NCBI GenBank assembly: GCA_963704645.1
Contig: OY969926.1
Span: forward strand, 768,001-832,000
Length of the DNA: 64,000 bases
Reading direction: 5' to 3'
From: an uncultured bacterium
Lineage (GTDB): Bacteria; Patescibacteriota; JACMRA01
The notes under the pieces are model-generated. The model worked only from the letters and a program-made list of their open reading frames with translations. It had not been told where the DNA came from and made no database searches. Below are positions 1 through 64,000 of this stretch, piece by piece. Numbering within the stretch: position 1 is the stretch's first letter; every line of letters begins with the position of its first letter. A program made the translations under genes and the position numbers.

Positions 1-3000
1 CCAGCAGAGTAAAACAAGTAAACTTAGGAAACAATTCATTTTCTCTTTCGTTTGAAGATTGGCTAGACTATGACTTTAATGATATTGTGCTTAAAGTAGA
101 GAAGGGTGTTTGTGAAGGCGAAGTTCTCGAAACACCCCAAAGTCCTGAGCCTCCAAGTAATCCAGAACCACTTGTCACACCAACTCCTCAGCCCACAGTT
201 CCTCCAACTCAGCCAGAGACTCCAATAACAGAGCAAGAAAAACAGAAGAGGCTAGAAGAATGGAAAAGACCTGGGGCCCAAACTCCTACTAGGCCTACAA
301 TACCTACACCTAAACCAACACTTCCGCAGGTTCCAAACGCCAGTCCAGTAATTCCAAGCGTGAATGAGGTTTCATCAATGCCGATTGCCTCTTCTTCACC
401 TATCTCAAAACCTAGTGCCTCTGGAGACCAGGGGGTCTCCGCTACTTTGGCACCTACTACCTCCGCTGCACTTCCCACTCAAAAAACCACAGCTGCCTCG
501 TCTCCAACAACTTCTCTTACAACTACTGCCACACCTCTCGGGCCGGAACTGACGCTGAGCCAAGCTCAGCTCGCACCAGCTACCATAACAGGAACTCCCT
601 TATACAACGAATGTAACTACCCAGAACTTCCCTACGATAACTGGTGTGCTCAATATTACAACAACAATCCTTACACAGGAATAATGTCTTATTCTGAAAA
701 CTATTATCCTGCTAGAGATTACTTAGGAAGAACAGATTACATTAATAAAAATTGGGGAACAGGAAATCCTGGAGGAGTAACACCTAATGATTACTTCTCT
801 GCTAAATTTAGTAAAAAACAATGGTTTGAATCAGGTCATTACAAATTCTATACAGGTTACGACGATGGAATGAAATTAGTTATTAATGGAAATATTATTC
901 TAGACAAATGGGAAAACCCAGCCGCAGATACAGACACCAGAATAGATCTACCAACAGGCTGGCACATAATGGAAGTATATTACCAAGAAAAAACTGGAGG
1001 AGCTAAACTAACCCTTTCTTGGGAACTAGCTTGTAAAACCAACAACAACTTCTCAGACTGGTGTGTAGAATTCTACCCTAATAAATACCAAACAGGAATA
1101 CCTGTAAAACCAGTAACCAGACTAGGGGACTTTTGGGATGATAACTGGGGGAATAATAATCCTACTGTAAACTTAACTAAGGGAGGAATAAATTCTTTTT
1201 CAGGAACTTACCTAAACTCACCTTCAGGAATAAGCTCCCTTCCAACAGATAACTTTTCTGGTTACTTTACCAAAATGCATTATTTCCCGGCCTCCACATT
1301 CACTTTCATTTCAAAGGCTGATGACGGAACTGAAATTATATTAGACGGAACTAGGATAATTAATCAACCAGGGTGTTGTTCTGAAACTCGAACAGACAGA
1401 TATCTTGCTGGAGGTTGGTATCTTCTTCAGGTTAAGTTTAGGGAAGATGCTGGACAGGCCGCTTTTGCTTTGAGGTGGGAGTATACGGATAAAACCCCTC
1501 CTGCAGGTTATATAACCAATCCTCCACCAGGAGTAAACTATATGGGTGTGGTGGGAAATAGTTTTACAGTAACAGCTAACCCATATGATCAAGGAGCAAT
1601 TCAATCTGGAATAGCCAGTGTAGACTTCTTTGCTTACTACGATAATTCCTTAAAGTATTTAGGAACATCATACAACACAGGTGGAATTCCATTGTATTCT
1701 GCCAACTTAGATTTAACCAAACTTTCTAAATACAATACAGGAAGCCAGGATATTGAACTTTCTATTACTGTAAAAGACAAAGCTGGTAACTTTACTACAG
1801 TAGCAGGGGGAAGTAGGTGGATAACATACAATTACTCCAATGTTATTGAACAAAGTTTTACAGTGAATGATGGGTACAATAATTATACCTCAGCCAATCT
1901 TCGAATAGAGAATCCTAATATTACAGGAAATGCTCCTTTATTAAAAGCTAGTTATGCTACTTCAGGTCAAAATAGAAATGTTTGGATTGTTAGTCATGGG
2001 ATGAATAATAGTAGGGATAATATGACTGATTTAGCCTCAGCCATAATTCAAAACACCAAAGAGGTTAATGGAACTGAAGATATCTTACTTACCTTAGATT
2101 GGAGACAAGGAGCTAATTCTGGTCTTGCAAACCCAACAGATACAGACAAATGGATTGAACCTACTGCTATTCAAATAAAAAAGAAACTTACAGATTGGGG
2201 ATTTACTAACAAAGATAAACTATTTTTAATGGGCCATTCTATGGGAACAATAATGTCTGCTGAAATTAGTTCACAATTTGGCAACCAAGCTAAACTGCTA
2301 ATTGCTCTAGACCCTCCAAGAAGCACAGCCCCAACAGGCCAATTTACCACTAACGATGTGACAGGTAGAACATTCAATTCATTTGCAGGTAGGGCTCAAA
2401 GAACAGTTGCCTACGTTGGAAGAGGCTATTTAAGTGGATCAATTTGTGGAAGCTATGCCTTTACAACCACAGCAAATGAAGCTTACCAAGTATACCTTCC
2501 AGAGCAAAATGATACAACTGCGGTTTGCCCTGCCCATGGAAGTGTAGTAAAAAGCATAGCCAGTATGTATAGAGATAGAAGAATACAAAACAACCTTCTA
2601 GGCATAAACAACACAACTGCAGGAACATACACAAGAACAAGGCTAATAGATGATGTTTACCCAATAGATGTAAATGGAATGATTTATGCTACCCAAGACA
2701 GTAACATTCAATACTTAGCCTATTTACAAAACAATAGAATAAACTTAGTTGGTAAAACACCTAGAGTTAGTGAACTTACAGAATATTGGTTAAAAGGTTT
2801 TCCTTATTATATAACCAATATTCCAAACTTCTCTGCAAACAGTGAAAGAATAGGCTTAATAACCACTGGCCCAAACAGCACTTACTACAAATACCAAATA
2901 TTAAATATCAATAACAAACCTATGATTCAAATTTCCACCAAATCTACATATGCAGATAACTATACTCCATTTACAGACTTTGCTGAGGTTGGTGGTGGTA

Positions 3001-3080
3001 GAGCTAATTATCTTGATATGACTGAAGAATTAAATAAACTAAACTCAACTGGAACAAGCTCAATGTTCATTAGAAAATAG
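1..3080 (+). CDS. Large secreted/surface protein, 5'-truncated: DUF4114-like motif, Pro/Thr linker, two PA14-like domains, Ig-like domain, C-terminal alpha/beta-hydrolase (lipase-like) domain
   Basis: Frame is open from base 3 (FEDWLDYDFNDIV upstream of the called GTG at 87). PA14-like motifs YDDGMKLVING and ADDGTEIILDG; lipase-type HG, GHSMG and LDP motifs. Confidence 0.75.
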   Translation, partial: SRVKQVNLGNNSFSLSFEDWLDYDFNDIVLKVEKGVCEGEVLETPQSPEPPSNPEPLVTPTPQPTVPPTQPETPITEQEKQKRLEEWKRPGAQTPTRPTIPTPKPTLPQVPNASPVIPSVNEVSSMPIASSSPISKPSASGDQGVSATLAPTTSAALPTQKTTAASSPTTSLTTTATPLGPELTLSQAQLAPATITGTPLYNECNYPELPYDNWCAQYYNNNPYTGIMSYSENYYPARDYLGRTDYINKNWGTGNPGGVTPNDYFSAKFSKKQWFESGHYKFYTGYDDGMKLVINGNIILDKWENPAADTDTRIDLPTGWHIMEVYYQEKTGGAKLTLSWELACKTNNNFSDWCVEFYPNKYQTGIPVKPVTRLGDFWDDNWGNNNPTVNLTKGGINSFSGTYLNSPSGISSLPTDNFSGYFTKMHYFPASTFTFISKADDGTEIILDGTRIINQPGCCSETRTDRYLAGGWYLLQVKFREDAGQAAFALRWEYTDKTPPAGYITNPPPGVNYMGVVGNSFTVTANPYDQGAIQSGIASVDFFAYYDNSLKYLGTSYNTGGIPLYSANLDLTKLSKYNTGSQDIELSITVKDKAGNFTTVAGGSRWITYNYSNVIEQSFTVNDGYNNYTSANLRIENPNITGNAPLLKASYATSGQNRNVWIVSHGMNNSRDNMTDLASAIIQNTKEVNGTEDILLTLDWRQGANSGLANPTDTDKWIEPTAIQIKKKLTDWGFTNKDKLFLMGHSMGTIMSAEISSQFGNQAKLLIALDPPRSTAPTGQFTTNDVTGRTFNSFAGRAQRTVAYVGRGYLSGSICGSYAFTTTANEAYQVYLPEQNDTTAVCPAHGSVVKSIASMYRDRRIQNNLLGINNTTAGTYTRTRLIDDVYPIDVNGMIYATQDSNIQYLAYLQNNRINLVGKTPRVSELTEYWLKGFPYYITNIPNFSANSERIGLITTGPNSTYYKYQILNINNKPMIQISTKSTYADNYTPFTDFAEVGGGRANYLDMTEELNKLNSTGTSSMFIRK

Positions 3081-3083
3081 CAT

Positions 3084-3632
3084 ATGAACAACTCTAAAAC
3101 AATTAAAATTGTGTTAATATCATTAGCACTACTGATTTCCTTAATTACTTTTTCAGTAATAATAATACCTTTTCAGCTTGGTATTCCTGAAAAAAGTTTA
3201 AAGAATGAATATGATAATGGTTTAGTATTTTCAGGATTCGGTAAACCAATACCTGATGGCTACAACTATATTTCAAGTAAAAAAAATCATAGACTAGTAT
3301 TAAGTAAAATTGATATACTTAAACCAATATATACACTTGTCTATTCTTATACTGATGAAAGTGTAAATGACAGGTTCAGCATTGAAATTATTCAATACGA
3401 ACGAGTAAGTTTAATAAATTGGAAAATAACAGGCAAACTTTCAGGCAATATTAAAAACAAACCCTTCTCCGAAGCAGTAGCCTTAGCGCAAAAATATGAC
3501 TTATCTAAAGAAAACCCAGACCCAGAAAATATTACTGTGTTTTCTCCACTGCAGCCTTCTTCAAGCTCAGAAACTGTGGTTTACCCACAAGGTGTAACTC
3601 TACCAAATCAGACTAGTTTAGAAAATAAATAG
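3084..3632 (+). CDS. Membrane-anchored hypothetical protein, possible partner/immunity protein of the upstream lipase-like protein
   Basis: N-terminal hydrophobic helix; starts 3 bp after the upstream stop. Confidence 0.6.
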   Translation: MNNSKTIKIVLISLALLISLITFSVIIIPFQLGIPEKSLKNEYDNGLVFSGFGKPIPDGYNYISSKKNHRLVLSKIDILKPIYTLVYSYTDESVNDRFSIEIIQYERVSLINWKITGKLSGNIKNKPFSEAVALAQKYDLSKENPDPENITVFSPLQPSSSSETVVYPQGVTLPNQTSLENK

Positions 3633-3868
3633 CAAAATATAGTAAGAATAGGTCTGTTCATGAAAAATGCTAGTAGCTAATTCATTATGAGAGTATATAT
3701 TTTAATAGTTTGGATACACCTTTAGAAGTAGAAAAAAGAAGGTTAGACCTCTGAATAGTTTAAAAAGCAAAAGCAGAGATTCTGCAGCTTTATATTAAAT
3801 ACATCCTAAAAAAGTTCTAAGGTTAGTTAATTCTTCTGTGGTGTGGTTTTATGCAAGATGACTGGAAC

Positions 3869-5080
3869 TTAAATTGTTCCTTTTTCAGACATTATAATAG
3901 CTTCAGAATTGTCTGGATATGAAGCCTGGTTGATAATTCTAAAACCAACATTATTTAATTCGTCTACGAATTGCTCTAGCTTGTAGCTGTGGTAGTTCCA
4001 AACAATTATGTCATCTCCTTTGTTCAAAGAAATTCTTTTTTCTTTTGATTGAAGCTGAAAAACAATATCTAGATCTACAATTAATCTTAGACATAACACA
4101 TAACTTTGTATTACTTCGTTAAAGTTTACTTCAAGTGTGTAAAGTTCTTCTTCTATTCCCATTAATTCAGGAATCCAACTTGATTCTTCAACAATGGAAT
4201 GTTTTTTTGCATGCCTCTTAATTGCGTCAACTTCCCCTGGAGTTTCAATTCCGCTATTAATCCATAGGAAATCGTCTTGGCTCATACTATCATAAAAGTT
4301 TTTATAGACTCGGTGCCTATCATAGAAGTTTCCTATTGTTGATCCTAAAAACAGAACAATGTTGCAAGAAGACTTTTCTTCACGGTGCTTATTAAAAAAT
4401 AATTGATCTCTTATAATATCGTAATCTATATCCGTAAGTATATACTCAGCATCTAAGTTTGGGTACCATTGTTCTATATTTTTTTGTAAAATCTGCAGCA
4501 TCGATGAACTAATGTCCATTCCAGTATATTTAATATCTTTCTTTAACTCTATAAGCTTGTTTAAAATTGGTTTAGCAATATAGCCATTACCTGGGCCGAT
4601 ATCAATAATGTTTACTTTGTCATATTTTTTAATTTTTAAGTCTAAATAACTTAATGTAGAGTTTATCAAAATTTCCTCCTTTTTGTTGTAAGAATATTCT
4701 TCATTATTCAAATCAGCAATTATATAATTGTCCCACATTTTTGCACCTTTATCAAAATATGTATACTTTAACGGAATTAATTTATCATTTTCTAGATTTG
4801 TAATAATTTCAATAGTTTCGGACTGGTTAAAAATTTTGTAAAACTTGCTACTAACTTCCACTTCTACCCTACCTCCTTTGCCTATATGCTTTTTCCCTTT
4901 TTCTATAAGCTGTTTTATAATTTTTCGGTTATGCTCAGAGTCTACTAAAACGGTTTTAGTTCCAACAGTTGCTAGGTTTAAATTCACCTTGTTTTTTTCG
5001 GTTGCAATTATCCAGTTGTGAATTGTGGTAGGTGAAACATGAAATTCTTTTGCTGCTTCAGATTTTGTCCAGAATGACAT
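3869..5080 (-). CDS. EgtD-like (histidine-specific methyltransferase family) SAM-dependent methyltransferase with N-terminal HTH
   Basis: PLKYTYFDKGAKMWD, IDIGPGNG and LFLGSTIGNF motifs; N-terminal SEAAKEFHVSPTTIHNWI helix-turn-helix. Confidence 0.8.
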   Translation of the reverse strand: MSFWTKSEAAKEFHVSPTTIHNWIIATEKNKVNLNLATVGTKTVLVDSEHNRKIIKQLIEKGKKHIGKGGRVEVEVSSKFYKIFNQSETIEIITNLENDKLIPLKYTYFDKGAKMWDNYIIADLNNEEYSYNKKEEILINSTLSYLDLKIKKYDKVNIIDIGPGNGYIAKPILNKLIELKKDIKYTGMDISSSMLQILQKNIEQWYPNLDAEYILTDIDYDIIRDQLFFNKHREEKSSCNIVLFLGSTIGNFYDRHRVYKNFYDSMSQDDFLWINSGIETPGEVDAIKRHAKKHSIVEESSWIPELMGIEEELYTLEVNFNEVIQSYVLCLRLIVDLDIVFQLQSKEKRISLNKGDDIIVWNYHSYKLEQFVDELNNVGFRIINQASYPDNSEAIIMSEKGTI

Positions 5081-5232
5081 AAAGTGGTGATTTGTAAGGT
5101 GTTATTGTGTTAAAAATTTAACGATTAAAAATGATGCTGTTTGACAACATTGGATTTATTATTAAATGTTCATTCGCCAAAGAAATTACAACAATTTTTT
5201 ATGTTTGATTTTTAAAAGTCTTTTGTGAATTT

Positions 5233-5412
5233 ATGATGAAAAATAATAAACCCGTTAGTTTAAGTATAAAAAAGAATGATGACAGAGTTGTAACTAATCT
5301 CTTAGTTCTTATTCAAGAATTAGAGCTTGCTATTGCTTTGTCTCCAGTGCTTTCTTCAAGTCAAGCTAGACAATTGGAAGCAGCCATTATTAAACTTGTC
5401 AAACAAATTTAA
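5233..5412 (+). CDS. Small hypothetical helical protein (59 aa), divergent from the HTH-methyltransferase gene
   Basis: Manual translation MMKNNKPVSLSIKKNDDRVVTNLLVLIQELELAIAL...KLVKQI; below the ORF track cutoff. Confidence 0.35.
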   Translation: MMKNNKPVSLSIKKNDDRVVTNLLVLIQELELAIALSPVLSSSQARQLEAAIIKLVKQI

Positions 5413-5930
5413 TGGAAACACTTAACAAGTTAACTTCAACAACAATTTTGAATATAAAATATTTAACAAACAACACTGGAGAAATTTAAATTATTATAAA
5501 ACCTTTATAATCCTTAGCTTTCTCAAAAAAAACCTTTCAACTTCAACAAAATATTCTACCCTACAAGTGTTTAAGGAAAAAGTAGTGCAATATTTACCAA
5601 CATGGAATTAATAAGCTTTAGAATAGTAATATTCATAAAAAGTAAAAGAACTATTTCCAAGTACAATTATAAAAAAGAATAAAACAATTACGTGATACTC
5701 TAAATGGTAGTAGCAGAGGCTTCACACACTTTATTTGATTAAAAGTTATAATGCGTTTCGTGTTAATTTTAAAAAACCAGTAGTAGCAAAGTCTCTGAGT
5801 TATAAAGCTATAATTGTCATAAGTACAAATTCATTTTGTTTCTTCCATCGGTTTGGTACAATGAATTGTGAGTTTTGACATATCAATTTTTCTAAATAAT
5901 TGTAAGGCATAATCTTAATTCAACTTAAAC

Positions 5931-7637
5931 ATGCCAGATCTTTTTCAAACTACTTTGTTGCCGCAAATTTTGGTTGATGTTTCGTCTGGCGAAAATGTAA
6001 ATAAAGATAGTTTTTTAGGGTTAAGTTTGAAAGCCAAGGAACTTCTTCCACAAATAAATTGGGTTATTACACAGCGTAAATTTGAATATTTCAGCGAAAT
6101 GTTGAACCTGCAAAACCATTCTAGCGTAGCAGTAAAGCGTAAAGTTGCAGCCGGCTTGGGTATTATTGGCAGAGCCGAGGACGCAGACTTAATTAAACCT
6201 TGGCTAGAAACAGAATCTGATAGGGAAACTTGGTTAATTTTGCAAGCTAGCATTGATAACCTTTCAAGAAAAAATAGTAATTCATCGTCTGAAGTTGAAA
6301 AGCTTACCGTTTCTGAAGCGATAACTTTAGTAAAAAAAATTTTAGGGGATAAAACTTATATTATTGAAGGCGAACTAACCGAGATTAAGCCTATAAATAA
6401 TATGTTTGCTTTTGGAGTGAAAGACAAAGAGGCAAGACTGAACTGTTGGATGTTGGCTTCTGTTTCAGAGAGAAAAAATATTCCCATGAATGATGGTTTA
6501 ACAGTAAAATTGAAGGGAAAATTTAAACTATCTAAAGATTCCAGGTTGTATTTTAATGTAGAAAGCTTAGATTTAACTGGGGAAGGTGAGTTACTTAGAA
6601 ATTTGAAAATGCTGGAAAGTAAGTTGAAAGAGGAAGGTTTATTTGATGAAACAAGAAAGCGAAAAATTCCTATCCTCCCAGAAAAGATATTGCTTTTAGC
6701 TAGCAGTAATGGTGCTGCTATTCACGATTTTGTAAAAGTGTTAGGTCAAAGGCGTGGAGGAATAGAAATTTACCATTTACCAATTAAAACTCAGGGAGTT
6801 GGGGCAGAATTGAACTTGTTAAACGCTTTGAATTTAGCTAATAATTTAACAGAAAGCTTGAAAATTGACTCGATTGTAATTACCAGAGGTGGTGGTTCTA
6901 ATGATGACTTGGCTGTTTTTAATTCTGAACGTGTAGTTAGGGCGATTTATTCTTTAAATAAACCTTCAATTGTTGCAATTGGACACGAAAAAGACTTTAC
7001 TTTGTCTGAATTTGTTGCAGATTTAAGGGCTAGTACACCAAGTAATGCGGCCGAGTTAATTTCGCTAACAAGAAATGAAGTTGTTAGTAAGGCAAATTTC
7101 GTTTTGCAAGAAACTGTTAGCTTAATCCAAGCTAAAATTATAAATTATTCTGAAGTAAAAACTAGGTTATCAACCAGTATTATAAATATTATACGAAGTA
7201 ATATTAATCAATTTCAACTTGAACTTAAAAACTTTGACACTACAATTCAAACCTTGGTTAATGATGTAAAGTCTTTAAATAGTCAGCTTTATGGTTCAAT
7301 TTATGGCTTAGTACAATTGCAATTTAATTTGGCTAAAATTCAATCTGTAAATTCAGAGGAGTTTTTTGGTGTCATAAGTTTCCACATACAAAACTACAAA
7401 CAGGAAACTAAGTTTTATTTTGAGAATATTAAAAACCTGCTAACTTCAGAGATTAAAAATTCTAGATACCAAGTTAATTTATTGTTTTCTGATATTCAGC
7501 AATTTGATATAAATTTGGTTTTGGAAAAAGGGTTTGCTTTAATTAGCCAAAATGGGAATGTTATTGAAACAAAAAATGCCCTGAAAAATGGATCTGTTAC
7601 AATTCAATTTCAGGACGGTGTGGTGGAAGTGGGGTAG
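5931..7637 (+). CDS. xseA: Exodeoxyribonuclease VII large subunit with N-terminal HEAT-like extension
   Basis: LTVSE...EGEL OB fold start, EGLFD, ITRGGGS, AIGHEKD, STPSNAAE, VLEKGFA motifs. Confidence 0.92.
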   Translation: MPDLFQTTLLPQILVDVSSGENVNKDSFLGLSLKAKELLPQINWVITQRKFEYFSEMLNLQNHSSVAVKRKVAAGLGIIGRAEDADLIKPWLETESDRETWLILQASIDNLSRKNSNSSSEVEKLTVSEAITLVKKILGDKTYIIEGELTEIKPINNMFAFGVKDKEARLNCWMLASVSERKNIPMNDGLTVKLKGKFKLSKDSRLYFNVESLDLTGEGELLRNLKMLESKLKEEGLFDETRKRKIPILPEKILLLASSNGAAIHDFVKVLGQRRGGIEIYHLPIKTQGVGAELNLLNALNLANNLTESLKIDSIVITRGGGSNDDLAVFNSERVVRAIYSLNKPSIVAIGHEKDFTLSEFVADLRASTPSNAAELISLTRNEVVSKANFVLQETVSLIQAKIINYSEVKTRLSTSIINIIRSNINQFQLELKNFDTTIQTLVNDVKSLNSQLYGSIYGLVQLQFNLAKIQSVNSEEFFGVISFHIQNYKQETKFYFENIKNLLTSEIKNSRYQVNLLFSDIQQFDINLVLEKGFALISQNGNVIETKNALKNGSVTIQFQDGVVEVG

Positions 7638-7752
7638 TTCAGATTTTATAACTTAAAGTTAGTAACAGTAATAAACTGAAACACAATTAGACAATCACTT
7701 CAGGAAGGGCTATATACCAATATAAGGTAATAATCTCCATTCCTTAACCTTA

Positions 7753-7893
7753 CTAATCTAAATTGGCAGAATTAAATAAAGCCCAAACAATTACAGTTGA
7801 AAGCACTATCAACAAAATTGCAAGTGGCCAATATGAAGCCAAAGTCTGAACATAAAAATTCAATACTTGTGTTACGCTAAAAATTCCTTTCAT
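7753..7893 (-). CDS. Small single-TM protein (46 aa)
   Basis: MKGIFSVTQVLNFYVQTLASYWPLAILLIVLSTVIVWALFNSANLD; AGGAGG 5 nt upstream; ATGA overlap with the upstream ORF. Confidence 0.5.
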   Translation of the reverse strand: MKGIFSVTQVLNFYVQTLASYWPLAILLIVLSTVIVWALFNSANLD

Positions 7894-8057
7894 CTTTTCC
7901 TCCTTGGTTTGAAATCAATCACTCCTAGCATTACTAGAAATAACCAACCAAAAAAGCAGCCTAATATTATTTCCATTAGCGCATTTAACCTCCTACAAAA
8001 ATTAAGGTACTCAGTACTAACATTAACACCGAGCTTATAATTATAGAGTTTGTTCAT
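7890..8057 (-). CDS. Small hydrophobic protein (55 aa, or 28 aa from ATG 7976)
   Basis: ...MEIILGCFFGWLFLVMLGVIDFKPRRKR; AGGAGG motifs at 8071-8076 and 7989-7994. Confidence 0.4.
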   Translation of the reverse strand: MNKLYNYKLGVNVSTEYLNFCRRLNALMEIILGCFFGWLFLVMLGVIDFKPRRKR

Positions 8058-8257
8058 TCATTTATTTTCACCTCCTTTTAAATACAGTACAGTTTATCAA
8101 GGTTTGTCTAGGATGGGAGTACTATTTTAGATTTTCGAAATGGGGTAGTTTAGGCTTGAGTTACTATTCTAGTATGGTGTCCAATTATAGTTTACAACGA
8201 AATGCTGATAAAGGCTTGACAAACTAAATGAAATACTATTCTTTTAGAATATTGCAC

Positions 8258-8331
8258 CGCGGGATGGAGTAATGGCAGCTCGTCTGGCTCATAACCAGAT
8301 AGTCTAGGTTCGAATCCTGGTCCCGCCACCA
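8258..8331 (+). tRNA. tRNA-Met(CAT), initiator-type
   Basis: Cloverleaf with CTCATAA anticodon loop, GGTTCGAATCC T arm, encoded CCA, unpaired position 1:72. Confidence 0.93.
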
Positions 8332-8379
8332 AAAAAAGCTTTTAGCCTCAAACAAAAATAACATTAAAATTTTACATTT

Positions 8380-8456
8380 GGGATTGTAGCTCAGCTGGTT
8401 AGAGCGCCGCCCTGTCACGGCGGAGGTCACGGGTTCGAGTCCCGCCAGTCCCGCCA
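8380..8456 (+). tRNA. tRNA-Asp(GTC)
   Basis: TAGCTCAGCTGGTTAGAGC D arm, CCGCC-CTGTCAC-GGCGG anticodon arm, GGTTCGAGTCC, terminal CCA. Confidence 0.96.
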
Positions 8457-8600
8457 TTTTGGCTTTTAAACAAAAATTCAATAAATATAACTTTAACTAC
8501 AAAAACTTTTTTGTTAAAATTTAATCCCCGCAAGGGGTTGTTTTTATATCAAGGTCTAAAAAATGGCTTATTTTAACAAGGATTGCTAGATTAATAATTT

Positions 8601-9251
8601 ATGACTGAAAAACTTTTTCAAAACAACAGGGTGGAAGATAATATTATTGCTCCGATTGTTGTTGCTTTTATTACTACGTTTATTTTAAATTTAGTATATG
8701 AGTGGTTTATTAAAAAGTATATCGAAGTTGACCGAGAATTGTTACTTATAAAAAAGAGAGAACAAGCTAATTTTATTGCCAAATGTCAAAATATAGGACT
8801 ATTTTTTGGCCAGGTTAATTTAAAAAAATCAAAATTATGGTCGGAGAACGATTATAATCATTTTATTTTTTTAGTAAACCAAGAGTATGAAGACCTAAAG
8901 TTATTAAAACAGGATGTGGTTAAAGTTTTTAATTTTAGAGATCAAGAAAATGGTGATAATCTATTTTTTCAAAAATATTTCTCTTACTATATTGGATATT
9001 TAATTGGTAGAATGGGTGGTTTTAAAAAATACATCGAATTAAAAAATGAAATTGGTATAAATTTAATGCTAACAGAATTTGATGAAAAAAAATATTCAGA
9101 AAATTTCCAACTTTTTGATACATATTTTGCTTTCAGATTTAGTTATAATGGAATATTTTTAGATAATTTAAGGAAGATTTTCTACAAAACATTTCTTTTA
9201 AAGAAAGTAAAAATAGATGTTGAAAATTTAATAAAGGATATAAGTAGATAA
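8601..9251 (+). CDS. Hypothetical protein with N-terminal TM helix, very AT-rich
   Basis: 216-aa ORF, hydrophobic IIAPIVVAFITTFILNLVY. Confidence 0.6.
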   Translation: MTEKLFQNNRVEDNIIAPIVVAFITTFILNLVYEWFIKKYIEVDRELLLIKKREQANFIAKCQNIGLFFGQVNLKKSKLWSENDYNHFIFLVNQEYEDLKLLKQDVVKVFNFRDQENGDNLFFQKYFSYYIGYLIGRMGGFKKYIELKNEIGINLMLTEFDEKKYSENFQLFDTYFAFRFSYNGIFLDNLRKIFYKTFLLKKVKIDVENLIKDISR

Positions 9252-9512
9252 TCAAATTAAAATACTACTATTACAAAATTTATTTGAAGTTACTTTGTAA
9301 GATTTTATTGTATACAGCTTGGCTTAATTTCGATAAGAGGCTAGCGAAAGCCTAATTATTAGGACAATATATCTGTTCAAATATGTGATTTTTCGCTAAA
9401 TTTATTTTGTTTATATTCAACACAACTTTTAAGTATTAATAAATTATAATCTTTTAAACATTGACACATTATGTAAACTATGTTACATTTTATGTAATTA
9501 AACAATCATTCT

Positions 9513-9770
9513 ATGTCTAATATTCATGTAAGCTTAACACCTAAATTAAATGACTATGTTCAATCTTTATTAGAATCTGGTTTGTATGGAAATGTTAGTG
9601 AAATTATTCGGGAAGCTCTTCGTAAACAATATCAATCTGATGTGTTGCAAAACAACCAAAAACTTGTTCAATTACAACAAGCAGTTCAGGTTGGTTTAGA
9701 TCAAGCCAAGAATAAACAATTTAGCGATGTAAATTTGGAAACTTTGCTTGGTAAAATTCAGGCTAAATAA
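9513..9770 (+). CDS. parD: ParD-family antitoxin (ribbon-helix-helix)
   Basis: VSLTPKL...SGLYGNVSEIIREALR signature; upstream TTGACA promoter with TGTAA/TTACA inverted motifs. Confidence 0.88.
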   Translation: MSNIHVSLTPKLNDYVQSLLESGLYGNVSEIIREALRKQYQSDVLQNNQKLVQLQQAVQVGLDQAKNKQFSDVNLETLLGKIQAK

Positions 9771-9773
9771 ATT

Positions 9774-10067
9774 ATGAACTTGAAAATAACAATTCAAGCC
9801 AGTTTAGATCTGGAAGATATTTTGGTATATACAAATGAAACTTGGGGCTTAGATAAAGCTTCGGAATATGGAACTAAACTTTTTCAATGTTTTAATAAAT
9901 TGCTTGAAAATAATTATTTAGGAATTGCCGCTGAATATATAAATGTAAATGTTAGAAAATTCGTTGTAGAAAAACATGTTATCTTCTATTCAATTGAATC
10001 AGACTATATTGTAATTCTCAGAGTTTTGCATACTAATATGGATGTACACCAGGCTGGACTATTTTAG
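9774..10067 (+). CDS. parE: ParE/RelE-family toxin
   Basis: ASLDLEDILVYTNETWG and HVIFY...ILRVLH motifs; directly after parD. Confidence 0.9.
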   Translation: MNLKITIQASLDLEDILVYTNETWGLDKASEYGTKLFQCFNKLLENNYLGIAAEYINVNVRKFVVEKHVIFYSIESDYIVILRVLHTNMDVHQAGLF

Positions 10068-10093
10068 TTAGATGGAAATGCTTTCTACTCAAA

Positions 10094-11509
10094 CTATTCA
10101 CTAACAACCACACTCTTAACATTCACAAACTCCTTAATGCCGTGGCTGCCAAGTTCTCGTCCGAAACCGGAGTTTTTTACTCCTCCAAAGGGCATTTTAA
10201 TATTGCTTCTAACCATAGAATTTATACAAACCATGCCGCATTCTAAAAGTGGAGTTAGTTTTTTTGCTTTGTTCAAATCTTTCGTCCACAAACTTGCACC
10301 CAAACCTAATTTGGAATCGTTGGCAATTTTTATTGCTTCCATTTCGTCTTCAACAATAATTATTGGAACAACAGGGCCAAAAACTTCTTCACTATAAACA
10401 GCCATTTTATGGGAAATGTTAGTTAAAATTGTAGGTGGATAAAAACAGCTTGTAGAATTTTGTGTATCTTGCTTGGCAAACTCCATCCAGCTTTTTGTTA
10501 GAATTGCATTCTCACTATGGCCACCAGTTATAATTTTAGCTCCTAAACTTAAACTTTGTTCAACTTGTTTTTTAATATCTTCCAAGCTTTCCTGGCTAGC
10601 AAGTGGGCCAAAAGTGGTTTCTTTTTTGGTAGGGTCTCCTACAGCTTGATTTTCAAAATGAACTAAAACTTCTTTCACAAATTCTTCTGCAATATCTTTG
10701 TGTAAAATAAATCTTTTGGCTGCGTTACAGCTTTGCCCCTGATTCCTTAGTCTGGCTAAACTGGCTTGTTTTGCTGCTTCTTTAATATTGGCATCTTCTA
10801 AAACAATAAATGGATCGTTTCCACCAAGTTCCATAATGGTTTTCTTAATGGCATTTCCTGCCACAGCTCCAACTTTTCTACCTGCATTTTCACTGCCAAT
10901 TAGGGTAACTATGTTAATTCTGTCATCTTCAATTATTGGCTGAATTTGTCTTGAAGAAACAAGTAAGCTTGTCATCACTCCGCTTGGAAAGCCGGCCATG
11001 TTAAAAATTTGCTGAATAGCCATAGAAACCTGAGGCATATTGGAAGCGTGCTTCAAAAGTACTGTATTGCCAGCCATAATAGCAGGAATAATAGGGCGAA
11101 GGGCAAGGTAAAACGGGTAATTCCAAGGGGCAATGTGCAACAAAATTCCCATTGGTTCATATTTGATGTATTGATTATCATCACCATCAATTATTTCGTC
11201 AGTTAAAAAGTTTTCAGCATTGTCTGCGTAATATTCAGCAATTTGGGCAGTTTTTTCAATATCTCCAAGGGCTTGTGTAATTGGCATGCCCATTTCTAAA
11301 GAAATTAGTTCAGCAAAGTTTTGACGCTTTTCCCTTAAAATTAAAGAAAGTTTGTACATTAATTTAGCCCGGTGATCAAAACTGGTTTTGCTCCAAACCT
11401 TAAATTGACTAAAAGCTTGGTCCATTGAATGTTCCACTTTTTCGGCAGACCATTCTGGAACTTCTAGCATTACTTTTTGGGTAAAAGGGTTTTTGGAAAT
11501 TAAGGGCAT
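10094..11509 (-). CDS. NAD(P)-dependent aldehyde dehydrogenase, succinate-semialdehyde dehydrogenase-like
   Basis: [44 protein letters not shown]. Confidence 0.92.
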
Positions 11510-11635
11510 AGGTGAAATGTTTTAAATTGAAAATAAACTGTTATTATAAGCTTGTAGAATTATCAGTGTTAAGTTGTCGTGGAGTCACCTTGAACTCGTT
11601 TCAGGGCCTAAACGTAAACTTGTCTCATATGTGAA

Positions 11636-11658
11636 TGGCTCGCAAGCTTCGCCGCTAC
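11636..11658 (-). repeat. GTAG-type REP-like palindrome, intergenic copy
   Basis: tggctcgcaagcttcgccgctac, identical core at 38880 and 43601, variant at 57484. Confidence 0.75.
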
Positions 11659-11723
11659 TTGTCCACCCTGAATTGATGAGATAATTAAATCTTGGCTAGG
11701 GAAATATGTAATCAGAGTGTGAA

Positions 11724-12008
11724 CTACCTTCTGTTACCAGAATACTGTCCTCTGGCTAATTCGTTAACAAAATAAGAAAATATAGAGAAGACAATTACAG
11801 CTAGTAAAGTTGGAGTTTCAAAATAAAAACCGAAAAAGTTGAAACTAGGTAAAAAGCCAAAAGCATTAATTATTGGACCTGTAAAACCATATAACCAATC
11901 TGTAATTGGAACTATGGTAATGCGGAAAAATATTAAAATAAATCTAATAGCTAAAAGTGAGCTTAGAATTCCGAAAAAGAATGTGAAAAATTGAGTTATT
12001 AAAGTCAT
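11724..12008 (-). CDS. YggT-like membrane protein
   Basis: LLAIRFIL...WLYGFTGPI...TLLAVIVF pattern with two hydrophobic segments. Confidence 0.7.
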   Translation of the reverse strand: MTLITQFFTFFFGILSSLLAIRFILIFFRITIVPITDWLYGFTGPIINAFGFLPSFNFFGFYFETPTLLAVIVFSIFSYFVNELARGQYSGNRR

Positions 12009-12152
12009 AGGCTATGGGTTTAAGTTAATTAATTAAATGTTTTGAAAAGAGGCAAGGGGAGGTGGTGGAATTTTACTTGCGCAATTTTTAAATTTGTGTT
12101 GATATTAGGGGGCAAATGTAATTTCTGCAAAAAAGCAGCAAAAGGATTGTAG

Positions 12153-12497
12153 ATGAATATATCAGTAGCAAGAACCACAGCACAAAATGAGAATGTACCT
12201 GACGATCTTTCAAGTCATCAAGTCATCGCCAATTTGATTACAGTAAGGGAGTGCGATCCCAATGTTGTAGCGCACATTGTTGGCTCTTTTGATGAATTGG
12301 AAGCATTTGTAGATATTATTAAAAAGAACGAGGAAAGCGACGACCCCGAAGAGAGAGATCCAAATGTGGTTAAGATAGAAGTTTCTCATCTGTCTGACAA
12401 CAGCAAAGCAGCAGATGCTGCTAAACGCTTAGTTGATTGGCTGGAAAACCAATATGACATTGTGGAGCAGAAGCTGCTGGAGGGAGAAGAAGAATAG
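12153..12497 (+). CDS. Acidic orphan protein with its own promoter-like region and terminator
   Basis: 114-aa ORF; hairpin GACTCACC/GGTGAGTC followed by T-run at 12511-12543. Confidence 0.65.
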   Translation: MNISVARTTAQNENVPDDLSSHQVIANLITVRECDPNVVAHIVGSFDELEAFVDIIKKNEESDDPEERDPNVVKIEVSHLSDNSKAADAAKRLVDWLENQYDIVEQKLLEGEEE

Positions 12498-12613
12498 CTT
12501 TCAAATCATAGACTCACCATTATTCGGGTGAGTCTTAATTTTTGGCAGGTTTGGAAGATGAATCTTATTTATTTTGACGAAAGTTACCTAGTATGCATAA
12601 ATAATAACAGACT

Positions 12614-13804
12614 TTGCAGGGCTCAAAATCTATTTCAAAAATTTTTATAAACTTCAAGCCCATACATTTAAAAACTATGTTCAAACTTAGCTCTGAATTT
12701 AAAGAGCGCTATTATAACTTTATCTATAAATATTTTAATTTGGAAAAAGACATCAAGCTTTTTCCTGTAGATTTTAATAAAGAGTGGTATCAAATTGTAT
12801 TAGATCAAAAGTGGAACTTATCTTTACAGATTGTTGTCGAGTTTGTATCATCAATTTTCAGTTCTTTAACACCTTTGATTTTGGGAACTGCCTTTTTCAG
12901 TAATAAAATAGAGTATTTATATTATTTTGCATTTGGGTATATTGCTATAGAATTATTGAATAGATTTGTAATTCGCTACTTTTCCATTTTAATTTTGCAG
13001 TCCAAGAATAGCGTGGCATTTTCGGCCTACCAGTATTTTTTATCTGTAGACCCTATTTACCACACCACAAAATCTAGCGGGCAAATTATTAGTAAAATTC
13101 AAAAAACCACTTCTGATTTGGAAATGTTTATTTCTGGAGCTGCTGAAGTCTTTTTACCTACAATAGTTGGTTTTGCCACTGTGGTTATAACAATAGCAAC
13201 ATTTGATTATAGACTAGGTATTGTAGGAACAATATCTTTTATTTTAATAGCACTTGTGAACGGAGGCTTAAACTATTTAAATGCCGAAATTTTTAAGAAA
13301 AAAACTATTGCCGCTGAAGACAAAGCTAAAGCAGATTCTGTGGAAACCTTACAACAAAATGCTTTAATTAGAGCTTCTTTTGCAGCCAATGAGCAATTAG
13401 GAAAAGTTAAAAAAAGTACTACCAAGTATATGGTTTTGGAATCTGTAAGCAGGCAAACATTTGGAGTTACTAGAACTTTAACAAGAATCGTATATGTCAC
13501 TTCAACTTTGCTAATTGGACTAATTATTTATGATTTGACCAGCACTAACCAGATGAATGCGGGAATAGGTATTTCTTTGTTACTTGCCTATTTTAATGGT
13601 TCAGGACAAATTTTACGAATTGGAGATTTAATAAGAAATTTAATACAGATTGTTTCAAGGCAAGAAGATTTGTTTGATTTTATTAGGCAGTTTGGGGTGC
13701 AAAGCTATCCTGTTTTAGAAGGAGATAAAATTAATGAGAATGTTGCCTTGCAAATTCAACAGCTGCAAGATAAACAAAAAGAATATGAGGGGGATAGGAG
13801 GTAA
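12614..13804 (+). CDS. ABC transporter transmembrane domain protein (likely start ATG 12677)
   Basis: Six TM-like segments, YHTTKSSGQIISKI motif of ABC exporters. Confidence 0.8.
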   Translation: MQGSKSISKIFINFKPIHLKTMFKLSSEFKERYYNFIYKYFNLEKDIKLFPVDFNKEWYQIVLDQKWNLSLQIVVEFVSSIFSSLTPLILGTAFFSNKIEYLYYFAFGYIAIELLNRFVIRYFSILILQSKNSVAFSAYQYFLSVDPIYHTTKSSGQIISKIQKTTSDLEMFISGAAEVFLPTIVGFATVVITIATFDYRLGIVGTISFILIALVNGGLNYLNAEIFKKKTIAAEDKAKADSVETLQQNALIRASFAANEQLGKVKKSTTKYMVLESVSRQTFGVTRTLTRIVYVTSTLLIGLIIYDLTSTNQMNAGIGISLLLAYFNGSGQILRIGDLIRNLIQIVSRQEDLFDFIRQFGVQSYPVLEGDKINENVALQIQQLQDKQKEYEGDRR

Positions 13805-13927
13805 AAGTCACGGGCACTTAAAGAAAAACACCTTCCGTCCTTCGGACACCTTCCTCAAGGAAGGACATCCCAACAACACAATTATTCATGGCGACACGAT
13901 GGTCACCGCTACACAAAATAATATTTT

Positions 13928-14710
13928 ATGAAATCAATTCACTTACAACTTAAAAATTTAAATTTTAAATATAATTCTACTACAACACTTTTTGAAAATC
14001 ACAATTTGGAGCTTCAAACAGGTTCACAAGAATCTCATCTATATGGAATTATTGGCCCTTCTGGGGTTGGTAAAACTACACTTATTAGCATTCTTGGTGG
14101 TCAGCTAAACCCAGATTCTGGGGAAATTTTAATAGATAAAGAAGATGTTTATAAATTGGATGATTTTGGTAGGAGACAATTATTGGCATTTCAGGCTCAA
14201 ATCTCAAGTAATCTAAGAGGAAAGCTAGACTATAACCTGCTTTTTGGTCTTCCTGCTAATGAAAAAATATATTCAGATGAAGATTTAATTTCTGTTTTAA
14301 AATCGGTTGGTCTTTGGAAATTATTTGAAGAAAAAGATGGTCTAAAAACTTTGATTGGGGAAGGTGGACTTAATTTGTCTGGCGGACAAAGACAACGTTT
14401 GAATTTTGCTGGGTTGTTTTTACGGGCAAAATATTTTCAACCTAAATTAATTATTATAGATGAACCAACCAGCTCTTTAGATGAAATTTCGGAAAAAGCT
14501 ATAACTAACATGATTGATGAATTAGCTAAAAATTCGCTAACCTTAGTTGTAGCCCATCGTTTAAAAACACTAGACAAAGCTATTGGAATTTTAGATATGT
14601 CTAGGGCCAAACTAGATAAAAACCTTGTTTTTTACAATAAAGATGACTTAATGAAAGTTTCACCATACTTTAAAAACTTGCTTGATGGTAATTTGGAATT
14701 AGATGAGTAG
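13928..14710 (+). CDS. ABC transporter ATP-binding protein
   Basis: GPSGVGKT, LSGGQRQR, IIIDEPTSSLD, VAHRL. Confidence 0.93.
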   Translation: MKSIHLQLKNLNFKYNSTTTLFENHNLELQTGSQESHLYGIIGPSGVGKTTLISILGGQLNPDSGEILIDKEDVYKLDDFGRRQLLAFQAQISSNLRGKLDYNLLFGLPANEKIYSDEDLISVLKSVGLWKLFEEKDGLKTLIGEGGLNLSGGQRQRLNFAGLFLRAKYFQPKLIIIDEPTSSLDEISEKAITNMIDELAKNSLTLVVAHRLKTLDKAIGILDMSRAKLDKNLVFYNKDDLMKVSPYFKNLLDGNLELDE

Positions 14711-14759
14711 GGGGTTTTATTTTATTGACATTTAGCTTAGTTTCTCCAAATTTAGAAGC

Positions 14760-15080
14760 ATGACCATTAACCCTTACATTAGGTTAGTTTTGTTGCTTAG
14801 CTTGTTTTTTCTACTGTTTTTAAGCGCAGTAAGTTACACAACTTTGTTGGCTAGTAGTAATGTAGATTTGGAAGCAACTATTATTCAGGTTAACAAAACT
14901 GCTTCGGAAAGGAATACTTATTATAACGAAGCTAGGAATTCTTTGAACGGAGAAATTCAAGTTAGTAAGAATAATGATTCCCTGCAAAGCGTGAACAATG
15001 ACTCTTTAATTAAAATTAGAGATATTGCAATTACATCTAACAGTCCACAAAGTACAGGTGGGGCAATTACCGTAAGATAG
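14760..15080 (+). CDS. Hypothetical protein with signal/TM helix
   Basis: N-terminal hydrophobic segment; TTGACA upstream. Confidence 0.6.
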   Translation: MTINPYIRLVLLLSLFFLLFLSAVSYTTLLASSNVDLEATIIQVNKTASERNTYYNEARNSLNGEIQVSKNNDSLQSVNNDSLIKIRDIAITSNSPQSTGGAITVR

Positions 15081-15116
15081 CTTGACATCACCGCCTCAAT
15101 AGCCAAATAAACATAC

Positions 15117-15593
15117 ATGGCCTTAGATTTATCAAACTTACCAGATTTAAAAGTAGGTGATGTTGCTCCTATTTTTTCACTTAAAAATCAGAAAGATGAA
15201 ACAATTTCTTTGCAAGAAGTTTTATCTAGCGGCAAAATGGTTTTGTTAGTATTTTATCCAGGTGACTTAACACCAGGCTGCACTGTTCAGCTTTGTGGAA
15301 TTAGAGATATTTACTCTGAGTACGAGGCAGCCAATGTAAAAGTGCTAGGTGTAAACCATTCTAACGCAAAGTCTCATCAAAAATTCATAGATACTTACAA
15401 TTACCAGTTTGATATTTTGGTAGACGAAGACAGGCAGCTACAATATGCGTATGGTGCTGTAAAAAACTTTATTGGCAAGGCAAGTACAAAGCGTGGAGTT
15501 TTCTTAATTGACACCGATGGTAAAATTATTTATCAGGTTTGGGGACAACAAGACAACCACAAAATTTTAGAATTCATTGGCTCTATTAAATAA
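15117..15593 (+). CDS. bcp: Peroxiredoxin, BCP/PrxQ family
   Basis: FYPGDLTPGCTVQLC motif. Confidence 0.88.
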   Translation: MALDLSNLPDLKVGDVAPIFSLKNQKDETISLQEVLSSGKMVLLVFYPGDLTPGCTVQLCGIRDIYSEYEAANVKVLGVNHSNAKSHQKFIDTYNYQFDILVDEDRQLQYAYGAVKNFIGKASTKRGVFLIDTDGKIIYQVWGQQDNHKILEFIGSIK

Positions 15594-15652
15594 TTTAGCT
15601 AAATTAAATCTAATTTAAATCAATCACAAATCTTATCAAATTATAATCAAAT

Positions 15653-16042
15653 ATGGCCCAAATAAACGTAAACGATTCCACCGCAAAATCTGGCAACTGG
15701 AAACCAGAAGAAGTTCCACAACTAACTGTAGATGTATACCGCACAGGAGATAGCATCTTTGTTGTTTCAACTGTAGCTGGGGTTAACCCAAAAGACTTAG
15801 ACATTTCTGTAGAGGGCAATACTTTGTCTATTAAGGGAATTAGAAGAAAGCCATACAGCGATAATGATAATGTAGTTTTACTAGAAGAGTGTTTCTGGGG
15901 TGAATTTTACAGGGAATTAACCATTAATGAAAATTTGGACGTAGATAAAATTAAAGCAACTCTAAATCAAGGTGTTTTAATGGTTGAAGTGCCTATCTTA
16001 AAATTGTCTTCCCATAGACGAATTCAAGTAGATATGCAATAG
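15653..16042 (+). CDS. Small heat shock protein Hsp20/alpha-crystallin
   Basis: VDVY...AGVNPKDLDI...LSIKG...GEFYREL...IKATLNQGVL. Confidence 0.92.
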   Translation: MAQINVNDSTAKSGNWKPEEVPQLTVDVYRTGDSIFVVSTVAGVNPKDLDISVEGNTLSIKGIRRKPYSDNDNVVLLEECFWGEFYRELTINENLDVDKIKATLNQGVLMVEVPILKLSSHRRIQVDMQ

Positions 16043-16050
16043 TTTATTTC

Positions 16051-16791
16051 ATGCGCATTAATCAGTATTTAGCCCATCAACTTGGCATTTCTAGAAGGCA
16101 AGGTGATGAAATTATAAAAAAAGGAGAAGTAAAAATAGGAGGAAATTTGTGTAATTTGTTCGATCAAGTTAGTGCTGGATCTGTTGTAGAATATTACAAT
16201 CATCAAAAAGGATGGACAAAAATTAGCGAGGAAACAGAATTCAAAACTATCTTATTCTATAAACCAATTTTTACGGTAACAACTAGGTCAGATGAGTTTA
16301 AAAGAAAAACTATTTATTCTTTCTTAAAATCTAGTTATTTCAGCTTTAAACCCGCTGGACGTTTAGATTATTTAAGCGAAGGCTTGTTGGTATTAAGCCA
16401 AGATGGAGAATTAATTAATAAGTTAACCCATCCTTCTTTCGGTACTAAAAAAAGGTATTTAGTTGCTTTAAAACAAGCTTTAGAACCAAACCAAATTAAA
16501 GAAATGCAGAAAGGTCTAACCATTTTAGAAACCAAGCTAAACCCAGTTTCTGTAAAACAATTAGATCCATCTAAAGAATGGGCTTTCATGAAACCAGAGC
16601 CGAAACACGTTTGGTACGAATTTACTTTAACCGAAGGTAAAAACAATCAAATCAGGCAAATGTGCGAATATTTTGGTCAAAAAGTTTTACGTTTAATTCG
16701 TATTCAGCACGGCCCGTATTTGCTTACAGAAGAATTGCTTGAGAAGAAAATTTTGAAGGTTGAAGATATAGAAGCAGAGGAAATAAAATAA
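16051..16791 (+). CDS. rRNA pseudouridine synthase, RsuA/RluB family
   Basis: S4 domain MRINQYLA..SRR, GRLDYLSEGLL, EGKNNQIRQM. Confidence 0.92.
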   Translation: MRINQYLAHQLGISRRQGDEIIKKGEVKIGGNLCNLFDQVSAGSVVEYYNHQKGWTKISEETEFKTILFYKPIFTVTTRSDEFKRKTIYSFLKSSYFSFKPAGRLDYLSEGLLVLSQDGELINKLTHPSFGTKKRYLVALKQALEPNQIKEMQKGLTILETKLNPVSVKQLDPSKEWAFMKPEPKHVWYEFTLTEGKNNQIRQMCEYFGQKVLRLIRIQHGPYLLTEELLEKKILKVEDIEAEEIK

Positions 16792-16825
16792 AGCCCCACA
16801 GGTGTGAGGCAGGTTTTATTGTTAG

Positions 16826-17101
16826 TTAAAACTTTGAGACTCTTTTAAAGCCAGTGCTATAAGCTATATAATTCTCAGTTTTATCAATTTCTTCAGGGCT
16901 GCATGTCCATGTATATCTGGCATCACACTGAAGTACATAAAAGATAGACTTGGTTGTTGTACTTTCAATTCTCGTGGAAAGCATTTCTCCGTCTATAGTC
17001 AGCCAGACTTCCCATTCTCCATACGATGCTATATGGGTGTAATCTTCTGGCTCTAATTCTAAAGTTTTTAATATTGCCTGATGTGACTTTCTATCTAACA
17101 T
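16826..17101 (-). CDS. Small orphan protein (91 aa from ATG 17101)
   Basis: The upstream part of the called ORF (17102-17296) is AT-rich non-coding-like; terminator-like hairpin near 16791-16812. Confidence 0.55.
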   Translation of the reverse strand: MLDRKSHQAILKTLELEPEDYTHIASYGEWEVWLTIDGEMLSTRIESTTTKSIFYVLQCDARYTWTCSPEEIDKTENYIAYSTGFKRVSKF

Positions 17102-17381
17102 GGTTTTTTGGTTTCCAAAAAATACTTTTATATAAAGTCTACAATCTAAATATTTGTCGTATGTTTGCGTGTAAATAATATACAGTAGAATAATTCTTAT
17201 AATAATAAAATGAATGAATAAAATATAAGCGTATAATAAAATATACAAATATTTAAATTTAACCATAAAAAAGCCCTGCAAAGGCAAGGTGTACAATATT
17301 TAACATTTTGTTTTAGTTATTTCATTTAAAATTAAAAGCCCCACAGTTGTGAGACTTGTTATTCTTATATGTGTAGCTTAT

Positions 17382-17999
17382 TTACACAGGACGTGTATCA
17401 TATATTGACCAATACTGTTCCATCACTTCATTCCAAGTTGATTGGAAAAGTTCTCCATCAATTAAAGTTGTGTATTCTGCAATTGAAAAATGCCTCCACC
17501 TTTGTAGTGCCTCCAACTTTTTGCGAAACAAATACTTTTCATTTCCCCTAAAAACCAATTTACTGTTTTTGAAAGAAATTGGCTCTGTTCCAGGATATAT
17601 AGCATCTGGCCCGCTGGAAGGGTATGAATTAGTAATTGTCCACATTCCATCAATTTGATTGAGATAAATAAACAAATATTTGGTTGGGTAGCCACCGCTT
17701 CCTGGAAGGATAGGTGTTGGGGCCAGTCTGTTCTCCCTTATGCCAAACCAGATTGTTTCATCTAGCTCAACAGCATTTGGACTATAAATTAGTCCTTGCA
17801 TACCAACACTTCTGTCAAACATTACATGCGTTGAAAATGAAAGTCTATAATTGTTCATTGAAACATCAATTACAATCTTTTGTATGGCCTCTTGTAACAA
17901 TTCGTAAGTTATTCCTGGATGCCTTTCAACATGTTTCCACAGTATATCATTTACGCAAACCGTTGTTCCACAAGCACTAGCCAAATATTCGTTATTCAT
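17382..17999 (-). CDS. Hypothetical protein, paralog of 19035-19624
   Basis: 205-aa ORF with shared motifs H..RHP, R..PTPI, G.EPIS, L.RWR...IAEY.T..DG. Confidence 0.75.
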   Translation of the reverse strand: MNNEYLASACGTTVCVNDILWKHVERHPGITYELLQEAIQKIVIDVSMNNYRLSFSTHVMFDRSVGMQGLIYSPNAVELDETIWFGIRENRLAPTPILPGSGGYPTKYLFIYLNQIDGMWTITNSYPSSGPDAIYPGTEPISFKNSKLVFRGNEKYLFRKKLEALQRWRHFSIAEYTTLIDGELFQSTWNEVMEQYWSIYDTRPV

Positions 18000-18180
18000 T
18001 TTAATTACCTCAGCTGCTATTTTGAGTAAATTTTGTTAAAAAAATTACTGTTTAACTTACGTTTAAATTAAATGGAATAGAAAATTATAACGTATAAAAA
18101 TCATACATATTATTTTAAAAGTATTTTCTTATTGTTTAAATGAATTTTCTTATGTATAATTATGTATACAAATTGGCAGA

Positions 18181-18945
18181 ATGACTTTATATCAACAAAT
18201 TTCTAAAATATTGGGGTTGAATGGTGAAGAAGCAAACTTATTTGAAATTTTAAACACCTCTAAGCAAAATTTAACCGTTACAATTCTTGCAAATAGGCTA
18301 GGGGTGCAAAGGTTAAAAGTTTATAATATACTAGATAAATTTAACCAAATGGGACTAATGGAAAGTATTGATTCTAAAAAGGGAATAAAGATGCAATCTC
18401 CTACTGTAATTTTAAGCTACTTAGAAGCTAAGAAAATAGAAAATGAACAGGTTTTAAATAGTTATTCTAATTTACTTCCAGAACTACTTTTTCAATATCA
18501 AAGCACAAGTAAAGCACCTTTCATAACCGTTGTAGAAAACAAAAATGATGTAATACGTTTATTTCTAGGTTTGTATCGTGAGGCAAACTCTAATATATAT
18601 TTTTTAGGAAATTCTGGTCAGTTTGAAGATTATGTTGGAACTATGGTAATTAATGAACTAATTAAAATGAGAATAGAGAAAAAGCTCGAATTAAAAATAC
18701 TGGCCTACGAGGAAGGAACAATACTGCACGAATACTCTAGTGTTAACTTGTCACAAAAAAGATTTGTTAAATGGTTGCCAGCAGATAATAAATCTCAGGG
18801 ATATATTCATTTTACAGAAAGAAAAGTAGTTTTGTGGAACCCAATTTTATCTAGAGCTGTTGTAATTTCAGATCAAACAATTGCTAGCTTGTATAAGTCA
18901 GTTTTTGAAACAATGTGGAATTTACTACCAGAAGTTAAAGCTTAA
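18181..18945 (+). CDS. TrmB-family transcriptional regulator
   Basis: N-terminal wHTH (LANRLGVQRLKVYNILDKF..MGLM), C-terminal IASLYKSVFETMWN. Confidence 0.82.
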   Translation: MTLYQQISKILGLNGEEANLFEILNTSKQNLTVTILANRLGVQRLKVYNILDKFNQMGLMESIDSKKGIKMQSPTVILSYLEAKKIENEQVLNSYSNLLPELLFQYQSTSKAPFITVVENKNDVIRLFLGLYREANSNIYFLGNSGQFEDYVGTMVINELIKMRIEKKLELKILAYEEGTILHEYSSVNLSQKRFVKWLPADNKSQGYIHFTERKVVLWNPILSRAVVISDQTIASLYKSVFETMWNLLPEVKA

Positions 18946-19034
18946 ATTTATTACAAGAAAAAAAGCCTCACCTAGTGATGAAGCTTATTTGGTTATTACA
19001 GTCTGGATTATCCAAAAATTATTTGATCTAATTT

Positions 19035-19624
19035 TTAATCATAAACATTGTAGTAATTTGCAAGTATATAACGCCAGGTTGCAACGAATACTTTACCATC
19101 TAAAACGGTTGCATATTCAGCTATTTCACAATACCTCCATCTTGCTAATCGCTCATACATTGCTTGTTCCCGCGCTGTTTCATTTGGGTAATTGCAAAGT
19201 CTGTGGCTTTTGGAAATTGGTTCTGAACCTGGGTTAAAAGAACCCGGTCCATCACAACAATATGCATTCCACAAATACCATTTTGAATTAATTTTTTAAA
19301 GTATAGAAAAATTACTGTAGTTGGAGTGCCGTTATGTTCCACTGCTATAGGCGTTGGGCATAATCTACCCTTTCTTAAACCAAAATTAATTTCGGCAGAT
19401 TGTCTTGTTCTTTTTCCGTGGTAAACAAGTGCAAAGTTACCAATAACATACTCCATATCAACATATGCTCCATAGACATTGGCAGTTTCAGGAAGGCTAA
19501 CTTTATATATTGCTTCGGTAAGCAAATTAACGTTTATTTCTGGATGCCTTGCCGCGTGTAACCAAAAGTCTACAGTTGCCAAGACAAATTTTCCACATCC
19601 TGCTCTAAACATGTAAGCTGCCAC
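19035..19624 (-). pseudogene. Frameshifted paralog of 17382-17999
   Basis: N-half in ORF 19145-19624 and C-half in ORF 19035-19274 both align to the paralog; one extra A in the A6 run near 19292-19297 restores the frame. Confidence 0.8.
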
Positions 19625-19732
19625 AGTAAAATGCCCTTTATTTAGTAATAAACCCTACAATTTATGGTAAAGCACAAATAATTCTATGTGTAAACTTAAA
19701 ACAATTTTAGCATTCAAACTGCTAAAAACTAA

Positions 19733-20587
19733 TTAGTAAATTCTAACCAAAAATCCGCTTGGTAGTGGTATTTTAGATTCGCAGATTTGTATAATCTCGC
19801 TGGTTTCTACAGTTTTGTTTGGGAATAGTTTTTGAATCATCACTTTCAAAATTGTTGGTGTAAACCTTGGAGAGTGTAGGGTAAGAATAATTTTGCCGTT
19901 TGGAGTAAGGATTTGTTTAGAAAGTTCTAGTAATTTAATTAAATTTTCTTCAATTTTGAAAACTTCACCCTTGGTTCCACGTCCGTAACTTGGGGCATCA
20001 ATTATAATTCCGCCATATTTTGCAGCTCTTTTTTCTTCTTTCTGCATAAATTTCTGTGCATCTTCTAAAATCAGTCTTTGTCCATTTCTACTTAAACTAT
20101 TTAAACCTAAATTCATTGTGTAGCTGTCCATGGCCGCACTAGAAGAATCTACAGCGGTAACCTCAAAACCTGCTTTAATTAATCCCATAGCGTTGGAACC
20201 AGTATAGGAAAACAAGTTTAAAATTTTATCTTTTTTGTTGAAGAAATCCACTAGACTTGGAGCGTAAATCCAGTGTTCGGTAAAAATTCCAATGTTACCA
20301 AATTGGTTTGGTTCAACCTGCCATTTTAGACCGTCAGGGCTTTCTACAGTCCAGTTTTCTGGAATGCCTGGTCCGGCCTGTTTTCTTTTTACTTCAGGGT
20401 TTGGGTTTAAGTTTTTCCATACTCCTTTTTCACCTTCACCGCGCATGAATTCGCTTTCAGCTTTGGCCCATTCGGCGTCTAAAGTTTTTGGCCACATAGC
20501 TTGAGGGCAAGGGCGAATAATTCTATACTCTCCAGCTTGCTCTAGTTTTTTTTGGTCTCCGCAATCAATTAACCTATATTCAGTCAT
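19733..20587 (-). CDS. Class I SAM-dependent methyltransferase, RlmI/RlmK-like
   Basis: YRLIDCGDQKKLE, IGIFTEH, ILNLFSYTG, IIIDAPSYGRG. Confidence 0.87.
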   Translation of the reverse strand: MTEYRLIDCGDQKKLEQAGEYRIIRPCPQAMWPKTLDAEWAKAESEFMRGEGEKGVWKNLNPNPEVKRKQAGPGIPENWTVESPDGLKWQVEPNQFGNIGIFTEHWIYAPSLVDFFNKKDKILNLFSYTGSNAMGLIKAGFEVTAVDSSSAAMDSYTMNLGLNSLSRNGQRLILEDAQKFMQKEEKRAAKYGGIIIDAPSYGRGTKGEVFKIEENLIKLLELSKQILTPNGKIILTLHSPRFTPTILKVMIQKLFPNKTVETSEIIQICESKIPLPSGFLVRIY

Positions 20588-20826
20588 AGATTAACTTAAA
20601 TTAGGGAAATTATTTTTGGCAAGGAGGAGGGAGGTTTTCCCCCAATGTTTTTTTATTGCTCTAGATGATTAAATTCTAGACGATTTACTCTCTAAACTAT
20701 AAATTTTGTTTATGATTGTTGTATTTTGAGGCTTTTAACTATCATTTACTCAAAAATTGTTTGAAGTAAAATCAAATTGCACTTAAATTATGTATTTGGT
20801 TACTACAATGTTATCCTTTTTACACT

Positions 20827-20977
20827 GCTGGAATGACAAGCATTCCCCTACAAAACTATTTGTATTGCAATTTCACTTTGAAATAAAATTATTAAAGGGA
20901 GACCAGTAGGTCTCCGCTACATTTTTTGTTTATGATGCTGCGTTAAATTTTTGGTGGCGAGACGGGCTCGCCGCTAC
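20827..20977 (-). repeat. Cluster of three GTAG-type REP-like hairpins
   Basis: ggaatgacaagcattcccctac, ggagaccagtaggtctccgctac, ggcgagacgggctcgccgctac, each a hairpin followed by ctac. Confidence 0.7.
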
Positions 20978-20986
20978 TTGCAATTT

Positions 20987-23900
20987 TTAACTTACGCTAC
21001 AGATTAATGTTCCTACGTAGGCCTGAGCTCTTATGTAGGCAGGGACTGTGAAATCTAAAGTGATATCTTTTTCAAATTTACCAACACCATAATTACTTGG
21101 GAACGAGGATAAGTTGAAGTTATTACTTTCTCCGTCGCTGCCCTCGCCAGTTAGCTGAGTAGTGCTTTGTCTTTCTGTGTAATCTGTTAAACCTTCCAAA
21201 GCTCCGAATCCAGTTACAACTTGTAATGTTGAGGGGGTGATTCCAAATTTAGAAGCAGAGTCTTTGTAAAGTGGAAGGACCCAAGAATTATCTAGAACTC
21301 CAGTTAAGTTACTAGATTTACAAACTAAACTCCAACCAGCTTGGCTTCCTCTTAAATCTTCCACGGTTATACCGTTTAGATTAGCAGAAGTGCTTTGTTC
21401 TGTTGTAGCTGCAGTAACAGAAGTAAAGTTTGCCACACTTGGACTGGTTAAGGTTAAATTACCACCATTTAAACATAGAAGTATATTAGTTATTGCTGTA
21501 TTTCCTTGTGAATTTGAACCACCTAATCCATTGCTACAATTAGCACCTCCTGAAGTGGTAGTTATGTTATTTGCATCTAAATATGTTGATCCACTTCCGC
21601 TAGCATTGTACTGACTTGTAAATGTTCCTTCTACACTTCCCACTGGTATGTTGTTACAAATTAAGGAAGTTCCTGAACCAACTACAGGACAATTTGTTAT
21701 AGTTCCGCCACTTCCAATTCTTAGATTCACACTTCCGTTTAAGGTGTTTAAGTTTACATTGGTTGTAATTGTGCAATTTACAGTGCTGTTTGTACCTACA
21801 GAAGTTGGTGAACAAAGCATGGATGTAATGTCTGAAGTTTGAATTGGATAAGTAACTGGGGCAGTAACTGTAATACTGTTACCATCGGCATACGCGCTGT
21901 TGCTTCCTGTTGCGTTATATTGACTAGCAAAAATTCCAGCAGCAGAACCTACATTTATGTTGTTACAAATTAAAGTTGTACCGCTAACTGCTAATGGGCA
22001 GTTTACAACACTTCCGTTAGTACCAACTCTAACATTCACACTTCCAGATAAAGTATTTTGATCTACATTTGTTGTAATTGTACAATCTACAGTTGTATCT
22101 ATAAGCGTAGATGAAGGTGAACATAGCATTGATGAGATATTGGAATTAAGAATAGCTGAAAGACTAGCACTTTGATAAGTAAAACCATTGCCTATTGCGT
22201 AAGAAGCATTTGAACCATCGGTAATTACTACATTAACTGGCCCAGCAGCATGAGCAGGTGTATATCCGGTCATGGTTGTAGAATTAACAAAAGTAACTGA
22301 AGTAGCTGGTAATCCATCAAAAGAAATAACTAATGTACCTACTTCCAAATTACTTAAAAGTTGTATTTCACCAAATGTGGAAGGTAGTTCATCATCACCA
22401 ATATTATTAGTATTAGGATAGCCAAGTTTACCACCATAACTATCTCCCCAACATTTCATGCCTCCTGTATTTAAAATTATACAGGTAGTTCCATAGCTTG
22501 TTGTGGTACTTAATTTAGCTACTATACCACCCACACTCACATCTCCAACTGTAAAAGGTAATTCGTCATCACCAATGTAATTTTCATTTCCATAACCTAA
22601 TTGTCCTGCCCAGTTTGCTCCCCAACACCTTAAGTTTCCAGCTGATAGTAATGCACAAACATGGTCTTCACCAACTGCTATTTCAGTTACGGTACCACCA
22701 ATATTAACATCACCGCCAGGACTGTTTCTGTCTGTTGTGTCTCCATAACCTAATTGTCCACTAGAAGCTTCACCCCAACATCTAACATTTCCTGCAGAAA
22801 GTACTGCACAGGTATGACGATAGCCACCACCAATTTGAATTACACTTCCTCCTACATTTATATCGCCAGCACTTGCTGGAGTTTCATTATCTCCTATGTT
22901 ATTATTATTTCCATAACCCAATTGACCTGCAAACCCATCACCCCAACATCTAACATTTCCTGCAGAAAGGATGGCGCAATTATGATAAGAGCCGGCGGAT
23001 AATTTGGTAACTGTTCCGCCTAAGTCAATATCTCCACCAGGACTGTTTCTTTGGGTTGTGTCTCCATAACCTAATTGTCCACTAGAAGCTTCACCCCAAC
23101 ATCTAACATTTCCTGCAGAAAGTAAAACACACACATGAGAATTGCCTGCAACAATATCAACTACAGTTCCGCCAACGTTAACATCACCGCCAGGACTGTT
23201 TCTTTGAGTTGTATCGCCATATCCAAGCTGACCGTCATAGTTGGCTCCCCAACATTTTACACTTCCAGAAGAAAGTAATGCGCAGGTGTAACCACCACTG
23301 GCAGTAATTTTACTTACAGGGCCTCCAAGATTTACAAATCCTACTGTACTAGGTAATTCATTGTCACCAATGTTAGTACTGTTACCATAGCCTAACTGGC
23401 CATAATAATTTGCACCCCAACACTTAACATTGTTATTGGAAAACAGGGCACAAGTATGATCCCAGCCTGATACTGTTTGAATAACCCCAATATTATTACT
23501 AAACTGGCCGTCAGCAATTGTAGCTGTAACAAAGGTGCCTCCAGCAGCAGGACCCACAATTGGGTCTAAAGTTATACTTGGTCCAGGAATAACGGTAATA
23601 TTGTTTCCATTTAAGTATGATGATCCGCTTCCGCTAGCGTTGTATTGACTTGTAAATGTTCCCGCTACACCACCCACTGCAACATTGTTACAAGTGATTG
23701 TGCTTCCTATACCAGTAACTAGACAATTTGTGACTGCGCCACTTGAACCAATTCTTACATTTACGCTCCCACTTAATGCATTGGTGTTTATATTTGTTGT
23801 AATGACACAATTTACTGTTGTATTTGTAGGTCTAGTTGAAGGTGAACATAGCATTGATGAAATATCAGAATTTAGTACAGGTCTAGGCGCTACATATGTG

Positions 23901-26900
23901 TAGGCATTTGTTAAATTAAAAGCAGTGTTTAAACCATCAGTAATTACTACGTTCACAGTTCCTACAGCATGAGCTGGAGTTATACCAGTAATAGTTGTAT
24001 TATTTACATAAGTAACAGAAGTGGCTTGTAAACCATCAAAAGTAATAGAAACAGGAGTAATTTCAGAAGGGTTAACAACTGAAATAGTTCCAATTGAGGC
24101 AGGAGTTTCATTATCACCAATTTGATTATAATTTGCATAACCTAATTGCCCATAGCTAGCATCACCCCAACATTTAACATTGCTGGTAGAAAGCAAAACA
24201 CAGGTATTATACGCTCCAGTAGAAATTTGTATTACTGTACCTCCTACATTTACATTGCTAATATTGGAAGGAATTTCATCATCGCCAATATAACTAGTAT
24301 TTGCATACCCAAGTCTGCCATAATCACTATTACCCCAACACTTTATATTGCCTGTGGAAAGCAGAGCACAGACGTGAGATTCTCCTGTAGAAATTTGCGT
24401 CACAGTTTCTCCAATACTTACATCCCCCGCCACAGACGGAATTTCATCATCTCCAATATTGTTAGTATTTCCATAACCTAATTGCCCTGCGTTATTAGCT
24501 CCCCAACATCTTACATTGCCAGTAGATAGCAAAGCACAGTTGTAGGATCCTCCAGCAGAAATTTGCGTCACAGTTCCTCCAACATTTACATCACCAGCAA
24601 CAGCAGGAGTTTCATCGTCTCCAATATAGTTGGTATTTCCATAACCTAATTGCCCACTATCAGCATAGCCCCAACATCTTACGTTTCCATTAGAAAGTAA
24701 GGCGCAGGTGTGTAATCCTCCAGCAGAAATTTGCGTCACAGTTCCTCCAACATTTACATCACCAGCAATAGCAGGAGTTTCATCATCTCCTATAATATCA
24801 CCATTTCCATATCCTAAGCTTCCGTAATTACCATATCCCCAACATCTTACATTTCCAGTATTAAGTAAGGCACAGGTATGATAAGCTCCAGTTGAAATTT
24901 GTGTAACAGTTCCTCCTACGTTTACGTCACCAGCGCTGGCAGGAGTTTCATCGTCTCCAATACTGTTGGTGTTTCCATAGCCTAATTGACCATAGCTACC
25001 CTCGCCCCAACATCTAACATTACCGTTAGAAAGTAACGCACAGGTATGATTTTGTCCTGTCGAAATTTGTGTCACGAAGCCTCCTACATCTACATTTCCA
25101 GCATTTGCAGGAGTTCCATTACCCCCAATACTGTTGGTATTTCCGTATCCTAAGCTTCCGTAATAGCCATATCCCCAACACTTTACATTGCCGGTATTAA
25201 GCAAAGCACATGTGTGAGCTTGCCCAACTGAAGTCTGAATTACATCTGGTCCGTCAGAAAAAGTTGCATTCGCTATACTTGCAGTAACTAAAGTTCCTCC
25301 TAAAGTTGACCCAGCAATTGGATTTATAGTTACAGTAGGAGCTGTTACTGTGATATTATTTCCATCTAAATATATTGATCCACTGCCACTCCCATTGTAT
25401 TGACTGGCATAAATTCCTGTAGTGCTTCCCACAGCAATATTATTACAAATGATTGTTGTTCCAGCTCCGCTAACTGGGCAACTTGTAATTGCACCGCCGG
25501 GGCCAATTCTTACATTCACATTTCCACCCAAAGTGTTGATATTTATATTTGTAGTAATAACACAATCTACAGTTGTGTCTATATTAGTTGATGAAGGTGA
25601 GCATACCATGGATGATATATTATCATTTGTAATTGGTTCTCCAATATATTCAAAACCATTTACAAGAGTATAAGATTGGCCATTGTAATTGGTGACAACA
25701 ATATCTTTAAACCCAGTTGTATTTGGAGGGGTGGTAAAATTGAGTTGTGTCGCAGAAACAAAATTTGCAATTACCTCTATACCATCAATTTTTATTGAAA
25801 TATCATCAGGACTATAATATGTATAAAATCCATCTTGGTTTCCTGCTGAAGTAATTGTCCTTCCTCCAATACCAATTGTGTCAAAATACTCGCCTGCAAT
25901 ATATAGTTTACCATCGTACTCGTATACAGCTCTAACCTGATTTCCACCCACACCTCCAACTGCAAGTTGTCCACCAGTACCACCGATACTGTTAAGTTGA
26001 ACTAAATTACCAGAAGTGTCGTATTGAGCAAAGAAAGCATTGGTACCATTACCACTGATTGTTTTATTGCCATCAGATAAAGCGTTTGTGTATCCACCTG
26101 CAATCCAAACTTTATTATTTGCATCCACATGTATATCTCTTGAAGTTGCAAAACCTGCACCTGGCAAAGCTCTTACCCATAAGTAATTTCCAGACGGATC
26201 TAATTTAGCTGTGAAAACCGTGGACCCTGTGGCCGAACCAGCAATATTAATGCCCCCAAAAGTTCCAAGAGCACCCCCAATGTATCCTGTTAAATATATA
26301 TTTTGACTAGAATCTATACCTATACCGTAAGGTAAGTCACTATTTTGGTTTACAGCTCCGTTTGTTCCACCATTTACTGCCCAAACTTCGTTTCCCGAGC
26401 TATCAAGTTTTACTACTGCAATGTTGGAAGTGGATAAAGAAGTTAAGGTTGTTGATCCTATAGTTATTGTTTCACGATAACCTAAAGCTACATAAATATT
26501 ATTACTTAAATCAACTGCCAAACCATGTGATTGACCATTGTTTCCACCAAGGTCGAGTGGGTCGGTTATTGTAGTATGGGAGTAATGCTTTACCCATTGA
26601 AAATCGCCGCTACTATTTAGTTTGGCAATATATAGCTCTCCAAAAGGTGAGGGAATGTTGAAGCTAATACCACCAAAAGTAGCTGTAGGTCCTTGCGTTT
26701 TTCCAGAAAAGTATATGTTTCCTGCGCTGTCCGTATCTACATTTGATCCAAATTGATATGGAAATTCTGTTCCTGTTTCAAATACAGTGTTTGAGCTACC
26801 ACCTCCAGTCTTAGCCCAGATAAAAGCACCTGTTGCTTTGTCAATTTTAGCAATAAATATATTTGAGCCTGTACTTCCCGATAATGTTGTTGAACCAAAA

Positions 26901-28804
26901 TTGGCTGTACCTGAATAATAACCGGAAATTACTATAGCTCCATTTGCTGAGTCATTTCCCATAGATTGTTTACGTGTGAAACCGTCTCTAGTGCTTCCAC
27001 CTGCCTTTGTAGCCCAGATATAATTTCCAGAGCTATCAAGTTTTGCAATATAAATATCTTGTTCACCGCTACTGGTAAGCGTTGTGGACCCCAGTGTAAT
27101 TGTTCCAGAAAATTCTCCAGATACATACTGTCCAGTACTATCTACTACCATACCACGAGCTCCGTCATAACCAACTGAACCTAAAGATCTAATGTTTTGA
27201 TATTGTCCAGAAATAAAATTTGAACCAGTTGCAGTAATATTTGTACCTCCAGCTACTGGGCCCGAGCTTACGTTTACACTTGAAATAGTGGGTGGAGGAG
27301 TGGGGTTAGTTGTCCAATTGGCACTAAATCCACTGGATTCAACTGTTCCATTAGAAGTAAATATAATAAGTAGTGTACCAGAAGTGGATGTGATAGTTCC
27401 TGGAAGGGTATTACCTGAAAAAGTTCCCAATAAAGGACTTGAGGTGGTTATCCCATCGTATATTTTAACCTCATCATTAACATTTTCAGTATTAAAAGAT
27501 GTGAAATTCAAAGCTATAGAATCTGCATTGCTTGGAGCAATAATAAATCTACAATTTGAATTTGCCAGATAATCAATTGGTCCTGAGCTTACTGTTCCAG
27601 AGTTTGTATTATATGTCTTATCGCCCTGACAAGCTTTGCTGGTTACACTAATAATTGTTGCAATTACACTGTTTGAAGTATAGTTTATTCTAACCCTAAC
27701 ATCATTTATTACAGAACTTGGCCCCCAGCCTTCTGCAAGAATTGAGTAACCTTCTGGTGCATTTGAAAATTCACCATATATACTAGCTCCTCCAGTTGTG
27801 CCCATAAGAGTGTAGGCCTCCCCAATATTATAAGATCCAAAGAATCTCATGCTTACAGTTCCATTGCTTAGATACATGTCGTTACTTATATATGCAACTC
27901 CATTATTGCCTACGCCTGAGGCATCAACCCCAAAATTTCCTGAATTTAAATTATAACTATTGAAATTTGTAACGTTGCCTGGATATAGATTTATACCATT
28001 ACCATTCTGTGTGAAGTTGTTGATTGTTGGTGTACCTGTTAGCAATACTCCTCCGGTACTGTACATTGGGCCGTCAATGATTGTATTTCCAGTTGGTTGT
28101 AGAAAAGACCCTTCATTATTTGTAGTTACTCCACTTTCGATGGTGGCATTTTCTAAGAGCTGAGTTCCATTGCCAACTTTTGTAAAAGTGCCAGTCCCTG
28201 TCATTGTACCAGAGAAATTATAAGTAGCATTGTTGTAGCACCCAGTAGTTAAAGTGTAACCACCTGCAATTTCTACTCTGCCACCACCATTTATTCCACA
28301 AAAAACTGCATCAACTTCAAAAATAAATCTACCCCCTCCGCCTGATTGAGTATCTAAACTTTGCCAGTTACTTATACTTCCACCAGTTAAAGTGTAATCA
28401 CTGTTATTTAGAGGTTCTACAATAAAAGCACCATATACACTTAGATATAAGTCATTATTTAGGTAATAATTATTTGCACTACTTGGGAAGTATAATGTGT
28501 CATAATCTTCTGGAACTCCAGAACCAGTTGGGCAGCTTGACCAGTTTGCTGGATCGCTGAAATTACCTCCGTTGTCACCAGACCATGTACAAGTTGCAGC
28601 AGAAGCGGTTGTTTTATTGGCATTTTGTATTGAAAAACTTATTCCAACTGCTACTAAAAGCAAGAATATTGCTAGGCCAATTAATATAAATTTGTTCTTA
28701 AAAAGTTTTTTTAGCCAATTAGAACGATATAAACCACTTATTTGGTTTTTCTGGGGTAGCATATATGTATTTTGTTTTTGTTTTTGTTTGGTAGTTTCAA
28801 CCAA
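20987..28804 (-). CDS. Giant surface protein: N-terminal TM, CUB domain, beta-propeller, IPT/TIG domains, two RCC1-repeat propellers, four Cys-containing repeats, C-terminal WxL-like domain (likely start ATG 28762)
   Basis: CUB (YLANSNCRFII..LNFTSFNTE..DEVKIYDG), RCC1 (HTCALL..G.VRCWG....GQLG) about 14 times, IPT (GP.AGGT), terminal VEDLRGSQAGWSL...YVGTL. Confidence 0.85.
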   Translation of the reverse strand: MVETTKQKQKQNTYMLPQKNQISGLYRSNWLKKLFKNKFILIGLAIFLLLVAVGISFSIQNANKTTASAATCTWSGDNGGNFSDPANWSSCPTGSGVPEDYDTLYFPSSANNYYLNNDLYLSVYGAFIVEPLNNSDYTLTGGSISNWQSLDTQSGGGGRFIFEVDAVFCGINGGGRVEIAGGYTLTTGCYNNATYNFSGTMTGTGTFTKVGNGTQLLENATIESGVTTNNEGSFLQPTGNTIIDGPMYSTGGVLLTGTPTINNFTQNGNGINLYPGNVTNFNSYNLNSGNFGVDASGVGNNGVAYISNDMYLSNGTVSMRFFGSYNIGEAYTLMGTTGGASIYGEFSNAPEGYSILAEGWGPSSVINDVRVRINYTSNSVIATIISVTSKACQGDKTYNTNSGTVSSGPIDYLANSNCRFIIAPSNADSIALNFTSFNTENVNDEVKIYDGITTSSPLLGTFSGNTLPGTITSTSGTLLIIFTSNGTVESSGFSANWTTNPTPPPTISSVNVSSGPVAGGTNITATGSNFISGQYQNIRSLGSVGYDGARGMVVDSTGQYVSGEFSGTITLGSTTLTSSGEQDIYIAKLDSSGNYIWATKAGGSTRDGFTRKQSMGNDSANGAIVISGYYSGTANFGSTTLSGSTGSNIFIAKIDKATGAFIWAKTGGGSSNTVFETGTEFPYQFGSNVDTDSAGNIYFSGKTQGPTATFGGISFNIPSPFGELYIAKLNSSGDFQWVKHYSHTTITDPLDLGGNNGQSHGLAVDLSNNIYVALGYRETITIGSTTLTSLSTSNIAVVKLDSSGNEVWAVNGGTNGAVNQNSDLPYGIGIDSSQNIYLTGYIGGALGTFGGINIAGSATGSTVFTAKLDPSGNYLWVRALPGAGFATSRDIHVDANNKVWIAGGYTNALSDGNKTISGNGTNAFFAQYDTSGNLVQLNSIGGTGGQLAVGGVGGNQVRAVYEYDGKLYIAGEYFDTIGIGGRTITSAGNQDGFYTYYSPDDISIKIDGIEVIANFVSATQLNFTTPPNTTGFKDIVVTNYNGQSYTLVNGFEYIGEPITNDNISSMVCSPSSTNIDTTVDCVITTNININTLGGNVNVRIGPGGAITSCPVSGAGTTIICNNIAVGSTTGIYASQYNGSGSGSIYLDGNNITVTAPTVTINPIAGSTLGGTLVTASIANATFSDGPDVIQTSVGQAHTCALLNTGNVKCWGYGYYGSLGYGNTNSIGGNGTPANAGNVDVGGFVTQISTGQNHTCALLSNGNVRCWGEGSYGQLGYGNTNSIGDDETPASAGDVNVGGTVTQISTGAYHTCALLNTGNVRCWGYGNYGSLGYGNGDIIGDDETPAIAGDVNVGGTVTQISAGGLHTCALLSNGNVRCWGYADSGQLGYGNTNYIGDDETPAVAGDVNVGGTVTQISAGGSYNCALLSTGNVRCWGANNAGQLGYGNTNNIGDDEIPSVAGDVSIGETVTQISTGESHVCALLSTGNIKCWGNSDYGRLGYANTSYIGDDEIPSNISNVNVGGTVIQISTGAYNTCVLLSTSNVKCWGDASYGQLGYANYNQIGDNETPASIGTISVVNPSEITPVSITFDGLQATSVTYVNNTTITGITPAHAVGTVNVVITDGLNTAFNLTNAYTYVAPRPVLNSDISSMLCSPSTRPTNTTVNCVITTNINTNALSGSVNVRIGSSGAVTNCLVTGIGSTITCNNVAVGGVAGTFTSQYNASGSGSSYLNGNNITVIPGPSITLDPIVGPAAGGTFVTATIADGQFSNNIGVIQTVSGWDHTCALFSNNNVKCWGANYYGQLGYGNSTNIGDNELPSTVGFVNLGGPVSKITASGGYTCALLSSGSVKCWGANYDGQLGYGDTTQRNSPGGDVNVGGTVVDIVAGNSHVCVLLSAGNVRCWGEASSGQLGYGDTTQRNSPGGDIDLGGTVTKLSAGSYHNCAILSAGNVRCWGDGFAGQLGYGNNNNIGDNETPASAGDINVGGSVIQIGGGYRHTCAVLSAGNVRCWGEASSGQLGYGDTTDRNSPGGDVNIGGTVTEIAVGEDHVCALLSAGNLRCWGANWAGQLGYGNENYIGDDELPFTVGDVSVGGIVAKLSTTTSYGTTCIILNTGGMKCWGDSYGGKLGYPNTNNIGDDELPSTFGEIQLLSNLEVGTLVISFDGLPATSVTFVNSTTMTGYTPAHAAGPVNVVITDGSNASYAIGNGFTYQSASLSAILNSNISSMLCSPSSTLIDTTVDCTITTNVDQNTLSGSVNVRVGTNGSVVNCPLAVSGTTLICNNINVGSAAGIFASQYNATGSNSAYADGNSITVTAPVTYPIQTSDITSMLCSPTSVGTNSTVNCTITTNVNLNTLNGSVNLRIGSGGTITNCPVVGSGTSLICNNIPVGSVEGTFTSQYNASGSGSTYLDANNITTTSGGANCSNGLGGSNSQGNTAITNILLCLNGGNLTLTSPSVANFTSVTAATTEQSTSANLNGITVEDLRGSQAGWSLVCKSSNLTGVLDNSWVLPLYKDSASKFGITPSTLQVVTGFGALEGLTDYTERQSTTQLTGEGSDGESNNFNLSSFPSNYGVGKFEKDITLDFTVPAYIRAQAYVGTLICSVS

Positions 28805-28882
28805 GTTTCAGCAATTATACAGTAAAAAAAAGAATCTGTCTAAAATTTTTGTTGAAAGGCAAATTTTAAGGTTAGGGAATTC

Positions 28883-30280
28883 TTACCTGCCACTATTATT
28901 GTATTTTTGGTACAAACTATCTTTAATTTTTTTCAATTCTTCCCTGGGTAAAACTGATAAAATTTCCCAGGCAATGTTTAAAGTTTGATCAATGCTTCTA
29001 TTTTCTTTCCCTTGGTTTAAGAATTTTTGTTCGTACAGCTTTTTAAACTGCAAATACTTTTGACCAACTTCAGAAAGTGAGTCTATGCCTAGTACTAAAG
29101 CCAATTCTTCTTGCCGGTTTGCTTCAGCTAAAGTTGCAAAAATCTGGTCGGCTAGGGCAGAGTGATCTTCTCTGGTTTTACCTTCACCTTGCCCCTTATC
29201 TTTTAGCCTGGAAAGTGATTTTAAAATGTTTATTGGAGGAAAAACTCCCTTTTGAATTAAAGATCTGTCTAGCGTAATTTGTCCTTCAGTAATGTAACCT
29301 GTTAGGTCGGGGACTGGATGAGTTATGTCATCGTTAGGCATTGTTAAAATAGGAATTTGGGTGATATTACCTTCAAGGTTTTCTACCACGCCAGCACGTT
29401 CAAGCAAAGTAGCTAAATCTGTGTATAAGTAGCTAGGATAGCCAGCTCTTCCCGGTATCTCCTTTTTTGCGGCCGAAACTTCTCTTAAGGCGTTGGCGTA
29501 ATTGGTTAAATCGAAGGTTAATGTTAATACAGAATAGCCTAATTCGTAAGCTAAATATTCTGAAACAGTTAACGCCAGTCTTGGGGTTAAAATTCTTTCT
29601 ACAACAGGGTCGGAAGCTAGATTTGCGAAAATTACCGATCTGCTTATAGCTCCGGTTTCTTGAAGCGATTTAATTAAATAGGCGTACTGATCTTGGTTAA
29701 TGCCCATGGTTCCAACAACCACAGCAAAAGGTTTCTCATCATTGGTAGTAGCCTGAGAAGCAATTTGGGTAAGTAATTCTAAGTCGGGCATTCCGCTTCC
29801 AGAAAAAATTGGTATTTTCTGACCTTTTACAACAGTATTTGTTAAATCTATACTTGAAATTCCTGTTTGAATAAAACTGTCTGGCTCGGCTCTTCTGTAT
29901 GGGTTTATTGCTGAACCATAAATATCTTTGTTTTGAAGGGGAAGGGGAAGGTTGATGTCATATTTAATACCTTCCAATTCAAGTTTCCCATCTATTGGTT
30001 TGCCAAGTCCGTTAAAAATTCTACCTAAAATAGAAGGAGACAGACTAATTTTTTTGGTTTCCCCTGTGAAAACGGCAACGCTATTTTGCAAAGAAATACC
30101 TGCAGAAGACTGAAATAATTGAACTATGGCTACATCTTTTTCTAATGCAATTACCTGGCCGTCTAACTCTTTTCCGTCTGATGTTTTAATTTTTACTAGC
30201 TCTAAGTAAGAAACTTTGTCTGTTTTGTCTATAATTAATAAAGGCCCTTGTAAAGAATTTAAGGAAGTATAGCTGATCAT
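28883..30280 (-). CDS. V/A-type ATP synthase subunit B
   Basis: [67 protein letters not shown]. Confidence 0.93.
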
Positions 30281-30479
30281 GCTACTAGAACAGTTAGGCA
30301 GCTGTTTTTAGTCAAGGTGGCTTGGGCGAGGGGAGATAAGTGGTGAAGAAGATACTTTGTGATTCAAACTTAGAGATTTACACATAAGAATTGAACAAAA
30401 CTACCCTTCCAACCTAAGCAATGGTAAATGCTAAGTACACTATGAATATTCTAGAAATAAAAAATACCCCTGGTAAGTA

Positions 30480-30790
30480 AACTGGTGCAGGTTGAGCTTG
30501 TTTCAACCGACATGTTTGCCCGAAGGGGTCAAGCCGAAGGCTTGGGGGTAGCGCCGCAGGGTTTGAGGGTAGTTTTGGAATGCGGGATTAAGACTTTATG
30601 TATTTGATTTTGTTTTTCTCTATTTCCTTGTCACACCCCAAGTGGGAGGCGGCAAGCATCTCCCCTACAGAGTGTTGTTGAGTTAAAGTATTCCCATACT
30701 AAAGTCCACTCCCCATCCCCTTACCCCTGGGAGATGACAAGCATCTCCCCTACAGAGTGTTGTGAATTTCAATGATTACCCCCTACAACC
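30480..30790. repeat. Cluster of palindromic repeats incl. 26-bp direct repeat caagcatctcccctacagagtgttgt (30653-30678, 30738-30763)
   Basis: GC-rich hairpins ending in ctac; ggggtcaagccgaaggcttggggg motif related to 43646-43668 and 56414-56450. Confidence 0.7.
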
Positions 30791-33700
30791 CACTTCCTCC
30801 AATACTAGTAACTCCAATAGAACCAGCTTTGAAATCGTAGTTGGAATAGATTAGATAGTTCTTTGTAGTGTTTGTAGTTGTATTTGTAGTTATTGCAGTT
30901 ATTTCAAAGTCTACATTGAATAATAGTTGATTTGCTTTAAGAAGGTTTCCTGTACATCCTGTAGTATTATTGTATGTAGAGTTTGTTGTTAATATTCTGT
31001 AGCTTGTATCTGTTCTGAATTTATATTTTATGGAACATGTTGTAGTAAATCCAGATTGTTCTAATCTTGTATCTTTTAGAGTTAGTATTAGGTTATCTGA
31101 GTTTGTAGAACCAGAAGCTCCATATCTTTTGGCTAGGGCTTGGGTTGGGCTGTAGGTTAGTGCTGTTTCGAATAGGGCACATGGGTTAGTTGTGGAACAT
31201 AGTGAATCTATTACATTTACTGTTTCTCCTGTAGGTGTTATTGTTTCAGTTCCTATTTGTCCGTTAATAGGTTGTGTTCCAAGAAGTGTTCCTGTTGGTA
31301 CGTTAATACAAGTTACTAGACTAGAGTTTATTCCTGTTCCTACAGTACAAGTTCCTGCAGGGGTTGCATTACCTATTCCTAGTTTGAAGTTATTTGGTAA
31401 TGTTTTGTTTGTAGGAAGAGTGAAGGTACAAGTTGTTGTAGTGTTTACTCTTACTGTTCCAGGAGTTCCTCCTACTCCACATGTTACTGTAAGGGAAGGG
31501 ATGTCGGTTGTGGTTAGGGGGGAGGAAGAGAAGTTTATTGTAGCAGCTGAAGTTGATGTAGTTTGTCCATCTCCTGCCAGGGTTACGTTTGGTAGAGTTA
31601 TGCTAGAAGTTGTTGGATTGGTTGGGGTTAGCATTTTGTATTGGATGTAGCCTGTTCCGTTGTTTGGGTCTAGGGTGTCAATGTATGCCACAGGTGATTG
31701 GTTAAACAAACTGAAACCACTCAAGCCAGCAGGACAAGTATAGGTTATTGAGGTGTTGCTTGTAAATCCAGCGTTGTACTGTATAGTTACATAGTCATCA
31801 TTTGGTTGGTAGGCAGATCTAATATACTGACATTCTTTAACTGCTAAATATCTTCCTCCTAAACTATCTTGTGATTCGTTAGCAGGTTGGTTTGCAAGTG
31901 TTAGTCCATTTGTTCCAGCAGGACAAGCAAATGCGTTACCAGTTGCTGAATTGCTAAAGCCTAAGTCATACTGTACTGTAGAATAATCATCATTTGGTTG
32001 GTAGGCAGATCTAAGATATTGGCATTCAGCGAAAATTAGATATCTCTTACCTATCATTTCTAAGTATGAACTTGGGGGCTGGGTAGTTAAACTAAAACCA
32101 CTAGTTCCAGCAGGACATGTAAAACTGCTGTTCATGGTATTAGTAAATGGATTATTGTATTGGATTCTTACAAAATCATCATTTGGTTGGTAAACACTTC
32201 TAGTGTATTGACACTCTGTTAGGAAGGCATACCTCTTCTTCCCCATTTCCATAATACCAGTGGCAGAATTTGAAGCTTGACCATAGAAACCAGCATGAGG
32301 AGTTATGTTTAGAACATTGTTATCATCTGCTACTAGAGGTGTATTATCCCATACAGAATTTGGAATAGCTCCACCCATACCAGAATCTGTGTTACAAATA
32401 GGGTCTCCTGAAGCAGGAGTTAAACAATTAATTGTTGTATTTGGAATATATGTAAAAGCATTACCATTAGGAATAAGATTGTTAGCGTTGGTATCATTAT
32501 CTGTAATAGCTGCATTGCTTACTGCCCCATTAGTTTTATTCTGGTAAGCAAGTCTTACACATATTGTAGAACCTGCTGGTGTATTAGATAATGTTGTTGA
32601 GTAGCTTGAAGTAGATGTTGGACATACTGCACTTGCTCCTGTTCCTGAAGTAGGAAGAGCTAATAACTTTTTAACACTAAAGGCTGGGTCACCTGTTACT
32701 GTAATTCCACTTCCATTAGTTCCACTGTTTACTGAAGTAAATTCTGGGGTTGTTGCTGTAGATGAAATTGTAGATTGTGTTCCATAGTTTCCCCCCGCGG
32801 TGCCTGCTGGGATAATCATTTCATATTGGATGTAGGATTTAGAGCGGGTGGCGTCTAGGGTGTCAACACTGGTAAATTCATTTGGATAACCTACAGCATT
32901 TATAGCAACATAACCAGCAACATCAGCTTCACCTGGCGTACAACCTTGTGCCACAGATAAAGCAATAGAGCTTAGATTATCTGCAGAATATAGACTGTCA
33001 TAATTCATAAAATCTAAAGTAGTTGGATTTTGTCTGATACAGTGTAAATAATGTAAGTATCTATTACCTAAAGTAGATTTGGTTTGAATTTGATTTGGGA
33101 AATTAGCATTATTCCAGTTGGTATAACCTGCATTATCTACACTTCCTGGCGCACAATAACTTGGCAATGTCTCAGTTGAATTATTATTTACTCCATAAGT
33201 TTTAAAGTAGTTTACTAAGTCGTTTCCAAGCTGGCGAGTACAAGTTAGACCATGAATATATCTATCACCTAAAGTATCAAAACCATAAGCCCTGTTTGGA
33301 TCATCACTAACATTCCAACTTGTATAATTTGCACCATCTACACTTCCAGGTACACAACTAGGTGTTAATATAGTGTTTAATGTATTTGCAAAACTCACTG
33401 CGGCGTTAAAAGCAATAATATCTGCTCTATTAATGTTAGGTTGTGCTGTTCGAACACAGCTAAATGTATTTAGATACCTCATCTTCCCAATATCCTTAAC
33501 ACCAGCAACCGCATTGTAAGCAGTACCACCACTAGCAACAGTAGTTCCAGCAGCATCATACAAACCTGCACTTGGAGAAACTCCAGAAGCATTAGTTAAT
33601 GTAGAGAATAGAGTATCTTTGTTTGCAGCTGTTCCACTATCACAAACAAGTTCTGTGTTATCTGGAGAAGTAATTGTTGTAGTACTAGGATTTAAACAAT

Positions 33701-35162
33701 TTTTAGCAGATCCTGCTACATAGGTAAATGTATTTGGAAGGCTGTCTTTAATGTTAGCACTAGCAGAAGAAATACCTCCTGTGTTTTCATTCCATAATCT
33801 TACTAAAACAGATTGTCCTGGGTTAGCAGATACTGTAGGGCTCCATGTACTTCCTCCGTCTACAGAGTATAGTTTTGTGTAGGTTATGTTTGGAGTGGAT
33901 ACGTTGGTTATTGTTAAAGAGCTAGCTGTTCCTGAAGTTTTAGCTCCACCTGCATTTAGGGTTCCTGTTGTTCCTACTTGTTGTCCGTTGGTAAGTCCAC
34001 TGGTTGGTGCTTGCATGGAGTAAGAGATGTAGCCGTGGCCTCTGGTGGTGTCTGAGAGGTCGGAAGTACCTACAGTGGCATTTACTAGTTCTGCATTTTG
34101 ATCACAGTTTGCGGTGGCAGTAAGAGTATTATCTATAGAAATAATGTCATAATATGTATAGGTATCAATAGTTGAGTTTGTTCTTGTCCTTGCATAGTTA
34201 CATTGATTTTGATGAAGATATCTACCTCCTAAAGAATCTTTTACTGAGCTTGTGATGTTAGTTAAATATTGGGCAATACTTGGAGTAACAGAAGCACAGG
34301 TTACTGTTGTAGCTAGAGTATTGTCGTATTCCCAAACATCTCGATATGAATAATTATCATCGTCAGTTGGATTATAGTAATTGCATTGACCTTGAGTAAT
34401 GTATCTGTTTCCTGCAGTAAAGAGTGTTGCTACTTGGTTAAATGAAGTTTGGGCGGATATATTGCATGTAGTTGTTGTAATTAAAGTTGAGCTAAATCTA
34501 ATATTTCGAGTGCTGTAATTATCTGCGTTTGCAGTATCAGTGTAATTACACTGGTCTACTGCTAGATACCTCTTCTTCCCCAACTCCAAATTAGAAGAAG
34601 TAAGAGTATTATCCACACCATATCCAAAGTATCCAGCACCTGGTGCTACAGAAAGGTTCTGTCCTGTAAATACATTATTGTTTAGTGTTACTGGTGTTGC
34701 GTCTACATAACTATTTGTTACTGCTCCTACTCTTGTGAAGTTGGCTGGCATACTATCTGTAATGTTGGCTGCTGTTACAGATGCTGTAGTTGTATTATTA
34801 TAATAGTTTCTTACATTAACTAATTCTCCTGGAGCAATATCTAAACTTCTATATAATTGTCCGTTCTTTTCATACATTTTTACAAAACATACTCCTGCTG
34901 TATTTGTTCCTCCATTAGATGTATAAGTTGCACAGTCTGAGGGGTTAAAAGCAGTTGCTGTTGTATTTGCTGCTTTGGCTGTATCAGAATCTTGTTTTAA
35001 TAGGTTGTATGTAAATAATCCTGAGATAAGAAGTACAGAAAGAACTAGAAGAGAGATTAAAGAATATTTTCCTTTTTTAGATTGGAAGAAGGAATTTAGA
35101 TTAGTGTCTTTTTTCAAAGATTTTTTTTGGTTCATATTTTGTTTTTGTTTTTTTAAATACAC
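30783..35162 (-). CDS. Large membrane-anchored surface protein with three DUF11-like modules, each carrying a different Cys-repeat insert (likely start ATG 35135)
   Basis: N-terminal TM; three blocks with PG..V.VR..N...A.I.D, P.AG.Y, GK.RY and D..D.....YI.Y.M..P motifs. Confidence 0.8.
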   Translation of the reverse strand: MYLKKQKQNMNQKKSLKKDTNLNSFFQSKKGKYSLISLLVLSVLLISGLFTYNLLKQDSDTAKAANTTATAFNPSDCATYTSNGGTNTAGVCFVKMYEKNGQLYRSLDIAPGELVNVRNYYNNTTTASVTAANITDSMPANFTRVGAVTNSYVDATPVTLNNNVFTGQNLSVAPGAGYFGYGVDNTLTSSNLELGKKRYLAVDQCNYTDTANADNYSTRNIRFSSTLITTTTCNISAQTSFNQVATLFTAGNRYITQGQCNYYNPTDDDNYSYRDVWEYDNTLATTVTCASVTPSIAQYLTNITSSVKDSLGGRYLHQNQCNYARTRTNSTIDTYTYYDIISIDNTLTATANCDQNAELVNATVGTSDLSDTTRGHGYISYSMQAPTSGLTNGQQVGTTGTLNAGGAKTSGTASSLTITNVSTPNITYTKLYSVDGGSTWSPTVSANPGQSVLVRLWNENTGGISSASANIKDSLPNTFTYVAGSAKNCLNPSTTTITSPDNTELVCDSGTAANKDTLFSTLTNASGVSPSAGLYDAAGTTVASGGTAYNAVAGVKDIGKMRYLNTFSCVRTAQPNINRADIIAFNAAVSFANTLNTILTPSCVPGSVDGANYTSWNVSDDPNRAYGFDTLGDRYIHGLTCTRQLGNDLVNYFKTYGVNNNSTETLPSYCAPGSVDNAGYTNWNNANFPNQIQTKSTLGNRYLHYLHCIRQNPTTLDFMNYDSLYSADNLSSIALSVAQGCTPGEADVAGYVAINAVGYPNEFTSVDTLDATRSKSYIQYEMIIPAGTAGGNYGTQSTISSTATTPEFTSVNSGTNGSGITVTGDPAFSVKKLLALPTSGTGASAVCPTSTSSYSTTLSNTPAGSTICVRLAYQNKTNGAVSNAAITDNDTNANNLIPNGNAFTYIPNTTINCLTPASGDPICNTDSGMGGAIPNSVWDNTPLVADDNNVLNITPHAGFYGQASNSATGIMEMGKKRYAFLTECQYTRSVYQPNDDFVRIQYNNPFTNTMNSSFTCPAGTSGFSLTTQPPSSYLEMIGKRYLIFAECQYLRSAYQPNDDYSTVQYDLGFSNSATGNAFACPAGTNGLTLANQPANESQDSLGGRYLAVKECQYIRSAYQPNDDYVTIQYNAGFTSNTSITYTCPAGLSGFSLFNQSPVAYIDTLDPNNGTGYIQYKMLTPTNPTTSSITLPNVTLAGDGQTTSTSAATINFSSSPLTTTDIPSLTVTCGVGGTPGTVRVNTTTTCTFTLPTNKTLPNNFKLGIGNATPAGTCTVGTGINSSLVTCINVPTGTLLGTQPINGQIGTETITPTGETVNVIDSLCSTTNPCALFETALTYSPTQALAKRYGASGSTNSDNLILTLKDTRLEQSGFTTTCSIKYKFRTDTSYRILTTNSTYNNTTGCTGNLLKANQLLFNVDFEITAITTNTTTNTTKNYLIYSNYDFKAGSIGVTSIGGSGL

Positions 35163-35253
35163 ACAGAAGAGTATATTTTCTGCTTATGCTTGTTAGTGTA
35201 TTTTGTTTTTTTGTTTTGGGCAAAATTGACACGAATAAATTGTTCAACAAGGC

Positions 35254-36429
35254 TTGGCCGTAATTATGTTTAATAAAAATAAAGCTATTGCAATAATAAT
35301 TTTAATTTTAATTGGAATTTTAGGATGGTTAGGTTACAGTGGATATCAGACATGGTATGGAATGCCTGCAAATTCTCCAATTGGGGAATACACTTTAGAA
35401 GTTAAAACAGGTGACAAAATTGAAGATGTAGCCAAAAAGTTAGAAGAAGACAAGGTTGTTTCTAGTAAAGATGTTTTTTTATTACAAGCTAAAATTAACC
35501 CAATTAAAAACTTGCAAACAGGTGAGTATTCTCTTAAAGTTCCGGCTAATATTGATACATTGCTTGTAAATATAGATCAACAAACCCAGTTAAAATTAGA
35601 TGAAATTGCTAAGGCTCCTAAACTTCCTACAATAAAAGTAACAATTAGAGAAGGTTTAAATATTGATCAAACTGCCGCTATTCTAGAAGGGCAGGGGGTT
35701 TTAAAAGCATCAGAAATGCAGGAATTTGCTAAAGATTACAAAAATTTTAGCAGAACAAAATACCCATTTTTACCAGAACCATTAAGTTGTACATACGGAG
35801 ATTTGAAAAATTGTGCTAAATATTATGTAGAAGGTTATCTATACCCAGACACTTACGATTTTTTTAAGCCTAGCACGCCAGCCCAGGTTTTTGATACTTT
35901 ATTAAGAAACTTTAATACAAAAGTTTGGTCTAAATTAGAGACACAGGCCAAGGGAAAAGACTTCCACAAAATTGTAATAATGGCATCGGTTATGGAAAAA
36001 GAGAGTGGTCGTAATAAAGGTGTAAAAGATGATACTGTTTTAGCAGAACTAAATAAAGAAAGAAAAATTATTGCTGGTGTTTTTTATAATAGATTAGAGC
36101 AAGATATGAAATGGCAAAGTGATGTAACGGCTGAATATGGTTACGGAAAGAAAGTGTGTCAACAAACTTTTAAGCTGGAAGGATGTATTTATTTAGATGA
36201 TGAGCTAGCAAACACCAAATATAATACTTATTTGGTTTCGGGTTACCCAATTGGACCAGTAACTAACCCTCAGTTTTTTAATATTGAAGCTGCTTTAAAT
36301 CCAGACCAGAATGATTATTTATATTTTGTAGCCGACGTTACAGGTAAAAAGTATTTTGGCACAACTGAGGCAGATCAAAATAAAATTATTAATCAAGTAA
36401 ATAAAATTAACAGAGAGCTGGGGCTATAG
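35254..36429 (+). CDS. mltG: Endolytic transglycosylase MltG (likely start ATG 35266)
   Basis: VTIREG, EGYLYPDTY, MASVMEKE, IAGVFYNRL, QSD, YNTY...PIGPVTNP, YLYFV. Confidence 0.93.
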   Translation: MAVIMFNKNKAIAIIILILIGILGWLGYSGYQTWYGMPANSPIGEYTLEVKTGDKIEDVAKKLEEDKVVSSKDVFLLQAKINPIKNLQTGEYSLKVPANIDTLLVNIDQQTQLKLDEIAKAPKLPTIKVTIREGLNIDQTAAILEGQGVLKASEMQEFAKDYKNFSRTKYPFLPEPLSCTYGDLKNCAKYYVEGYLYPDTYDFFKPSTPAQVFDTLLRNFNTKVWSKLETQAKGKDFHKIVIMASVMEKESGRNKGVKDDTVLAELNKERKIIAGVFYNRLEQDMKWQSDVTAEYGYGKKVCQQTFKLEGCIYLDDELANTKYNTYLVSGYPIGPVTNPQFFNIEAALNPDQNDYLYFVADVTGKKYFGTTEADQNKIINQVNKINRELGL

Positions 36430-36467
36430 CTTGACAAAAGACTTTGCTAGACTGAATTATTAAAACT

Positions 36468-37511
36468 ATGAACCGGAAAAAAGTAGTGAAAGATGACTTC
36501 ACTGATCAAGAAATTAACTTAAGCTCTGTTTCTGAAATAATATCGGAAACTATTCCTGAAAAAACTTTTAACCAAGGTGCTGTAAAGCTTAGACCAGTAA
36601 AAAAAAGTGTGTTTTCACTTCCATATTTTAATTTTGATATAATACTCTCCTCTATAGCTTTTGGATGTATTTTAGGAGTGTTATTATTTTATTTTCAAGG
36701 TTTACAGCCATTAATTTTAAGAAACTACAGTGAAAATGCTTCAAAAAAAGTTGTACAATTGAAAGAAAAATACACTTCACAAATATCACCTGTGCTTGCA
36801 GCTTCGCAAAGTTTAAATGCCGCTTTTGAAAACGATGCTGACAAAATATGTAGCGAACAAAAACTTTATGAAAATAAACAAGTTGATCAAGAAAAAAACG
36901 ACAGACTAAAACTAGGTCTTGTTCCAGATTCCAGTTTTAAAAACTTAAGTAATTCAGGGCCGTTTTTTAACTCAGAAATTCAGCAAACTTATCAAAAGTT
37001 TTTTGGGGAATACGTTTCGGCTCTTGAAGTTTGGAGTGATAGTACATCTAATTTAAATACCCTACCTAACTTTTTAGAATACAGAAATTTATGGATTTCT
37101 ACCTGTCAAAAAATTGAAACTAGCAACGGTGATCTAGCCTTACTTAAAGAAGCTTGTTCTAATTTTACAACTGGTGTAGCTAAATATGAATCTTTGAAAA
37201 CAAGTCAGTTTTGGGAGCAAATCTCTAAGGGCGTAGAAGAAAGTTTGGGTAAATGTAATGAAGTAACAAGTTCTAATTCTAAGGCTAAAATTTTAGTTAA
37301 TTTTGGTAAGTGGAAGTTAGATTGGCTAAATGGTTTTGACAGGGTTTTAGCAGCTAGACCAATTTCAGATAGTGACGGTGAAGTTTTAAATAAAACATCA
37401 GAGAGTTTGTTGAATTTAGCTTCCATCACCATTACAAAAATTGATTCTATTGCGGCCGAAAGACAGCAGTTTATTAATTTGTGGTATATTATGGAATTCA
37501 AGGCTGGGTAA
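36468..37511 (+). CDS. Hypothetical membrane-anchored protein
   Basis: 347-aa ORF, single TM near residue 60, helical C-terminal part. Confidence 0.7.
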   Translation: MNRKKVVKDDFTDQEINLSSVSEIISETIPEKTFNQGAVKLRPVKKSVFSLPYFNFDIILSSIAFGCILGVLLFYFQGLQPLILRNYSENASKKVVQLKEKYTSQISPVLAASQSLNAAFENDADKICSEQKLYENKQVDQEKNDRLKLGLVPDSSFKNLSNSGPFFNSEIQQTYQKFFGEYVSALEVWSDSTSNLNTLPNFLEYRNLWISTCQKIETSNGDLALLKEACSNFTTGVAKYESLKTSQFWEQISKGVEESLGKCNEVTSSNSKAKILVNFGKWKLDWLNGFDRVLAARPISDSDGEVLNKTSESLLNLASITITKIDSIAAERQQFINLWYIMEFKAG

Positions 37512-37608
37512 TAAATTCAGGTTTATTATTAAATTTATCTGGCTTATCTGTTTAGACCCTGAAATAAATTCAGGGTGATATTGCTCAAGAATTTTCATCT
37601 TTCCTAGG

Positions 37609-37920
37609 TTAAATAATCTCTGCTACAATTGCCCCATCTTGGCCTGTGAAATAGCCTCCGTTTCTGTGGGCGTAGCCGCATAAGTTTAAATAATTTTCAG
37701 TGTAATAACGTAATGGGTTTTTGCCTTGAATTAAGTTTTTAGATTGCAAACCTTTACCAACAATTATGCAAATTTTAACATGAATTCCAGACTGAATTTG
37801 CCGCGATTTTTCTAGTTTAGTTTTTACAATAAATCTGTCTAAAGCTAGCCATACATCGTTTTCGCTTACTACTTTTCCGTGACCATTTAAGTGGTGTAAA
37901 TCTATGGTAGGGTAGTTCAT
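37609..37920 (-). CDS. Smr/MutS2-like domain protein
   Basis: TIDLH, IIVGKGLQS, terminal GAIV motif. Confidence 0.75.
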   Translation of the reverse strand: MNYPTIDLHHLNGHGKVVSENDVWLALDRFIVKTKLEKSRQIQSGIHVKICIIVGKGLQSKNLIQGKNPLRYYTENYLNLCGYAHRNGGYFTGQDGAIVAEII

Positions 37921-37979
37921 ATTTAATATATTTTTGATGTACAGGTTTAGCTTTTAGACAAGTTCAAAAAATTCTCAAA

Positions 37980-39158
37980 TTAGATTGAGAGACTGGCTGT
38001 AACTGTGCTAAGCTTTTCAACAAATTCTTCAATCTCTTTTTGTGTTGTCATAATTCCTAAAGTTATTCTAATATTTGCCCCAGTTTCTTTTTTTCCAATT
38101 TCATTAAAAAGTGGGCTGTTATGAATTGCCCCGCTTCTACAATTGCTTCCGCTACTAACACAAATATTTTCTAAACTTAATGCTGTTAAAACTTCTTCTG
38201 TGTTTAAATTTGGTATGAAAATATTTAAATTATTTGCAGCTCTTTGTGAAAAATTATTTTCCTCATAAAACCCGTTAATTTGAATATTTGGAATTGCTTG
38301 TTTCAACTTTTTGTAAAGATAATCTCTTAAGTTTCCAACCTTTACTCGGTTTTTATCTAAATTAATTTGAGTAAGTTCCAAGGCTTGGGTGAATGTTGAA
38401 ATGCTCGCCACGTTTTCGGTTCCTGCTCTAATTCCACTTTCTTGGTGGCCACCTCGAATTTCTGATTTCAGGTTAATTTCTTTTTTATAAACCAGGCAGC
38501 CAACACCTTTTGGAGCATAAATTTTAGAGCTGCTGAAAGTTACTAAATCTACATTTTTTACTAATTCCTTTAAATCAATCCAATTTGGTGCCTGGGCTGA
38601 ATCTGATAAAATGTGTAACTTTGGTATTCCAAGTTTGGATCTTTCTAAATTTACTTCATCAGCAATTGCTTTAATTTCTTTTAACTGCTGAATTGTTCCA
38701 ATTTCGTTGTTTACACTTTGAATACAGATTAGATTAATTTCGTCAGTAATTTTTGATTGTAAGTCCTCTAGGTTAATAAAACCGTTGGAATCAACGACCA
38801 CTCTTTTTTGATTATCACCAGGAATATTTTCTAGAACGGAATCGTGTTCTAGGTTGGAGTATAAGATCTTTCCAGTTTGTGGCTCGCAAGCTTCGCCGCT
38901 ACGGGTTTTTTTGAAAGTTTGTAGTGCTAGGAAGTTCGCTTCGGTTATACTTGCAGTAAAAATTATGTTGTGGGTGTCTCTGGAAATTCCTAAAATATTG
39001 AAAAGTTTTAATCTACTTCTTTCTAGCTCCGCCTTAGCTAATTGTCCTGTTGGATGTGTAGCCGAAGGATTTCCCCAAAAGCTTTGACTTACTAAATTAT
39101 AATGCTCCATTAATTCAGGCAAAATAGGCGTTGAACCGGCGTAGTCCAGATAGATCAT
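37980..39158 (-). CDS. Cysteine desulfurase (IscS/NifS family)
   Basis: IYLDYAGSTP, GNPSATH, EHDSV, NNEIGTIQ, DSAQ, SSSKIYAPKG, RAGTEN, SSGSNC. Confidence 0.92.
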   Translation of the reverse strand: MIYLDYAGSTPILPELMEHYNLVSQSFWGNPSATHPTGQLAKAELERSRLKLFNILGISRDTHNIIFTASITEANFLALQTFKKTRSGEACEPQTGKILYSNLEHDSVLENIPGDNQKRVVVDSNGFINLEDLQSKITDEINLICIQSVNNEIGTIQQLKEIKAIADEVNLERSKLGIPKLHILSDSAQAPNWIDLKELVKNVDLVTFSSSKIYAPKGVGCLVYKKEINLKSEIRGGHQESGIRAGTENVASISTFTQALELTQINLDKNRVKVGNLRDYLYKKLKQAIPNIQINGFYEENNFSQRAANNLNIFIPNLNTEEVLTALSLENICVSSGSNCRSGAIHNSPLFNEIGKKETGANIRITLGIMTTQKEIEEFVEKLSTVTASLSI

Positions 39159-39288
39159 GTTTAAGTTATCGTGAATATTTTAGTTGGTGTAAAGGGTGGT
39201 GGAAATATAAGATTTAAGCTCATTCTAAACTGAGAAATTTGGGTAATAATTAGAACCCCACAATTTTGCAGGGCTCAAAGCTTACGAG

Positions 39289-39702
39289 TTACGGAAAAGT
39301 AATTTTTGTAATTCTCACTTCTTCACAAATTTCTGAATTCAGATTTGGCTTAAAATAAGCCATTATTAGTGGTTTAGGGAGAAGTCTAAGAAAATGATTG
39401 CCAGCTGGAGGATAAACAAGTTTTAAAGATATGAATTCAACTTGTTCTTCCAACCAACCACTTCCTCCTTCAGCAGAAAAGCTTGCGGTTCTAGTTACAA
39501 TTAGTCGCTCTAAGTCGTCTGGATCGTGTATAATTTCCAAGGTGGCAAAGACTGATTTGTTGCTTCTTTCAACTTGACCTTCAATTCCAATAGTGTATCC
39601 GCTGTATGATTTTCTAACAATTTGGTTGAAAGTCTGAAGAACATTATTCAGCATAGTACCACCTTTCAATTCAACTACTTCTGGCATGATAAAATTCTCC
39701 AT
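39289..39702 (-). CDS. Orphan hypothetical protein (start uncertain, ATG 39702 or 39687)
   Basis: C-terminal ~135 aa of the called ORF; hairpin follows near 39253-39277. Confidence 0.5.
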   Translation of the reverse strand: MENFIMPEVVELKGGTMLNNVLQTFNQIVRKSYSGYTIGIEGQVERSNKSVFATLEIIHDPDDLERLIVTRTASFSAEGGSGWLEEQVEFISLKLVYPPAGNHFLRLLPKPLIMAYFKPNLNSEICEEVRITKITFP

Positions 39703-39847
39703 CAAAATAATAATATTACCTGCTTCATTAACACACACTTTTAAGCTTTGATCAAGTTGATTTTGGAACTTCGGCAGCAAAAAAAAGACAAAAAAATGGA
39801 ACCGCAAGGGTTCCGCTACGTAATGTAAAATTATAAAAAACTTGAGA

Positions 39848-40033
39848 TTACCCAATTTTCTTACGCATTATGTATTCTGCTGCAATAAATGCTATAGCTG
39901 CAATGGCGGCTCTGATTGCTAGGTCTATAAGGGCTGGTTGGTCTAGCAAAAAACTGCCTCTTACAATTACGTTGTATAAAACTGTAAGAACAAGTGTGAT
40001 AAATGCTCCTAAAAGGTAATAAATTATGTTCAT
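39848..40033 (-). CDS. Small two-TM membrane protein
   Basis: 61 aa with two hydrophobic helices and basic tail; follows recF. Confidence 0.6.
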   Translation of the reverse strand: MNIIYYLLGAFITLVLTVLYNVIVRGSFLLDQPALIDLAIRAAIAAIAFIAAEYIMRKKIG

Positions 40034-40053
40034 AATGTTCTTAATATGGCCAA

Positions 40054-41187
40054 TTATTCAGCCTTTGTCAACTGTAAAGTACTGTAGGTTGCCAACTCAA
40101 AGTTTACAGGCCTGGTGGAAGTAGCAAAGAAAAAATCGGATTCACGTTTTACTGTGTTGAAAAATAAAAATTCTCGGGTGCTGTCTAATTCGTTAAACAA
40201 ATCGTCTAGCAACCATATCACACTTTGATTTTCAGGAAGGTTTCTTCTAACAATTTCTTTCCAATATAAAGCCAGTAAACGCATTTCACCCCTAGATAAA
40301 ATTTGGGTGGCGTTCTGGTAATTGCAAAGCCAGTTAAAATCGTCCCTATTAGCCCCGAATAAAACTTTACCTGCTCTCAGTTCTGCTTCCCACAAACTTT
40401 TGAAGTTAGTATTTCCAATAACTTTTTGTAGGAATAAGGTTTTTTCGTATTGGTTTAAACTGCTCCAGTTTTCCCAGTTAAAACGTTCGTCCATTTTCTT
40501 TAGACTTAGCTTAAAACCTTTGAAATTGGTTATCTCTAAATCAATCTGCCAGTTTTTAAAGCTAGAATTTATCCAGTTTCCAAACATGCTTTTGTGTTTA
40601 AATAGTTCGGCAAAAAAGTTGGCTCTGTAAACCCAAATGTCTAAACTTGCTTCATATAAGTCTTGATTAAGTTTATCTAAAATAATTTGGTCGGGTACTA
40701 TTCCTTCGCTTAAAAAGTTTTTAATTAACTGGGTTTTACCTTTAACCGCCCTGTCTAATTGTTCTAATAATTTGGAATATTGTTGCCCGTGAATTTCTGT
40801 TAAGCTATTATCTAAAACACCAATTTTTTGGGTTCTTGGTAAATTTAAAAAATAGTTATCTGCTGGAAGGTAAGTAATAATTTTAGGCAAAATAGTATTA
40901 TCAGGAAAGTTAATGGAAGTTACTAATCTGCCACTTGGGGCAATTTTACCAGTTACATTCCAGTTATCATCAATGCTTACTCCAAAATAATCACGTCCTT
41001 GCATTAAGTTATCTTTCCACTTACTTGCGGGCCAAGGTTTGCCAGTTAAAAGGCTATAATAAGCAGAAAGCAGGCTTGTTTTACCGCTTCCATTTTTATC
41101 GCACAATAAAAAAGAATGATTGGGTAAATAAAAATGCTGCTCTTCAAAACAACGCCAATAGTTCAAACTAATTTTTGTGACTGACAT
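40054..41187 (-). CDS. recF: DNA replication and repair protein RecF (divergent)
   Basis: NGSGKTS Walker A, GANRDD, LSRGE, LLDDLFNELD. Confidence 0.85.
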   Translation of the reverse strand: MSVTKISLNYWRCFEEQHFYLPNHSFLLCDKNGSGKTSLLSAYYSLLTGKPWPASKWKDNLMQGRDYFGVSIDDNWNVTGKIAPSGRLVTSINFPDNTILPKIITYLPADNYFLNLPRTQKIGVLDNSLTEIHGQQYSKLLEQLDRAVKGKTQLIKNFLSEGIVPDQIILDKLNQDLYEASLDIWVYRANFFAELFKHKSMFGNWINSSFKNWQIDLEITNFKGFKLSLKKMDERFNWENWSSLNQYEKTLFLQKVIGNTNFKSLWEAELRAGKVLFGANRDDFNWLCNYQNATQILSRGEMRLLALYWKEIVRRNLPENQSVIWLLDDLFNELDSTREFLFFNTVKRESDFFFATSTRPVNFELATYSTLQLTKAE

Positions 41188-41291
41188 TATTTAAGTTATG
41201 CATAAACGAGGTAAGTTTGCAAATTTTTGGGAAATGTGATTATGAAATTAGAGAACGGTAATTACTTTTAGACTAAGGATAAACAAATATA

Positions 41292-41603
41292 ATGTCTGTA
41301 AATTCTTCTAACTTGCCCGATTTAGCTGAATACCCTAACTTTAACGGTCACCAGATACCTTCTGACGTTATTGCCTTTTTGGTAGACGATGAAGGCAAGC
41401 TCATGGTTTTCAATGGTCATGGTTTGATTTTTCGTTCGAGTCATGATGCAGCATTTTATGTGAAGTCCCAACCTATAGGTATTTGTGAACATGATATACG
41501 ATTTAATGATTCGATTTCATTGAAGAAAATGTCATTTAGAAAGCTGACTCCATATATGCATCAATGTGTGCTTCTTTTTTTAGCTAATGGTATGAAGCCT
41601 TAG
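41292..41603 (+). CDS. Cassette orphan protein 1
   Basis: 103-aa ORF between repeated promoter and terminator. Confidence 0.7.
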   Translation: MSVNSSNLPDLAEYPNFNGHQIPSDVIAFLVDDEGKLMVFNGHGLIFRSSHDAAFYVKSQPIGICEHDIRFNDSISLKKMSFRKLTPYMHQCVLLFLANGMKP

Positions 41604-41807
41604 TCTGTATAGCCTCAACCATGGGGGCTATATTTTTTACCCAAAATTCTGTGCAAAGAAGGTGTAGCCTGCTAGCCAAGCTGGTAAAATGTTTTGGCCA
41701 AGCTGGGTTTTTTCTAGGTTTAGGTTGCTTAGCCTACATAATAGCTAGGTTTGCAAATTTTGGGAAAGTGTGATTGTTTCAAAAGGAACTTCATTTGGTA
41801 AAAGTTA

Positions 41808-42185
41808 ATGACCGATAGAACGATTGTGCTTTGCGACTATAATGTCACAGTTACAGAAAACTCAATTTTGTTTCTAACTGGATTGAAAAATAGTAAAATT
41901 GTCTTTGGTGAAAATGGTAAACTGTGTTTTTCTAGTCAAGCAGCTTTTTCAGAAGAATTACAGCCTAACATTTCTCAAGATTTGTGGAGTACAATTGCTC
42001 AGATTCTTGAAATATGTGACGTTTTGTCTGATCAGTTTAAAGAATTTTTTTCAAAACAGCAGGTTCTGGTGGCAAGCTTAAACGAAAGCTTAAACGAAAG
42101 CGGAGACTTGGTTGTTGAATTTGCTTCAATCAAACCTCTGTCTGAAGACGAAATGACGGCAACAATAAATATTTTTGTTCCTTAG
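41808..42185 (+). CDS. Cassette orphan protein 2, paralog of protein 3
   Basis: Shares MT.RTI, ELQPN.S, IAQI.E..D.L, LVASL.E with 42415-42777. Confidence 0.8.
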   Translation: MTDRTIVLCDYNVTVTENSILFLTGLKNSKIVFGENGKLCFSSQAAFSEELQPNISQDLWSTIAQILEICDVLSDQFKEFFSKQQVLVASLNESLNESGDLVVEFASIKPLSEDEMTATINIFVP

Positions 42186-42414
42186 TATGTAAAATAGCCT
42201 CAACTGTGGGGCTATATTTTTTACCCAAAATTCCGTACAAAGAAGGTGTATCCTGCTAGCCAGACTGGTAAAATGTTTTGGCCAAGTTGGGTTTTTTCTA
42301 GGTTCAGGTTGTTGTAAACCAATAAATTTTATTAATTAACTTGTGTGATACTCAAGTTTGCAAATTTTTGGTAAATGTGATTTAGAATAAATGAATTTAG
42401 TAGGTGGCAATTTT

Positions 42415-42777
42415 ATGACTGAAAGAACAATTAATTGTTCACAATTTTATCTAACAGTATCAAATGGCGGTCTTATATTTACTATTCCGTTTGCTAAGGA
42501 AGAAGTAAAGTTTACTGGTCAGCTATATTTTTTTGGGTCAGATGATTTTGGAAAAGAGCTTCAACCGAACGTTTCAGATCATACTAGAGGAATAATTGCT
42601 CAGATCGTTGAGCTTATTGATATTCTTTTTTCAGTAGGCTTTGAAAACTTTCCACGAAACAAAAAGTTGGTTGCAAGTTTAGATGAAGAAATGGAAAACT
42701 TGCTTATAGAATTTCCTACTAATAGAAATTTAACTGAAAATCAAATCGATCAGATTATCACTTTTATATCTCTTTGA
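42415..42777 (+). CDS. Cassette orphan protein 3, paralog of protein 2
   Basis: Start MTERTI aligns with MTDRTI of protein 2. Confidence 0.8.
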   Translation: MTERTINCSQFYLTVSNGGLIFTIPFAKEEVKFTGQLYFFGSDDFGKELQPNVSDHTRGIIAQIVELIDILFSVGFENFPRNKKLVASLDEEMENLLIEFPTNRNLTENQIDQIITFISL

Positions 42778-43017
42778 TTTTTAAATAAATATATCGGCCT
42801 TACAACCTTTTGTAGGGCTATTTTTTATCTAAAAATTTGTGCAAAAAAGGTGTAACCTGCTAGTCAGGCTGGTAAAATGTTTTGGCCAAGTTGGGGTTTT
42901 TCTAGGCTTATGTTGTTGTAATCGAATAATTTTATTAATCGAACAGTTCGTTGGATGTGAGTTTGCAAACTTTAAGAAAGTATGTTTTTCTTTAGAAGTT
43001 GAATTCAGAAAAAAGCT

Positions 43018-43356
43018 TTGACAACATCATTCCCTCAAATTGATGCAGATTTCATTGAAAATGCATCTTATTGGAACACTCTAGAACCAAATTATCATGT
43101 AGTTCCAAGAAATGCTGTAATTCTGGTGGTTTCCTCGCAAGATCATAGTAGGCTGTCTAAAATTCCAAAATGGGAGGTGGGAGGAATCATCTTGGTACAC
43201 CCCATGCTAGTATATTCTCCTCGGGCTAACTGGAAAGTAGATTTTGTTCAATACCCTGGCCCTGTACAGAGCCATATATGTTACTATAAAATTGAGTCTA
43301 ACAACCTGTGGAAAGAGGCTCTTGCTGAAGTTTATAGAGGAATTGAAGTATATTGA
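43018..43356 (+). CDS. Cassette orphan protein 4
   Basis: 112-aa ORF (TTG start) between repeated promoter and terminator. Confidence 0.65.
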   Translation: MTTSFPQIDADFIENASYWNTLEPNYHVVPRNAVILVVSSQDHSRLSKIPKWEVGGIILVHPMLVYSPRANWKVDFVQYPGPVQSHICYYKIESNNLWKEALAEVYRGIEVY

Positions 43357-43407
43357 ATATTTTTATTTGGTATAGCCTCAAACGTGGGGCTATTTTTTTT
43401 GTTAAAA

Positions 43408-44178
43408 TTATTCCAAACCTTTGGCAAAAAAGGTGTAGCCCGCCACCCATGCTGGTAAAATGTTTTGGCCAAGCTGGACTCGTTCTAATTTTAAATTGTT
43501 GTAAATTTCCTCTTCTTTTTGGCTGAATCCTCCTTCTGGGCCTGCTAGGCAGGATGTTGGTTTTGTTTGGATTGTAGAGTCTTCTGAATTATTTAATTTG
43601 TGGCTCGCAAGCTTCGCCGCTACAGGAACTACCGCCATGTCTAACGGCTTGACCCCTAAATAGGGGTGCTTTTTAACCTGGCTTTCCTCTTGAGATTTTA
43701 TTTCTTGGTGTAGCCATTTTGGTTTGTGTTCTTGTATTTTTTCTAGCCATGTTTTTTTGTCTAAGATTTCAATTTCTGGTATGAATAAGTTGTGGCTTTG
43801 TTCGCAGGAGCGTATTAGAATTTTGTTTAGTCTTTCTGTTTGGACGTTTTGTTTTGGCGAAAAACTTCCGTTGTAAATATAAATTTTTGTAACTGCTGCA
43901 ATAGGAGCTAGCTCGGCCAGTTTTTCTAAATAAAGTTTATCGGTTTGATGCTGAAAAAGTATTTTTTCTGGTGGTTTTATCTGGGTTTCAATCTCTAAAA
44001 ATTCCAATTTGTATTCACCTAATTTCTTATTTATTTCTACAATTTTAGCCTTCGCAAAACTTCCATCTAAATTGGTAAAAGTGTAAATATCACCTAATTT
44101 AGGGTGTAATGAGTGAAGGTGAGAAGAGTGAGTTTGTGAAAGTAGACCAGATTTTAGACTGGGTATATAAAGATACAT
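43408..44178 (-). CDS. rsmE: 16S rRNA m3U1498 methyltransferase RsmE (divergent, with repeat-derived insertion)
   Basis: SCEQS, GPEGGFS..E, LGQNIL SPOUT motifs. Confidence 0.85.
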   Translation of the reverse strand: MYLYIPSLKSGLLSQTHSSHLHSLHPKLGDIYTFTNLDGSFAKAKIVEINKKLGEYKLEFLEIETQIKPPEKILFQHQTDKLYLEKLAELAPIAAVTKIYIYNGSFSPKQNVQTERLNKILIRSCEQSHNLFIPEIEILDKKTWLEKIQEHKPKWLHQEIKSQEESQVKKHPYLGVKPLDMAVVPVAAKLASHKLNNSEDSTIQTKPTSCLAGPEGGFSQKEEEIYNNLKLERVQLGQNILPAWVAGYTFFAKGLE

Positions 44179-44242
44179 TGGTTATTTTTTGTGGTGGAAT
44201 GGTGGGTTTGTCAATAATCTATTTGTATGCAACCATCAATGT

Positions 44243-44863
44243 ATGAATCAAACAAAATATTTAATATTCGATTTTGATGGTGTGTTAGCAGATAGCTTTC
44301 AAGCCATTTCAGAATACGAATATAGTAAAAGTGACAATATTACACTTCAAGAAATTCAAGCTAAAATGCTTTTAAGTGATGAATCTAATCAATTCATGAA
44401 TCCAGAAATTGATCAATTAAAAATTGAATTCCGAAAAGGACTAATGACAGAAGCTGCCAATCATTTAATTAAAAAAGAAATCCCTCTGTTCTTAGATTTT
44501 TTAGAGGAAATAAATAAAATAGAAAATACTAAACTAGCCATAGTTACAAGTAATGCTAGCAAATTTGTTAGGTATGCACTAGGCGATATTCAACATAATT
44601 TTGAATATATTCTTGGTGTTGAGGATGATTATTTGAAATCTGATAAGATAAAATTTATTTGCGACAATTGGGGAGTAGATATTGGTGATATTGTTTATTT
44701 TACTGATACTCAAAGAGACGTCCACCAATTGGAAAATCATATGGATAAATCAAAAATATACGGTTGTGCTTGGGGATGGCACGGTATGGAAAGACTGATG
44801 AAGGTTCTGCCTAAAGAAAACATTCTAGAAAAATTTGAAGATATTCACAATTTGAATTTCTAG
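44243..44863 (+). CDS. HAD-superfamily hydrolase
   Basis: IFDFDGVLADS, AIVTSN, K..K, YFTDTQRD, GCAWGWHG. Confidence 0.88.
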   Translation: MNQTKYLIFDFDGVLADSFQAISEYEYSKSDNITLQEIQAKMLLSDESNQFMNPEIDQLKIEFRKGLMTEAANHLIKKEIPLFLDFLEEINKIENTKLAIVTSNASKFVRYALGDIQHNFEYILGVEDDYLKSDKIKFICDNWGVDIGDIVYFTDTQRDVHQLENHMDKSKIYGCAWGWHGMERLMKVLPKENILEKFEDIHNLNF

Positions 44864-45080
44864 CTCGGTTGTTAAATTCAGAGTTAATATGTTTAAGAGC
44901 AGGTCGTGCCTGGGAAACGTCTAAGGTGGATGTGTAACGGAGCTGTACTCTGTTCTCCATAAATTTGGGAAAAATAATGACCATTTTCGGGGTTGAGGGG
45001 ATTGTATAAACATTTGTGCTAAACTTTTAATGTAAAAACATCACATTGACATTCCCACCACCACCTGCTTCCCTAAAAAA

Positions 45081-46328
45081 GTGCAATATAAACATTTTTA
45101 CAAACTTGGTCATCAGACTGCTGTAGGTTTAGCTGAAACTCAAAGCTTAAATTTAAATGTTGGTTTTACTAGTGGTGATTGGCTTTTTTCCAATGAAAAA
45201 ATTAACTTAGAAAAAAGTGGTTCCTTGGTTTTCGCAGGGGAAATTGAAAAACTTTGGTCAGAAAATTACCGTTTAATGGAGGACGAATTTTACCCTTTGC
45301 TAGAAGAAACTATTGGTAACTTTGTAAAGCAGCATGGAACCAAATCGGCTGGACTTGTGGTTCCACACAAATGGCAGAAAAAAAGCTTAATGGTAGCTAA
45401 GAAAGCTGGGCTTAAAAAGGTAAACGTACTGGCTATTCCTACAACTCCAAATTACGGCCATTGGAAACAGGCAAAAGTTTGGTGGATGTTAGTACAAGAA
45501 AAAGGTATAATTTGGCTCGCAAGAATTGACCAAATGGCCAACCAAGAATTTTGGTCAGACTTAGATATGAAACTACCCAAAGGTGATATGGCTAGGGGAA
45601 TTATTAACATGAAATTTGCCAGAACTTTACTTAATTTTACTGAAAAGAAACTAATTTGGGATCCTTTTGCGGGGCATGGAAGAGTAATTTTAGCAGGTCT
45701 AGATTTAAAAGAAAGGTTTTACGCTTCAGATATTAACGAGGAAAAACTAAATTTGGAAATTATTGAAAACTATAATTTTGCAACTACAATGTATAATCAG
45801 GAATTTTTACGCAAAGCCAGAATTGCCCATGCTAAGCTTCATAAAGATGAGCCTTTTGATGAAAAAACTGAAACCCCAGAACTGGGCTCTTTAGAAAAAG
45901 TATTTAGATTAGACGCCAACTATATCTCTTCTATTTTAGATAAGAAAAGTTTAACTTACGAACCAGAATTGTCGGCAGAGAACTTCAAAGACATGGCCAT
46001 TGTTACTGAAGGCTATTTAGGGTTTAATTTTAAAGGAGCACCACTGCCAATACAAATGAAAACTGAGTGGGAAAGCATTGCCAAAATTTGGTCGAACTTA
46101 CTAATTGGAGCGGGGAAGTTAGGTATAGCCGAAATTATTTGCTGTGTGCCATTTTACCAAGTTGAAGGAAAGAAATTGCTTCCTCAGTTCCTATCAAATT
46201 TAGATGGGCTAGGGGGATATAAACTATTATCTTTTAACGAAAATAGCTCAAGACCAGGATTAGAATACGCCAGACCACAAGCCAATGTGGGTCATTTGGT
46301 TTTGAAGTTTGTTTTGCCAAATGTGTAG
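45081..46328 (+). CDS. Putative RNA methyltransferase (Trm11/TrmG10-like)
   Basis: GIINMKFARTLLN, IWDPFAGHGRV, SDI, IVTEGYLG. Confidence 0.7.
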   Translation: MQYKHFYKLGHQTAVGLAETQSLNLNVGFTSGDWLFSNEKINLEKSGSLVFAGEIEKLWSENYRLMEDEFYPLLEETIGNFVKQHGTKSAGLVVPHKWQKKSLMVAKKAGLKKVNVLAIPTTPNYGHWKQAKVWWMLVQEKGIIWLARIDQMANQEFWSDLDMKLPKGDMARGIINMKFARTLLNFTEKKLIWDPFAGHGRVILAGLDLKERFYASDINEEKLNLEIIENYNFATTMYNQEFLRKARIAHAKLHKDEPFDEKTETPELGSLEKVFRLDANYISSILDKKSLTYEPELSAENFKDMAIVTEGYLGFNFKGAPLPIQMKTEWESIAKIWSNLLIGAGKLGIAEIICCVPFYQVEGKKLLPQFLSNLDGLGGYKLLSFNENSSRPGLEYARPQANVGHLVLKFVLPNV

Positions 46329-46373
46329 TTTTATGTATAACTAAATTAGTTGTTTCTATAGAGTTGTTTCATA

Positions 46374-46604
46374 GTGGCTTCTTTTTTTGCTAACTTAGAC
46401 GGAGTGTGGGTGCCTGTAGATTCAGATATAATGAAATGTGGTAAAAATTACTACTCATATGTAATTAGAGTAGCTGAGTTTGATAATACATTTATTGCTC
46501 ATGGTGCAAGTAAAGGATCAGGATATAACTTTTTGGCAGAAGGCCAAAGTCTTGAAGAATCTTTAGTTCAAGCAAAGAATAATTTTGATTTAATCTTACA
46601 ATAA
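46374..46604 (+). CDS. Small orphan cassette protein
   Basis: 76-aa ORF; promoter and ccctcc/ggaggg terminator related to those of 50580 and 51258. Confidence 0.6.
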   Translation: MASFFANLDGVWVPVDSDIMKCGKNYYSYVIRVAEFDNTFIAHGASKGSGYNFLAEGQSLEESLVQAKNNFDLILQ

Positions 46605-46664
46605 AAACCCTCCAACTGGAGGGAATTACTTTTGATATTTTTCTATGTGTTTTAAGAATTTGTA

Positions 46665-49256
46665 CTAGTTTCTGCTTCTGGTCCAAAGTTTGTTGTCTGT
46701 TCCACGGGCAAATTGATATTGCTTGCCGTTGAATGAAAACTGACTTGGTGTGTCTGAAATTGTAATGTTGTTACCCTGAATCCAGTTTGAATGAGCGGAA
46801 ATGTTGGTACTAGGATTGTGGTTTCTGTGATATAATTTGTTATCTATACCCATTCCAACTTCTGTAAATTGGTTTGCAAAAACACCAAAAGTTGCAGAAC
46901 GATTACTGTTTAAAGATTGCACCAAGTATGGATAACTAGATCCAAAGTCTGTAGTGTAGAAAGAATATGGACTATCTTTCTTTTTTACAGATATAGCTAA
47001 TTTACTACCAACTATAGCTGGTTTAGATATTTCTGTGTAAGTTGTGCTGTCTACTCTAGTCCAGCTTCCCCATACTTCAGACGTGTCTGTAGTTCTGTAG
47101 TATAAACCGAAATCTGTTCCAATTGCAATTTGATATAATTTAGAATTTGCTACGCCTCCTTGAACTGTAACGTTTACAGTAATATTTCCAGCTTTGTTCC
47201 AAGTAGGATTAACATAGTTAGTTGGGCTGAATGTGCTAAATTTAGCTACATAATTTCCATTGTCGGTTCCTGTGGCATACAACCAATATTTTCCATTAAA
47301 ATTGTGAACAGAAACTCTGTCTTTAATAGTTATCCATCCAAATCTTCTCCATTTTTCACCTCCAGCTTCACCGACCTTCCAAAAATATAACCCGTTGTCT
47401 GTACCTTGTGCGAATACATATAAATCACCGTTAGGATCTACACTTAAAGTAGGTGTGCTTTTGGCTGTAATTGCACCTAATCTTTGCCAATTACCAAACA
47501 CATTATTTGTATCCATGCTTCTTAAGTACAAACCAGAGTCTGTTCCAAAAGCTACCTGATACATTTTAGAATTATAAATAATTTCCTCTGTTTTACTAGC
47601 AATAGTTATAGGGTTAGCAGACCAAACTCCAAAGGGTTGATAGGAGATTACACTTGTAACAGTGTTGTAAGTTCCTCCATTAATACTTACTTGAACATTG
47701 CGTGCAGCTGTGGTATTTATGCTTCCCATTGGGATGCTTGGAAAAACTAATATATTGTCGAATACATATGCATTTGTAGTGCTATTTCCAGACCCTGCAA
47801 TTTGTGCTCTGGCTTCTGTTGGTAAGGTAAAAGTTAAACCTTTAACCAATAAGAAGCTACAGTAGTATGAATTTTGTTCTGCCGTACCTGTGGTGTTTTG
47901 AACACAATAAGGATTCTCGCTGCTAATATTGCTAGAAGTTATTACTGTGTCGGTATATGGGGTTGCACAGTTTAATTTAAATAAGTCGCTGATGCTGTAG
48001 TTTGTAAATACGAACTGATTTGAACTATTTCTTACAATTTGTAAATCGTAACCATTTAAACTTCCAACAGGCATAACATATTGCATGCTTGCATCAGATA
48101 TTTTGAATCTTTTGAAGTCGTTATGATTGTAAATGTAAATGTAGCTATTATTAGATTCTACAATTACTTTGTGCTCAATCATATCGCCAATAGTTTCAGT
48201 ATAAGTAAATGTTGGAGTAGTAGAGAATGGATAACTATCTGTGTCTGAAATTCTTTTTACGTTAACATTTCTACTTGTATTACCATAAGTTATATATACT
48301 CCACCGCCACTAACTCCATTTGGAACATCGGTTATTCCTAATAAAACATTTACGCTAGAATTACTGCTATACTGGAAATCTGCTTTCTTGGTTCCATCTG
48401 CGTTTAATATTACAATGTAATGATTATTGGAAGGGGTTGAGCTGTATTTTTTAACAAGTGGTATATAAATTAAACCAGAGTTGGAGATTACAGCCGAATA
48501 AATAGAGTATTCATGATCAGAACCATAATTAGTATTTTTAGGTAGGGTAAATGTGTTTAAAACAGAACCTGTTCCAGAAATTTTATCTATTTTAATATCT
48601 CCGGTTGATACAATATAAAAAATGTATAAATTACCTGCATCATCAATTTTTAAACCCTCAGAGTAAACACCTTTGGTGAAGCTGCTGGCACTGTAAATTA
48701 AATTATAGTTGCTTGTTCCATTTGGAACTTTGTAAACTTCATAGTTATTATTACTTAAATTGTAATTTAACTGAAAAGCATCTCCCGATGCGTTAGCAAC
48801 AATATTATCTGTGTATAAATTACTGCTAATAGTAATGGCAGTTTCAACACCTGAACTATTAATTCTTGAAAACTTACTTTGATCTGTACTATAATTATAA
48901 CCAGAAGTGTATGTATTTCCAACTCCATCTGCAGCTAAAGATACTGTTGATGGTGAAGATTGTGTGGCAAAATAATTAGCTGAACAAACATAGCTTGGGG
49001 CAACTGCTTGTAAACTTGTAGACTGTAATTTAGTAGTATTTTTTGCTGTAGATACATTATTTTTTTCCTCTTTACCCCAGCCAGTGTCTAGAACATTTTG
49101 TGGAAGTACTGACCTAGATTTCTGAGGGCTAGAGTAGGTAGGGGTTGAAATAGGTGTATTTACTTCACCTTCAGCAGAAACCTGAAGTGAGGGAGATAGG
49201 GTTAATGCTAAACCTGCTACTAGCAGCGAACTTAGCAATTTGTATGCAAATGACAT
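46665..49256 (-). CDS. Secreted protein with N-terminal beta-propeller and C-terminal lectin-like (PLL/fucose-lectin-type) repeats
   Basis: Signal peptide; repeated A.GTD.GLY...W units. Confidence 0.75.
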   Translation of the reverse strand: MSFAYKLLSSLLVAGLALTLSPSLQVSAEGEVNTPISTPTYSSPQKSRSVLPQNVLDTGWGKEEKNNVSTAKNTTKLQSTSLQAVAPSYVCSANYFATQSSPSTVSLAADGVGNTYTSGYNYSTDQSKFSRINSSGVETAITISSNLYTDNIVANASGDAFQLNYNLSNNNYEVYKVPNGTSNYNLIYSASSFTKGVYSEGLKIDDAGNLYIFYIVSTGDIKIDKISGTGSVLNTFTLPKNTNYGSDHEYSIYSAVISNSGLIYIPLVKKYSSTPSNNHYIVILNADGTKKADFQYSSNSSVNVLLGITDVPNGVSGGGVYITYGNTSRNVNVKRISDTDSYPFSTTPTFTYTETIGDMIEHKVIVESNNSYIYIYNHNDFKRFKISDASMQYVMPVGSLNGYDLQIVRNSSNQFVFTNYSISDLFKLNCATPYTDTVITSSNISSENPYCVQNTTGTAEQNSYYCSFLLVKGLTFTLPTEARAQIAGSGNSTTNAYVFDNILVFPSIPMGSINTTAARNVQVSINGGTYNTVTSVISYQPFGVWSANPITIASKTEEIIYNSKMYQVAFGTDSGLYLRSMDTNNVFGNWQRLGAITAKSTPTLSVDPNGDLYVFAQGTDNGLYFWKVGEAGGEKWRRFGWITIKDRVSVHNFNGKYWLYATGTDNGNYVAKFSTFSPTNYVNPTWNKAGNITVNVTVQGGVANSKLYQIAIGTDFGLYYRTTDTSEVWGSWTRVDSTTYTEISKPAIVGSKLAISVKKKDSPYSFYTTDFGSSYPYLVQSLNSNRSATFGVFANQFTEVGMGIDNKLYHRNHNPSTNISAHSNWIQGNNITISDTPSQFSFNGKQYQFARGTDNKLWTRSRN

Positions 49257-49336
49257 AGTTTGTTATAAACATACAAATTATAGTTTGTCTAGGTAAGTTT
49301 GAAGTGTTAGTTTAGGTTGCTAAATTGTTGTTGTAG

Positions 49337-50475
49337 TGAACAAGTCCAAACACATATGATACCAAAGGGTGGTAGATTAATAATCCTAAATCTACTATCA
49401 TATGATCATGTCTTACACTTTGGAAGATAAATTTAAAATAATTGAATACTCATTTAAGCATGGTATTAATTCTACATTAGAAGCATTATCTCTAGATTCA
49501 AATCGTAAACTTTCCAGAATAACTTTAATTAGGTGGAGGAAGAAATGGAGAAAAAGTTGTGAACTTAATTATGGAGCTGGTAACAAATACGATTTAAAGG
49601 ATAAAAGCAAAAGACCTAATAAATTTAGACAGTCAAATGTACAAGGGAGAATACTTGAGTTTATTCAACAAACTAGATTGCAATATCCTAATCTAGGTAA
49701 AGACAAACTTAAAGTATTGTTAGATGATTACTGTGCAGAACAAAATCTAAAAGAAACAAGTAAAACACTAAAAACTATTTCAATTTCAACTATCGGCAGA
49801 ATAATATCTACTTTTAAAGATCAAAGAATAATACCAGTCTACAAATACTCAAAGCAAGTCTATTTAGACGGTAGAACAGGAAGTATTAAACAAAGACTAC
49901 TAAAACCTAGGAAGCAAGTTAAAACCAGAAGAAAAGAATACCAGCCTAATAGCCCAGGAGATCTAATTCAATTAGACGCAATAACCTTTTATCTTAATGG
50001 AGTAAAAAGATATTTAATCTGTGCTGTAGATCTAGTTAGTAGATATTCTTTCGTATATGCTTACAAAACATTAAGTAGTAATAGTACAAAAGACTTCTTC
50101 TTAAGAATGCAAGATGTATTCCCTTACCAGATTAAAAGAGTTCAGACAGACAATGGACAAGAAAATCATAAGAACTTTGATGAACTGTTAAAATTTAAAG
50201 ATATTACTCATTTCTGGAACTATCCTAAATCTCCTAAAATGAATGCTTACATAGAAAGATTCAATAGAAGTGTGGAAGAAGAGTTTGCTAATTATAATCT
50301 ATGGATACTAAGAGATGATATACAAGCTTTTAATCTAAAATTAATCATGTACCTAGACTTCTACAATAACCAAAGACCACATCTGGGTTTAAAAAGAGAT
50401 ATTGGACAATTTATACCACCAATGAAATACCTACAACAATACCATCCTAAGTATCATATGTAGTGAACGGGTACA
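49337..50475 (+). mobile_element. IS481-family insertion sequence
   Basis: Imperfect ~25-bp terminal inverted repeats sharing acatatgatac; TGTAG direct repeat at 49332-49336 and 50476-50480. Confidence 0.8.
49402..50463 (+). CDS. IS481-family DDE transposase (integrase core)
   Basis: PGDLIQLD, AVDLVSR, VQTDNG.E, PKMNAYIERFNR, YNNQRPHLGL. Confidence 0.92.
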   Translation: MIMSYTLEDKFKIIEYSFKHGINSTLEALSLDSNRKLSRITLIRWRKKWRKSCELNYGAGNKYDLKDKSKRPNKFRQSNVQGRILEFIQQTRLQYPNLGKDKLKVLLDDYCAEQNLKETSKTLKTISISTIGRIISTFKDQRIIPVYKYSKQVYLDGRTGSIKQRLLKPRKQVKTRRKEYQPNSPGDLIQLDAITFYLNGVKRYLICAVDLVSRYSFVYAYKTLSSNSTKDFFLRMQDVFPYQIKRVQTDNGQENHKNFDELLKFKDITHFWNYPKSPKMNAYIERFNRSVEEEFANYNLWILRDDIQAFNLKLIMYLDFYNNQRPHLGLKRDIGQFIPPMKYLQQYHPKYHM

Positions 50476-50494
50476 TGTAGACATAATAAATAAT

Positions 50495-50554
50495 TCTTGC
50501 AAAAACAGTTTTTATATGCATAACTAAAATTAGTTTCTGTTTTAGTACAGGAAA
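50495..50554 (+). promoter_or_regulatory. 60-bp promoter block, identical to 51173-51232
   Basis: tcttgcaaaaacagtttttatatgcataactaaaattagtttctgttttagtacaggaaa; TTGCAA -35-like box. Confidence 0.8.
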
Positions 50555-50579
50555 TGTTAAATTTAAAAAGTGAGGTTTT

Positions 50580-51038
50580 ATGAGTACAGATTTGGAATAT
50601 TACAGACCTGAAAATCTAGAAGAAGTTCTTACTTCTTACAGTGTAGAAGAACTCCAATACATCGCTTCAAACCGTCCAGATATTATATTGGGGTGGCAAG
50701 AATTGTACAGACAAAATCTTTTCTCACACATTGTAGATGCTGGGTTTTCAGACAATCTGGGGCGGGTCTTGGTTAGCCTTATTGGTCTAGATCAGCGAGT
50801 CCGAAATGTTTTCCCCAAACCATGCTGTAATATTTGGGGATCTTATGAATTCCTTGCTGATCAGCTAAATCAGTGTGGTATAAACAGTAGAGCGGCTTGG
50901 TTCCTTTTTGCCAATCCTCATCTCTTGGATATGAACATAATTCAATTGCATTCTGAGCTTTTGCATAATCGCGAATTTGAAGAGGTTGCAGAGAGCATTC
51001 TTGGGCGTAAAGTTTTGTACGCAGAGGATCTGTTGTAA
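50580..51038 (+). CDS. Orphan cassette protein
   Basis: 152-aa ORF, GAGG RBS-like motif, followed by ccctcc/ggaggg terminator. Confidence 0.7.
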   Translation: MSTDLEYYRPENLEEVLTSYSVEELQYIASNRPDIILGWQELYRQNLFSHIVDAGFSDNLGRVLVSLIGLDQRVRNVFPKPCCNIWGSYEFLADQLNQCGINSRAAWFLFANPHLLDMNIIQLHSELLHNREFEEVAESILGRKVLYAEDLL

Positions 51039-51103
51039 TATAGCAATTGTCGAAGAGATTAATTTTATTTATCTTTTGTTAACCTTTTTAAAATTAACAA
51101 TCT

Positions 51104-51131
51104 AACCCTCCAGCCGGAGGGAATTTCTTTT
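51104..51131 (+). terminator. Intrinsic terminator, family shared with 46606 and 51610
   Basis: ccctcc-agcc-ggaggg followed by T-rich tail. Confidence 0.75.
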
Positions 51132-51257
51132 GAGTGAAAAACTAACAAAGTTTAACTAGACTAAAGATTAACTCTTGCAAAAACAGTTTTTATATGCATA
51201 ACTAAAATTAGTTTCTGTTTTAGTACAGGAAAGTTTAATTTAAAAAAAGGTAAAGCT

Positions 51258-51593
51258 TTGACTATTAAAATCTACGGTTTGCTAGCAGTTGAACAACAAC
51301 TTAGCCTTTTAGATTTGGGAGTTCCAAACTTCCCCTTCCCTCCGTACCTAGCAAGAATAACTGTTCTCCCAGAGAATATACGATATTCTTCACCTTGGTT
51401 TGACAAATGTACTAGAAATGGTGACGGAAGCCTTCCAATTTTCACAATTGTAAACCTTAATAGGTACACGGCTGACTGGTGTGGAAATTATGTTATAGCT
51501 ACGGTAGAATATAGACAAATTACTCCGTATATGGAAGGTCCAGGTTTTATATCAAGAGCGATTGCTGATCCAAATCTTTCACCTTGGACATAA
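51258..51593 (+). CDS. Orphan cassette protein
   Basis: 111-aa ORF (TTG start) between the duplicated promoter and terminator. Confidence 0.65.
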   Translation: MTIKIYGLLAVEQQLSLLDLGVPNFPFPPYLARITVLPENIRYSSPWFDKCTRNGDGSLPIFTIVNLNRYTADWCGNYVIATVEYRQITPYMEGPGFISRAIADPNLSPWT

Positions 51594-51664
51594 TAATTTC
51601 TCAACAACAAACCCCTCCAACCGGAGGGAATTTATTTTGGGTGGAGAATATTAATTTTTTTAAC

Positions 51665-52156
51665 TTATTTTTTTCTTCCAAGTCTTGCAGCTAAGTGAGC
51701 GAATGCTTTGTTTCCAGCGGCTGTTTGGTGAACAGAGTTACGTTTGGCAACTGCTACACCTTCGCTGTTAAAAGATTCCTTTAAAACTTGTTTAAGTTTT
51801 TGACTCATTGGCCTGCCTTTCATTTTTCTGGCCGCATCGGTAATCCAAGTTAAAGCCAATCTTAAACCTCTGGCTTCGTATGGTTCCATTGGAACTTGGT
51901 AGTTGGCTCCTCCAACACGAACGCTTTTAACTTCAATTGTAGGTCTAACGTTGTTAACTGCAGTTTCTAGTAATTCTAAAGGTGCAACTTGTAATTCTTC
52001 ACTAGCTGAATTTAAAGCTTGCGTAACAATTTTTGAAGCAACAGTTTTTTTACCATCCCACATAATTCTGTTAATTAATCTGGAAACTAAAATGCTGTGA
52101 AATGTACTATCTGGTGAAATAGTAGGTCTTTTTAATACTCGGGCGCGTCTGGACAT
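51665..52156 (-). CDS. rpsG: 30S ribosomal protein S7
   Basis: IMWDGKK, EVKSVRVGGANYQVP, NKAFAH. Confidence 0.97.
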   Translation of the reverse strand: MSRRARVLKRPTISPDSTFHSILVSRLINRIMWDGKKTVASKIVTQALNSASEELQVAPLELLETAVNNVRPTIEVKSVRVGGANYQVPMEPYEARGLRLALTWITDAARKMKGRPMSQKLKQVLKESFNSEGVAVAKRNSVHQTAAGNKAFAHLAARLGRKK

Positions 52157-52282
52157 GTGATATATTTGTTATTAATTGGTGAAGGAACATAGAAAAATTG
52201 TCAACTTTAGCTTCAAATTTCTAAATTAAAGTTAAAAGTAGGTTGCTAAAACCACATAAATAGTTCTTAAGTAAAATTAATT

Positions 52283-52726
52283 ATGGAAAAAAATCTAAAT
52301 GTTGAAATTAAACAACTAACTAAATTTGAAGAGGTGCTGGACTTTGAAGAATTAATAAAAGAATTGCTAGAACATTCTGATCAGGGTAAAATATCTAGTT
52401 CGTTTAATACTCTTAAGATTCAGGGGGTAGAATTTATTGGTGTTTACTTAAAAAATATTCCCGTAGGTTTCGCTCAATATATTATCACTACCAATTTGGA
52501 AAATTACAAGCAGTTACGTTTAGATGAAATAGTTGTTAGCTCACAATTTCGTGGTAGTGGTGTTGGTAAATTCATAATGACTCATTTAGAAAAAATAGCT
52601 AAAAAAAATGACTGTCGAGTAATGTTTTTGGCAACTAGTATTAGAAATTCTAAAGCACAGAAATTCTACTTAAATTTAGGGTTTGCAGTCGGATCCTTTT
52701 ATATGTATAAACAACTTATCAATTAA
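52283..52726 (+). CDS. GNAT-family acetyltransferase
   Basis: IVVSSQFRGSGVG and AQKFYLNLGF. Confidence 0.88.
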   Translation: MEKNLNVEIKQLTKFEEVLDFEELIKELLEHSDQGKISSSFNTLKIQGVEFIGVYLKNIPVGFAQYIITTNLENYKQLRLDEIVVSSQFRGSGVGKFIMTHLEKIAKKNDCRVMFLATSIRNSKAQKFYLNLGFAVGSFYMYKQLIN

Positions 52727-52733
52727 TATTTTT

Positions 52734-54698
52734 TTATTTTGGTAATTCAAAAACGTCTTCGTTGGAGATATTGTATTCTTTGCTGTAGTTAAAAGACTTG
52801 GCTTCGTGCTTGGCTTCAACTTCTTTACGTGCAGTTTTTAAGGCTGAAAGTTTGCCCGCTAAGTTAACGTTTTTAATAGGTGCTGTTACAGAATCGGCTA
52901 GGTTGTTAATATTCTGAATTTTTAGGTTATCATTTTTAATATTAGTTTTTTCTGAGTTATTTTGAATAAATTCAGTTTTGTTGGTTTTAATTGGTCCAGT
53001 ATTATTTCCATTACTTTCTCTTGTACCAGCATCTAAATATGGGTTGAATTTCTTTTTTCTAGGCTTAAATTCTTCACCAGAATTCTGATTGTTTTGAAAG
53101 TTGTCGTTTATATTCTGACCTTCTTTAAAGTTTCTCGGTTTATACTCCCTTTGGTTGTTTTGAGAAAAATTATCTCTGTTTTGATTGTTATTGTATGGTC
53201 TGTCTCCATTATTATATCCCCCATTAGAATTTCCGCGGTTATAATTGTTTTGACCAGCATATCCACCTTGTCCTCCAGAATAATTTCCTGTATTTGGTCT
53301 GTAATTTTGTCCGCCAGAAAAGCCTTCTTTGCTTCCTAATTGCTCTTCTTCTATTCCAAATTCTTTTTCTAACCATTCGTTAATAATTTTCTTTACCTCA
53401 ACTTTTGGTTTACCATAAATTTGCCTAGAAAGCTCTGTAACAATTTGTAATCTTCCACCAACCTTACTAAAAATATCTGCCATTGTGTTGGCTAAAAACG
53501 GAGCTGGAGCTTTACCTTCAATTAATAACTTTAAAGCCACTTGGGTTTTGTTAAGCGAAATTAATTGTTGGGAAGTAAATACTGGTTCAAATTCCTTTTC
53601 AATTCTGTAAGCATCATCAGAGCCAATTCTGAAGGCTATCATGGTTCCAACGTTTCCAAACACAGCATTACGTACTTTTTCGTTGCCGCTTTCGGTTAAT
53701 TGGGAAATATATTGATGAGCTAAAATTAAACTTAAACGATATTTTCTAGCTTCAGATAAAATTGTAGCAAAACTATCGGTGGTAAAGTTTTGGAACTCAT
53801 CTACGTATAAATAAAAATCTTTTCTATCTTCTTCGTTAGGAATATCTACTCTACTCATGGCGGCTAGCTGAATTTTGGTAATGAGCAAACTTCCAAGTAA
53901 GCTGGAATTGTCTTCCCCAAGTCTACCTTTAGACAAATTAACTATTAAAATTTTCCTGTTATCCATTATATCTCTAAGGTCGAAAGTGCTTTTTTCTTGG
54001 CCTAAAATGTTCCTAATTAAATCGGAAGAGAAAAACTGACCAATTTTATTTAATACAGGAGCAATGGCTTCGGTTCTATATTTATCGTTAAAACTGGCAA
54101 ATTCCTTAACCCAAAAGTTCTTCACCATGGGGTCTTTAACATTGCCTACAATATAGCTTCTAAATTCCTTGTCGGTAAGCATTCTTACAACACCCAGCAA
54201 AGTATTACCAGGAGTTTCTAATAAAGCTAGTAAAGTATTGTTCAAAATATATTCCATTCTAGCAGACCAAGTTCCAGCCCAAATTCTGTTAAAAACGGCC
54301 ATCATTCCAGAGGCAATTAAAAAGTGTTCTTCCCCGTGATTGGCTTCTAACATGTTAAAACCTAGCGGAAAATCGGTGTCTGACGGGTTGAAATATATTA
54401 CATCGTTTTGTCTGTGAGCAGGAATTCTGTCTAAAACATATTCGGCTAAATCTCCGTGCGGGTCCATAACACAGGCACCGTAGCCGTTGTAAATATCTTG
54501 CAAAATCATGTTTTCAAGCAGGGTGGTTTTACCCATACCAGTTTTACCCAAAATGTAGACATGCCTTCTTCTATCATCTTTTAAAATTCCAAAAGTTTTA
54601 GTTTGCCCGCGAACATTTGCTGTTCCAAAATAACACAAATCTGGACGAAGACTTAAGGAAAGTGGGCTGGTTGGGGCTTCAGGAGCAGTTTGATTCAT
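52734..54698 (-). CDS. VirD4/TraG-like (type IV coupling/HerA-FtsK superfamily) ATPase with N/G-rich low-complexity tail
   Basis: RRRHVYILGKTGMGKT, DPHGD, LYVDEFQNF, SEARKY, LAHQYISQL, FGNVGT. Confidence 0.88.
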   Translation of the reverse strand: MNQTAPEAPTSPLSLSLRPDLCYFGTANVRGQTKTFGILKDDRRRHVYILGKTGMGKTTLLENMILQDIYNGYGACVMDPHGDLAEYVLDRIPAHRQNDVIYFNPSDTDFPLGFNMLEANHGEEHFLIASGMMAVFNRIWAGTWSARMEYILNNTLLALLETPGNTLLGVVRMLTDKEFRSYIVGNVKDPMVKNFWVKEFASFNDKYRTEAIAPVLNKIGQFFSSDLIRNILGQEKSTFDLRDIMDNRKILIVNLSKGRLGEDNSSLLGSLLITKIQLAAMSRVDIPNEEDRKDFYLYVDEFQNFTTDSFATILSEARKYRLSLILAHQYISQLTESGNEKVRNAVFGNVGTMIAFRIGSDDAYRIEKEFEPVFTSQQLISLNKTQVALKLLIEGKAPAPFLANTMADIFSKVGGRLQIVTELSRQIYGKPKVEVKKIINEWLEKEFGIEEEQLGSKEGFSGGQNYRPNTGNYSGGQGGYAGQNNYNRGNSNGGYNNGDRPYNNNQNRDNFSQNNQREYKPRNFKEGQNINDNFQNNQNSGEEFKPRKKKFNPYLDAGTRESNGNNTGPIKTNKTEFIQNNSEKTNIKNDNLKIQNINNLADSVTAPIKNVNLAGKLSALKTARKEVEAKHEAKSFNYSKEYNISNEDVFELPK

Positions 54699-54850
54699 AA
54701 AAATATAACCAATTTTCCTTAATTTTACGGCTTTTTATGCCCTTTGTCAAGGTGGAGTGTAAGGTGATTAAGAAGTAAGGCTCGCTGTTTACAATACTTG
54801 AAAAAAGTGTTTTGATTGAGGGGGTAAAAGTACTATTGAAAGGTAATTAA

Positions 54851-55120
54851 ATGGAAGCTAAATTGGCCATGCTAATTTATGAATCCGATTCTAAATTGGG
54901 GTCAAACGATCATATAGGGCAAATTCCCTCTAACGAGACTGATGCTGTAAATATTATTGAGCATACTGCTAGAATTGGACAAGGCGAAGTTGTGTTAAAA
55001 TGTGGAACTACATTAAAATATCATTCCATGAAATCGTTTTTGAATATAACTCCTAATTTAATAACTCACAGGCTTATTTTGTTGCATAATGCTGACAATC
55101 CAAGTTGGACAGTTTACTAG
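54851..55120 (+). CDS. Orphan cassette protein
   Basis: 89 aa; followed by hairpin 55127-55160 duplicated at 55564. Confidence 0.65.
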   Translation: MEAKLAMLIYESDSKLGSNDHIGQIPSNETDAVNIIEHTARIGQGEVVLKCGTTLKYHSMKSFLNITPNLITHRLILLHNADNPSWTVY

Positions 55121-55284
55121 ATTATGCTAACGGTTTTGCACTATGCAGGCCGTTATTTTTTTGGGAAGTTTTAGGGCGAGGTTGATTTTTTAAATTCGAA
55201 TTTATTATGTTTACAAGGTTTGTAAAGTGTGTAACTTGTGAGTTGGTAATGATTTGAAATTAGTTAAATAAGGTAAATCACAGC

Positions 55285-55542
55285 ATGAGTGCACAAATAC
55301 ATATTTTTAGTTCAAAAGAAAACAAACTGCCAACTCGATCGTACGAGTTAAACTTACAACTGGGTGAAAATGAGGAGGACGCTATTAAGAATTTGAACGG
55401 TTCCAGATTCCACAATGGATCTCCAAGTGATGAGATTTGGTTTTGGGAAACTGTTAAAGATGCTGGTGGTAATAATATCCATAAGTTTATTATTTTCTCA
55501 GCACCGCTAGCGATGCCTCCGGATCATCTTACTCTATTTTAA
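55285..55542 (+). CDS. Orphan cassette protein, weakly similar to 54851-55120
   Basis: 85 aa; NEEDAI vs NETDAV; same terminator family. Confidence 0.65.
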   Translation: MSAQIHIFSSKENKLPTRSYELNLQLGENEEDAIKNLNGSRFHNGSPSDEIWFWETVKDAGGNNIHKFIIFSAPLAMPPDHLTLF

Positions 55543-55693
55543 TAATCTATTGCTTGAATATTACTAACGGTTTTGCACTACGCAGACCGTTAATTTTTTT
55601 TGGGAAATCTCAGAGAAAAAGTTGACCTTTTATTTAAAATAGTTTAACTTTTAAATTATTAATCAGCAAATTTGGTTAAAATCAATATTTTTT

Positions 55694-55960
55694 ATGCAAA
55701 GCATTTCCTCTAAAAATTTACGTTTGAACTTGGGTAAAATACTTCAATTGGTAGCAAATGGTAATGAATACGAAATTACTTTTCAAAAGAAAGTTGTGGG
55801 TAAAATTGTTCCTGTAAATTCTAATGTAAAATCTGGTAAAAAAATGGTTCAGTTTTTGGAATCGGAAAAATTTGCAAGTCAGAAAATTCCTGAAAAGTTA
55901 AAAAATTATTCAAATTTCAAAGATTTTCACAAAGAAAATTATAGTAAATATGATAATTAA
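55694..55960 (+). CDS. Phd/YefM-family antitoxin
   Basis: ISSKNLRLNLGKILQLVANGNEYEIT...VGKIVP. Confidence 0.82.
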   Translation: MQSISSKNLRLNLGKILQLVANGNEYEITFQKKVVGKIVPVNSNVKSGKKMVQFLESEKFASQKIPEKLKNYSNFKDFHKENYSKYDN

Positions 55961-56366
55961 AGATTATACGGAAGAAGAGAATGAAGTTATGAAAGAAAGT
56001 ATTTTGTTAGATGCAAGTGCATTGTTAGAATTATATTTACGAAGACCTAAAAGCTTAGAAATTCATAATATTTTAAAAGAATTTGAGGAAGTTAACATTA
56101 CTTTAATTTCAGTGGGAGTTCTTTTTTATTACGCTGAAAAGGAAAAGCTAGATATACAAATTGCTGAATTTTTAGTGGAAACTTGTAACATTTTAACTAT
56201 GTCTGAATCTACCTACAAAATGGCTAAGCAAATTTATAATAAGAAAGATTTGGAAGATGCTTTGCAAATTGCTTGTGCGAAGGAAAACAACATTGAAACA
56301 GTCTTAACTTTAGATAAGCAAATGGCTAAAAAATATGGTGAGATTGTGAATATTGTTTTGGTTTGA
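55950..56366 (+). CDS. PIN-domain (VapC-like) toxin
   Basis: ILLDASAL, DLEDALQIACA, LTLD; overlaps the antitoxin. Confidence 0.85.
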   Translation: MIIKDYTEEENEVMKESILLDASALLELYLRRPKSLEIHNILKEFEEVNITLISVGVLFYYAEKEKLDIQIAEFLVETCNILTMSESTYKMAKQIYNKKDLEDALQIACAKENNIETVLTLDKQMAKKYGEIVNIVLV

Positions 56367-56567
56367 TGTTGGGCTTCGTTTAGACTAGAAATGGTAATTA
56401 GGCATTGCGGCAACTACCCCGAAACCTTTGGTTTCACCCCTAGATAGGGGTACTTTTGCTTTGGTTTAACTTAAGTTTACACTTCTTGTGACTTGTTTCA
56501 TTGATTGAATTTCAAAATGGGTGGGCGACGCGGGGATTGCACCTACGGAATTTTTCCTAATAATTTG

Positions 56568-57452
56568 CTACTTTAAAAAAATTTTAATTTCTTCTAGAAC
56601 TTCTTTTTCGGCTTGAATGTGAATTGCGTGTCTGGCGTTTTCAATAACGATTAGCTGGGAGTTAGCTAGTTTTGAATGAATAACTTTGGCTTGCCATAAT
56701 GGGGTTTGAACGTCTTGTTTTCCCCATAAAATTAAAGTTTTGTTAGGCACATTTTCTAGTAAATTAGTGTAATCTTCTTTAATAACTTTTAGGAAAATTT
56801 TAGCCATAATGTTGTTTGAATCTTGGCTTGAATTTAAATAATCGGTTGAACCATAAAATTTATAAACTATTTTGCGAAGTTTTTTATAAACAGACTCAAG
56901 TTTTAAAGAAAGTAGTATGTGCTTGGAAAGACTGAAAATATTTTGGATATTATTTTTAATAAAGCTTGTTGCGGGGCGGACAATTGCGGGCGATAACAGA
57001 ATAAGTTGAGGTTCACAATCAGGTTTTAGATCTCCGTTTGAAACTAATGAATTATCGACTGAATCACTTTCAAGCTTTAATAAGTACTCAGATGAAAATT
57101 GATGCAAATAGTGAACAGCAATAGCTCCACCAAAAGAATGAGCTAAAATTATATCTGGTTGAACTTCAAATTTATCTAAAAAGACTTTAATAAAACTTGC
57201 GTATTCTGCAGCTCCCCAAATTTCATTCGGCTGCTCAGATTTTCCAAAGCCGGGTAGGTCTAAACTCCAAATTTCATAATTGGGCATTTGCCCAGCTAGT
57301 TTGTCTAAAAAGCTTTGCCAATTTTCTGTTCCTTTGGTTGCCCAGCCGTGTAGAACCAATACAGTTTTAGATTTTTCACTGTTTCTTTTTTGGAAAAAAA
57401 TTTCTAGATCCTGAAGATTTATTTTTTGAAATAGAGGTTGATGCAGGGGCAT
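56568..57452 (-). CDS. Alpha/beta-fold hydrolase
   Basis: LHGW, DLPGFGKS, AHSFGG, ILWGKQD, terminal H. Confidence 0.9.
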   Translation of the reverse strand: MPLHQPLFQKINLQDLEIFFQKRNSEKSKTVLVLHGWATKGTENWQSFLDKLAGQMPNYEIWSLDLPGFGKSEQPNEIWGAAEYASFIKVFLDKFEVQPDIILAHSFGGAIAVHYLHQFSSEYLLKLESDSVDNSLVSNGDLKPDCEPQLILLSPAIVRPATSFIKNNIQNIFSLSKHILLSLKLESVYKKLRKIVYKFYGSTDYLNSSQDSNNIMAKIFLKVIKEDYTNLLENVPNKTLILWGKQDVQTPLWQAKVIHSKLANSQLIVIENARHAIHIQAEKEVLEEIKIFLK

Positions 57453-57626
57453 GGTTTGATTATGATTGAATTTTTAAAATAGATGGCTCGTAAACTTCGC
57501 CGCTACGAAATGCATTAATTCTTAAAATTGGCGGTGGGTGTGGCGACGCGGTGGTCGCCGCTACATGTTAAATTTAAACTGAAAATTTGTTTTGACAAGA
57601 TGGGGGTTCAAAATCATAACCTAAGT

Positions 57627-59054
57627 ATGAATCAAGTTGCTACTAGAACCAAAGAAAGAAACTCTAATTATAGAAATGATGGCAAAGAAAGTAATGCAAA
57701 CATGCTGGGAATTATTCCAAAAGATATTGAAGCAGAGCAGTCTATATTAGGTTCTATTTTGTTAAATGCCAAAATTTTGGATGAGGTGGCAGATTTGTTA
57801 AAAGCAGAGTTTTTTTTGGAACCTTTGAATGCAATTTTATACAAGTTATTCTTGGAATTGTGGCAAAACCAAAGACCAATTGATATTTTGTTTATTTTAG
57901 ATGCTTTAAAGGGGAAGGAAGTTGATATAGATAAAGACTATTTGTTGGAATTAATTTCTAAATCTTCTTTGTCTTCAACCCCAATTGAAACAGCTAAAAT
58001 TTTAAAGGAAAAGTATATTTTACGTTCTATAATGCAAGTTGCCGACAAATTAAAGTTGGAAGCTGGAAACGAAAATGACAAAGCTGATGAAATTTTAGAT
58101 GCAGCACAACGCCAACTATACGAAGTTTCTTTGGCTAACGTTGATAAAAATTTTGTGTCTATTAACGAGGTTTTGGTAGAAAGTTTTGAAAGAATAAGCC
58201 ATTTATACAACAATAAAGTAGATTTTCGTGGTATTCCAACAGGTTTCACCGATTTAGACGGAATTTTAGGTGGTTTACACTCTTCAGATTTAATTATTTT
58301 AGCGGCCAGACCTTCTATGGGTAAAACCTCACTTTCTTTGGAAATAGTTAAAAGAATAGCTTTAATGCAGAAAGTTGGAGTTGCTTTTTTCAGTTTGGAA
58401 ATGAGTAGAGATCAATTGTGCGATAAGTTTATTTCTTCTGTATCTGGAATTAGTTTGGGTAAAATTAGAACCGGACATTTATCAGATGACCCAGCAGATA
58501 ACGAATTTACAAGGCTGGGTTCAGCTATTGGACAATTAGATCAGGCTCCTATTTGGATTGATGATTCTGGTAGTTTGAACATTTTGGAACTTAGAACTAA
58601 GGCAAGACGTTTAAAATCTAGGCACAATGTTGGTTTAATTATTATAGACTACCTTCAACTTATGAGTGGAAAAGGTGATAAGTTTTACAACGGTAACCGT
58701 GTGCAAGAGGTTTCAGATATTTCCCGTGGTTTAAAAATGTTGTCTAAAGAACTGCAAATTCCAATTGTGGCTTTGTCCCAACTTTCACGTAGCGTAGAGG
58801 GTAGGGAAGACAAACGCCCAATGCTATCCGATCTTCGTGAATCTGGATCTATTGAGCAAGATGCCGATATTGTTATGTTCATTCACCGTGATGAAATGTA
58901 CAATAAAGAGTCTAAGAAAAAGGGCATTGCGGAAATATTAATTGCCAAACACAGAAACGGAGAAACTGGAACGGTAGAATTGGCTTGGGTTCACAAATTG
59001 GCCACTTTTGATAATTTAGCAGGGGCAAGAACTTCGGGTAGGGTGAATGAATAG
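57627..59054 (+). CDS. dnaB: Replicative DNA helicase DnaB
   Basis: EAEQSILGSILL, AARPSMGKT, FSLEM, IDYLQL, LSQLSR, SDLRESGSIEQDAD, KHRNGETG. Confidence 0.97.
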   Translation: MNQVATRTKERNSNYRNDGKESNANMLGIIPKDIEAEQSILGSILLNAKILDEVADLLKAEFFLEPLNAILYKLFLELWQNQRPIDILFILDALKGKEVDIDKDYLLELISKSSLSSTPIETAKILKEKYILRSIMQVADKLKLEAGNENDKADEILDAAQRQLYEVSLANVDKNFVSINEVLVESFERISHLYNNKVDFRGIPTGFTDLDGILGGLHSSDLIILAARPSMGKTSLSLEIVKRIALMQKVGVAFFSLEMSRDQLCDKFISSVSGISLGKIRTGHLSDDPADNEFTRLGSAIGQLDQAPIWIDDSGSLNILELRTKARRLKSRHNVGLIIIDYLQLMSGKGDKFYNGNRVQEVSDISRGLKMLSKELQIPIVALSQLSRSVEGREDKRPMLSDLRESGSIEQDADIVMFIHRDEMYNKESKKKGIAEILIAKHRNGETGTVELAWVHKLATFDNLAGARTSGRVNE

Positions 59055-59247
59055 TTTATAATCTATTAAATATATTCTTACAGCAAAGAAAGTTATAAAG
59101 CCAGCTCTCGATCTAGACTTTTTCTTAGTCAATATTTTGAGAAGTCGTTGTCGCCAAATAAAACTTCATATCAATATAAATTATTTACAAACTTTAAAAT
59201 TTGCTTTTAGCTTCAATTGTTCTTTAACACTACTTTTATGAGGTTAA

Positions 59248-59739
59248 ATGTTAACACATAGATATGACATTACACTAGGTTGTTTATTACCTGGAATTTT
59301 AATTGAGGAAAACAAGAAGGGAGAGCTGGGTATAGTAGTTGGAAATTCTTTTGTTAGATTTGCCGAAGGATTTAATCCCGAGTTGGACGATGATGGCTTA
59401 CTTTTGGAGTGTGGGATTTTTAAACCCCAAAAGGGTAGGAACGAGAATGAATACTTTCTAACAGAAGTTTCTGCCGGTAATCTTTGTGGAGAATTGAAAT
59501 GTGCTTTGATTTATCTAAATACTTTTACAACACATGAATCAAACGACAATGGTTCGATTTCAGGCCAATCTGATGCACCAAGACCAAGGGTTATTGCATC
59601 TGGCCACCCTTCAACAAAAAATTACTCTGTAGCAAGTTTGATTGTCCTACCAAATAATTCTTCGTTAGAATTTTGCATACAACTAGAAAATGTGGTTCAA
59701 AGAATTTATAATGATAATGGAATTATTATTCTTTCTTAG
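59248..59739 (+). CDS. Orphan hypothetical protein
   Basis: 163-aa ORF with GAGGT RBS-like motif and TTTACA promoter-like box. Confidence 0.65.
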   Translation: MLTHRYDITLGCLLPGILIEENKKGELGIVVGNSFVRFAEGFNPELDDDGLLLECGIFKPQKGRNENEYFLTEVSAGNLCGELKCALIYLNTFTTHESNDNGSISGQSDAPRPRVIASGHPSTKNYSVASLIVLPNNSSLEFCIQLENVVQRIYNDNGIIILS

Positions 59740-59892
59740 AACAACTAATTCTGTTGATTTATTTTCACTCTGTATTTATACATGGTTTTTTGTTTCCAAA
59801 TTTTATAAGGTTTTGACCTTAAGCATAATATAGACTAAACTGTGAGCATATATAACTAGCTTACTAGTTTTGCAAACAAATAATAAAACAAA

Positions 59893-61197
59893 GTGCCTGA
59901 GCTCAACAATACTTTAGCTATAGCAAATAGTGTTAATTCAAACTCAAAACTAAATATAAAAAATATTTTGAAAGTTTATAAATTGGAAGCAATTGTCCTT
60001 GCTTGTGCAATGTTTTTCTTTTTAATAAGTTTAAGCTTTTTAGTTGCGAATAATAACACTACTTCCAAGCAGCTGCAAGATCGGCAAAACTCAGAAGTCG
60101 TTTTAACTGAAACTAAGACAAGCTCACCCAATACACCAATATCTGCAGTCGAACCAAGCCCAAGCCCTTTAAATATTCAAGATAATGAAATAAGAAAAAT
60201 ATTTCCAGATAAAAGAATTGCTTACACTTGGAGAAAAGATAATTCACAGGTAATTTATAATTCTAATGTAGATTTTTCAGACAAAAAATTGATATTGAAT
60301 ACCGAATCTAAAGGCTATATAACAGATTTAAAAATTATTGATAATGTAATATATTTTACAGGAAAGCTAGACTCTGGCTACAGCTCGCCTGTATATAATA
60401 TACCAGAACAGGTTTATAAACTTAATAAAGATGGCTCTGGCCTTACCCAATTGTCTAACATTGGTTTTGTAGATAATGATACCAAAACTTATATAGATTT
60501 AAATGCTTTGAAATTAATAACCATTCAGCAAAGTCAGGAATATACTTTTAATCAAAAAAGTTTGTACTCTAAATTATGGATATCTAACTTAGATGGTTCC
60601 AACAAACAATTAATTAGAGATAGAAATTTTGGTAGATCTTATATGGAAAATGTAGAAAGTTTTGCCATAAGTAAAAACGCTAAAAGAATTTCGTATTTGG
60701 TAAAAAGAACTAATCTTTCTTCTAGCTCTGCCGAAAACAGAATTATAACTGTAGATACGAACGGCCAAAATGCAAAAGATATTTATTCTTCTAAAGACTT
60801 AATTAAGGGGCGTGTTTTAACATATGACTCTGGCGGAAATATTCTTTATTATTATTATATTGTTGAAAAAAACAGTAGATTTGTTTCTGAAATAGTGGCT
60901 TACAATTTTACTACCGGTGAATCTAAGAATGTTGCTGTTATTCAAAAAGATGATTTGGAAGATTTCATTTTTGATTTTAAGAATGATGAGCTTTATTTCT
61001 TGGCAAATGTGTCTAATAGGGCAGTTTATTCATATAAAACAGATAGTGGCAAACTGGAGCAGGTAATAGCTAGTGGTTTCGCTAGGTCAATTCTCTTTTT
61101 CGATGAAGATTTGTCTTTAATTTATATAAATAGTGAAAATGGAGTTACACCTATTTACAACAATAATCTGTGGGGGCAGTATAACTTAAACAATTAG
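59893..61197 (+). CDS. Membrane-anchored TolB-like beta-propeller protein
   Basis: TM helix, repeated ..N.DGS... blades; paralogous to the C-half of 61288-63378. Confidence 0.75.
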   Translation: MPELNNTLAIANSVNSNSKLNIKNILKVYKLEAIVLACAMFFFLISLSFLVANNNTTSKQLQDRQNSEVVLTETKTSSPNTPISAVEPSPSPLNIQDNEIRKIFPDKRIAYTWRKDNSQVIYNSNVDFSDKKLILNTESKGYITDLKIIDNVIYFTGKLDSGYSSPVYNIPEQVYKLNKDGSGLTQLSNIGFVDNDTKTYIDLNALKLITIQQSQEYTFNQKSLYSKLWISNLDGSNKQLIRDRNFGRSYMENVESFAISKNAKRISYLVKRTNLSSSSAENRIITVDTNGQNAKDIYSSKDLIKGRVLTYDSGGNILYYYYIVEKNSRFVSEIVAYNFTTGESKNVAVIQKDDLEDFIFDFKNDELYFLANVSNRAVYSYKTDSGKLEQVIASGFARSILFFDEDLSLIYINSENGVTPIYNNNLWGQYNLNN

Positions 61198-61287
61198 TTA
61201 TTTTTATTTTCAGACTCAGCAGTTTTGTGTTTTAAAATAAGTTTTTGACATCGGCTATTTTGTATCTTAAAATAAGCACATAAATTT

Positions 61288-63378
61288 ATGCTTAACGCTT
61301 CTCAAAACCCAAATTCTTTAAATTCTAACCAGGAAGAGTTTAATTCTCAAAACCCTATTCAAAATATTGGTCATTTGGAAGTAGATTCAACCCACATGGT
61401 TGTGATAGAAGACAATTCTGCTAAGTTTACTTGGTCTAACTTCTTTAGAAAACATCAGTGGGAATTGGGTTTTGTTGCGGCTATAACCTTGTTACTAATT
61501 ATTGGCTTAACTTACTTGGGTGTTTCTGGCCAGTATAAAACATTTTTCAGTGCCAAGCTAAGTGGTCAGGTGGTAGACGAAAATAGTAAGCCTGTTTCTA
61601 ACGCAGCTTTAAAAGTTGAATCTGTTGAAGCTAAAACAGACATCAACGGAACTTTTAGTTTTGATAGTGTTCCTGTTTCAAGCCAAAAAATTATTATTAA
61701 TTCGCCTAAGCATTTTTATTTCGAAGATAAATTAGACCTACAAACAGGTGATAACGCTGGTTTAAGATTTCAAATTAAAACCTTAGATTACGCTTCTGTA
61801 ACTGGTAAACTATCTGGCGAAAATCTTCAATCTGGTTCCATTAAAGTATTTTTAGACTCTACGGAAATTCCACTTAATTCAGATTATACTTTTAATTTAG
61901 ATAGGGCTAAACTTGGATCTGTATCTTTTAAAGTTACTTCTTCTGCACACAAAGATGTTTTGAACCAGCTTAATTTAGAACCAGGCAAAAACAATTTAGG
62001 TGAAATTAAACTAGAGCTAGGAAACGAAACTACTTTTAGAGTGTCTAGCTGGGCTAATTCTGCATCTTTAGCTGGTGCAATTGTTAAAATTACTTCAACA
62101 TTGCCAACTAGTACAACTGCAAAAACTGTATCACCTGGAAATACGCAGACAGCTCAAAACCAAGCTTCAAAACCAACAGAACTAAAATCTGATAGTCAGG
62201 GAAATTTTAGTTTTAGGTTAAAACAAGGTGAAAAATATCAGGCTGAAGCGTCTATGAGTGGGTTTATTACTAAAACTTTTGATTTGACTGAAGATAATAA
62301 CCAATTGGAATTAGTGCCAGAAGGAAAAATTGTTTATACATCAAGCAGGGAAGGTCAGGAAGCAATATATATTTCTAACTATGATGGAACCGATGAGAAA
62401 AAGGTTTATTCTAGTAAAGGCCAGCTTTCAGATGTTAAGTTATCAGGCTCAACTATATATTTTGTTTCCAATGAAGATAACATTAAAAATTCAAGTGGTT
62501 ATGGTGCAATCCCTCAAATTTATAAAGTTAATGTAGATGGAGGTGGTTTTACAAAGTTATCTAATTTAAAAGGCTATCAAAGCAATGTTGATGGGTTCAA
62601 TATTCAAGATGAGTACAATTTAAAATCACAGAAAATTATTTACACTTCTACAACCCACAATTTCTCAAGTCCGAATCAGTCTTCTAAGCTTTGGATTAGC
62701 AATTTAGACGGCTCAAATGTAAAATTAATTAGAGATAGAAACTTTACAGGTTCATTTACAGAAAATGTTCGAGGTTGGGCTATTAGTCCTAACGCTGATA
62801 AGATTGCTTATTTGGTATACAAAGAAACACCTGGAGGTGGTTCGGTTCAACAAACAAGATTAATTACTGTTAACACAGATGGAAGTAATGCAAAAGATAT
62901 TTACACCAGAAATAATGATAATGGAGCACAGTATTATGGAAACTACCTTACTTTGTTTGGCTATAATAATGATGGTAGCGTGTTGGTATATCAAACCTCT
63001 GATGATAGTAACCAATCTACTTTGTATGGATATAATTTTAAAACTGGGGAAAGCAAAAAACTGGCTTTCTTAGGGCAAACTTATATTGATACTTTTTCTT
63101 TTGACTCTGTTACTAGCAGGTTTTACTTCACTTCCTTCAGAGATGCAAAAAATAGTCTCTTTTATGTAGATTTGTTGTCTGGTGAGTACAATAAAGTAAT
63201 TGATACAGGAAACAGTTCAAGATATGGAGCTCTTTATGTAGAACCTAGTTTTGGTGGTATATATTTTGCTCAGGAAGGGAAAGTTAAGTTATTAAGGCTT
63301 GGTAAAAACATTGTGGAATTACCCATAGCTACTAATTTTAAAATGTGGGGTGCATTCAGTGGATATTACGGCTACTAG
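61288..63378 (+). CDS. Membrane-anchored protein: carboxypeptidase-regulatory-like domains plus TolB-like beta-propeller
   Basis: SGQVVDENSKPVSNA..TDINGTF; KIVYTSSREG..IYISNYDG. Confidence 0.8.
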   Translation: MLNASQNPNSLNSNQEEFNSQNPIQNIGHLEVDSTHMVVIEDNSAKFTWSNFFRKHQWELGFVAAITLLLIIGLTYLGVSGQYKTFFSAKLSGQVVDENSKPVSNAALKVESVEAKTDINGTFSFDSVPVSSQKIIINSPKHFYFEDKLDLQTGDNAGLRFQIKTLDYASVTGKLSGENLQSGSIKVFLDSTEIPLNSDYTFNLDRAKLGSVSFKVTSSAHKDVLNQLNLEPGKNNLGEIKLELGNETTFRVSSWANSASLAGAIVKITSTLPTSTTAKTVSPGNTQTAQNQASKPTELKSDSQGNFSFRLKQGEKYQAEASMSGFITKTFDLTEDNNQLELVPEGKIVYTSSREGQEAIYISNYDGTDEKKVYSSKGQLSDVKLSGSTIYFVSNEDNIKNSSGYGAIPQIYKVNVDGGGFTKLSNLKGYQSNVDGFNIQDEYNLKSQKIIYTSTTHNFSSPNQSSKLWISNLDGSNVKLIRDRNFTGSFTENVRGWAISPNADKIAYLVYKETPGGGSVQQTRLITVNTDGSNAKDIYTRNNDNGAQYYGNYLTLFGYNNDGSVLVYQTSDDSNQSTLYGYNFKTGESKKLAFLGQTYIDTFSFDSVTSRFYFTSFRDAKNSLFYVDLLSGEYNKVIDTGNSSRYGALYVEPSFGGIYFAQEGKVKLLRLGKNIVELPIATNFKMWGAFSGYYGY

Positions 63379-63429
63379 TTGAAAATGTGGTCTATTGACC
63401 TGACTAAATTTCTAGTCAATTTTTAATGT

Positions 63430-64000
63430 ATGTTTAGAAACATTGTTTTTAATGTGAAATTGTTGCCTTTAAAAATAACTCTTTTTCTTTTTCTTAGTTT
63501 AATTTTTACAGTTGGATTTTCAACTTTTTTTAGTTTGCCAGTACAGGCAGCAGATAACTTATATTTAGGTACAATAATTTCAATAAATAAAGAAAGCTGT
63601 ATTTCGAATGAGGATAGCTTGTGTGAAAATGCAGAAGTGTTGCTTGGCTTAGATAACAATGTTCAATCTACTGAAACTGTTCAGCTAAAACAAATTAACT
63701 CCGAAGTTCAAGATATATCTGCAAATTACCAAATAGGAGATAAAATTCAGGTTAAGCAAACTATTTTGCCAAATAATAAAAGTTATTACCAGGCTATTGC
63801 TGTAGATTCTGGAAATTTAATTGTATATTTTACTATTTTAATAGTACTTATGGTAGTTGTAATTTCAAGGTGGAAGGGTTTGAAGGCTGTTTTGGCACTT
63901 GCTTTAACAACATGGTTTTTATTTGGTTGGCTGTTACCATTTTTCCAAAAGAACCCAGATCAAATTTTAGGAACAGGAATTTTAGCTTGTTTTGGTTTTT
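63430..64000 (+). CDS. YibE/F-like membrane protein, 3'-truncated
   Basis: Open frame from ATG 63430 to window end; YQIGDKIQV and SRWKGLKAVLAL motifs. Confidence 0.7.
   Translation, partial: MFRNIVFNVKLLPLKITLFLFLSLIFTVGFSTFFSLPVQAADNLYLGTIISINKESCISNEDSLCENAEVLLGLDNNVQSTETVQLKQINSEVQDISANYQIGDKIQVKQTILPNNKSYYQAIAVDSGNLIVYFTILIVLMVVVISRWKGLKAVLALALTTWFLFGWLLPFFQKNPDQILGTGILACFGF

Follow-up and report, generated by a model that had tools for sequence, protein, structure and literature searches.

Between recF and rsmE, the 1.27 Mb genome studied here (G000) carries four successive units, in each of which a single small ORF is set between a conserved upstream box and a hairpin terminator; in three of the four, a degenerate duplicate of the final ~30 rsmE codons lies 3′ of the unit (Table 1). 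The explanation that we favor, at a probability of about 0.55, is a single-gene slot whose content is exchanged by recombination, comparable to the minimal mobile elements (MMEs) of Neisseria, and which would have grown in this genome by displacing old gene ends in the manner of Rhs loci. The locus would show, down to the resolution of individual genes, a small genome with very few mobile-element genes trading and hoarding novel genes.

Locus architecture

The four box–ORF–hairpin units of the preliminary description, which was made from the window (the whole 64,000-nucleotide stretch of DNA analysed), were recovered with all of their listed elements in place. Unit lengths are 534, 607 and 605 nt, and the product of the right-flank gene belongs to the RsmE family of methyltransferases, by PF04452 (E 5e-17) and by TIGR00046, the latter scoring above its cut-off. 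A 115-nt direct repeat recurs at 41631–41745, 42215–42329, 42819–42933 and 43402–43516, with a spacing of 584, 604 and 583 nt and identities to copy 2 of 83, 100, 85 and 64% for copies 1–4. When copy 2 was compared with the whole 1.27 Mb genome, the other three copies were retrieved (E 1.4e-42, 4.7e-35 and 1.2e-17), and no match outside the locus was found at E < 0.01.

Table 1. Features of the recF–rsmE interval and its flanks in the array-bearing genome (positions within the window).
Feature	Position	Strand	Remarks
recF	40054..41187	-	conserved left flank; TIGR00611 E 3.4e-32; 69% aa identity with G001 recF
box 1	41208..41241	+	palindrome TTTGCAAA + TGTGATT; repeat family D2; locus-unique in genome
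ORF1	41292..41603	+	103 aa, orphan family A
terminator hairpin 1	41607..41633	+	hairpin scan
relic 1, rsmE 3′ end	41640..41729	-	..NLNLEKTQLGQNILPAWLAGYTFFAQNFG; reading frame intact
spacer 1	41730..41748	.	19 nt, source not detectable
box 2	41742..41775	+	34-nt repeat family; locus-unique in genome
ORF2	41808..42185	+	125 aa, family B; relative adjoins rsmE in L034
terminator hairpin 2	42194..42215	+	hairpin scan
relic 2, rsmE 3′ end	42221..42315	-	YNNLNLEKTQLGQNILPVWLAGYTFFVRNFG*
spacer 2	42316..42355	.	40 nt, homologous to spacer 3
box 3	42349..42382	+	34-nt repeat family; locus-unique in genome
ORF3	42415..42777	+	family B; 120 aa from Met aligned with ORF2 start (128 aa from 42391)
terminator hairpin 3	42796..42819	+	stem sequence differs
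relic 3, rsmE 3′ end	42828..42919	-	most decayed; TGA replaces Trp
spacer 3	42920..42960	.	41 nt
box 4	42954..42987	+	most divergent copy, 74%
ORF4	43018..43356	+	112 aa, TTG start, orphan family D
terminator hairpin 4	43372..43393	+	tail-to-tail, common to ORF4 unit and rsmE
resident rsmE	43408..44178	-	intact right flank; relics match its last ~95 nt

The motif GTTTGCAAA is present at 41215, 41749, 42356 and 42961, inside a 34-nt family of 74–100% identity, and the conserved motif reported earlier stands at all four positions. The promoter label attached to it does not stand on the same footing: because a consensus scan did not score the box as a sigma-70 promoter, this role is presumed from the position of the box, which would drive expression of the gene that follows; box 1 might possibly also supply a shared -35 element for the divergent recF. 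A hairpin terminator had likewise been proposed after every ORF, and the four best of the terminator-like hairpins in 41000–43700 do sit directly 3′ of the four ORFs, in a scan that yielded 12 sites versus 1.9 ± 1.4 in shuffles. Neither the box nor the unit hairpin was found elsewhere in the genome, the hairpin pattern giving three matches, all at this locus. Strong hairpins beyond ordinary terminators were not seen at the locus, and the sole Rfam hit on 40900–43700 reached 17.9 bits, where the threshold is 100. Spacer 2 is homologous to spacer 3 (z 4.05, 0/1000 shuffles), and spacer 1 gave z values of about 0 versus spacer 2, -1.5 versus spacer 3 and +1.05 versus recF-proximal DNA. Compositional foreignness of the ORFs was dropped as a candidate feature, their GC content being 31–39% versus 34% for the window.

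No integrase, relaxase or ICE/IME genes were found in the interval or its flanks, and no tyrosine recombinase ORF is present in 39000–45500. The sole PF00589 match in the 1.27 Mb genome is an Xer-like gene beside pepA at 883.7–884.4 kb, 72 kb off; the sole serine recombinase, a large one, is encoded at 73.7 kb; and three Y1/IS200-like paralogues have Pfam scores below the cut-off. The genome also encodes ComEC and DprA. A tRNA-type target was discarded, there being no tRNA gene at the locus.

Slot content and cassette exchange among relatives

Four lineages were compared, namely the array-bearing genome and the single-slot relatives G001, L032/L033 and L034 of the same genus. In three of 18 loci from outside this genus (L015, L017 and L026, representing three other genera) rsmE is followed directly by recF, with gaps of about 44–90 nt, and from this arrangement the direct junction is probably the ancestral state. 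Within the genus, the gap of single-slot relatives is occupied by one opposite-strand orphan gene: ORF1 in G001 (recF-ORF1-rsmE), an unrelated 89-aa gene in L032/L033 and a family-B gene in L034. Slot content differs in all three of these relatives, and two of their families recur in the array. The slot is bordered by recF on one side and by rsmE on the other in G000, G001 and L032/L033; in L034 the flank is rsmE only, the contig ending before recF. In keeping with the accretion proposed in the preliminary description, the four ORFs of the array are not common to the relatives, and their order differs. The turnover extends to close relatives, as G001 and L033 (recF dS 0.27) have near-identical flanks around cassettes that are 36% identical (139/383 columns). 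Scanning metagenomes with an alignment recovered four loci, and RsmE used by itself retrieved none.

The ORF1 cassette is shared between G000 and G001 at 91% nucleotide and 86% amino acid identity (dS 0.187, dN 0.07), with zero differences in the 5′ UTR over 41242–41291, against dS values of 2.15 for recF and 1.37 for rsmE and a background identity of 68–77% across 9 kb of synteny. Since codons 1–30 of recF have a pS of 0.79, the left limit of the shared tract must fall somewhere from the recF start to the box; its other edge is the terminator. The left identity island of this tract spans at most ~54 nt (44/54 identical, longest perfect run 12), and the right one consists of ~12 nt before the terminator loop. 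Islands that short are below the usual need of RecA-type recombination, and these very short crossover zones pose a testable question about the recombination mechanism. Cassette edges are sharp in six of the six units compared, falling after TGTGATT and before the hairpin. Judged from these alignments, the ORF1 cassette was evidently exchanged between species recently, with box and terminator acting as a plug-in frame through which whole transcription units would cross between species with saturated flanks.

Relics of rsmE and proposed growth of the array

Relics 1–3 translate on the minus strand as quoted in the preliminary description; relic 3 carries TGA in place of Trp. An alternative genetic code that would rescue relic 3 was rejected, given that flanking genes read through with table 11 and use TGG for Trp. 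The relics were also correctly described as more alike mutually (85–89% nucleotide identity; 7–11 differences per 78 nt) than to the resident rsmE end (74–79%). Their decay follows the order relic 3 > relic 2 > relic 1, with 1, 3 and 6 changes from relic 1 to relic 3 in a hand count versus the relic consensus, and a tree of relic ends and rsmE alleles (78 columns) had no supported branch. The resident end is mosaic: in alignment columns 720–765, identity is 89–91% between G000 and L033 and 71–80% between G000 and G001; G001 and L033 are 76–82% identical in these columns versus mostly 84–100% elsewhere outside the variable linker. The switch lies just 3′ of a block that is 97–100% identical in G000, G001 and L033 (82–89% for L034), and coincides with the start of the relics. 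Among 26 genomes of the family, no other one carries extra copies of the rsmE end; three rsmE-end matches in G005 are consecutive pieces of a single gene region.

In the favored explanation, a fixed box and a fixed terminator would frame one small opposite-strand orphan gene, and related lineages would trade the framed gene. We infer that incoming DNA is taken up and recombines homologously in the short conserved islands that flank the gene: toward recF this island is the box, and toward rsmE it consists of the terminator together with the conserved rsmE 3′ end. The four-unit array of G000 would have grown out of the slot by addition, and not replacement, of units: a unit coming in would bring its own rsmE 3′ end and recombine with the resident end, either by single crossover of a looped-out unit or by unequal crossover, and rsmE would therefore keep an intact end, while the old end together with its cassette would be shunted toward recF as a silent relic. 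The end of an essential gene would in this way be duplicated, not broken, with each added unit, and any unit could later be overwritten by recombination through box and relic. Tandem duplication followed by ORF replacement is a sub-variant of this explanation that is still live. The earlier suggestion of an integrase-free accretion locus on the rsmE 3′ end is upheld in that genes appear to be replaced among relatives with no recombinase in or beside the interval.

Several observations count against this explanation. Crossovers would be needed inside very short islands, of at most ~54 nt on the left and ~12 nt on the right. The spacers have no detectable source, and spacer 1 does not share the homology that links spacers 2 and 3; at least two junction-forming events may therefore have struck rsmE within ~5 nt of each other, a pattern not predicted by plain homologous recombination. 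The order of relic decay also reverses that of simple serial addition beside rsmE, and given this order unit 1 would need to have been overwritten later.

Cassette proteins

ORF2 and ORF3 are distant paralogs, as had been noted (33% identical, E 1e-19; 54% identical at the nucleotide level, dS 1.26), and the reported lack of visible similarity for ORF1 and ORF4 was reproduced, with no alignment obtained. By sequence comparison, demonstrable kinship is limited to ORF2 and ORF3 instead of extending to all four ORFs. Profile comparisons between cassette families gave probabilities of at most 1.1%, and weak colinear N-terminal similarity was detected between ORF1 and ORF2 (z 2.7, 13/500 shuffles) and between ORF1 and O89 (z 2.6, 7/500 shuffles).

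Among 5.8e9 proteins, the ORF1 family comprised just two members and the ORF4 search retrieved itself alone. Comparison of the cassette proteins with Pfam, NCBIfam, PHROGs and PADLOC gave nothing below E 0.05 and no toxin or immunity signature, the best matches being to SKA2 (E 0.08) and a phenol-soluble modulin model (E 0.18), far below cut-off. PDB sequence searches produced one match, at E 0.33, and two homologues stored in the ESM Atlas had pLDDT values of 0.38–0.39 and scores at chance level. There was no match for ORF2 against phage (tblastn), for the whole array against plasmids (blastn) or in a scan of viral contigs, and the FamB profile matched no other genome in a search of 27 genomes of the order. 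Our guess is that the payloads are strain-specific accessory proteins with fast turnover, perhaps conflict-related. As they are without relatives among billions of proteins, the slot would constitute a defined site at which to follow how orphan genes are born, tried out and turned over.

Alternative explanations

The units might instead be tiny non-autonomous site-specific cassettes served by an enzyme in trans, either a recombinase or of the HUH type, that recognises the box, the hairpin or both, together with a constant position ~95 nt short of the rsmE stop; the units would bring a replacement gene end, like cis-mobilizable elements or Xer-dependent modules. Integrative islands do insert at tRNA or fda 3′ ends and supply a replacement gene end, and in Xer-dependent modules 28-nt XerC/XerD sites (dif/pdif) flank each module. 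Although we consider this unlikely, it would fit the sharp edges at two constant places in all six units, the two unrelated junction types (spacer 1 versus spacers 2 and 3) within ~5 nt at rsmE, the ends of the interspecies ORF1 tract inside very short identities, and the Xer-like, large serine and three Y1/IS200-like enzymes encoded in trans; decayed elements are also known to accrete in tandem at gene 3′ ends, according to the account in PMC7563491. Against it stand the lack of a recombinase gene at the locus, the absence of box and hairpin from the rest of the genome, the missing attC-like fold, and a distance of ~80 kb from the cumulative GC-skew extremum, the turning point where a dif site is expected. 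The sharp edges, moreover, fall on the presumed promoter and terminator, islands in which the strongest conservation is expected and which are therefore natural crossover points. More doubtful still is a version in which box and hairpin are the ends of a "socket", where a trans-encoded sequence- or structure-specific system swaps and stacks single transcription units. If this were true, rsmE would always be handed a fresh 3′ end, and the locus would represent an integrase-free cassette platform of a new class, serving a reduced genome as a nursery of orphan genes restricted to its lineage.

Plain tandem duplication in situ, with the four ORFs as one very fast-evolving family and no import, seems very improbable. 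The regular unit lengths, the ORF2/ORF3 paralogues, the weak N-terminal similarities of ORF1 and the homology of spacers 2 and 3 are all consistent with it; however, ORF1 is not fast-evolving (86% amino acid identity to G001 versus 69% for recF), ORF2 and ORF3 have reached a dS of 1.26 while the non-coding relics that flank them differ by 10–15%, the profile comparisons between families are close to nil, and a family-B gene and the ORF1 gene each fill a single slot in other lineages. The very fast divergence after duplication that the preliminary description had entertained is not borne out by the first two of these comparisons. We attach the lowest probability, a very slight one, to an assembly artefact, in which one contig would combine the alleles that co-occurring strains carry at a hypervariable slot. 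The source is evidently a metagenome-type assembly and the slot is truly polymorphic among relatives, but the spacers that join the units are unique and absent from every single-slot relative, each relic shows decay of its own (with an in-frame TGA in one), the repeats are 10–26% diverged and thus too different to mislead an assembler, and no single-slot flank links a relic back to a box.

Comparison with known systems

The array is not an integron. Integrons have an adjacent IntI and attI, attC sites that fold as single strands, and mostly promoterless cassettes with one common promoter. The series of single small unrelated genes with repeated sequence between them is a point of likeness, but here there is no IntI at the locus, box and terminator are present in every unit, and an attC-like fold was not found when relic plus spacer was folded as single-stranded DNA (six strands; z +0.84 to +0.98 in four, -1.18 and -2.17 in unit 3), so that "integron-like", as used in the preliminary description, does not hold in the strict sense. 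Elements of the IS200/IS605 type carry subterminal hairpins at both ends, occur in many copies and are mobilised by a Y1 transposase; this genome has three Y1-like paralogues, but the unit hairpin is confined to the one locus.

Closer parallels exist with MMEs, defined as a conserved gene pair with strain-specific whole-gene cassettes between and no mobility genes, such cassettes being thought in that account to enter by DNA uptake followed by homologous recombination (PMC3082526). As in Neisseria, conserved flanks, here recF and rsmE, enclose content that differs in three of three single-slot relatives. Entry by recombination of the flanks after uptake would fit the mosaic rsmE end, the presence of ComEC and DprA and the recently shared cassette; the very short crossover zones speak against it. 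The present slot differs in that a short box and a terminator frame exactly the transcribed part and in that the payloads are orphans of 89–128 aa, and a tandem stack with gene-end relics falls outside the MME definition as given in that source (PMC3082526). The favored explanation would extend the minimal-mobile-element idea beyond Neisseria, into an uncultured lineage.

In the model for Rhs loci, a looped-out circle re-enters by a single homologous crossover and the old end is shunted downstream (Jackson et al. 2009; PMC2935791). Displacement of the Rhs/MafB kind leaves a string of dissociated 3′ fragments, each with accompanying genes, downstream of an intact copy of the gene, an arrangement matched here by rsmE and its three relics. 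In our case the anchor is a housekeeping rRNA methyltransferase where Rhs loci have a polymorphic toxin, the ends that were displaced are conserved (7–11 differences per 78 nt) where Rhs "tips" are variable, and the payload is encoded separately, on the opposite strand, between a box and a terminator of its own. Displacement architecture of the Rhs type would thereby be extended from polymorphic toxins to a housekeeping gene.

CIMEs and microCIMEs are described as small elements without recombination genes of their own, flanked by direct repeats of a target-gene 3′ end and forming arrays at single sites (PMC7563491). The rsmE 3′-end direct repeats flank small units and growth would have taken place at one site in a similar way; however, CIMEs derive from ICEs/IMEs and use the integrase of a tandem partner, none of which is present at the rsmE locus, and the units described here measure merely ~0.6 kb.

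Architecture of the array

The interval between recF and rsmE holds four plus-strand units of 534-607 nt. In each, a conserved box of 27-34 nt (GTTTGCAAA...TGTGATT) precedes a leader of 30-55 nt, a single ORF and a strong hairpin terminator. After each of units 1-3 come ~95 nt corresponding to the last ~30 RsmE codons, read on the minus strand (relics 1-3), and a spacer of 19-41 nt joins each relic to the following box. The repeat copies stand far above chance against the whole genome (E 1e-17 to 1e-42), and the box and hairpin have zero occurrences elsewhere in its 1.27 Mb. The preliminary description of a conserved promoter motif holds as to conservation, but the box went undetected in a consensus scan for sigma-70 promoters; its palindromic TTGCAA could serve as a -35 element for both strands.

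Features of the array and of other variable or repeated sites (window positions unless a locus or genome is named; G000, the window's own genome; L029, locus of the relative G001; L033, a further single-slot locus of the genus)
Feature	Position	Strand	Description
recF	40054-41187	minus	flank of array, intact RecF
ORF1		+	103 aa
ORF1 5' leader	41242-41291		0 differences, G000 vs G001
ORF2		+	125 aa
ORF3		+	120-128 aa
ORF4		+	112 aa
rsmE	43408-44178	minus	flank of array, intact RsmE-family SPOUT methyltransferase
rsmE linker insert	~43560-43700; L029 ~5880-6020		hypervariable
Palindromic hairpin	43652-43667; L029 5886-5937		in rsmE
Palindromic hairpin	56436		
DNA just upstream of rsmE	44189-44863; L029 6657-7259; L033 5148-5750		variable
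Transposase ORF	49402-50463		rve-type
92-nt repeat	50478-50569		first copy
ORF	50580-51038	+	152 aa, after first copy
92-nt repeat	51157-51246		second copy
ORF	51258-51593	+	111 aa, after second copy
1,218-nt tandem unit	G000:C1:1265033-1272640		copies 98-99% identical
Perfect tandem repeats	G000 974751-977021; 1170749-1171132		

A polymorphic single-gene slot

Three other genera of the family have no gene between rsmE and recF (3 of 18 other-genus loci), and the remaining other-genus loci carry a different gene after rsmE inside the ~1.3 kb available. Within the window's genus, compared across four lineages, one small opposite-strand gene lies between rsmE and recF, with the same box and terminator kind, and its identity varies by lineage: an ORF1 homologue in G001, an unrelated 89-aa gene in L032/L033, and in L034 a family-B gene resembling ORF2 and ORF3. 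The same four ORFs in the same order, an outcome raised by the preliminary description, were thus not what these relatives carry. In G001 and L033, which are closely related (recF dS 0.27, dN 0.012), the flanks are near-identical, yet identity from box end to terminator start is only 36%. Of the 26 family genomes searched, no other one has additional rsmE-end copies; given this and the slot variation, the array is the stacked form of a polymorphic single-gene slot.

G000 and G001 are 68-77% identical across 9 kb of synteny, with dS of 2.15 in recF and 1.37 in rsmE, as against 91% nucleotide identity in ORF1 (dS 0.187, dN 0.07). Since recF codons 1-30 already show a pS of 0.79 and identity drops again at the terminator loop and rsmE tail, the common tract is short and sharply bounded, implying that the exchanged unit is essentially the transcribed segment. 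The ORF1 differences (~16 non-synonymous, 10 synonymous) argue for recent sharing, not nucleotide-level constraint. Judged from these alignments, the cassette moves horizontally.

Cassette protein families

ORF2 and ORF3 (33% identity, E 1e-19) are distant paralogs, as first described, forming a group with P0006, which is the L034 gene, and a further protein, P0007; theirs is the only demonstrable kinship among the four ORFs. Homology of all four, another outcome considered at the outset, finds no counterpart in profile-profile comparisons between the four families (probability at most 1.1%). In shuffle tests, weak, mutually colinear N-terminal likenesses of ORF1 to ORF2 (13/500 shuffles) and to the 89-aa protein (7/500) give a hint only, and the remaining inter-family pairs were at chance level. 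All cassette families are orphans: ORF4 matched only itself in 5.8e9 proteins, ORF1 matched a single relative, and family B has four real members in 1.84e9 representatives, two further matching repetitive proteins being judged spurious. The 89-aa gene has a variant at 96% identity, with its reading frame retained.

Mechanism of exchange and growth

Slot exchange combined with Rhs-type growth is the best-supported account. Slot contents would be swapped by recombination within conserved islands, which fits how PMC3082526 defines a minimal mobile element. On the rsmE side, the obvious candidate crossover zone is a ~45-nt block coding CLAGPEGGFSQKEEE, 97-100% identical among G000, G001 and L033 and 82-89% in L034. 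The relics start immediately past this block and rsmE switches as a mosaic directly downstream of it: in a stretch of ~45-60 nt close to the relic boundary, the end resident in G000 is 89-91% identical to L033 and only 71-80% to G001, and G001 has the relic-type variant. For array growth, a single homologous crossover, or an unequal crossover, would bring in a unit carrying a gene-end copy; rsmE would be left with an intact end and its previous end displaced downstream, as PMC2935791 proposes for Rhs loci. Plain duplication and divergence was rejected, as dS between ORF2 and ORF3 is 1.26 against a difference of only 10-15% between their non-coding relics.

This homologous-recombination account is strained by its very short crossover zones, by the decay of the relics (relic 3 most, relic 1 least), and by spacers with no detectable source, where spacer 2 shares homology with spacer 3 (z 4.05) and spacer 1 is unrelated. 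These points keep alive a site-specific mechanism acting in trans, which we consider unlikely; its known analogue, reported in PMC7563491, is the accumulation in tandem of decayed integrative elements at the 3' ends of genes. The genome encodes ComEC and DprA, a lone Xer-like tyrosine recombinase 72 kb off (adjoining pepA, near a GC-skew extremum), one large serine recombinase at 73.7 kb and three Y1/IS200-like paralogues; the locus itself has no recombinase-type or tRNA gene. The initial characterization as integrase-free therefore holds for the locus; integron-like in the strict sense is not supported, as relic plus spacer shows no attC-like fold.

Other variable sites and repeats

Just upstream of rsmE, G000 encodes a HAD-family hydrolase, and G001 and L033 a 200-aa protein that resembles Y1/IS200 (Pfam Y1_Tnp at E 5e-4, short of the cut-off) and has three paralogues elsewhere in G000. 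The internal linker of RsmE is hypervariable in this genus and only 38-46% identical between G001 and L033, against 84-100% around it; G000 RsmE has a separate ~21-aa insertion, and the G001 rsmE insert holds a 79-nt repeat also present in the neighbouring gene. A palindromic hairpin, ACCCCT-N4-7-AGGGGT, mostly with a second short hairpin alongside, occurs 15 times in G000 (~0.07 expected), 13 of them beyond the two tabulated window sites. Its rsmE copy lies in frame in the variable linker, with the same element in G001 rsmE; the element is reminiscent of palindromic elements inserting into coding DNA.

The closure of the single G000 contig may be affected by its tandem repeats, among them the copies of the 1,218-nt unit, which lie outside the window and reach the contig's last nucleotides. 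Directly after the transposase ORF, the 92-nt direct repeat (92% identical) precedes two unlike small ORFs, between which BLASTP gave no alignment and for which Pfam gave no hit. The repeat looks like a duplicated promoter/leader (TTGCAA...TATGCATAACT) before different genes, the same theme as in the recF-rsmE array.

Follow-up and report, generated by a model that had tools for sequence, protein, structure and literature searches.

Three small genes in the chromosome of an uncultured patescibacterium, apparently unrelated to each other, are each enclosed by copies of the same promoter-like leader and the same terminator-like hairpin, and in a sister genome the slot that matches the first of them holds a different gene in the same kind of shell. 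We consider it probable that the locus is made up of three autonomous cassettes of one gene each (A, 46314-46640; B, 50478-51141; C, 51157-51648), whose modules would act both as expression signals and as recombination handles, with B as the ancestral unit and with the perfectly identical core of B and C as a recent tract.

The window is the 64,000-nucleotide stretch from 768,001 to 832,000 of contig OY969926.1 (assembly GCA_963704645.1, Patescibacteriota, JACMRA01), and all positions follow the numbering of this whole stretch. The genome under study (G000) has 1.27 Mb and 33% GC. It was compared with a sister genome (G001), the sole comparator of the same genus, with a family set of 26 genomes and with a phylum sample of 401 genomes. 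The setting of the locus is chromosomal, with S7, rsmE and DnaB genes recognized by Pfam and family scans. No phage genes were found near the locus, and phage and plasmid collections gave no DNA match to it.

The promoter-leader modules of cassette B (50478-50579, plus strand) and cassette C (51157-51257, plus strand) share a core of 60 nt at 50495-50554 and 51173-51232, in which all 60 of 60 bases are identical, as the initial annotation had reported. With up to three mismatches allowed, the 60-mer matched the window twice and 100 shuffled sequences not at all. A search of the whole 1.27-Mb genome recovered the same two places, with cargos B and C as the downstream ORFs, and no further copy appeared when up to 14 substitutions were allowed. 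Similarity between the two promoters extends to 50478-50569 versus 51157-51246 (92% over 92 nt). The divergence of the flanks had been described as zero. This holds for the 60-nt core; the remainder of the B and C shells is identical at 69 of 91 columns (76%). The initial annotation had passed over this restriction of identity to the core, and likewise the third, diverged cassette at 46314-46640 and the insertion sequence (IS) that abuts the first promoter copy.

Module B contains TTGCAA (50497) and TGC-ATAACT (at about 50517-50525); then come the leader AAAATTAGTTT... and GTGAGG as ribosome-binding site. Alignments revealed a diverged promoter-like copy in cassette A (46314-46373, plus strand) that reads TTGCCA-N14-TGT-ATAACT, then AAATTAGTT, and is 68% identical to the module B promoter from the -35 box onwards. 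The common layout is TTGCAA or TTGCCA, a 17-nt spacer with TG and then ATAACT. All modules have a sharp 5' edge; similarity breaks off about 10 nt or less before each start codon and sets in again around each hairpin. Genome-wide, the pattern TTGC[AC]A-N14-TGN-ATAACT has four matches, module A being one of them; the fourth exact instance, which G001 has kept, heads a conserved gene for an AAA-ATPase (41222). Searching the 26 family genomes for the pattern, in the one register that was covered, returned G000 twice, G001 once and no other genome, with 0 control matches. A promoter role is made plausible by this layout and by TTGACA being the most enriched upstream hexamer in G000 (139 observed versus 28 expected in 573 upstream regions). 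Promoter activity of the modules is putative: a simple sigma-70 scan did not call the presumed promoter, and its -10 element (ATAACT or CATAAC) agrees poorly with TATAAT.

The initial annotation had named a structured RNA or an element end as alternative identities of the 60-mer. It is neither a known nor a significantly folded RNA: Rfam gave 0 matches at E <= 1 over 41000-52300, and the leader/5'UTR of module B folds weakly (-5.9 kcal/mol, z = -0.28). A 21-mer of the leader, AAATTAGTTTCTGTTTTAGTA, was considered as a homologous motif and discarded. It occurs exactly in two family genomes of another genus, upstream of an HtrA-like gene, and is present in four unrelated genome records and four metagenome contigs; since the flanks of all external copies are unrelated to the 60-mer, we treated it as a chance or unrelated short motif.

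Each cassette closes with a terminator-like module on the plus strand. Module A (46598-46640, hairpin 46608-46623) lies between cargo A and a convergent 863-aa gene, module B (51096-51141) carries the hairpin CCCTCCAGCCGGAGGG at 51106-51121, then AATTTCTTTTG, and module C (51603-51648) has the hairpin CCCTCCAACCGGAGGG at 51613-51628. Hairpins of the form CCCTCC-N4-GGAGGGAATT occur four times in the genome; three of them, at 46608, 51106 and 51613, share their flanks and lie here in a 5-kb stretch, while the fourth, elsewhere, is a match to the bare stem motif only. The stems of hairpins B and C are identical and their loops differ at one position, much as first described, with the original start coordinates (51104 and 51610) 2-3 nt off (51106 and 51613). 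AATTT.TTTTG follows each of them. Over the surrounding 46-47 nt, modules B and C are 83% identical, and module A is 77% identical to B and 72% to C. Hairpins B and C fold at about -11 to -12 kcal/mol each and were both called by a terminator scan, in line with a putative terminator function. Because module C also follows the 3' end of the S7 gene, which converges on it from the minus strand (51665-52156), it is probably bidirectional; its minus-strand fold has -19.5 kcal/mol (z = -3.1). In other family genomes the hairpin motif gave single matches in G017 and G023, with unrelated flanks. The module B terminator and the module C promoter form one junction about 150 nt long (51096-51246), in which a hairpin with a 6-bp GC stem and a T-rich tail is followed 54 nt later by TTGCAA-N17-ATAACT.

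Cargo A is a 76-aa orphan ORF (46374-46604, plus strand) with a GTG start and without a clear ribosome-binding site. Cargo B (50580-51038, plus strand) encodes 152 aa from an ATG start and is predicted to be all-helical. Cargo C, a 111-aa orphan ORF (51258-51593, plus strand), has a TTG start, a weak AAGG ribosome-binding site and 142 codons from stop to stop. The three cargos appear mutually unrelated in every test run. BLASTP gave no alignment among the cargos at E <= 100, nucleotide BLAST found no similarity between the cargo ORF bodies, and no paralogues of the cargos were found. In hhalign the B family reached a probability of 0.14% against C and 0.12% against A. The two ORFs flanked by the exact repeat had been described as unrelated, and BLASTP, nucleotide and profile comparisons all bear this out.

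Cargo A has a coding score of 0.24, which is typical of host genes and as high as none of 362 shadow ORFs. It retrieved only itself from a large protein database and chance-level matches from the 401 phylum genomes; no Pfam, PHROG or PADLOC family was assigned, and one NCBIfam match fell far below the cut-off. The family of cargo B is tiny and comprises, besides cargo B itself, the metagenomic P0003 (29% identity, library-wide E 6.6e-6) and B' in G001 (E 8.4e-14 by a two-sequence profile). The AF2 model of cargo B, made from a single sequence, is all alpha with a pLDDT of 52, and its GC3 is 0.353 versus a genome mean of 0.249 +/- 0.032. No relatives of the B family were found among viral contigs or in a PDB profile search. 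Pfam, PHROGs, PADLOC and NCBIfam gave sub-threshold noise only for seven small cargos (A76, B152, C111 and the ORFs R1-R4 of a further array), as did PADLOC and NCBIfam for B' and P0003, and the ESM Atlas gave no usable match for B or C.

It is possible that cargo C does not encode a functional protein, given its TTG start and its coding score of 0.10, which 32 of the 362 shadow ORFs reach by chance. In the broader form of this reading C, and perhaps A, is not a protein gene at all, and a duplicated promoter-terminator pair brackets non-coding or de novo sequence or an ncRNA unit. The weak ribosome-binding site would fit, as would a search that found only C itself among 5.8 billion clusters, no homologue in the 26 family genomes and chance-level matches in the 401 phylum genomes, and a language-model recognition score within the range of shuffled sequences. 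The single-sequence AF2 model of C has a pLDDT of 34 and shows mostly coil and strand, as opposed to the all-helical B, although models this poor are weak evidence. On the other hand, a 142-codon stop-to-stop frame is unlikely to arise by chance at 33% GC (an estimated ~2e-5 per frame), the five alternative frames score far lower than the annotated one, and Rfam recognized no RNA. Moreover, the coding score is not discriminating, since ORF R1 scores 0.01 and has an 86%-identical orthologue. We therefore regard a non-protein identity of C, and perhaps of A, as rather improbable.

An IS with an rve-type transposase lies directly in front of cassette B (49337-50475, plus strand; ORF 49402-50463; Pfam rve and rve_3), flanked by a TGTAG target duplication at 49332-49336 and 50476-50480. 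Its contact with promoter copy B raises the question whether the repeats are ends or remnants of mobile elements, be it an IS-derived outward promoter, a MITE, a REP/BIME or an integron attC site, with the ORFs as passengers. The IS boundary at 50475 is however fixed by four identical genomic copies, each with its own 5-bp target duplication, and the other three copies are not accompanied by the 60-mer. With the IS ends mapped to 49337 and 50475, the 60-mer lies outside the element and was ruled out as an IS end; the element had inserted at the 5' border of promoter module B and does not belong to the shell. Identity with an IS end, MITE, REP or BIME was likewise rejected, as the 60-mer has two copies and the hairpin module three, and the cassettes lack terminal inverted repeats and target duplications. 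By eye, the hairpin has a perfect stem of 6 bp and a loop of 4 nt, which looks unlike the imperfect palindromes of attC sites, and it lacks a GTAG head; nor is there an integrase nearby. An origin from mobile-element ends is consequently very unlikely.

Comparison with the sister genome located the slot of cassette A. Its left anchor is a conserved 415-aa gene (45081-46328, plus strand) with weak methyltransferase-like Pfam matches below the cut-off, which was found in 23 of the 26 family genomes. Homology between G001 and G000 stops four codons before the stop of this gene, at precisely the point at which cassette A starts with its -35 box. In G001, the 414-aa orthologue is followed by a promoter TCTTGCGAAA...AAATTAGTTT, a 120-aa B-family ORF with the ribosome-binding site GTGAGGTT and a hairpin CCCTCCAAAAGGAGGG. 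This ribosome-binding site is the same as in cassette B, and the start context of cassette B is also kept in B'. The slot lies within a block that is collinear with 35-46 kb of the window. Thus, the position after the 415-aa gene is occupied by cargo A in G000 and by a distant homologue of cargo B in G001, and the B gene of G000 is located 4 kb further on. Right of the slot synteny is broken in G001, hence only the left flank is demonstrably orthologous. G001 is already quite diverged (92% amino acid identity in S7, 62% in the 415-aa gene), and in 16 other family genomes the content 3' of the 415-aa gene is different everywhere and too diverged to inform on the shell.

Since the same shell holds another cargo at the G001 slot, the shells are probably recombination handles for the shuffling of accessory genes, an interpretation that draws on a single comparator genome. 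The initial annotation had suggested that ORFs are swapped into a reusable expression frame. Three shells, unrelated cargos and the different cargo at the G001 slot speak for reuse of the shell; ORFs moving into shells and shells copied next to ORFs fit the evidence equally.

It is conceivable, though not likely, that only promoters and terminators were reused here, by local duplication or "promoter capture" in front of pre-existing unrelated genes, with identity kept by selection for co-regulation through one sigma factor or regulator and without any cassette movement. Unrelated prokaryotic genes commonly have highly similar upstream regions, of which more than 4000 families have been described (PMC3575422), and the AAATTAGTTT motif and the TGCATAACT box, which are present again at the AAA-gene promoter, hint at a common regulatory signal. 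Against this stand the 5' and 3' modules, both of which are common to all three cassettes, and the G001 slot, where the same shell encloses another cargo. In addition, identity with the orthologous promoter of G001 drops to 59%, and selection therefore does not demand the exact sequence.

The same value bears on the 60-nt core. With 59% identity between the orthologous promoters of the genus, constraint on the sequence is not enough to account for 60 identical bases out of 60. At the 76% identity of the surrounding shells, by our own arithmetic, such a run has a chance of 0.76^60 ~ 7e-8. Shells that are 76% identical outside the core are old, and a perfect core within them looks like a product of recent conversion or recombination. 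We therefore think that the exact core is best read, from the pattern of identity, as a recent gene-conversion or crossover tract over older shells.

Perfect repeats may also arise from assembly or polishing, by collapse or homogenization. An independent DNA run (X1) gives partial coverage of the region at 2-3x, in six short contigs that are identical to the window and of which none spans the repeats. Its contigs match 51585-51735 and 51366-51950 without differences. The two copies differ in their flanks and ORFs, their divergence is graded, and a homologous shell exists in the independently assembled G001, which makes an artefact hardly credible.

Similar layouts exist elsewhere in the genome. 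An array at 41.2-43.5 kb contains four small ORFs (R1-R4) with junctions that are 85-92% identical; two of the ORFs are related at just 33% identity and the other two are unrelated. At this site G001 has the first ORF only. Twelve further loci carry local intergenic repeat pairs, and at 8 of these 12 the neighboring ORFs are not homologous.

Several known systems resemble this arrangement. Integron cassettes are typically promoterless, their arrays adjoin an IntI-type tyrosine recombinase and attI, and their attC sites form imperfect palindromes, about 55-140 nt in length, that contain R''/L''/L'/R' boxes and extrahelical bases. As in integrons, small and mostly orphan ORFs are arrayed here between repeats of a hairpin-forming sequence. 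Here, however, each cassette has its own promoter, the hairpin is a perfect stem-loop of 16 nt, by eye without a GTTRRRY core, and there is no integron integrase. The integron reading was rejected because no integrase is nearby: the only match to PF00589 (tyrosine recombinase) in the genome, at 883.6-884.4 kb, is about 64 kb away, and no site-specific recombinase was found near the locus. Phage morons are independent promoter-ORF-terminator units, and each cassette similarly comprises one small gene with its own promoter- and terminator-like signals between conserved genes. Morons are, in contrast, not defined by common promoter and terminator sequences, and the present setting is not a prophage.

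The closest counterpart may be the promoter-early stem-loops (PeSLs) of T4-type phages. Two papers (Arbiol et al., 2010, PMC2839356; Comeau et al., 2014, PMC4122927) describe a terminator hairpin and a sigma-70-type promoter around small ORFans in variable regions. They propose the repeats as homologous-recombination sites for ORFan insertion, deletion and replacement without a dedicated recombinase, and report dozens of copies in phages as well as experimental demonstration of mini-circles and of promoter and terminator activity. The B-C junction at 51096-51246 has exactly this order of hairpin and then promoter, known here from its structure alone, and three shells with three unrelated cargos, two of them orphans, and a different cargo at the slot of one comparator genome complete the likeness. 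The differences are a patescibacterial chromosome instead of a phage, three copies versus dozens and an off-consensus promoter compared with the consensus early promoters for host sigma-70 in PeSLs. Our best reading is that these are chromosomal, recombinase-free cassettes that seem to resemble PeSL cassettes and phage morons.

Putative mobile promoters (PMPs) were defined as sequences upstream of unrelated CDSs in one genome that are 80% or more identical along 50 nt or more between -150 and -50 (Nijveen, Matus-Garcia and van Passel, 2012, PMC3575422). The B/C pair falls within this definition, with about 87% identity across some 53 nt of that interval (50478-50530 versus 51157-51208). It differs from PMPs in that the 3' terminator module is common too, the units are in tandem and the sister genome has a different cargo, and these features point to the dynamics of whole cassettes, not to promoter movement alone. 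The locus offers a modest though clear instance of what has already been published for T4-like phages and, under the name "mobile promoters," for bacteria generally; titles and abstract openings in the literature gave no description of such a pattern in Patescibacteria.

Each cassette combines a genus-specific promoter-leader copy, an unrelated small ORF and a short terminator hairpin copy, and we propose that the modules would drive and insulate expression of whatever ORF stands between them. Because they are repeated, the modules could double as homology patches. Ordinary homologous recombination, either intrachromosomal or with DNA taken up from relatives, could then add small accessory genes, exchange them or stack them with no need of a dedicated recombinase. 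In its shell, the B-family gene would be ancestral to the genus, A and C would be lineage-specific orphan cargos, and the exact core of B and C would mark a recent conversion or crossover tract over the 76%-identical shells. No copies of the shell were found outside G000 and G001 in public genome, metagenome, phage and plasmid collections, and a population-wide cassette pool is hence assumed.

A wider and more speculative reading, which we hold possible though not probable, is that ultra-small Patescibacteria run a chromosomal, recombinase-free counterpart of integrons and PeSLs, in which orphan genes are plugged into "sockets" of short, lineage-specific promoter-leader and terminator modules, swapped and stacked by uptake-fed homologous recombination, and that this is a main route by which such reduced genomes gain and try out new small proteins. 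Some sockets in that reading are built from duplicated ends of neighboring core genes, such as the rsmE 3' end in the array at 41.2-43.5 kb. If the shells act as handles with expression signals, this would explain the strain-specific turnover of orphan genes in genomes of about 1 Mb with few mobile elements. PCR from the promoter core to the terminator module could then sample the population cassette pool, as is done for integrons, and the modules themselves would be candidates for native expression parts in the genetics of Patescibacteria, where few promoters are known.

In the source genome, a single contig of 1.27 Mb with a GC content of 33%, two small ORFs are preceded by the same sequence. 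The public records of members of its family carry the label Candidatus Paceibacterota. Positions 50495-50554 and 51173-51232 are identical at 60 of 60 positions, as the initial annotation had described. Allowing up to 3 mismatches, the 60-mer matched twice in the window and never in 100 shuffles. A search of the whole genome recovered exactly these two places, and no third copy was found in a genome scan with up to 14 substitutions. Similarity extends beyond this core, with 92% identity over 92 nt (50478-50569 versus 51157-51246). The near-identical terminators reported around both ORFs are also present. The motif CCCTCC-N4-GGAGGG, followed by AATTT.TTTTG, occurs at 51106 and 51613 within modules of 46-47 nt that are 83% identical; each hairpin has a folding energy of about -11 to -12 kcal/mol and appears in the terminator scan list. 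We refer to the promoter-leader module and the terminator module as a shell and to the enclosed ORF as its cargo. Cassette B (50478-51141) encloses an ORF of 152 aa (50580-51038) and cassette C (51157-51648) one of 111 aa with a TTG start (51258-51593), as previously described. Only four CCCTCC-N4-GGAGGG hairpins exist genome-wide, three of which fall in a stretch of 5 kb (46608, 51106, 51613). The hairpin at 46608 is located 3' of a 76-aa ORF (46374-46604), and the two belong to a third cassette, A (46314-46640). Its promoter module, TTGCCA-N14-TGT-ATAACT-AAATTAGTT, is a diverged copy with 68% identity to that of B.

From its sequence we infer that the 60-mer is a promoter. The modules contain TTGCAA or TTGCCA, a 17-nt spacer with TG, and ATAACT, and they reach to approximately 10 nt from the start codons. 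In this genome TTGACA is the top enriched hexamer upstream of genes (139 observed versus 28 expected in 573 regions). The putative cassette promoter was absent from the list of a generic sigma-70 scan. The pattern TTGC[AC]A-N14-TGN-ATAACT has four matches in the genome: one in each of cassettes A, B and C and, at 41222 on the minus strand, one in the promoter region upstream of a conserved AAA-ATPase gene, where it is kept in the same-genus sister genome G001. Across 26 family genomes, the pattern in the register tested was found twice in the source genome, once in G001 and not in controls, and in this register it is confined to the host genus. The restriction to the genus also applies to hairpins with matching flanks. 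The AAA/RecF-like ATPase gene lies at 40054-41187 on the minus strand; its upstream region (41222-41150) carries TTGCAAA-N-TTTATGCATAACT, with AAAATTAGTTTG 22 nt further on. Between the -35 box and about +7, this region has an identity of about 72% to the B/C promoter; the shell promoter may derive from it, or the two may carry a common regulatory signal. A leader 21-mer, AAATTAGTTTCTGTTTTAGTA, was also found exactly in two genomes of another genus of the same family (L006 and L007, genus g7, about position 1500), between TTGACAA and TTGTCAA and upstream of an HtrA-like protease gene, with flanks unrelated to the 60-mer. Since the same 21-mer occurs in four unrelated public genome records, its matches outside the host genus are probably due to chance.

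The initial annotation had named two readings that would disconnect the 60-mer from expression of the ORFs, a structured RNA or the end of a mobile element. Rfam returned no match at E <= 1 over 41000-52300, and the small hairpin in the leader is no more stable than shuffled sequences (z = -0.28), which rules out a known RNA. An insertion sequence (IS) with an rve-type transposase does lie just upstream of module B (49337-50475). It is present in four 100% identical genome copies (464062, 653207, 817337 and 865680), each with its own, different, intact 5-bp target duplication (TGTAG at the window copy), indicating recent transposition. Since the 60-mer is missing from the other three copies, it does not form an IS end; the element simply inserted at the 5' border of module B.

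The cargos are unrelated to each other. BLASTP of B against C gave nothing at E <= 100, no similarity at the nucleotide level was seen between the ORF bodies, and no paralogues of the cargos exist in the source genome. A profile-profile comparison (hhalign) of the three-member B family yielded a probability of 0.14% against C and 0.12% against A. Single-sequence AF2 models of B and C were poor (pLDDT 52 and 34), the former all-helical and the latter mostly coil and strand. HMMER, run exhaustively against 1.84 billion representatives, gave a sole relative of B, the 172-aa metagenome protein P0003 (29% identity, E 6.6e-6). A profile built from both finds a 120-aa homologue in G001 (E 8.4e-14), which matches P0003 at E 1e-17 and is 23% identical to B. 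Cargo B is a real gene; its composition is atypical, with a GC3 of 0.353 versus 0.249 +/- 0.032 for the genome. For A and C, no homologues besides the proteins themselves were found in a 5.8-billion-cluster database, and the matches in 401 sampled genomes of the phylum were at chance level only. C also has no homologue in the 26 family genomes. Both are orphans and putative proteins. The annotated frame had the best coding score for all three cargos. The score is not decisive for gene status, because many chance-open ORFs score as high as B (121/362) and C (32/362); only A stands out (0/362). An equally low score was obtained for the first ORF of an array nearby, although this ORF has an orthologue of 86% identity. 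Pfam, PHROGs, PADLOC and NCBIfam gave no cargo match above noise.

G001 served as the one comparator genome for cargo differences. Its contig C33 is collinear with the window from 35 to 46 kb. Downstream of the orthologue of the 415-aa gene (45081-46328, plus strand), it carries a promoter module TCTTGCGAAATATGTAATTATGTGTATTATTTAAATTAGTTT, a ribosome-binding site GTGAGGTT that is the same as in cassette B, the 120-aa B-family ORF, and CCCTCCAAAAGGAGGG with a T-rich tail. The matching slot of the source genome holds the unrelated cargo A. Homology of the 415-aa gene between the two genomes stops four codons before the stop codon, at the start of the cassette A -35 box. To the right synteny is broken: in G001 secY follows, which is 100 kb away in the source genome, where a gene for an 863-aa surface-type protein, the IS, cassettes B and C and a solitary S7 gene with neighbours differing in G001 are found instead. 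The 863-aa gene (46665-49256, minus strand) encodes a secreted-type protein with repeated GTDNGLY-like motifs and has no counterpart at the matching position in G001; three paralogues lie at 562-569 kb, the C-terminal third being 69-77% identical at the nucleotide level. The S7 gene (51665-52156, minus strand) is single-copy and lacks S12 or EF-G neighbours. In the comparison with G001 its homology breaks off at the stop codon and, at the other end, about 48 nt 5' of the start, and the neighbours differ on both sides. It looks as though this essential gene, too, was moved as a unit of one gene. Next to the cassettes are genes for a TrwB/TraG-like coupling protein of type IV secretion, whose low-complexity tail is rich in N, Q and G (52734-54698, minus strand), and a PIN-domain protein (55950-56366), both with paralogues near 508-512 kb.

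The claim of zero flank divergence holds for the 60-nt core, but outside it shells B and C agree in 12/19, 18/25 and 39/47 aligned columns, in sum 69/91 or 76%. The orthologous promoters of the two genomes are 59% identical. Given these values, 60 identical bases are not expected from constraint; by our own arithmetic the chance of 60/60 at 76% identity is 0.76^60, or about 7e-8. The exact core is best read as a tract of recent gene conversion or crossover.

The same layout occurs elsewhere in the genome. An array at 41200-43510 contains four small plus-strand ORFs of 103, 125, 128 and 112 aa (41292-41603, 41808-42185, 42391-42777 and 43018-43356), only the second and third of which are related (33% aa identity). 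The junctions between them, about 130 nt long, are 85-92% identical. Each contains the hairpin of a terminator, ATAGCCTCAAC..GGGGCTAT-T7, together with two copied stretches: the final ~90 nt of rsmE, a convergent gene (43408-44178, minus strand), and the promoter-like box of the first ORF, GTTTGCAAATTTTTGG.AA.TGTGAT. Between the same flanking genes, G001 has only the first array ORF (86% identical). A whole-genome scan for intergenic pairs with a minimum length of 45 nt, a minimum identity of 80% and a spacing below 3 kb gave 12 further loci, all local direct repeats with a period of 330-2600 nt. In eight of them the neighbouring ORFs are not homologous; the remaining four have paralogous neighbours, among them three ~800-aa genes at 1.256-1.264 Mb. 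Examples are 36539/37055, 527278/527780, 737621/738437, 955089/955624 and 1115404/1116005; at 36.5-37.6 kb, inspection by eye showed the same upstream module before unrelated ORFs of 125 and 150 aa, with similar terminators. A dispersed pair was also seen by eye (locus L018; 1081844-1082383, plus, and 1044892-1045443, minus), 37 kb apart and in opposite orientation, with ~60 nt upstream (85%) and ~60 nt downstream (93%) in common around ORFs of ~134 aa without similarity. One of these ORFs is preceded, at a distance of about 100 nt, by a 19/21 match to the B/C leader motif that directly follows a TATGAT box. Separately, a ~30-nt repeat, which may be of REP type, lies inside the aminotransferase and rsmE ORFs (38876-38911 and 43595-43626) and occurs at no fewer than 10 genome places with 90-100% identity.

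We interpret the shell with a B-family gene as ancestral to the genus; the source genome has two further shells with unrelated orphan cargos. Either ORFs may enter shells, or shells may be copied onto ORFs. The proposal that ORFs are swapped into a reusable expression frame gains support from the different cargo at one G001 slot and from three shells with three cargos, but the promoter is putative and the comparator a single genome. No shell copies were found in genome, metagenome, phage and plasmid collections. ORFans enclosed by repeated promoter and terminator modules, cargo that differs between relatives at the repeats, and no site-specific recombinase nearby together match the logic of promoter-early stem-loops (PeSLs). 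In T4-type phages, recombination between such terminator-promoter motifs inserts, deletes and replaces ORFans and can even produce mini-circles (PMC2839356, PMC4122927). The B/C pair also qualifies as putative mobile promoters under the operational definition given in the literature (PMC3575422). The portion of the literature covered by our search held no description of this for Patescibacteria. Saccharibacteria are reported to be naturally competent (PMC10187176), which would make recombination with imported DNA plausible in the phylum. We conclude that the feature is real and well delimited: it represents, on a bacterial chromosome, a variant of an already known type of expression cassette that is prone to shuffling.
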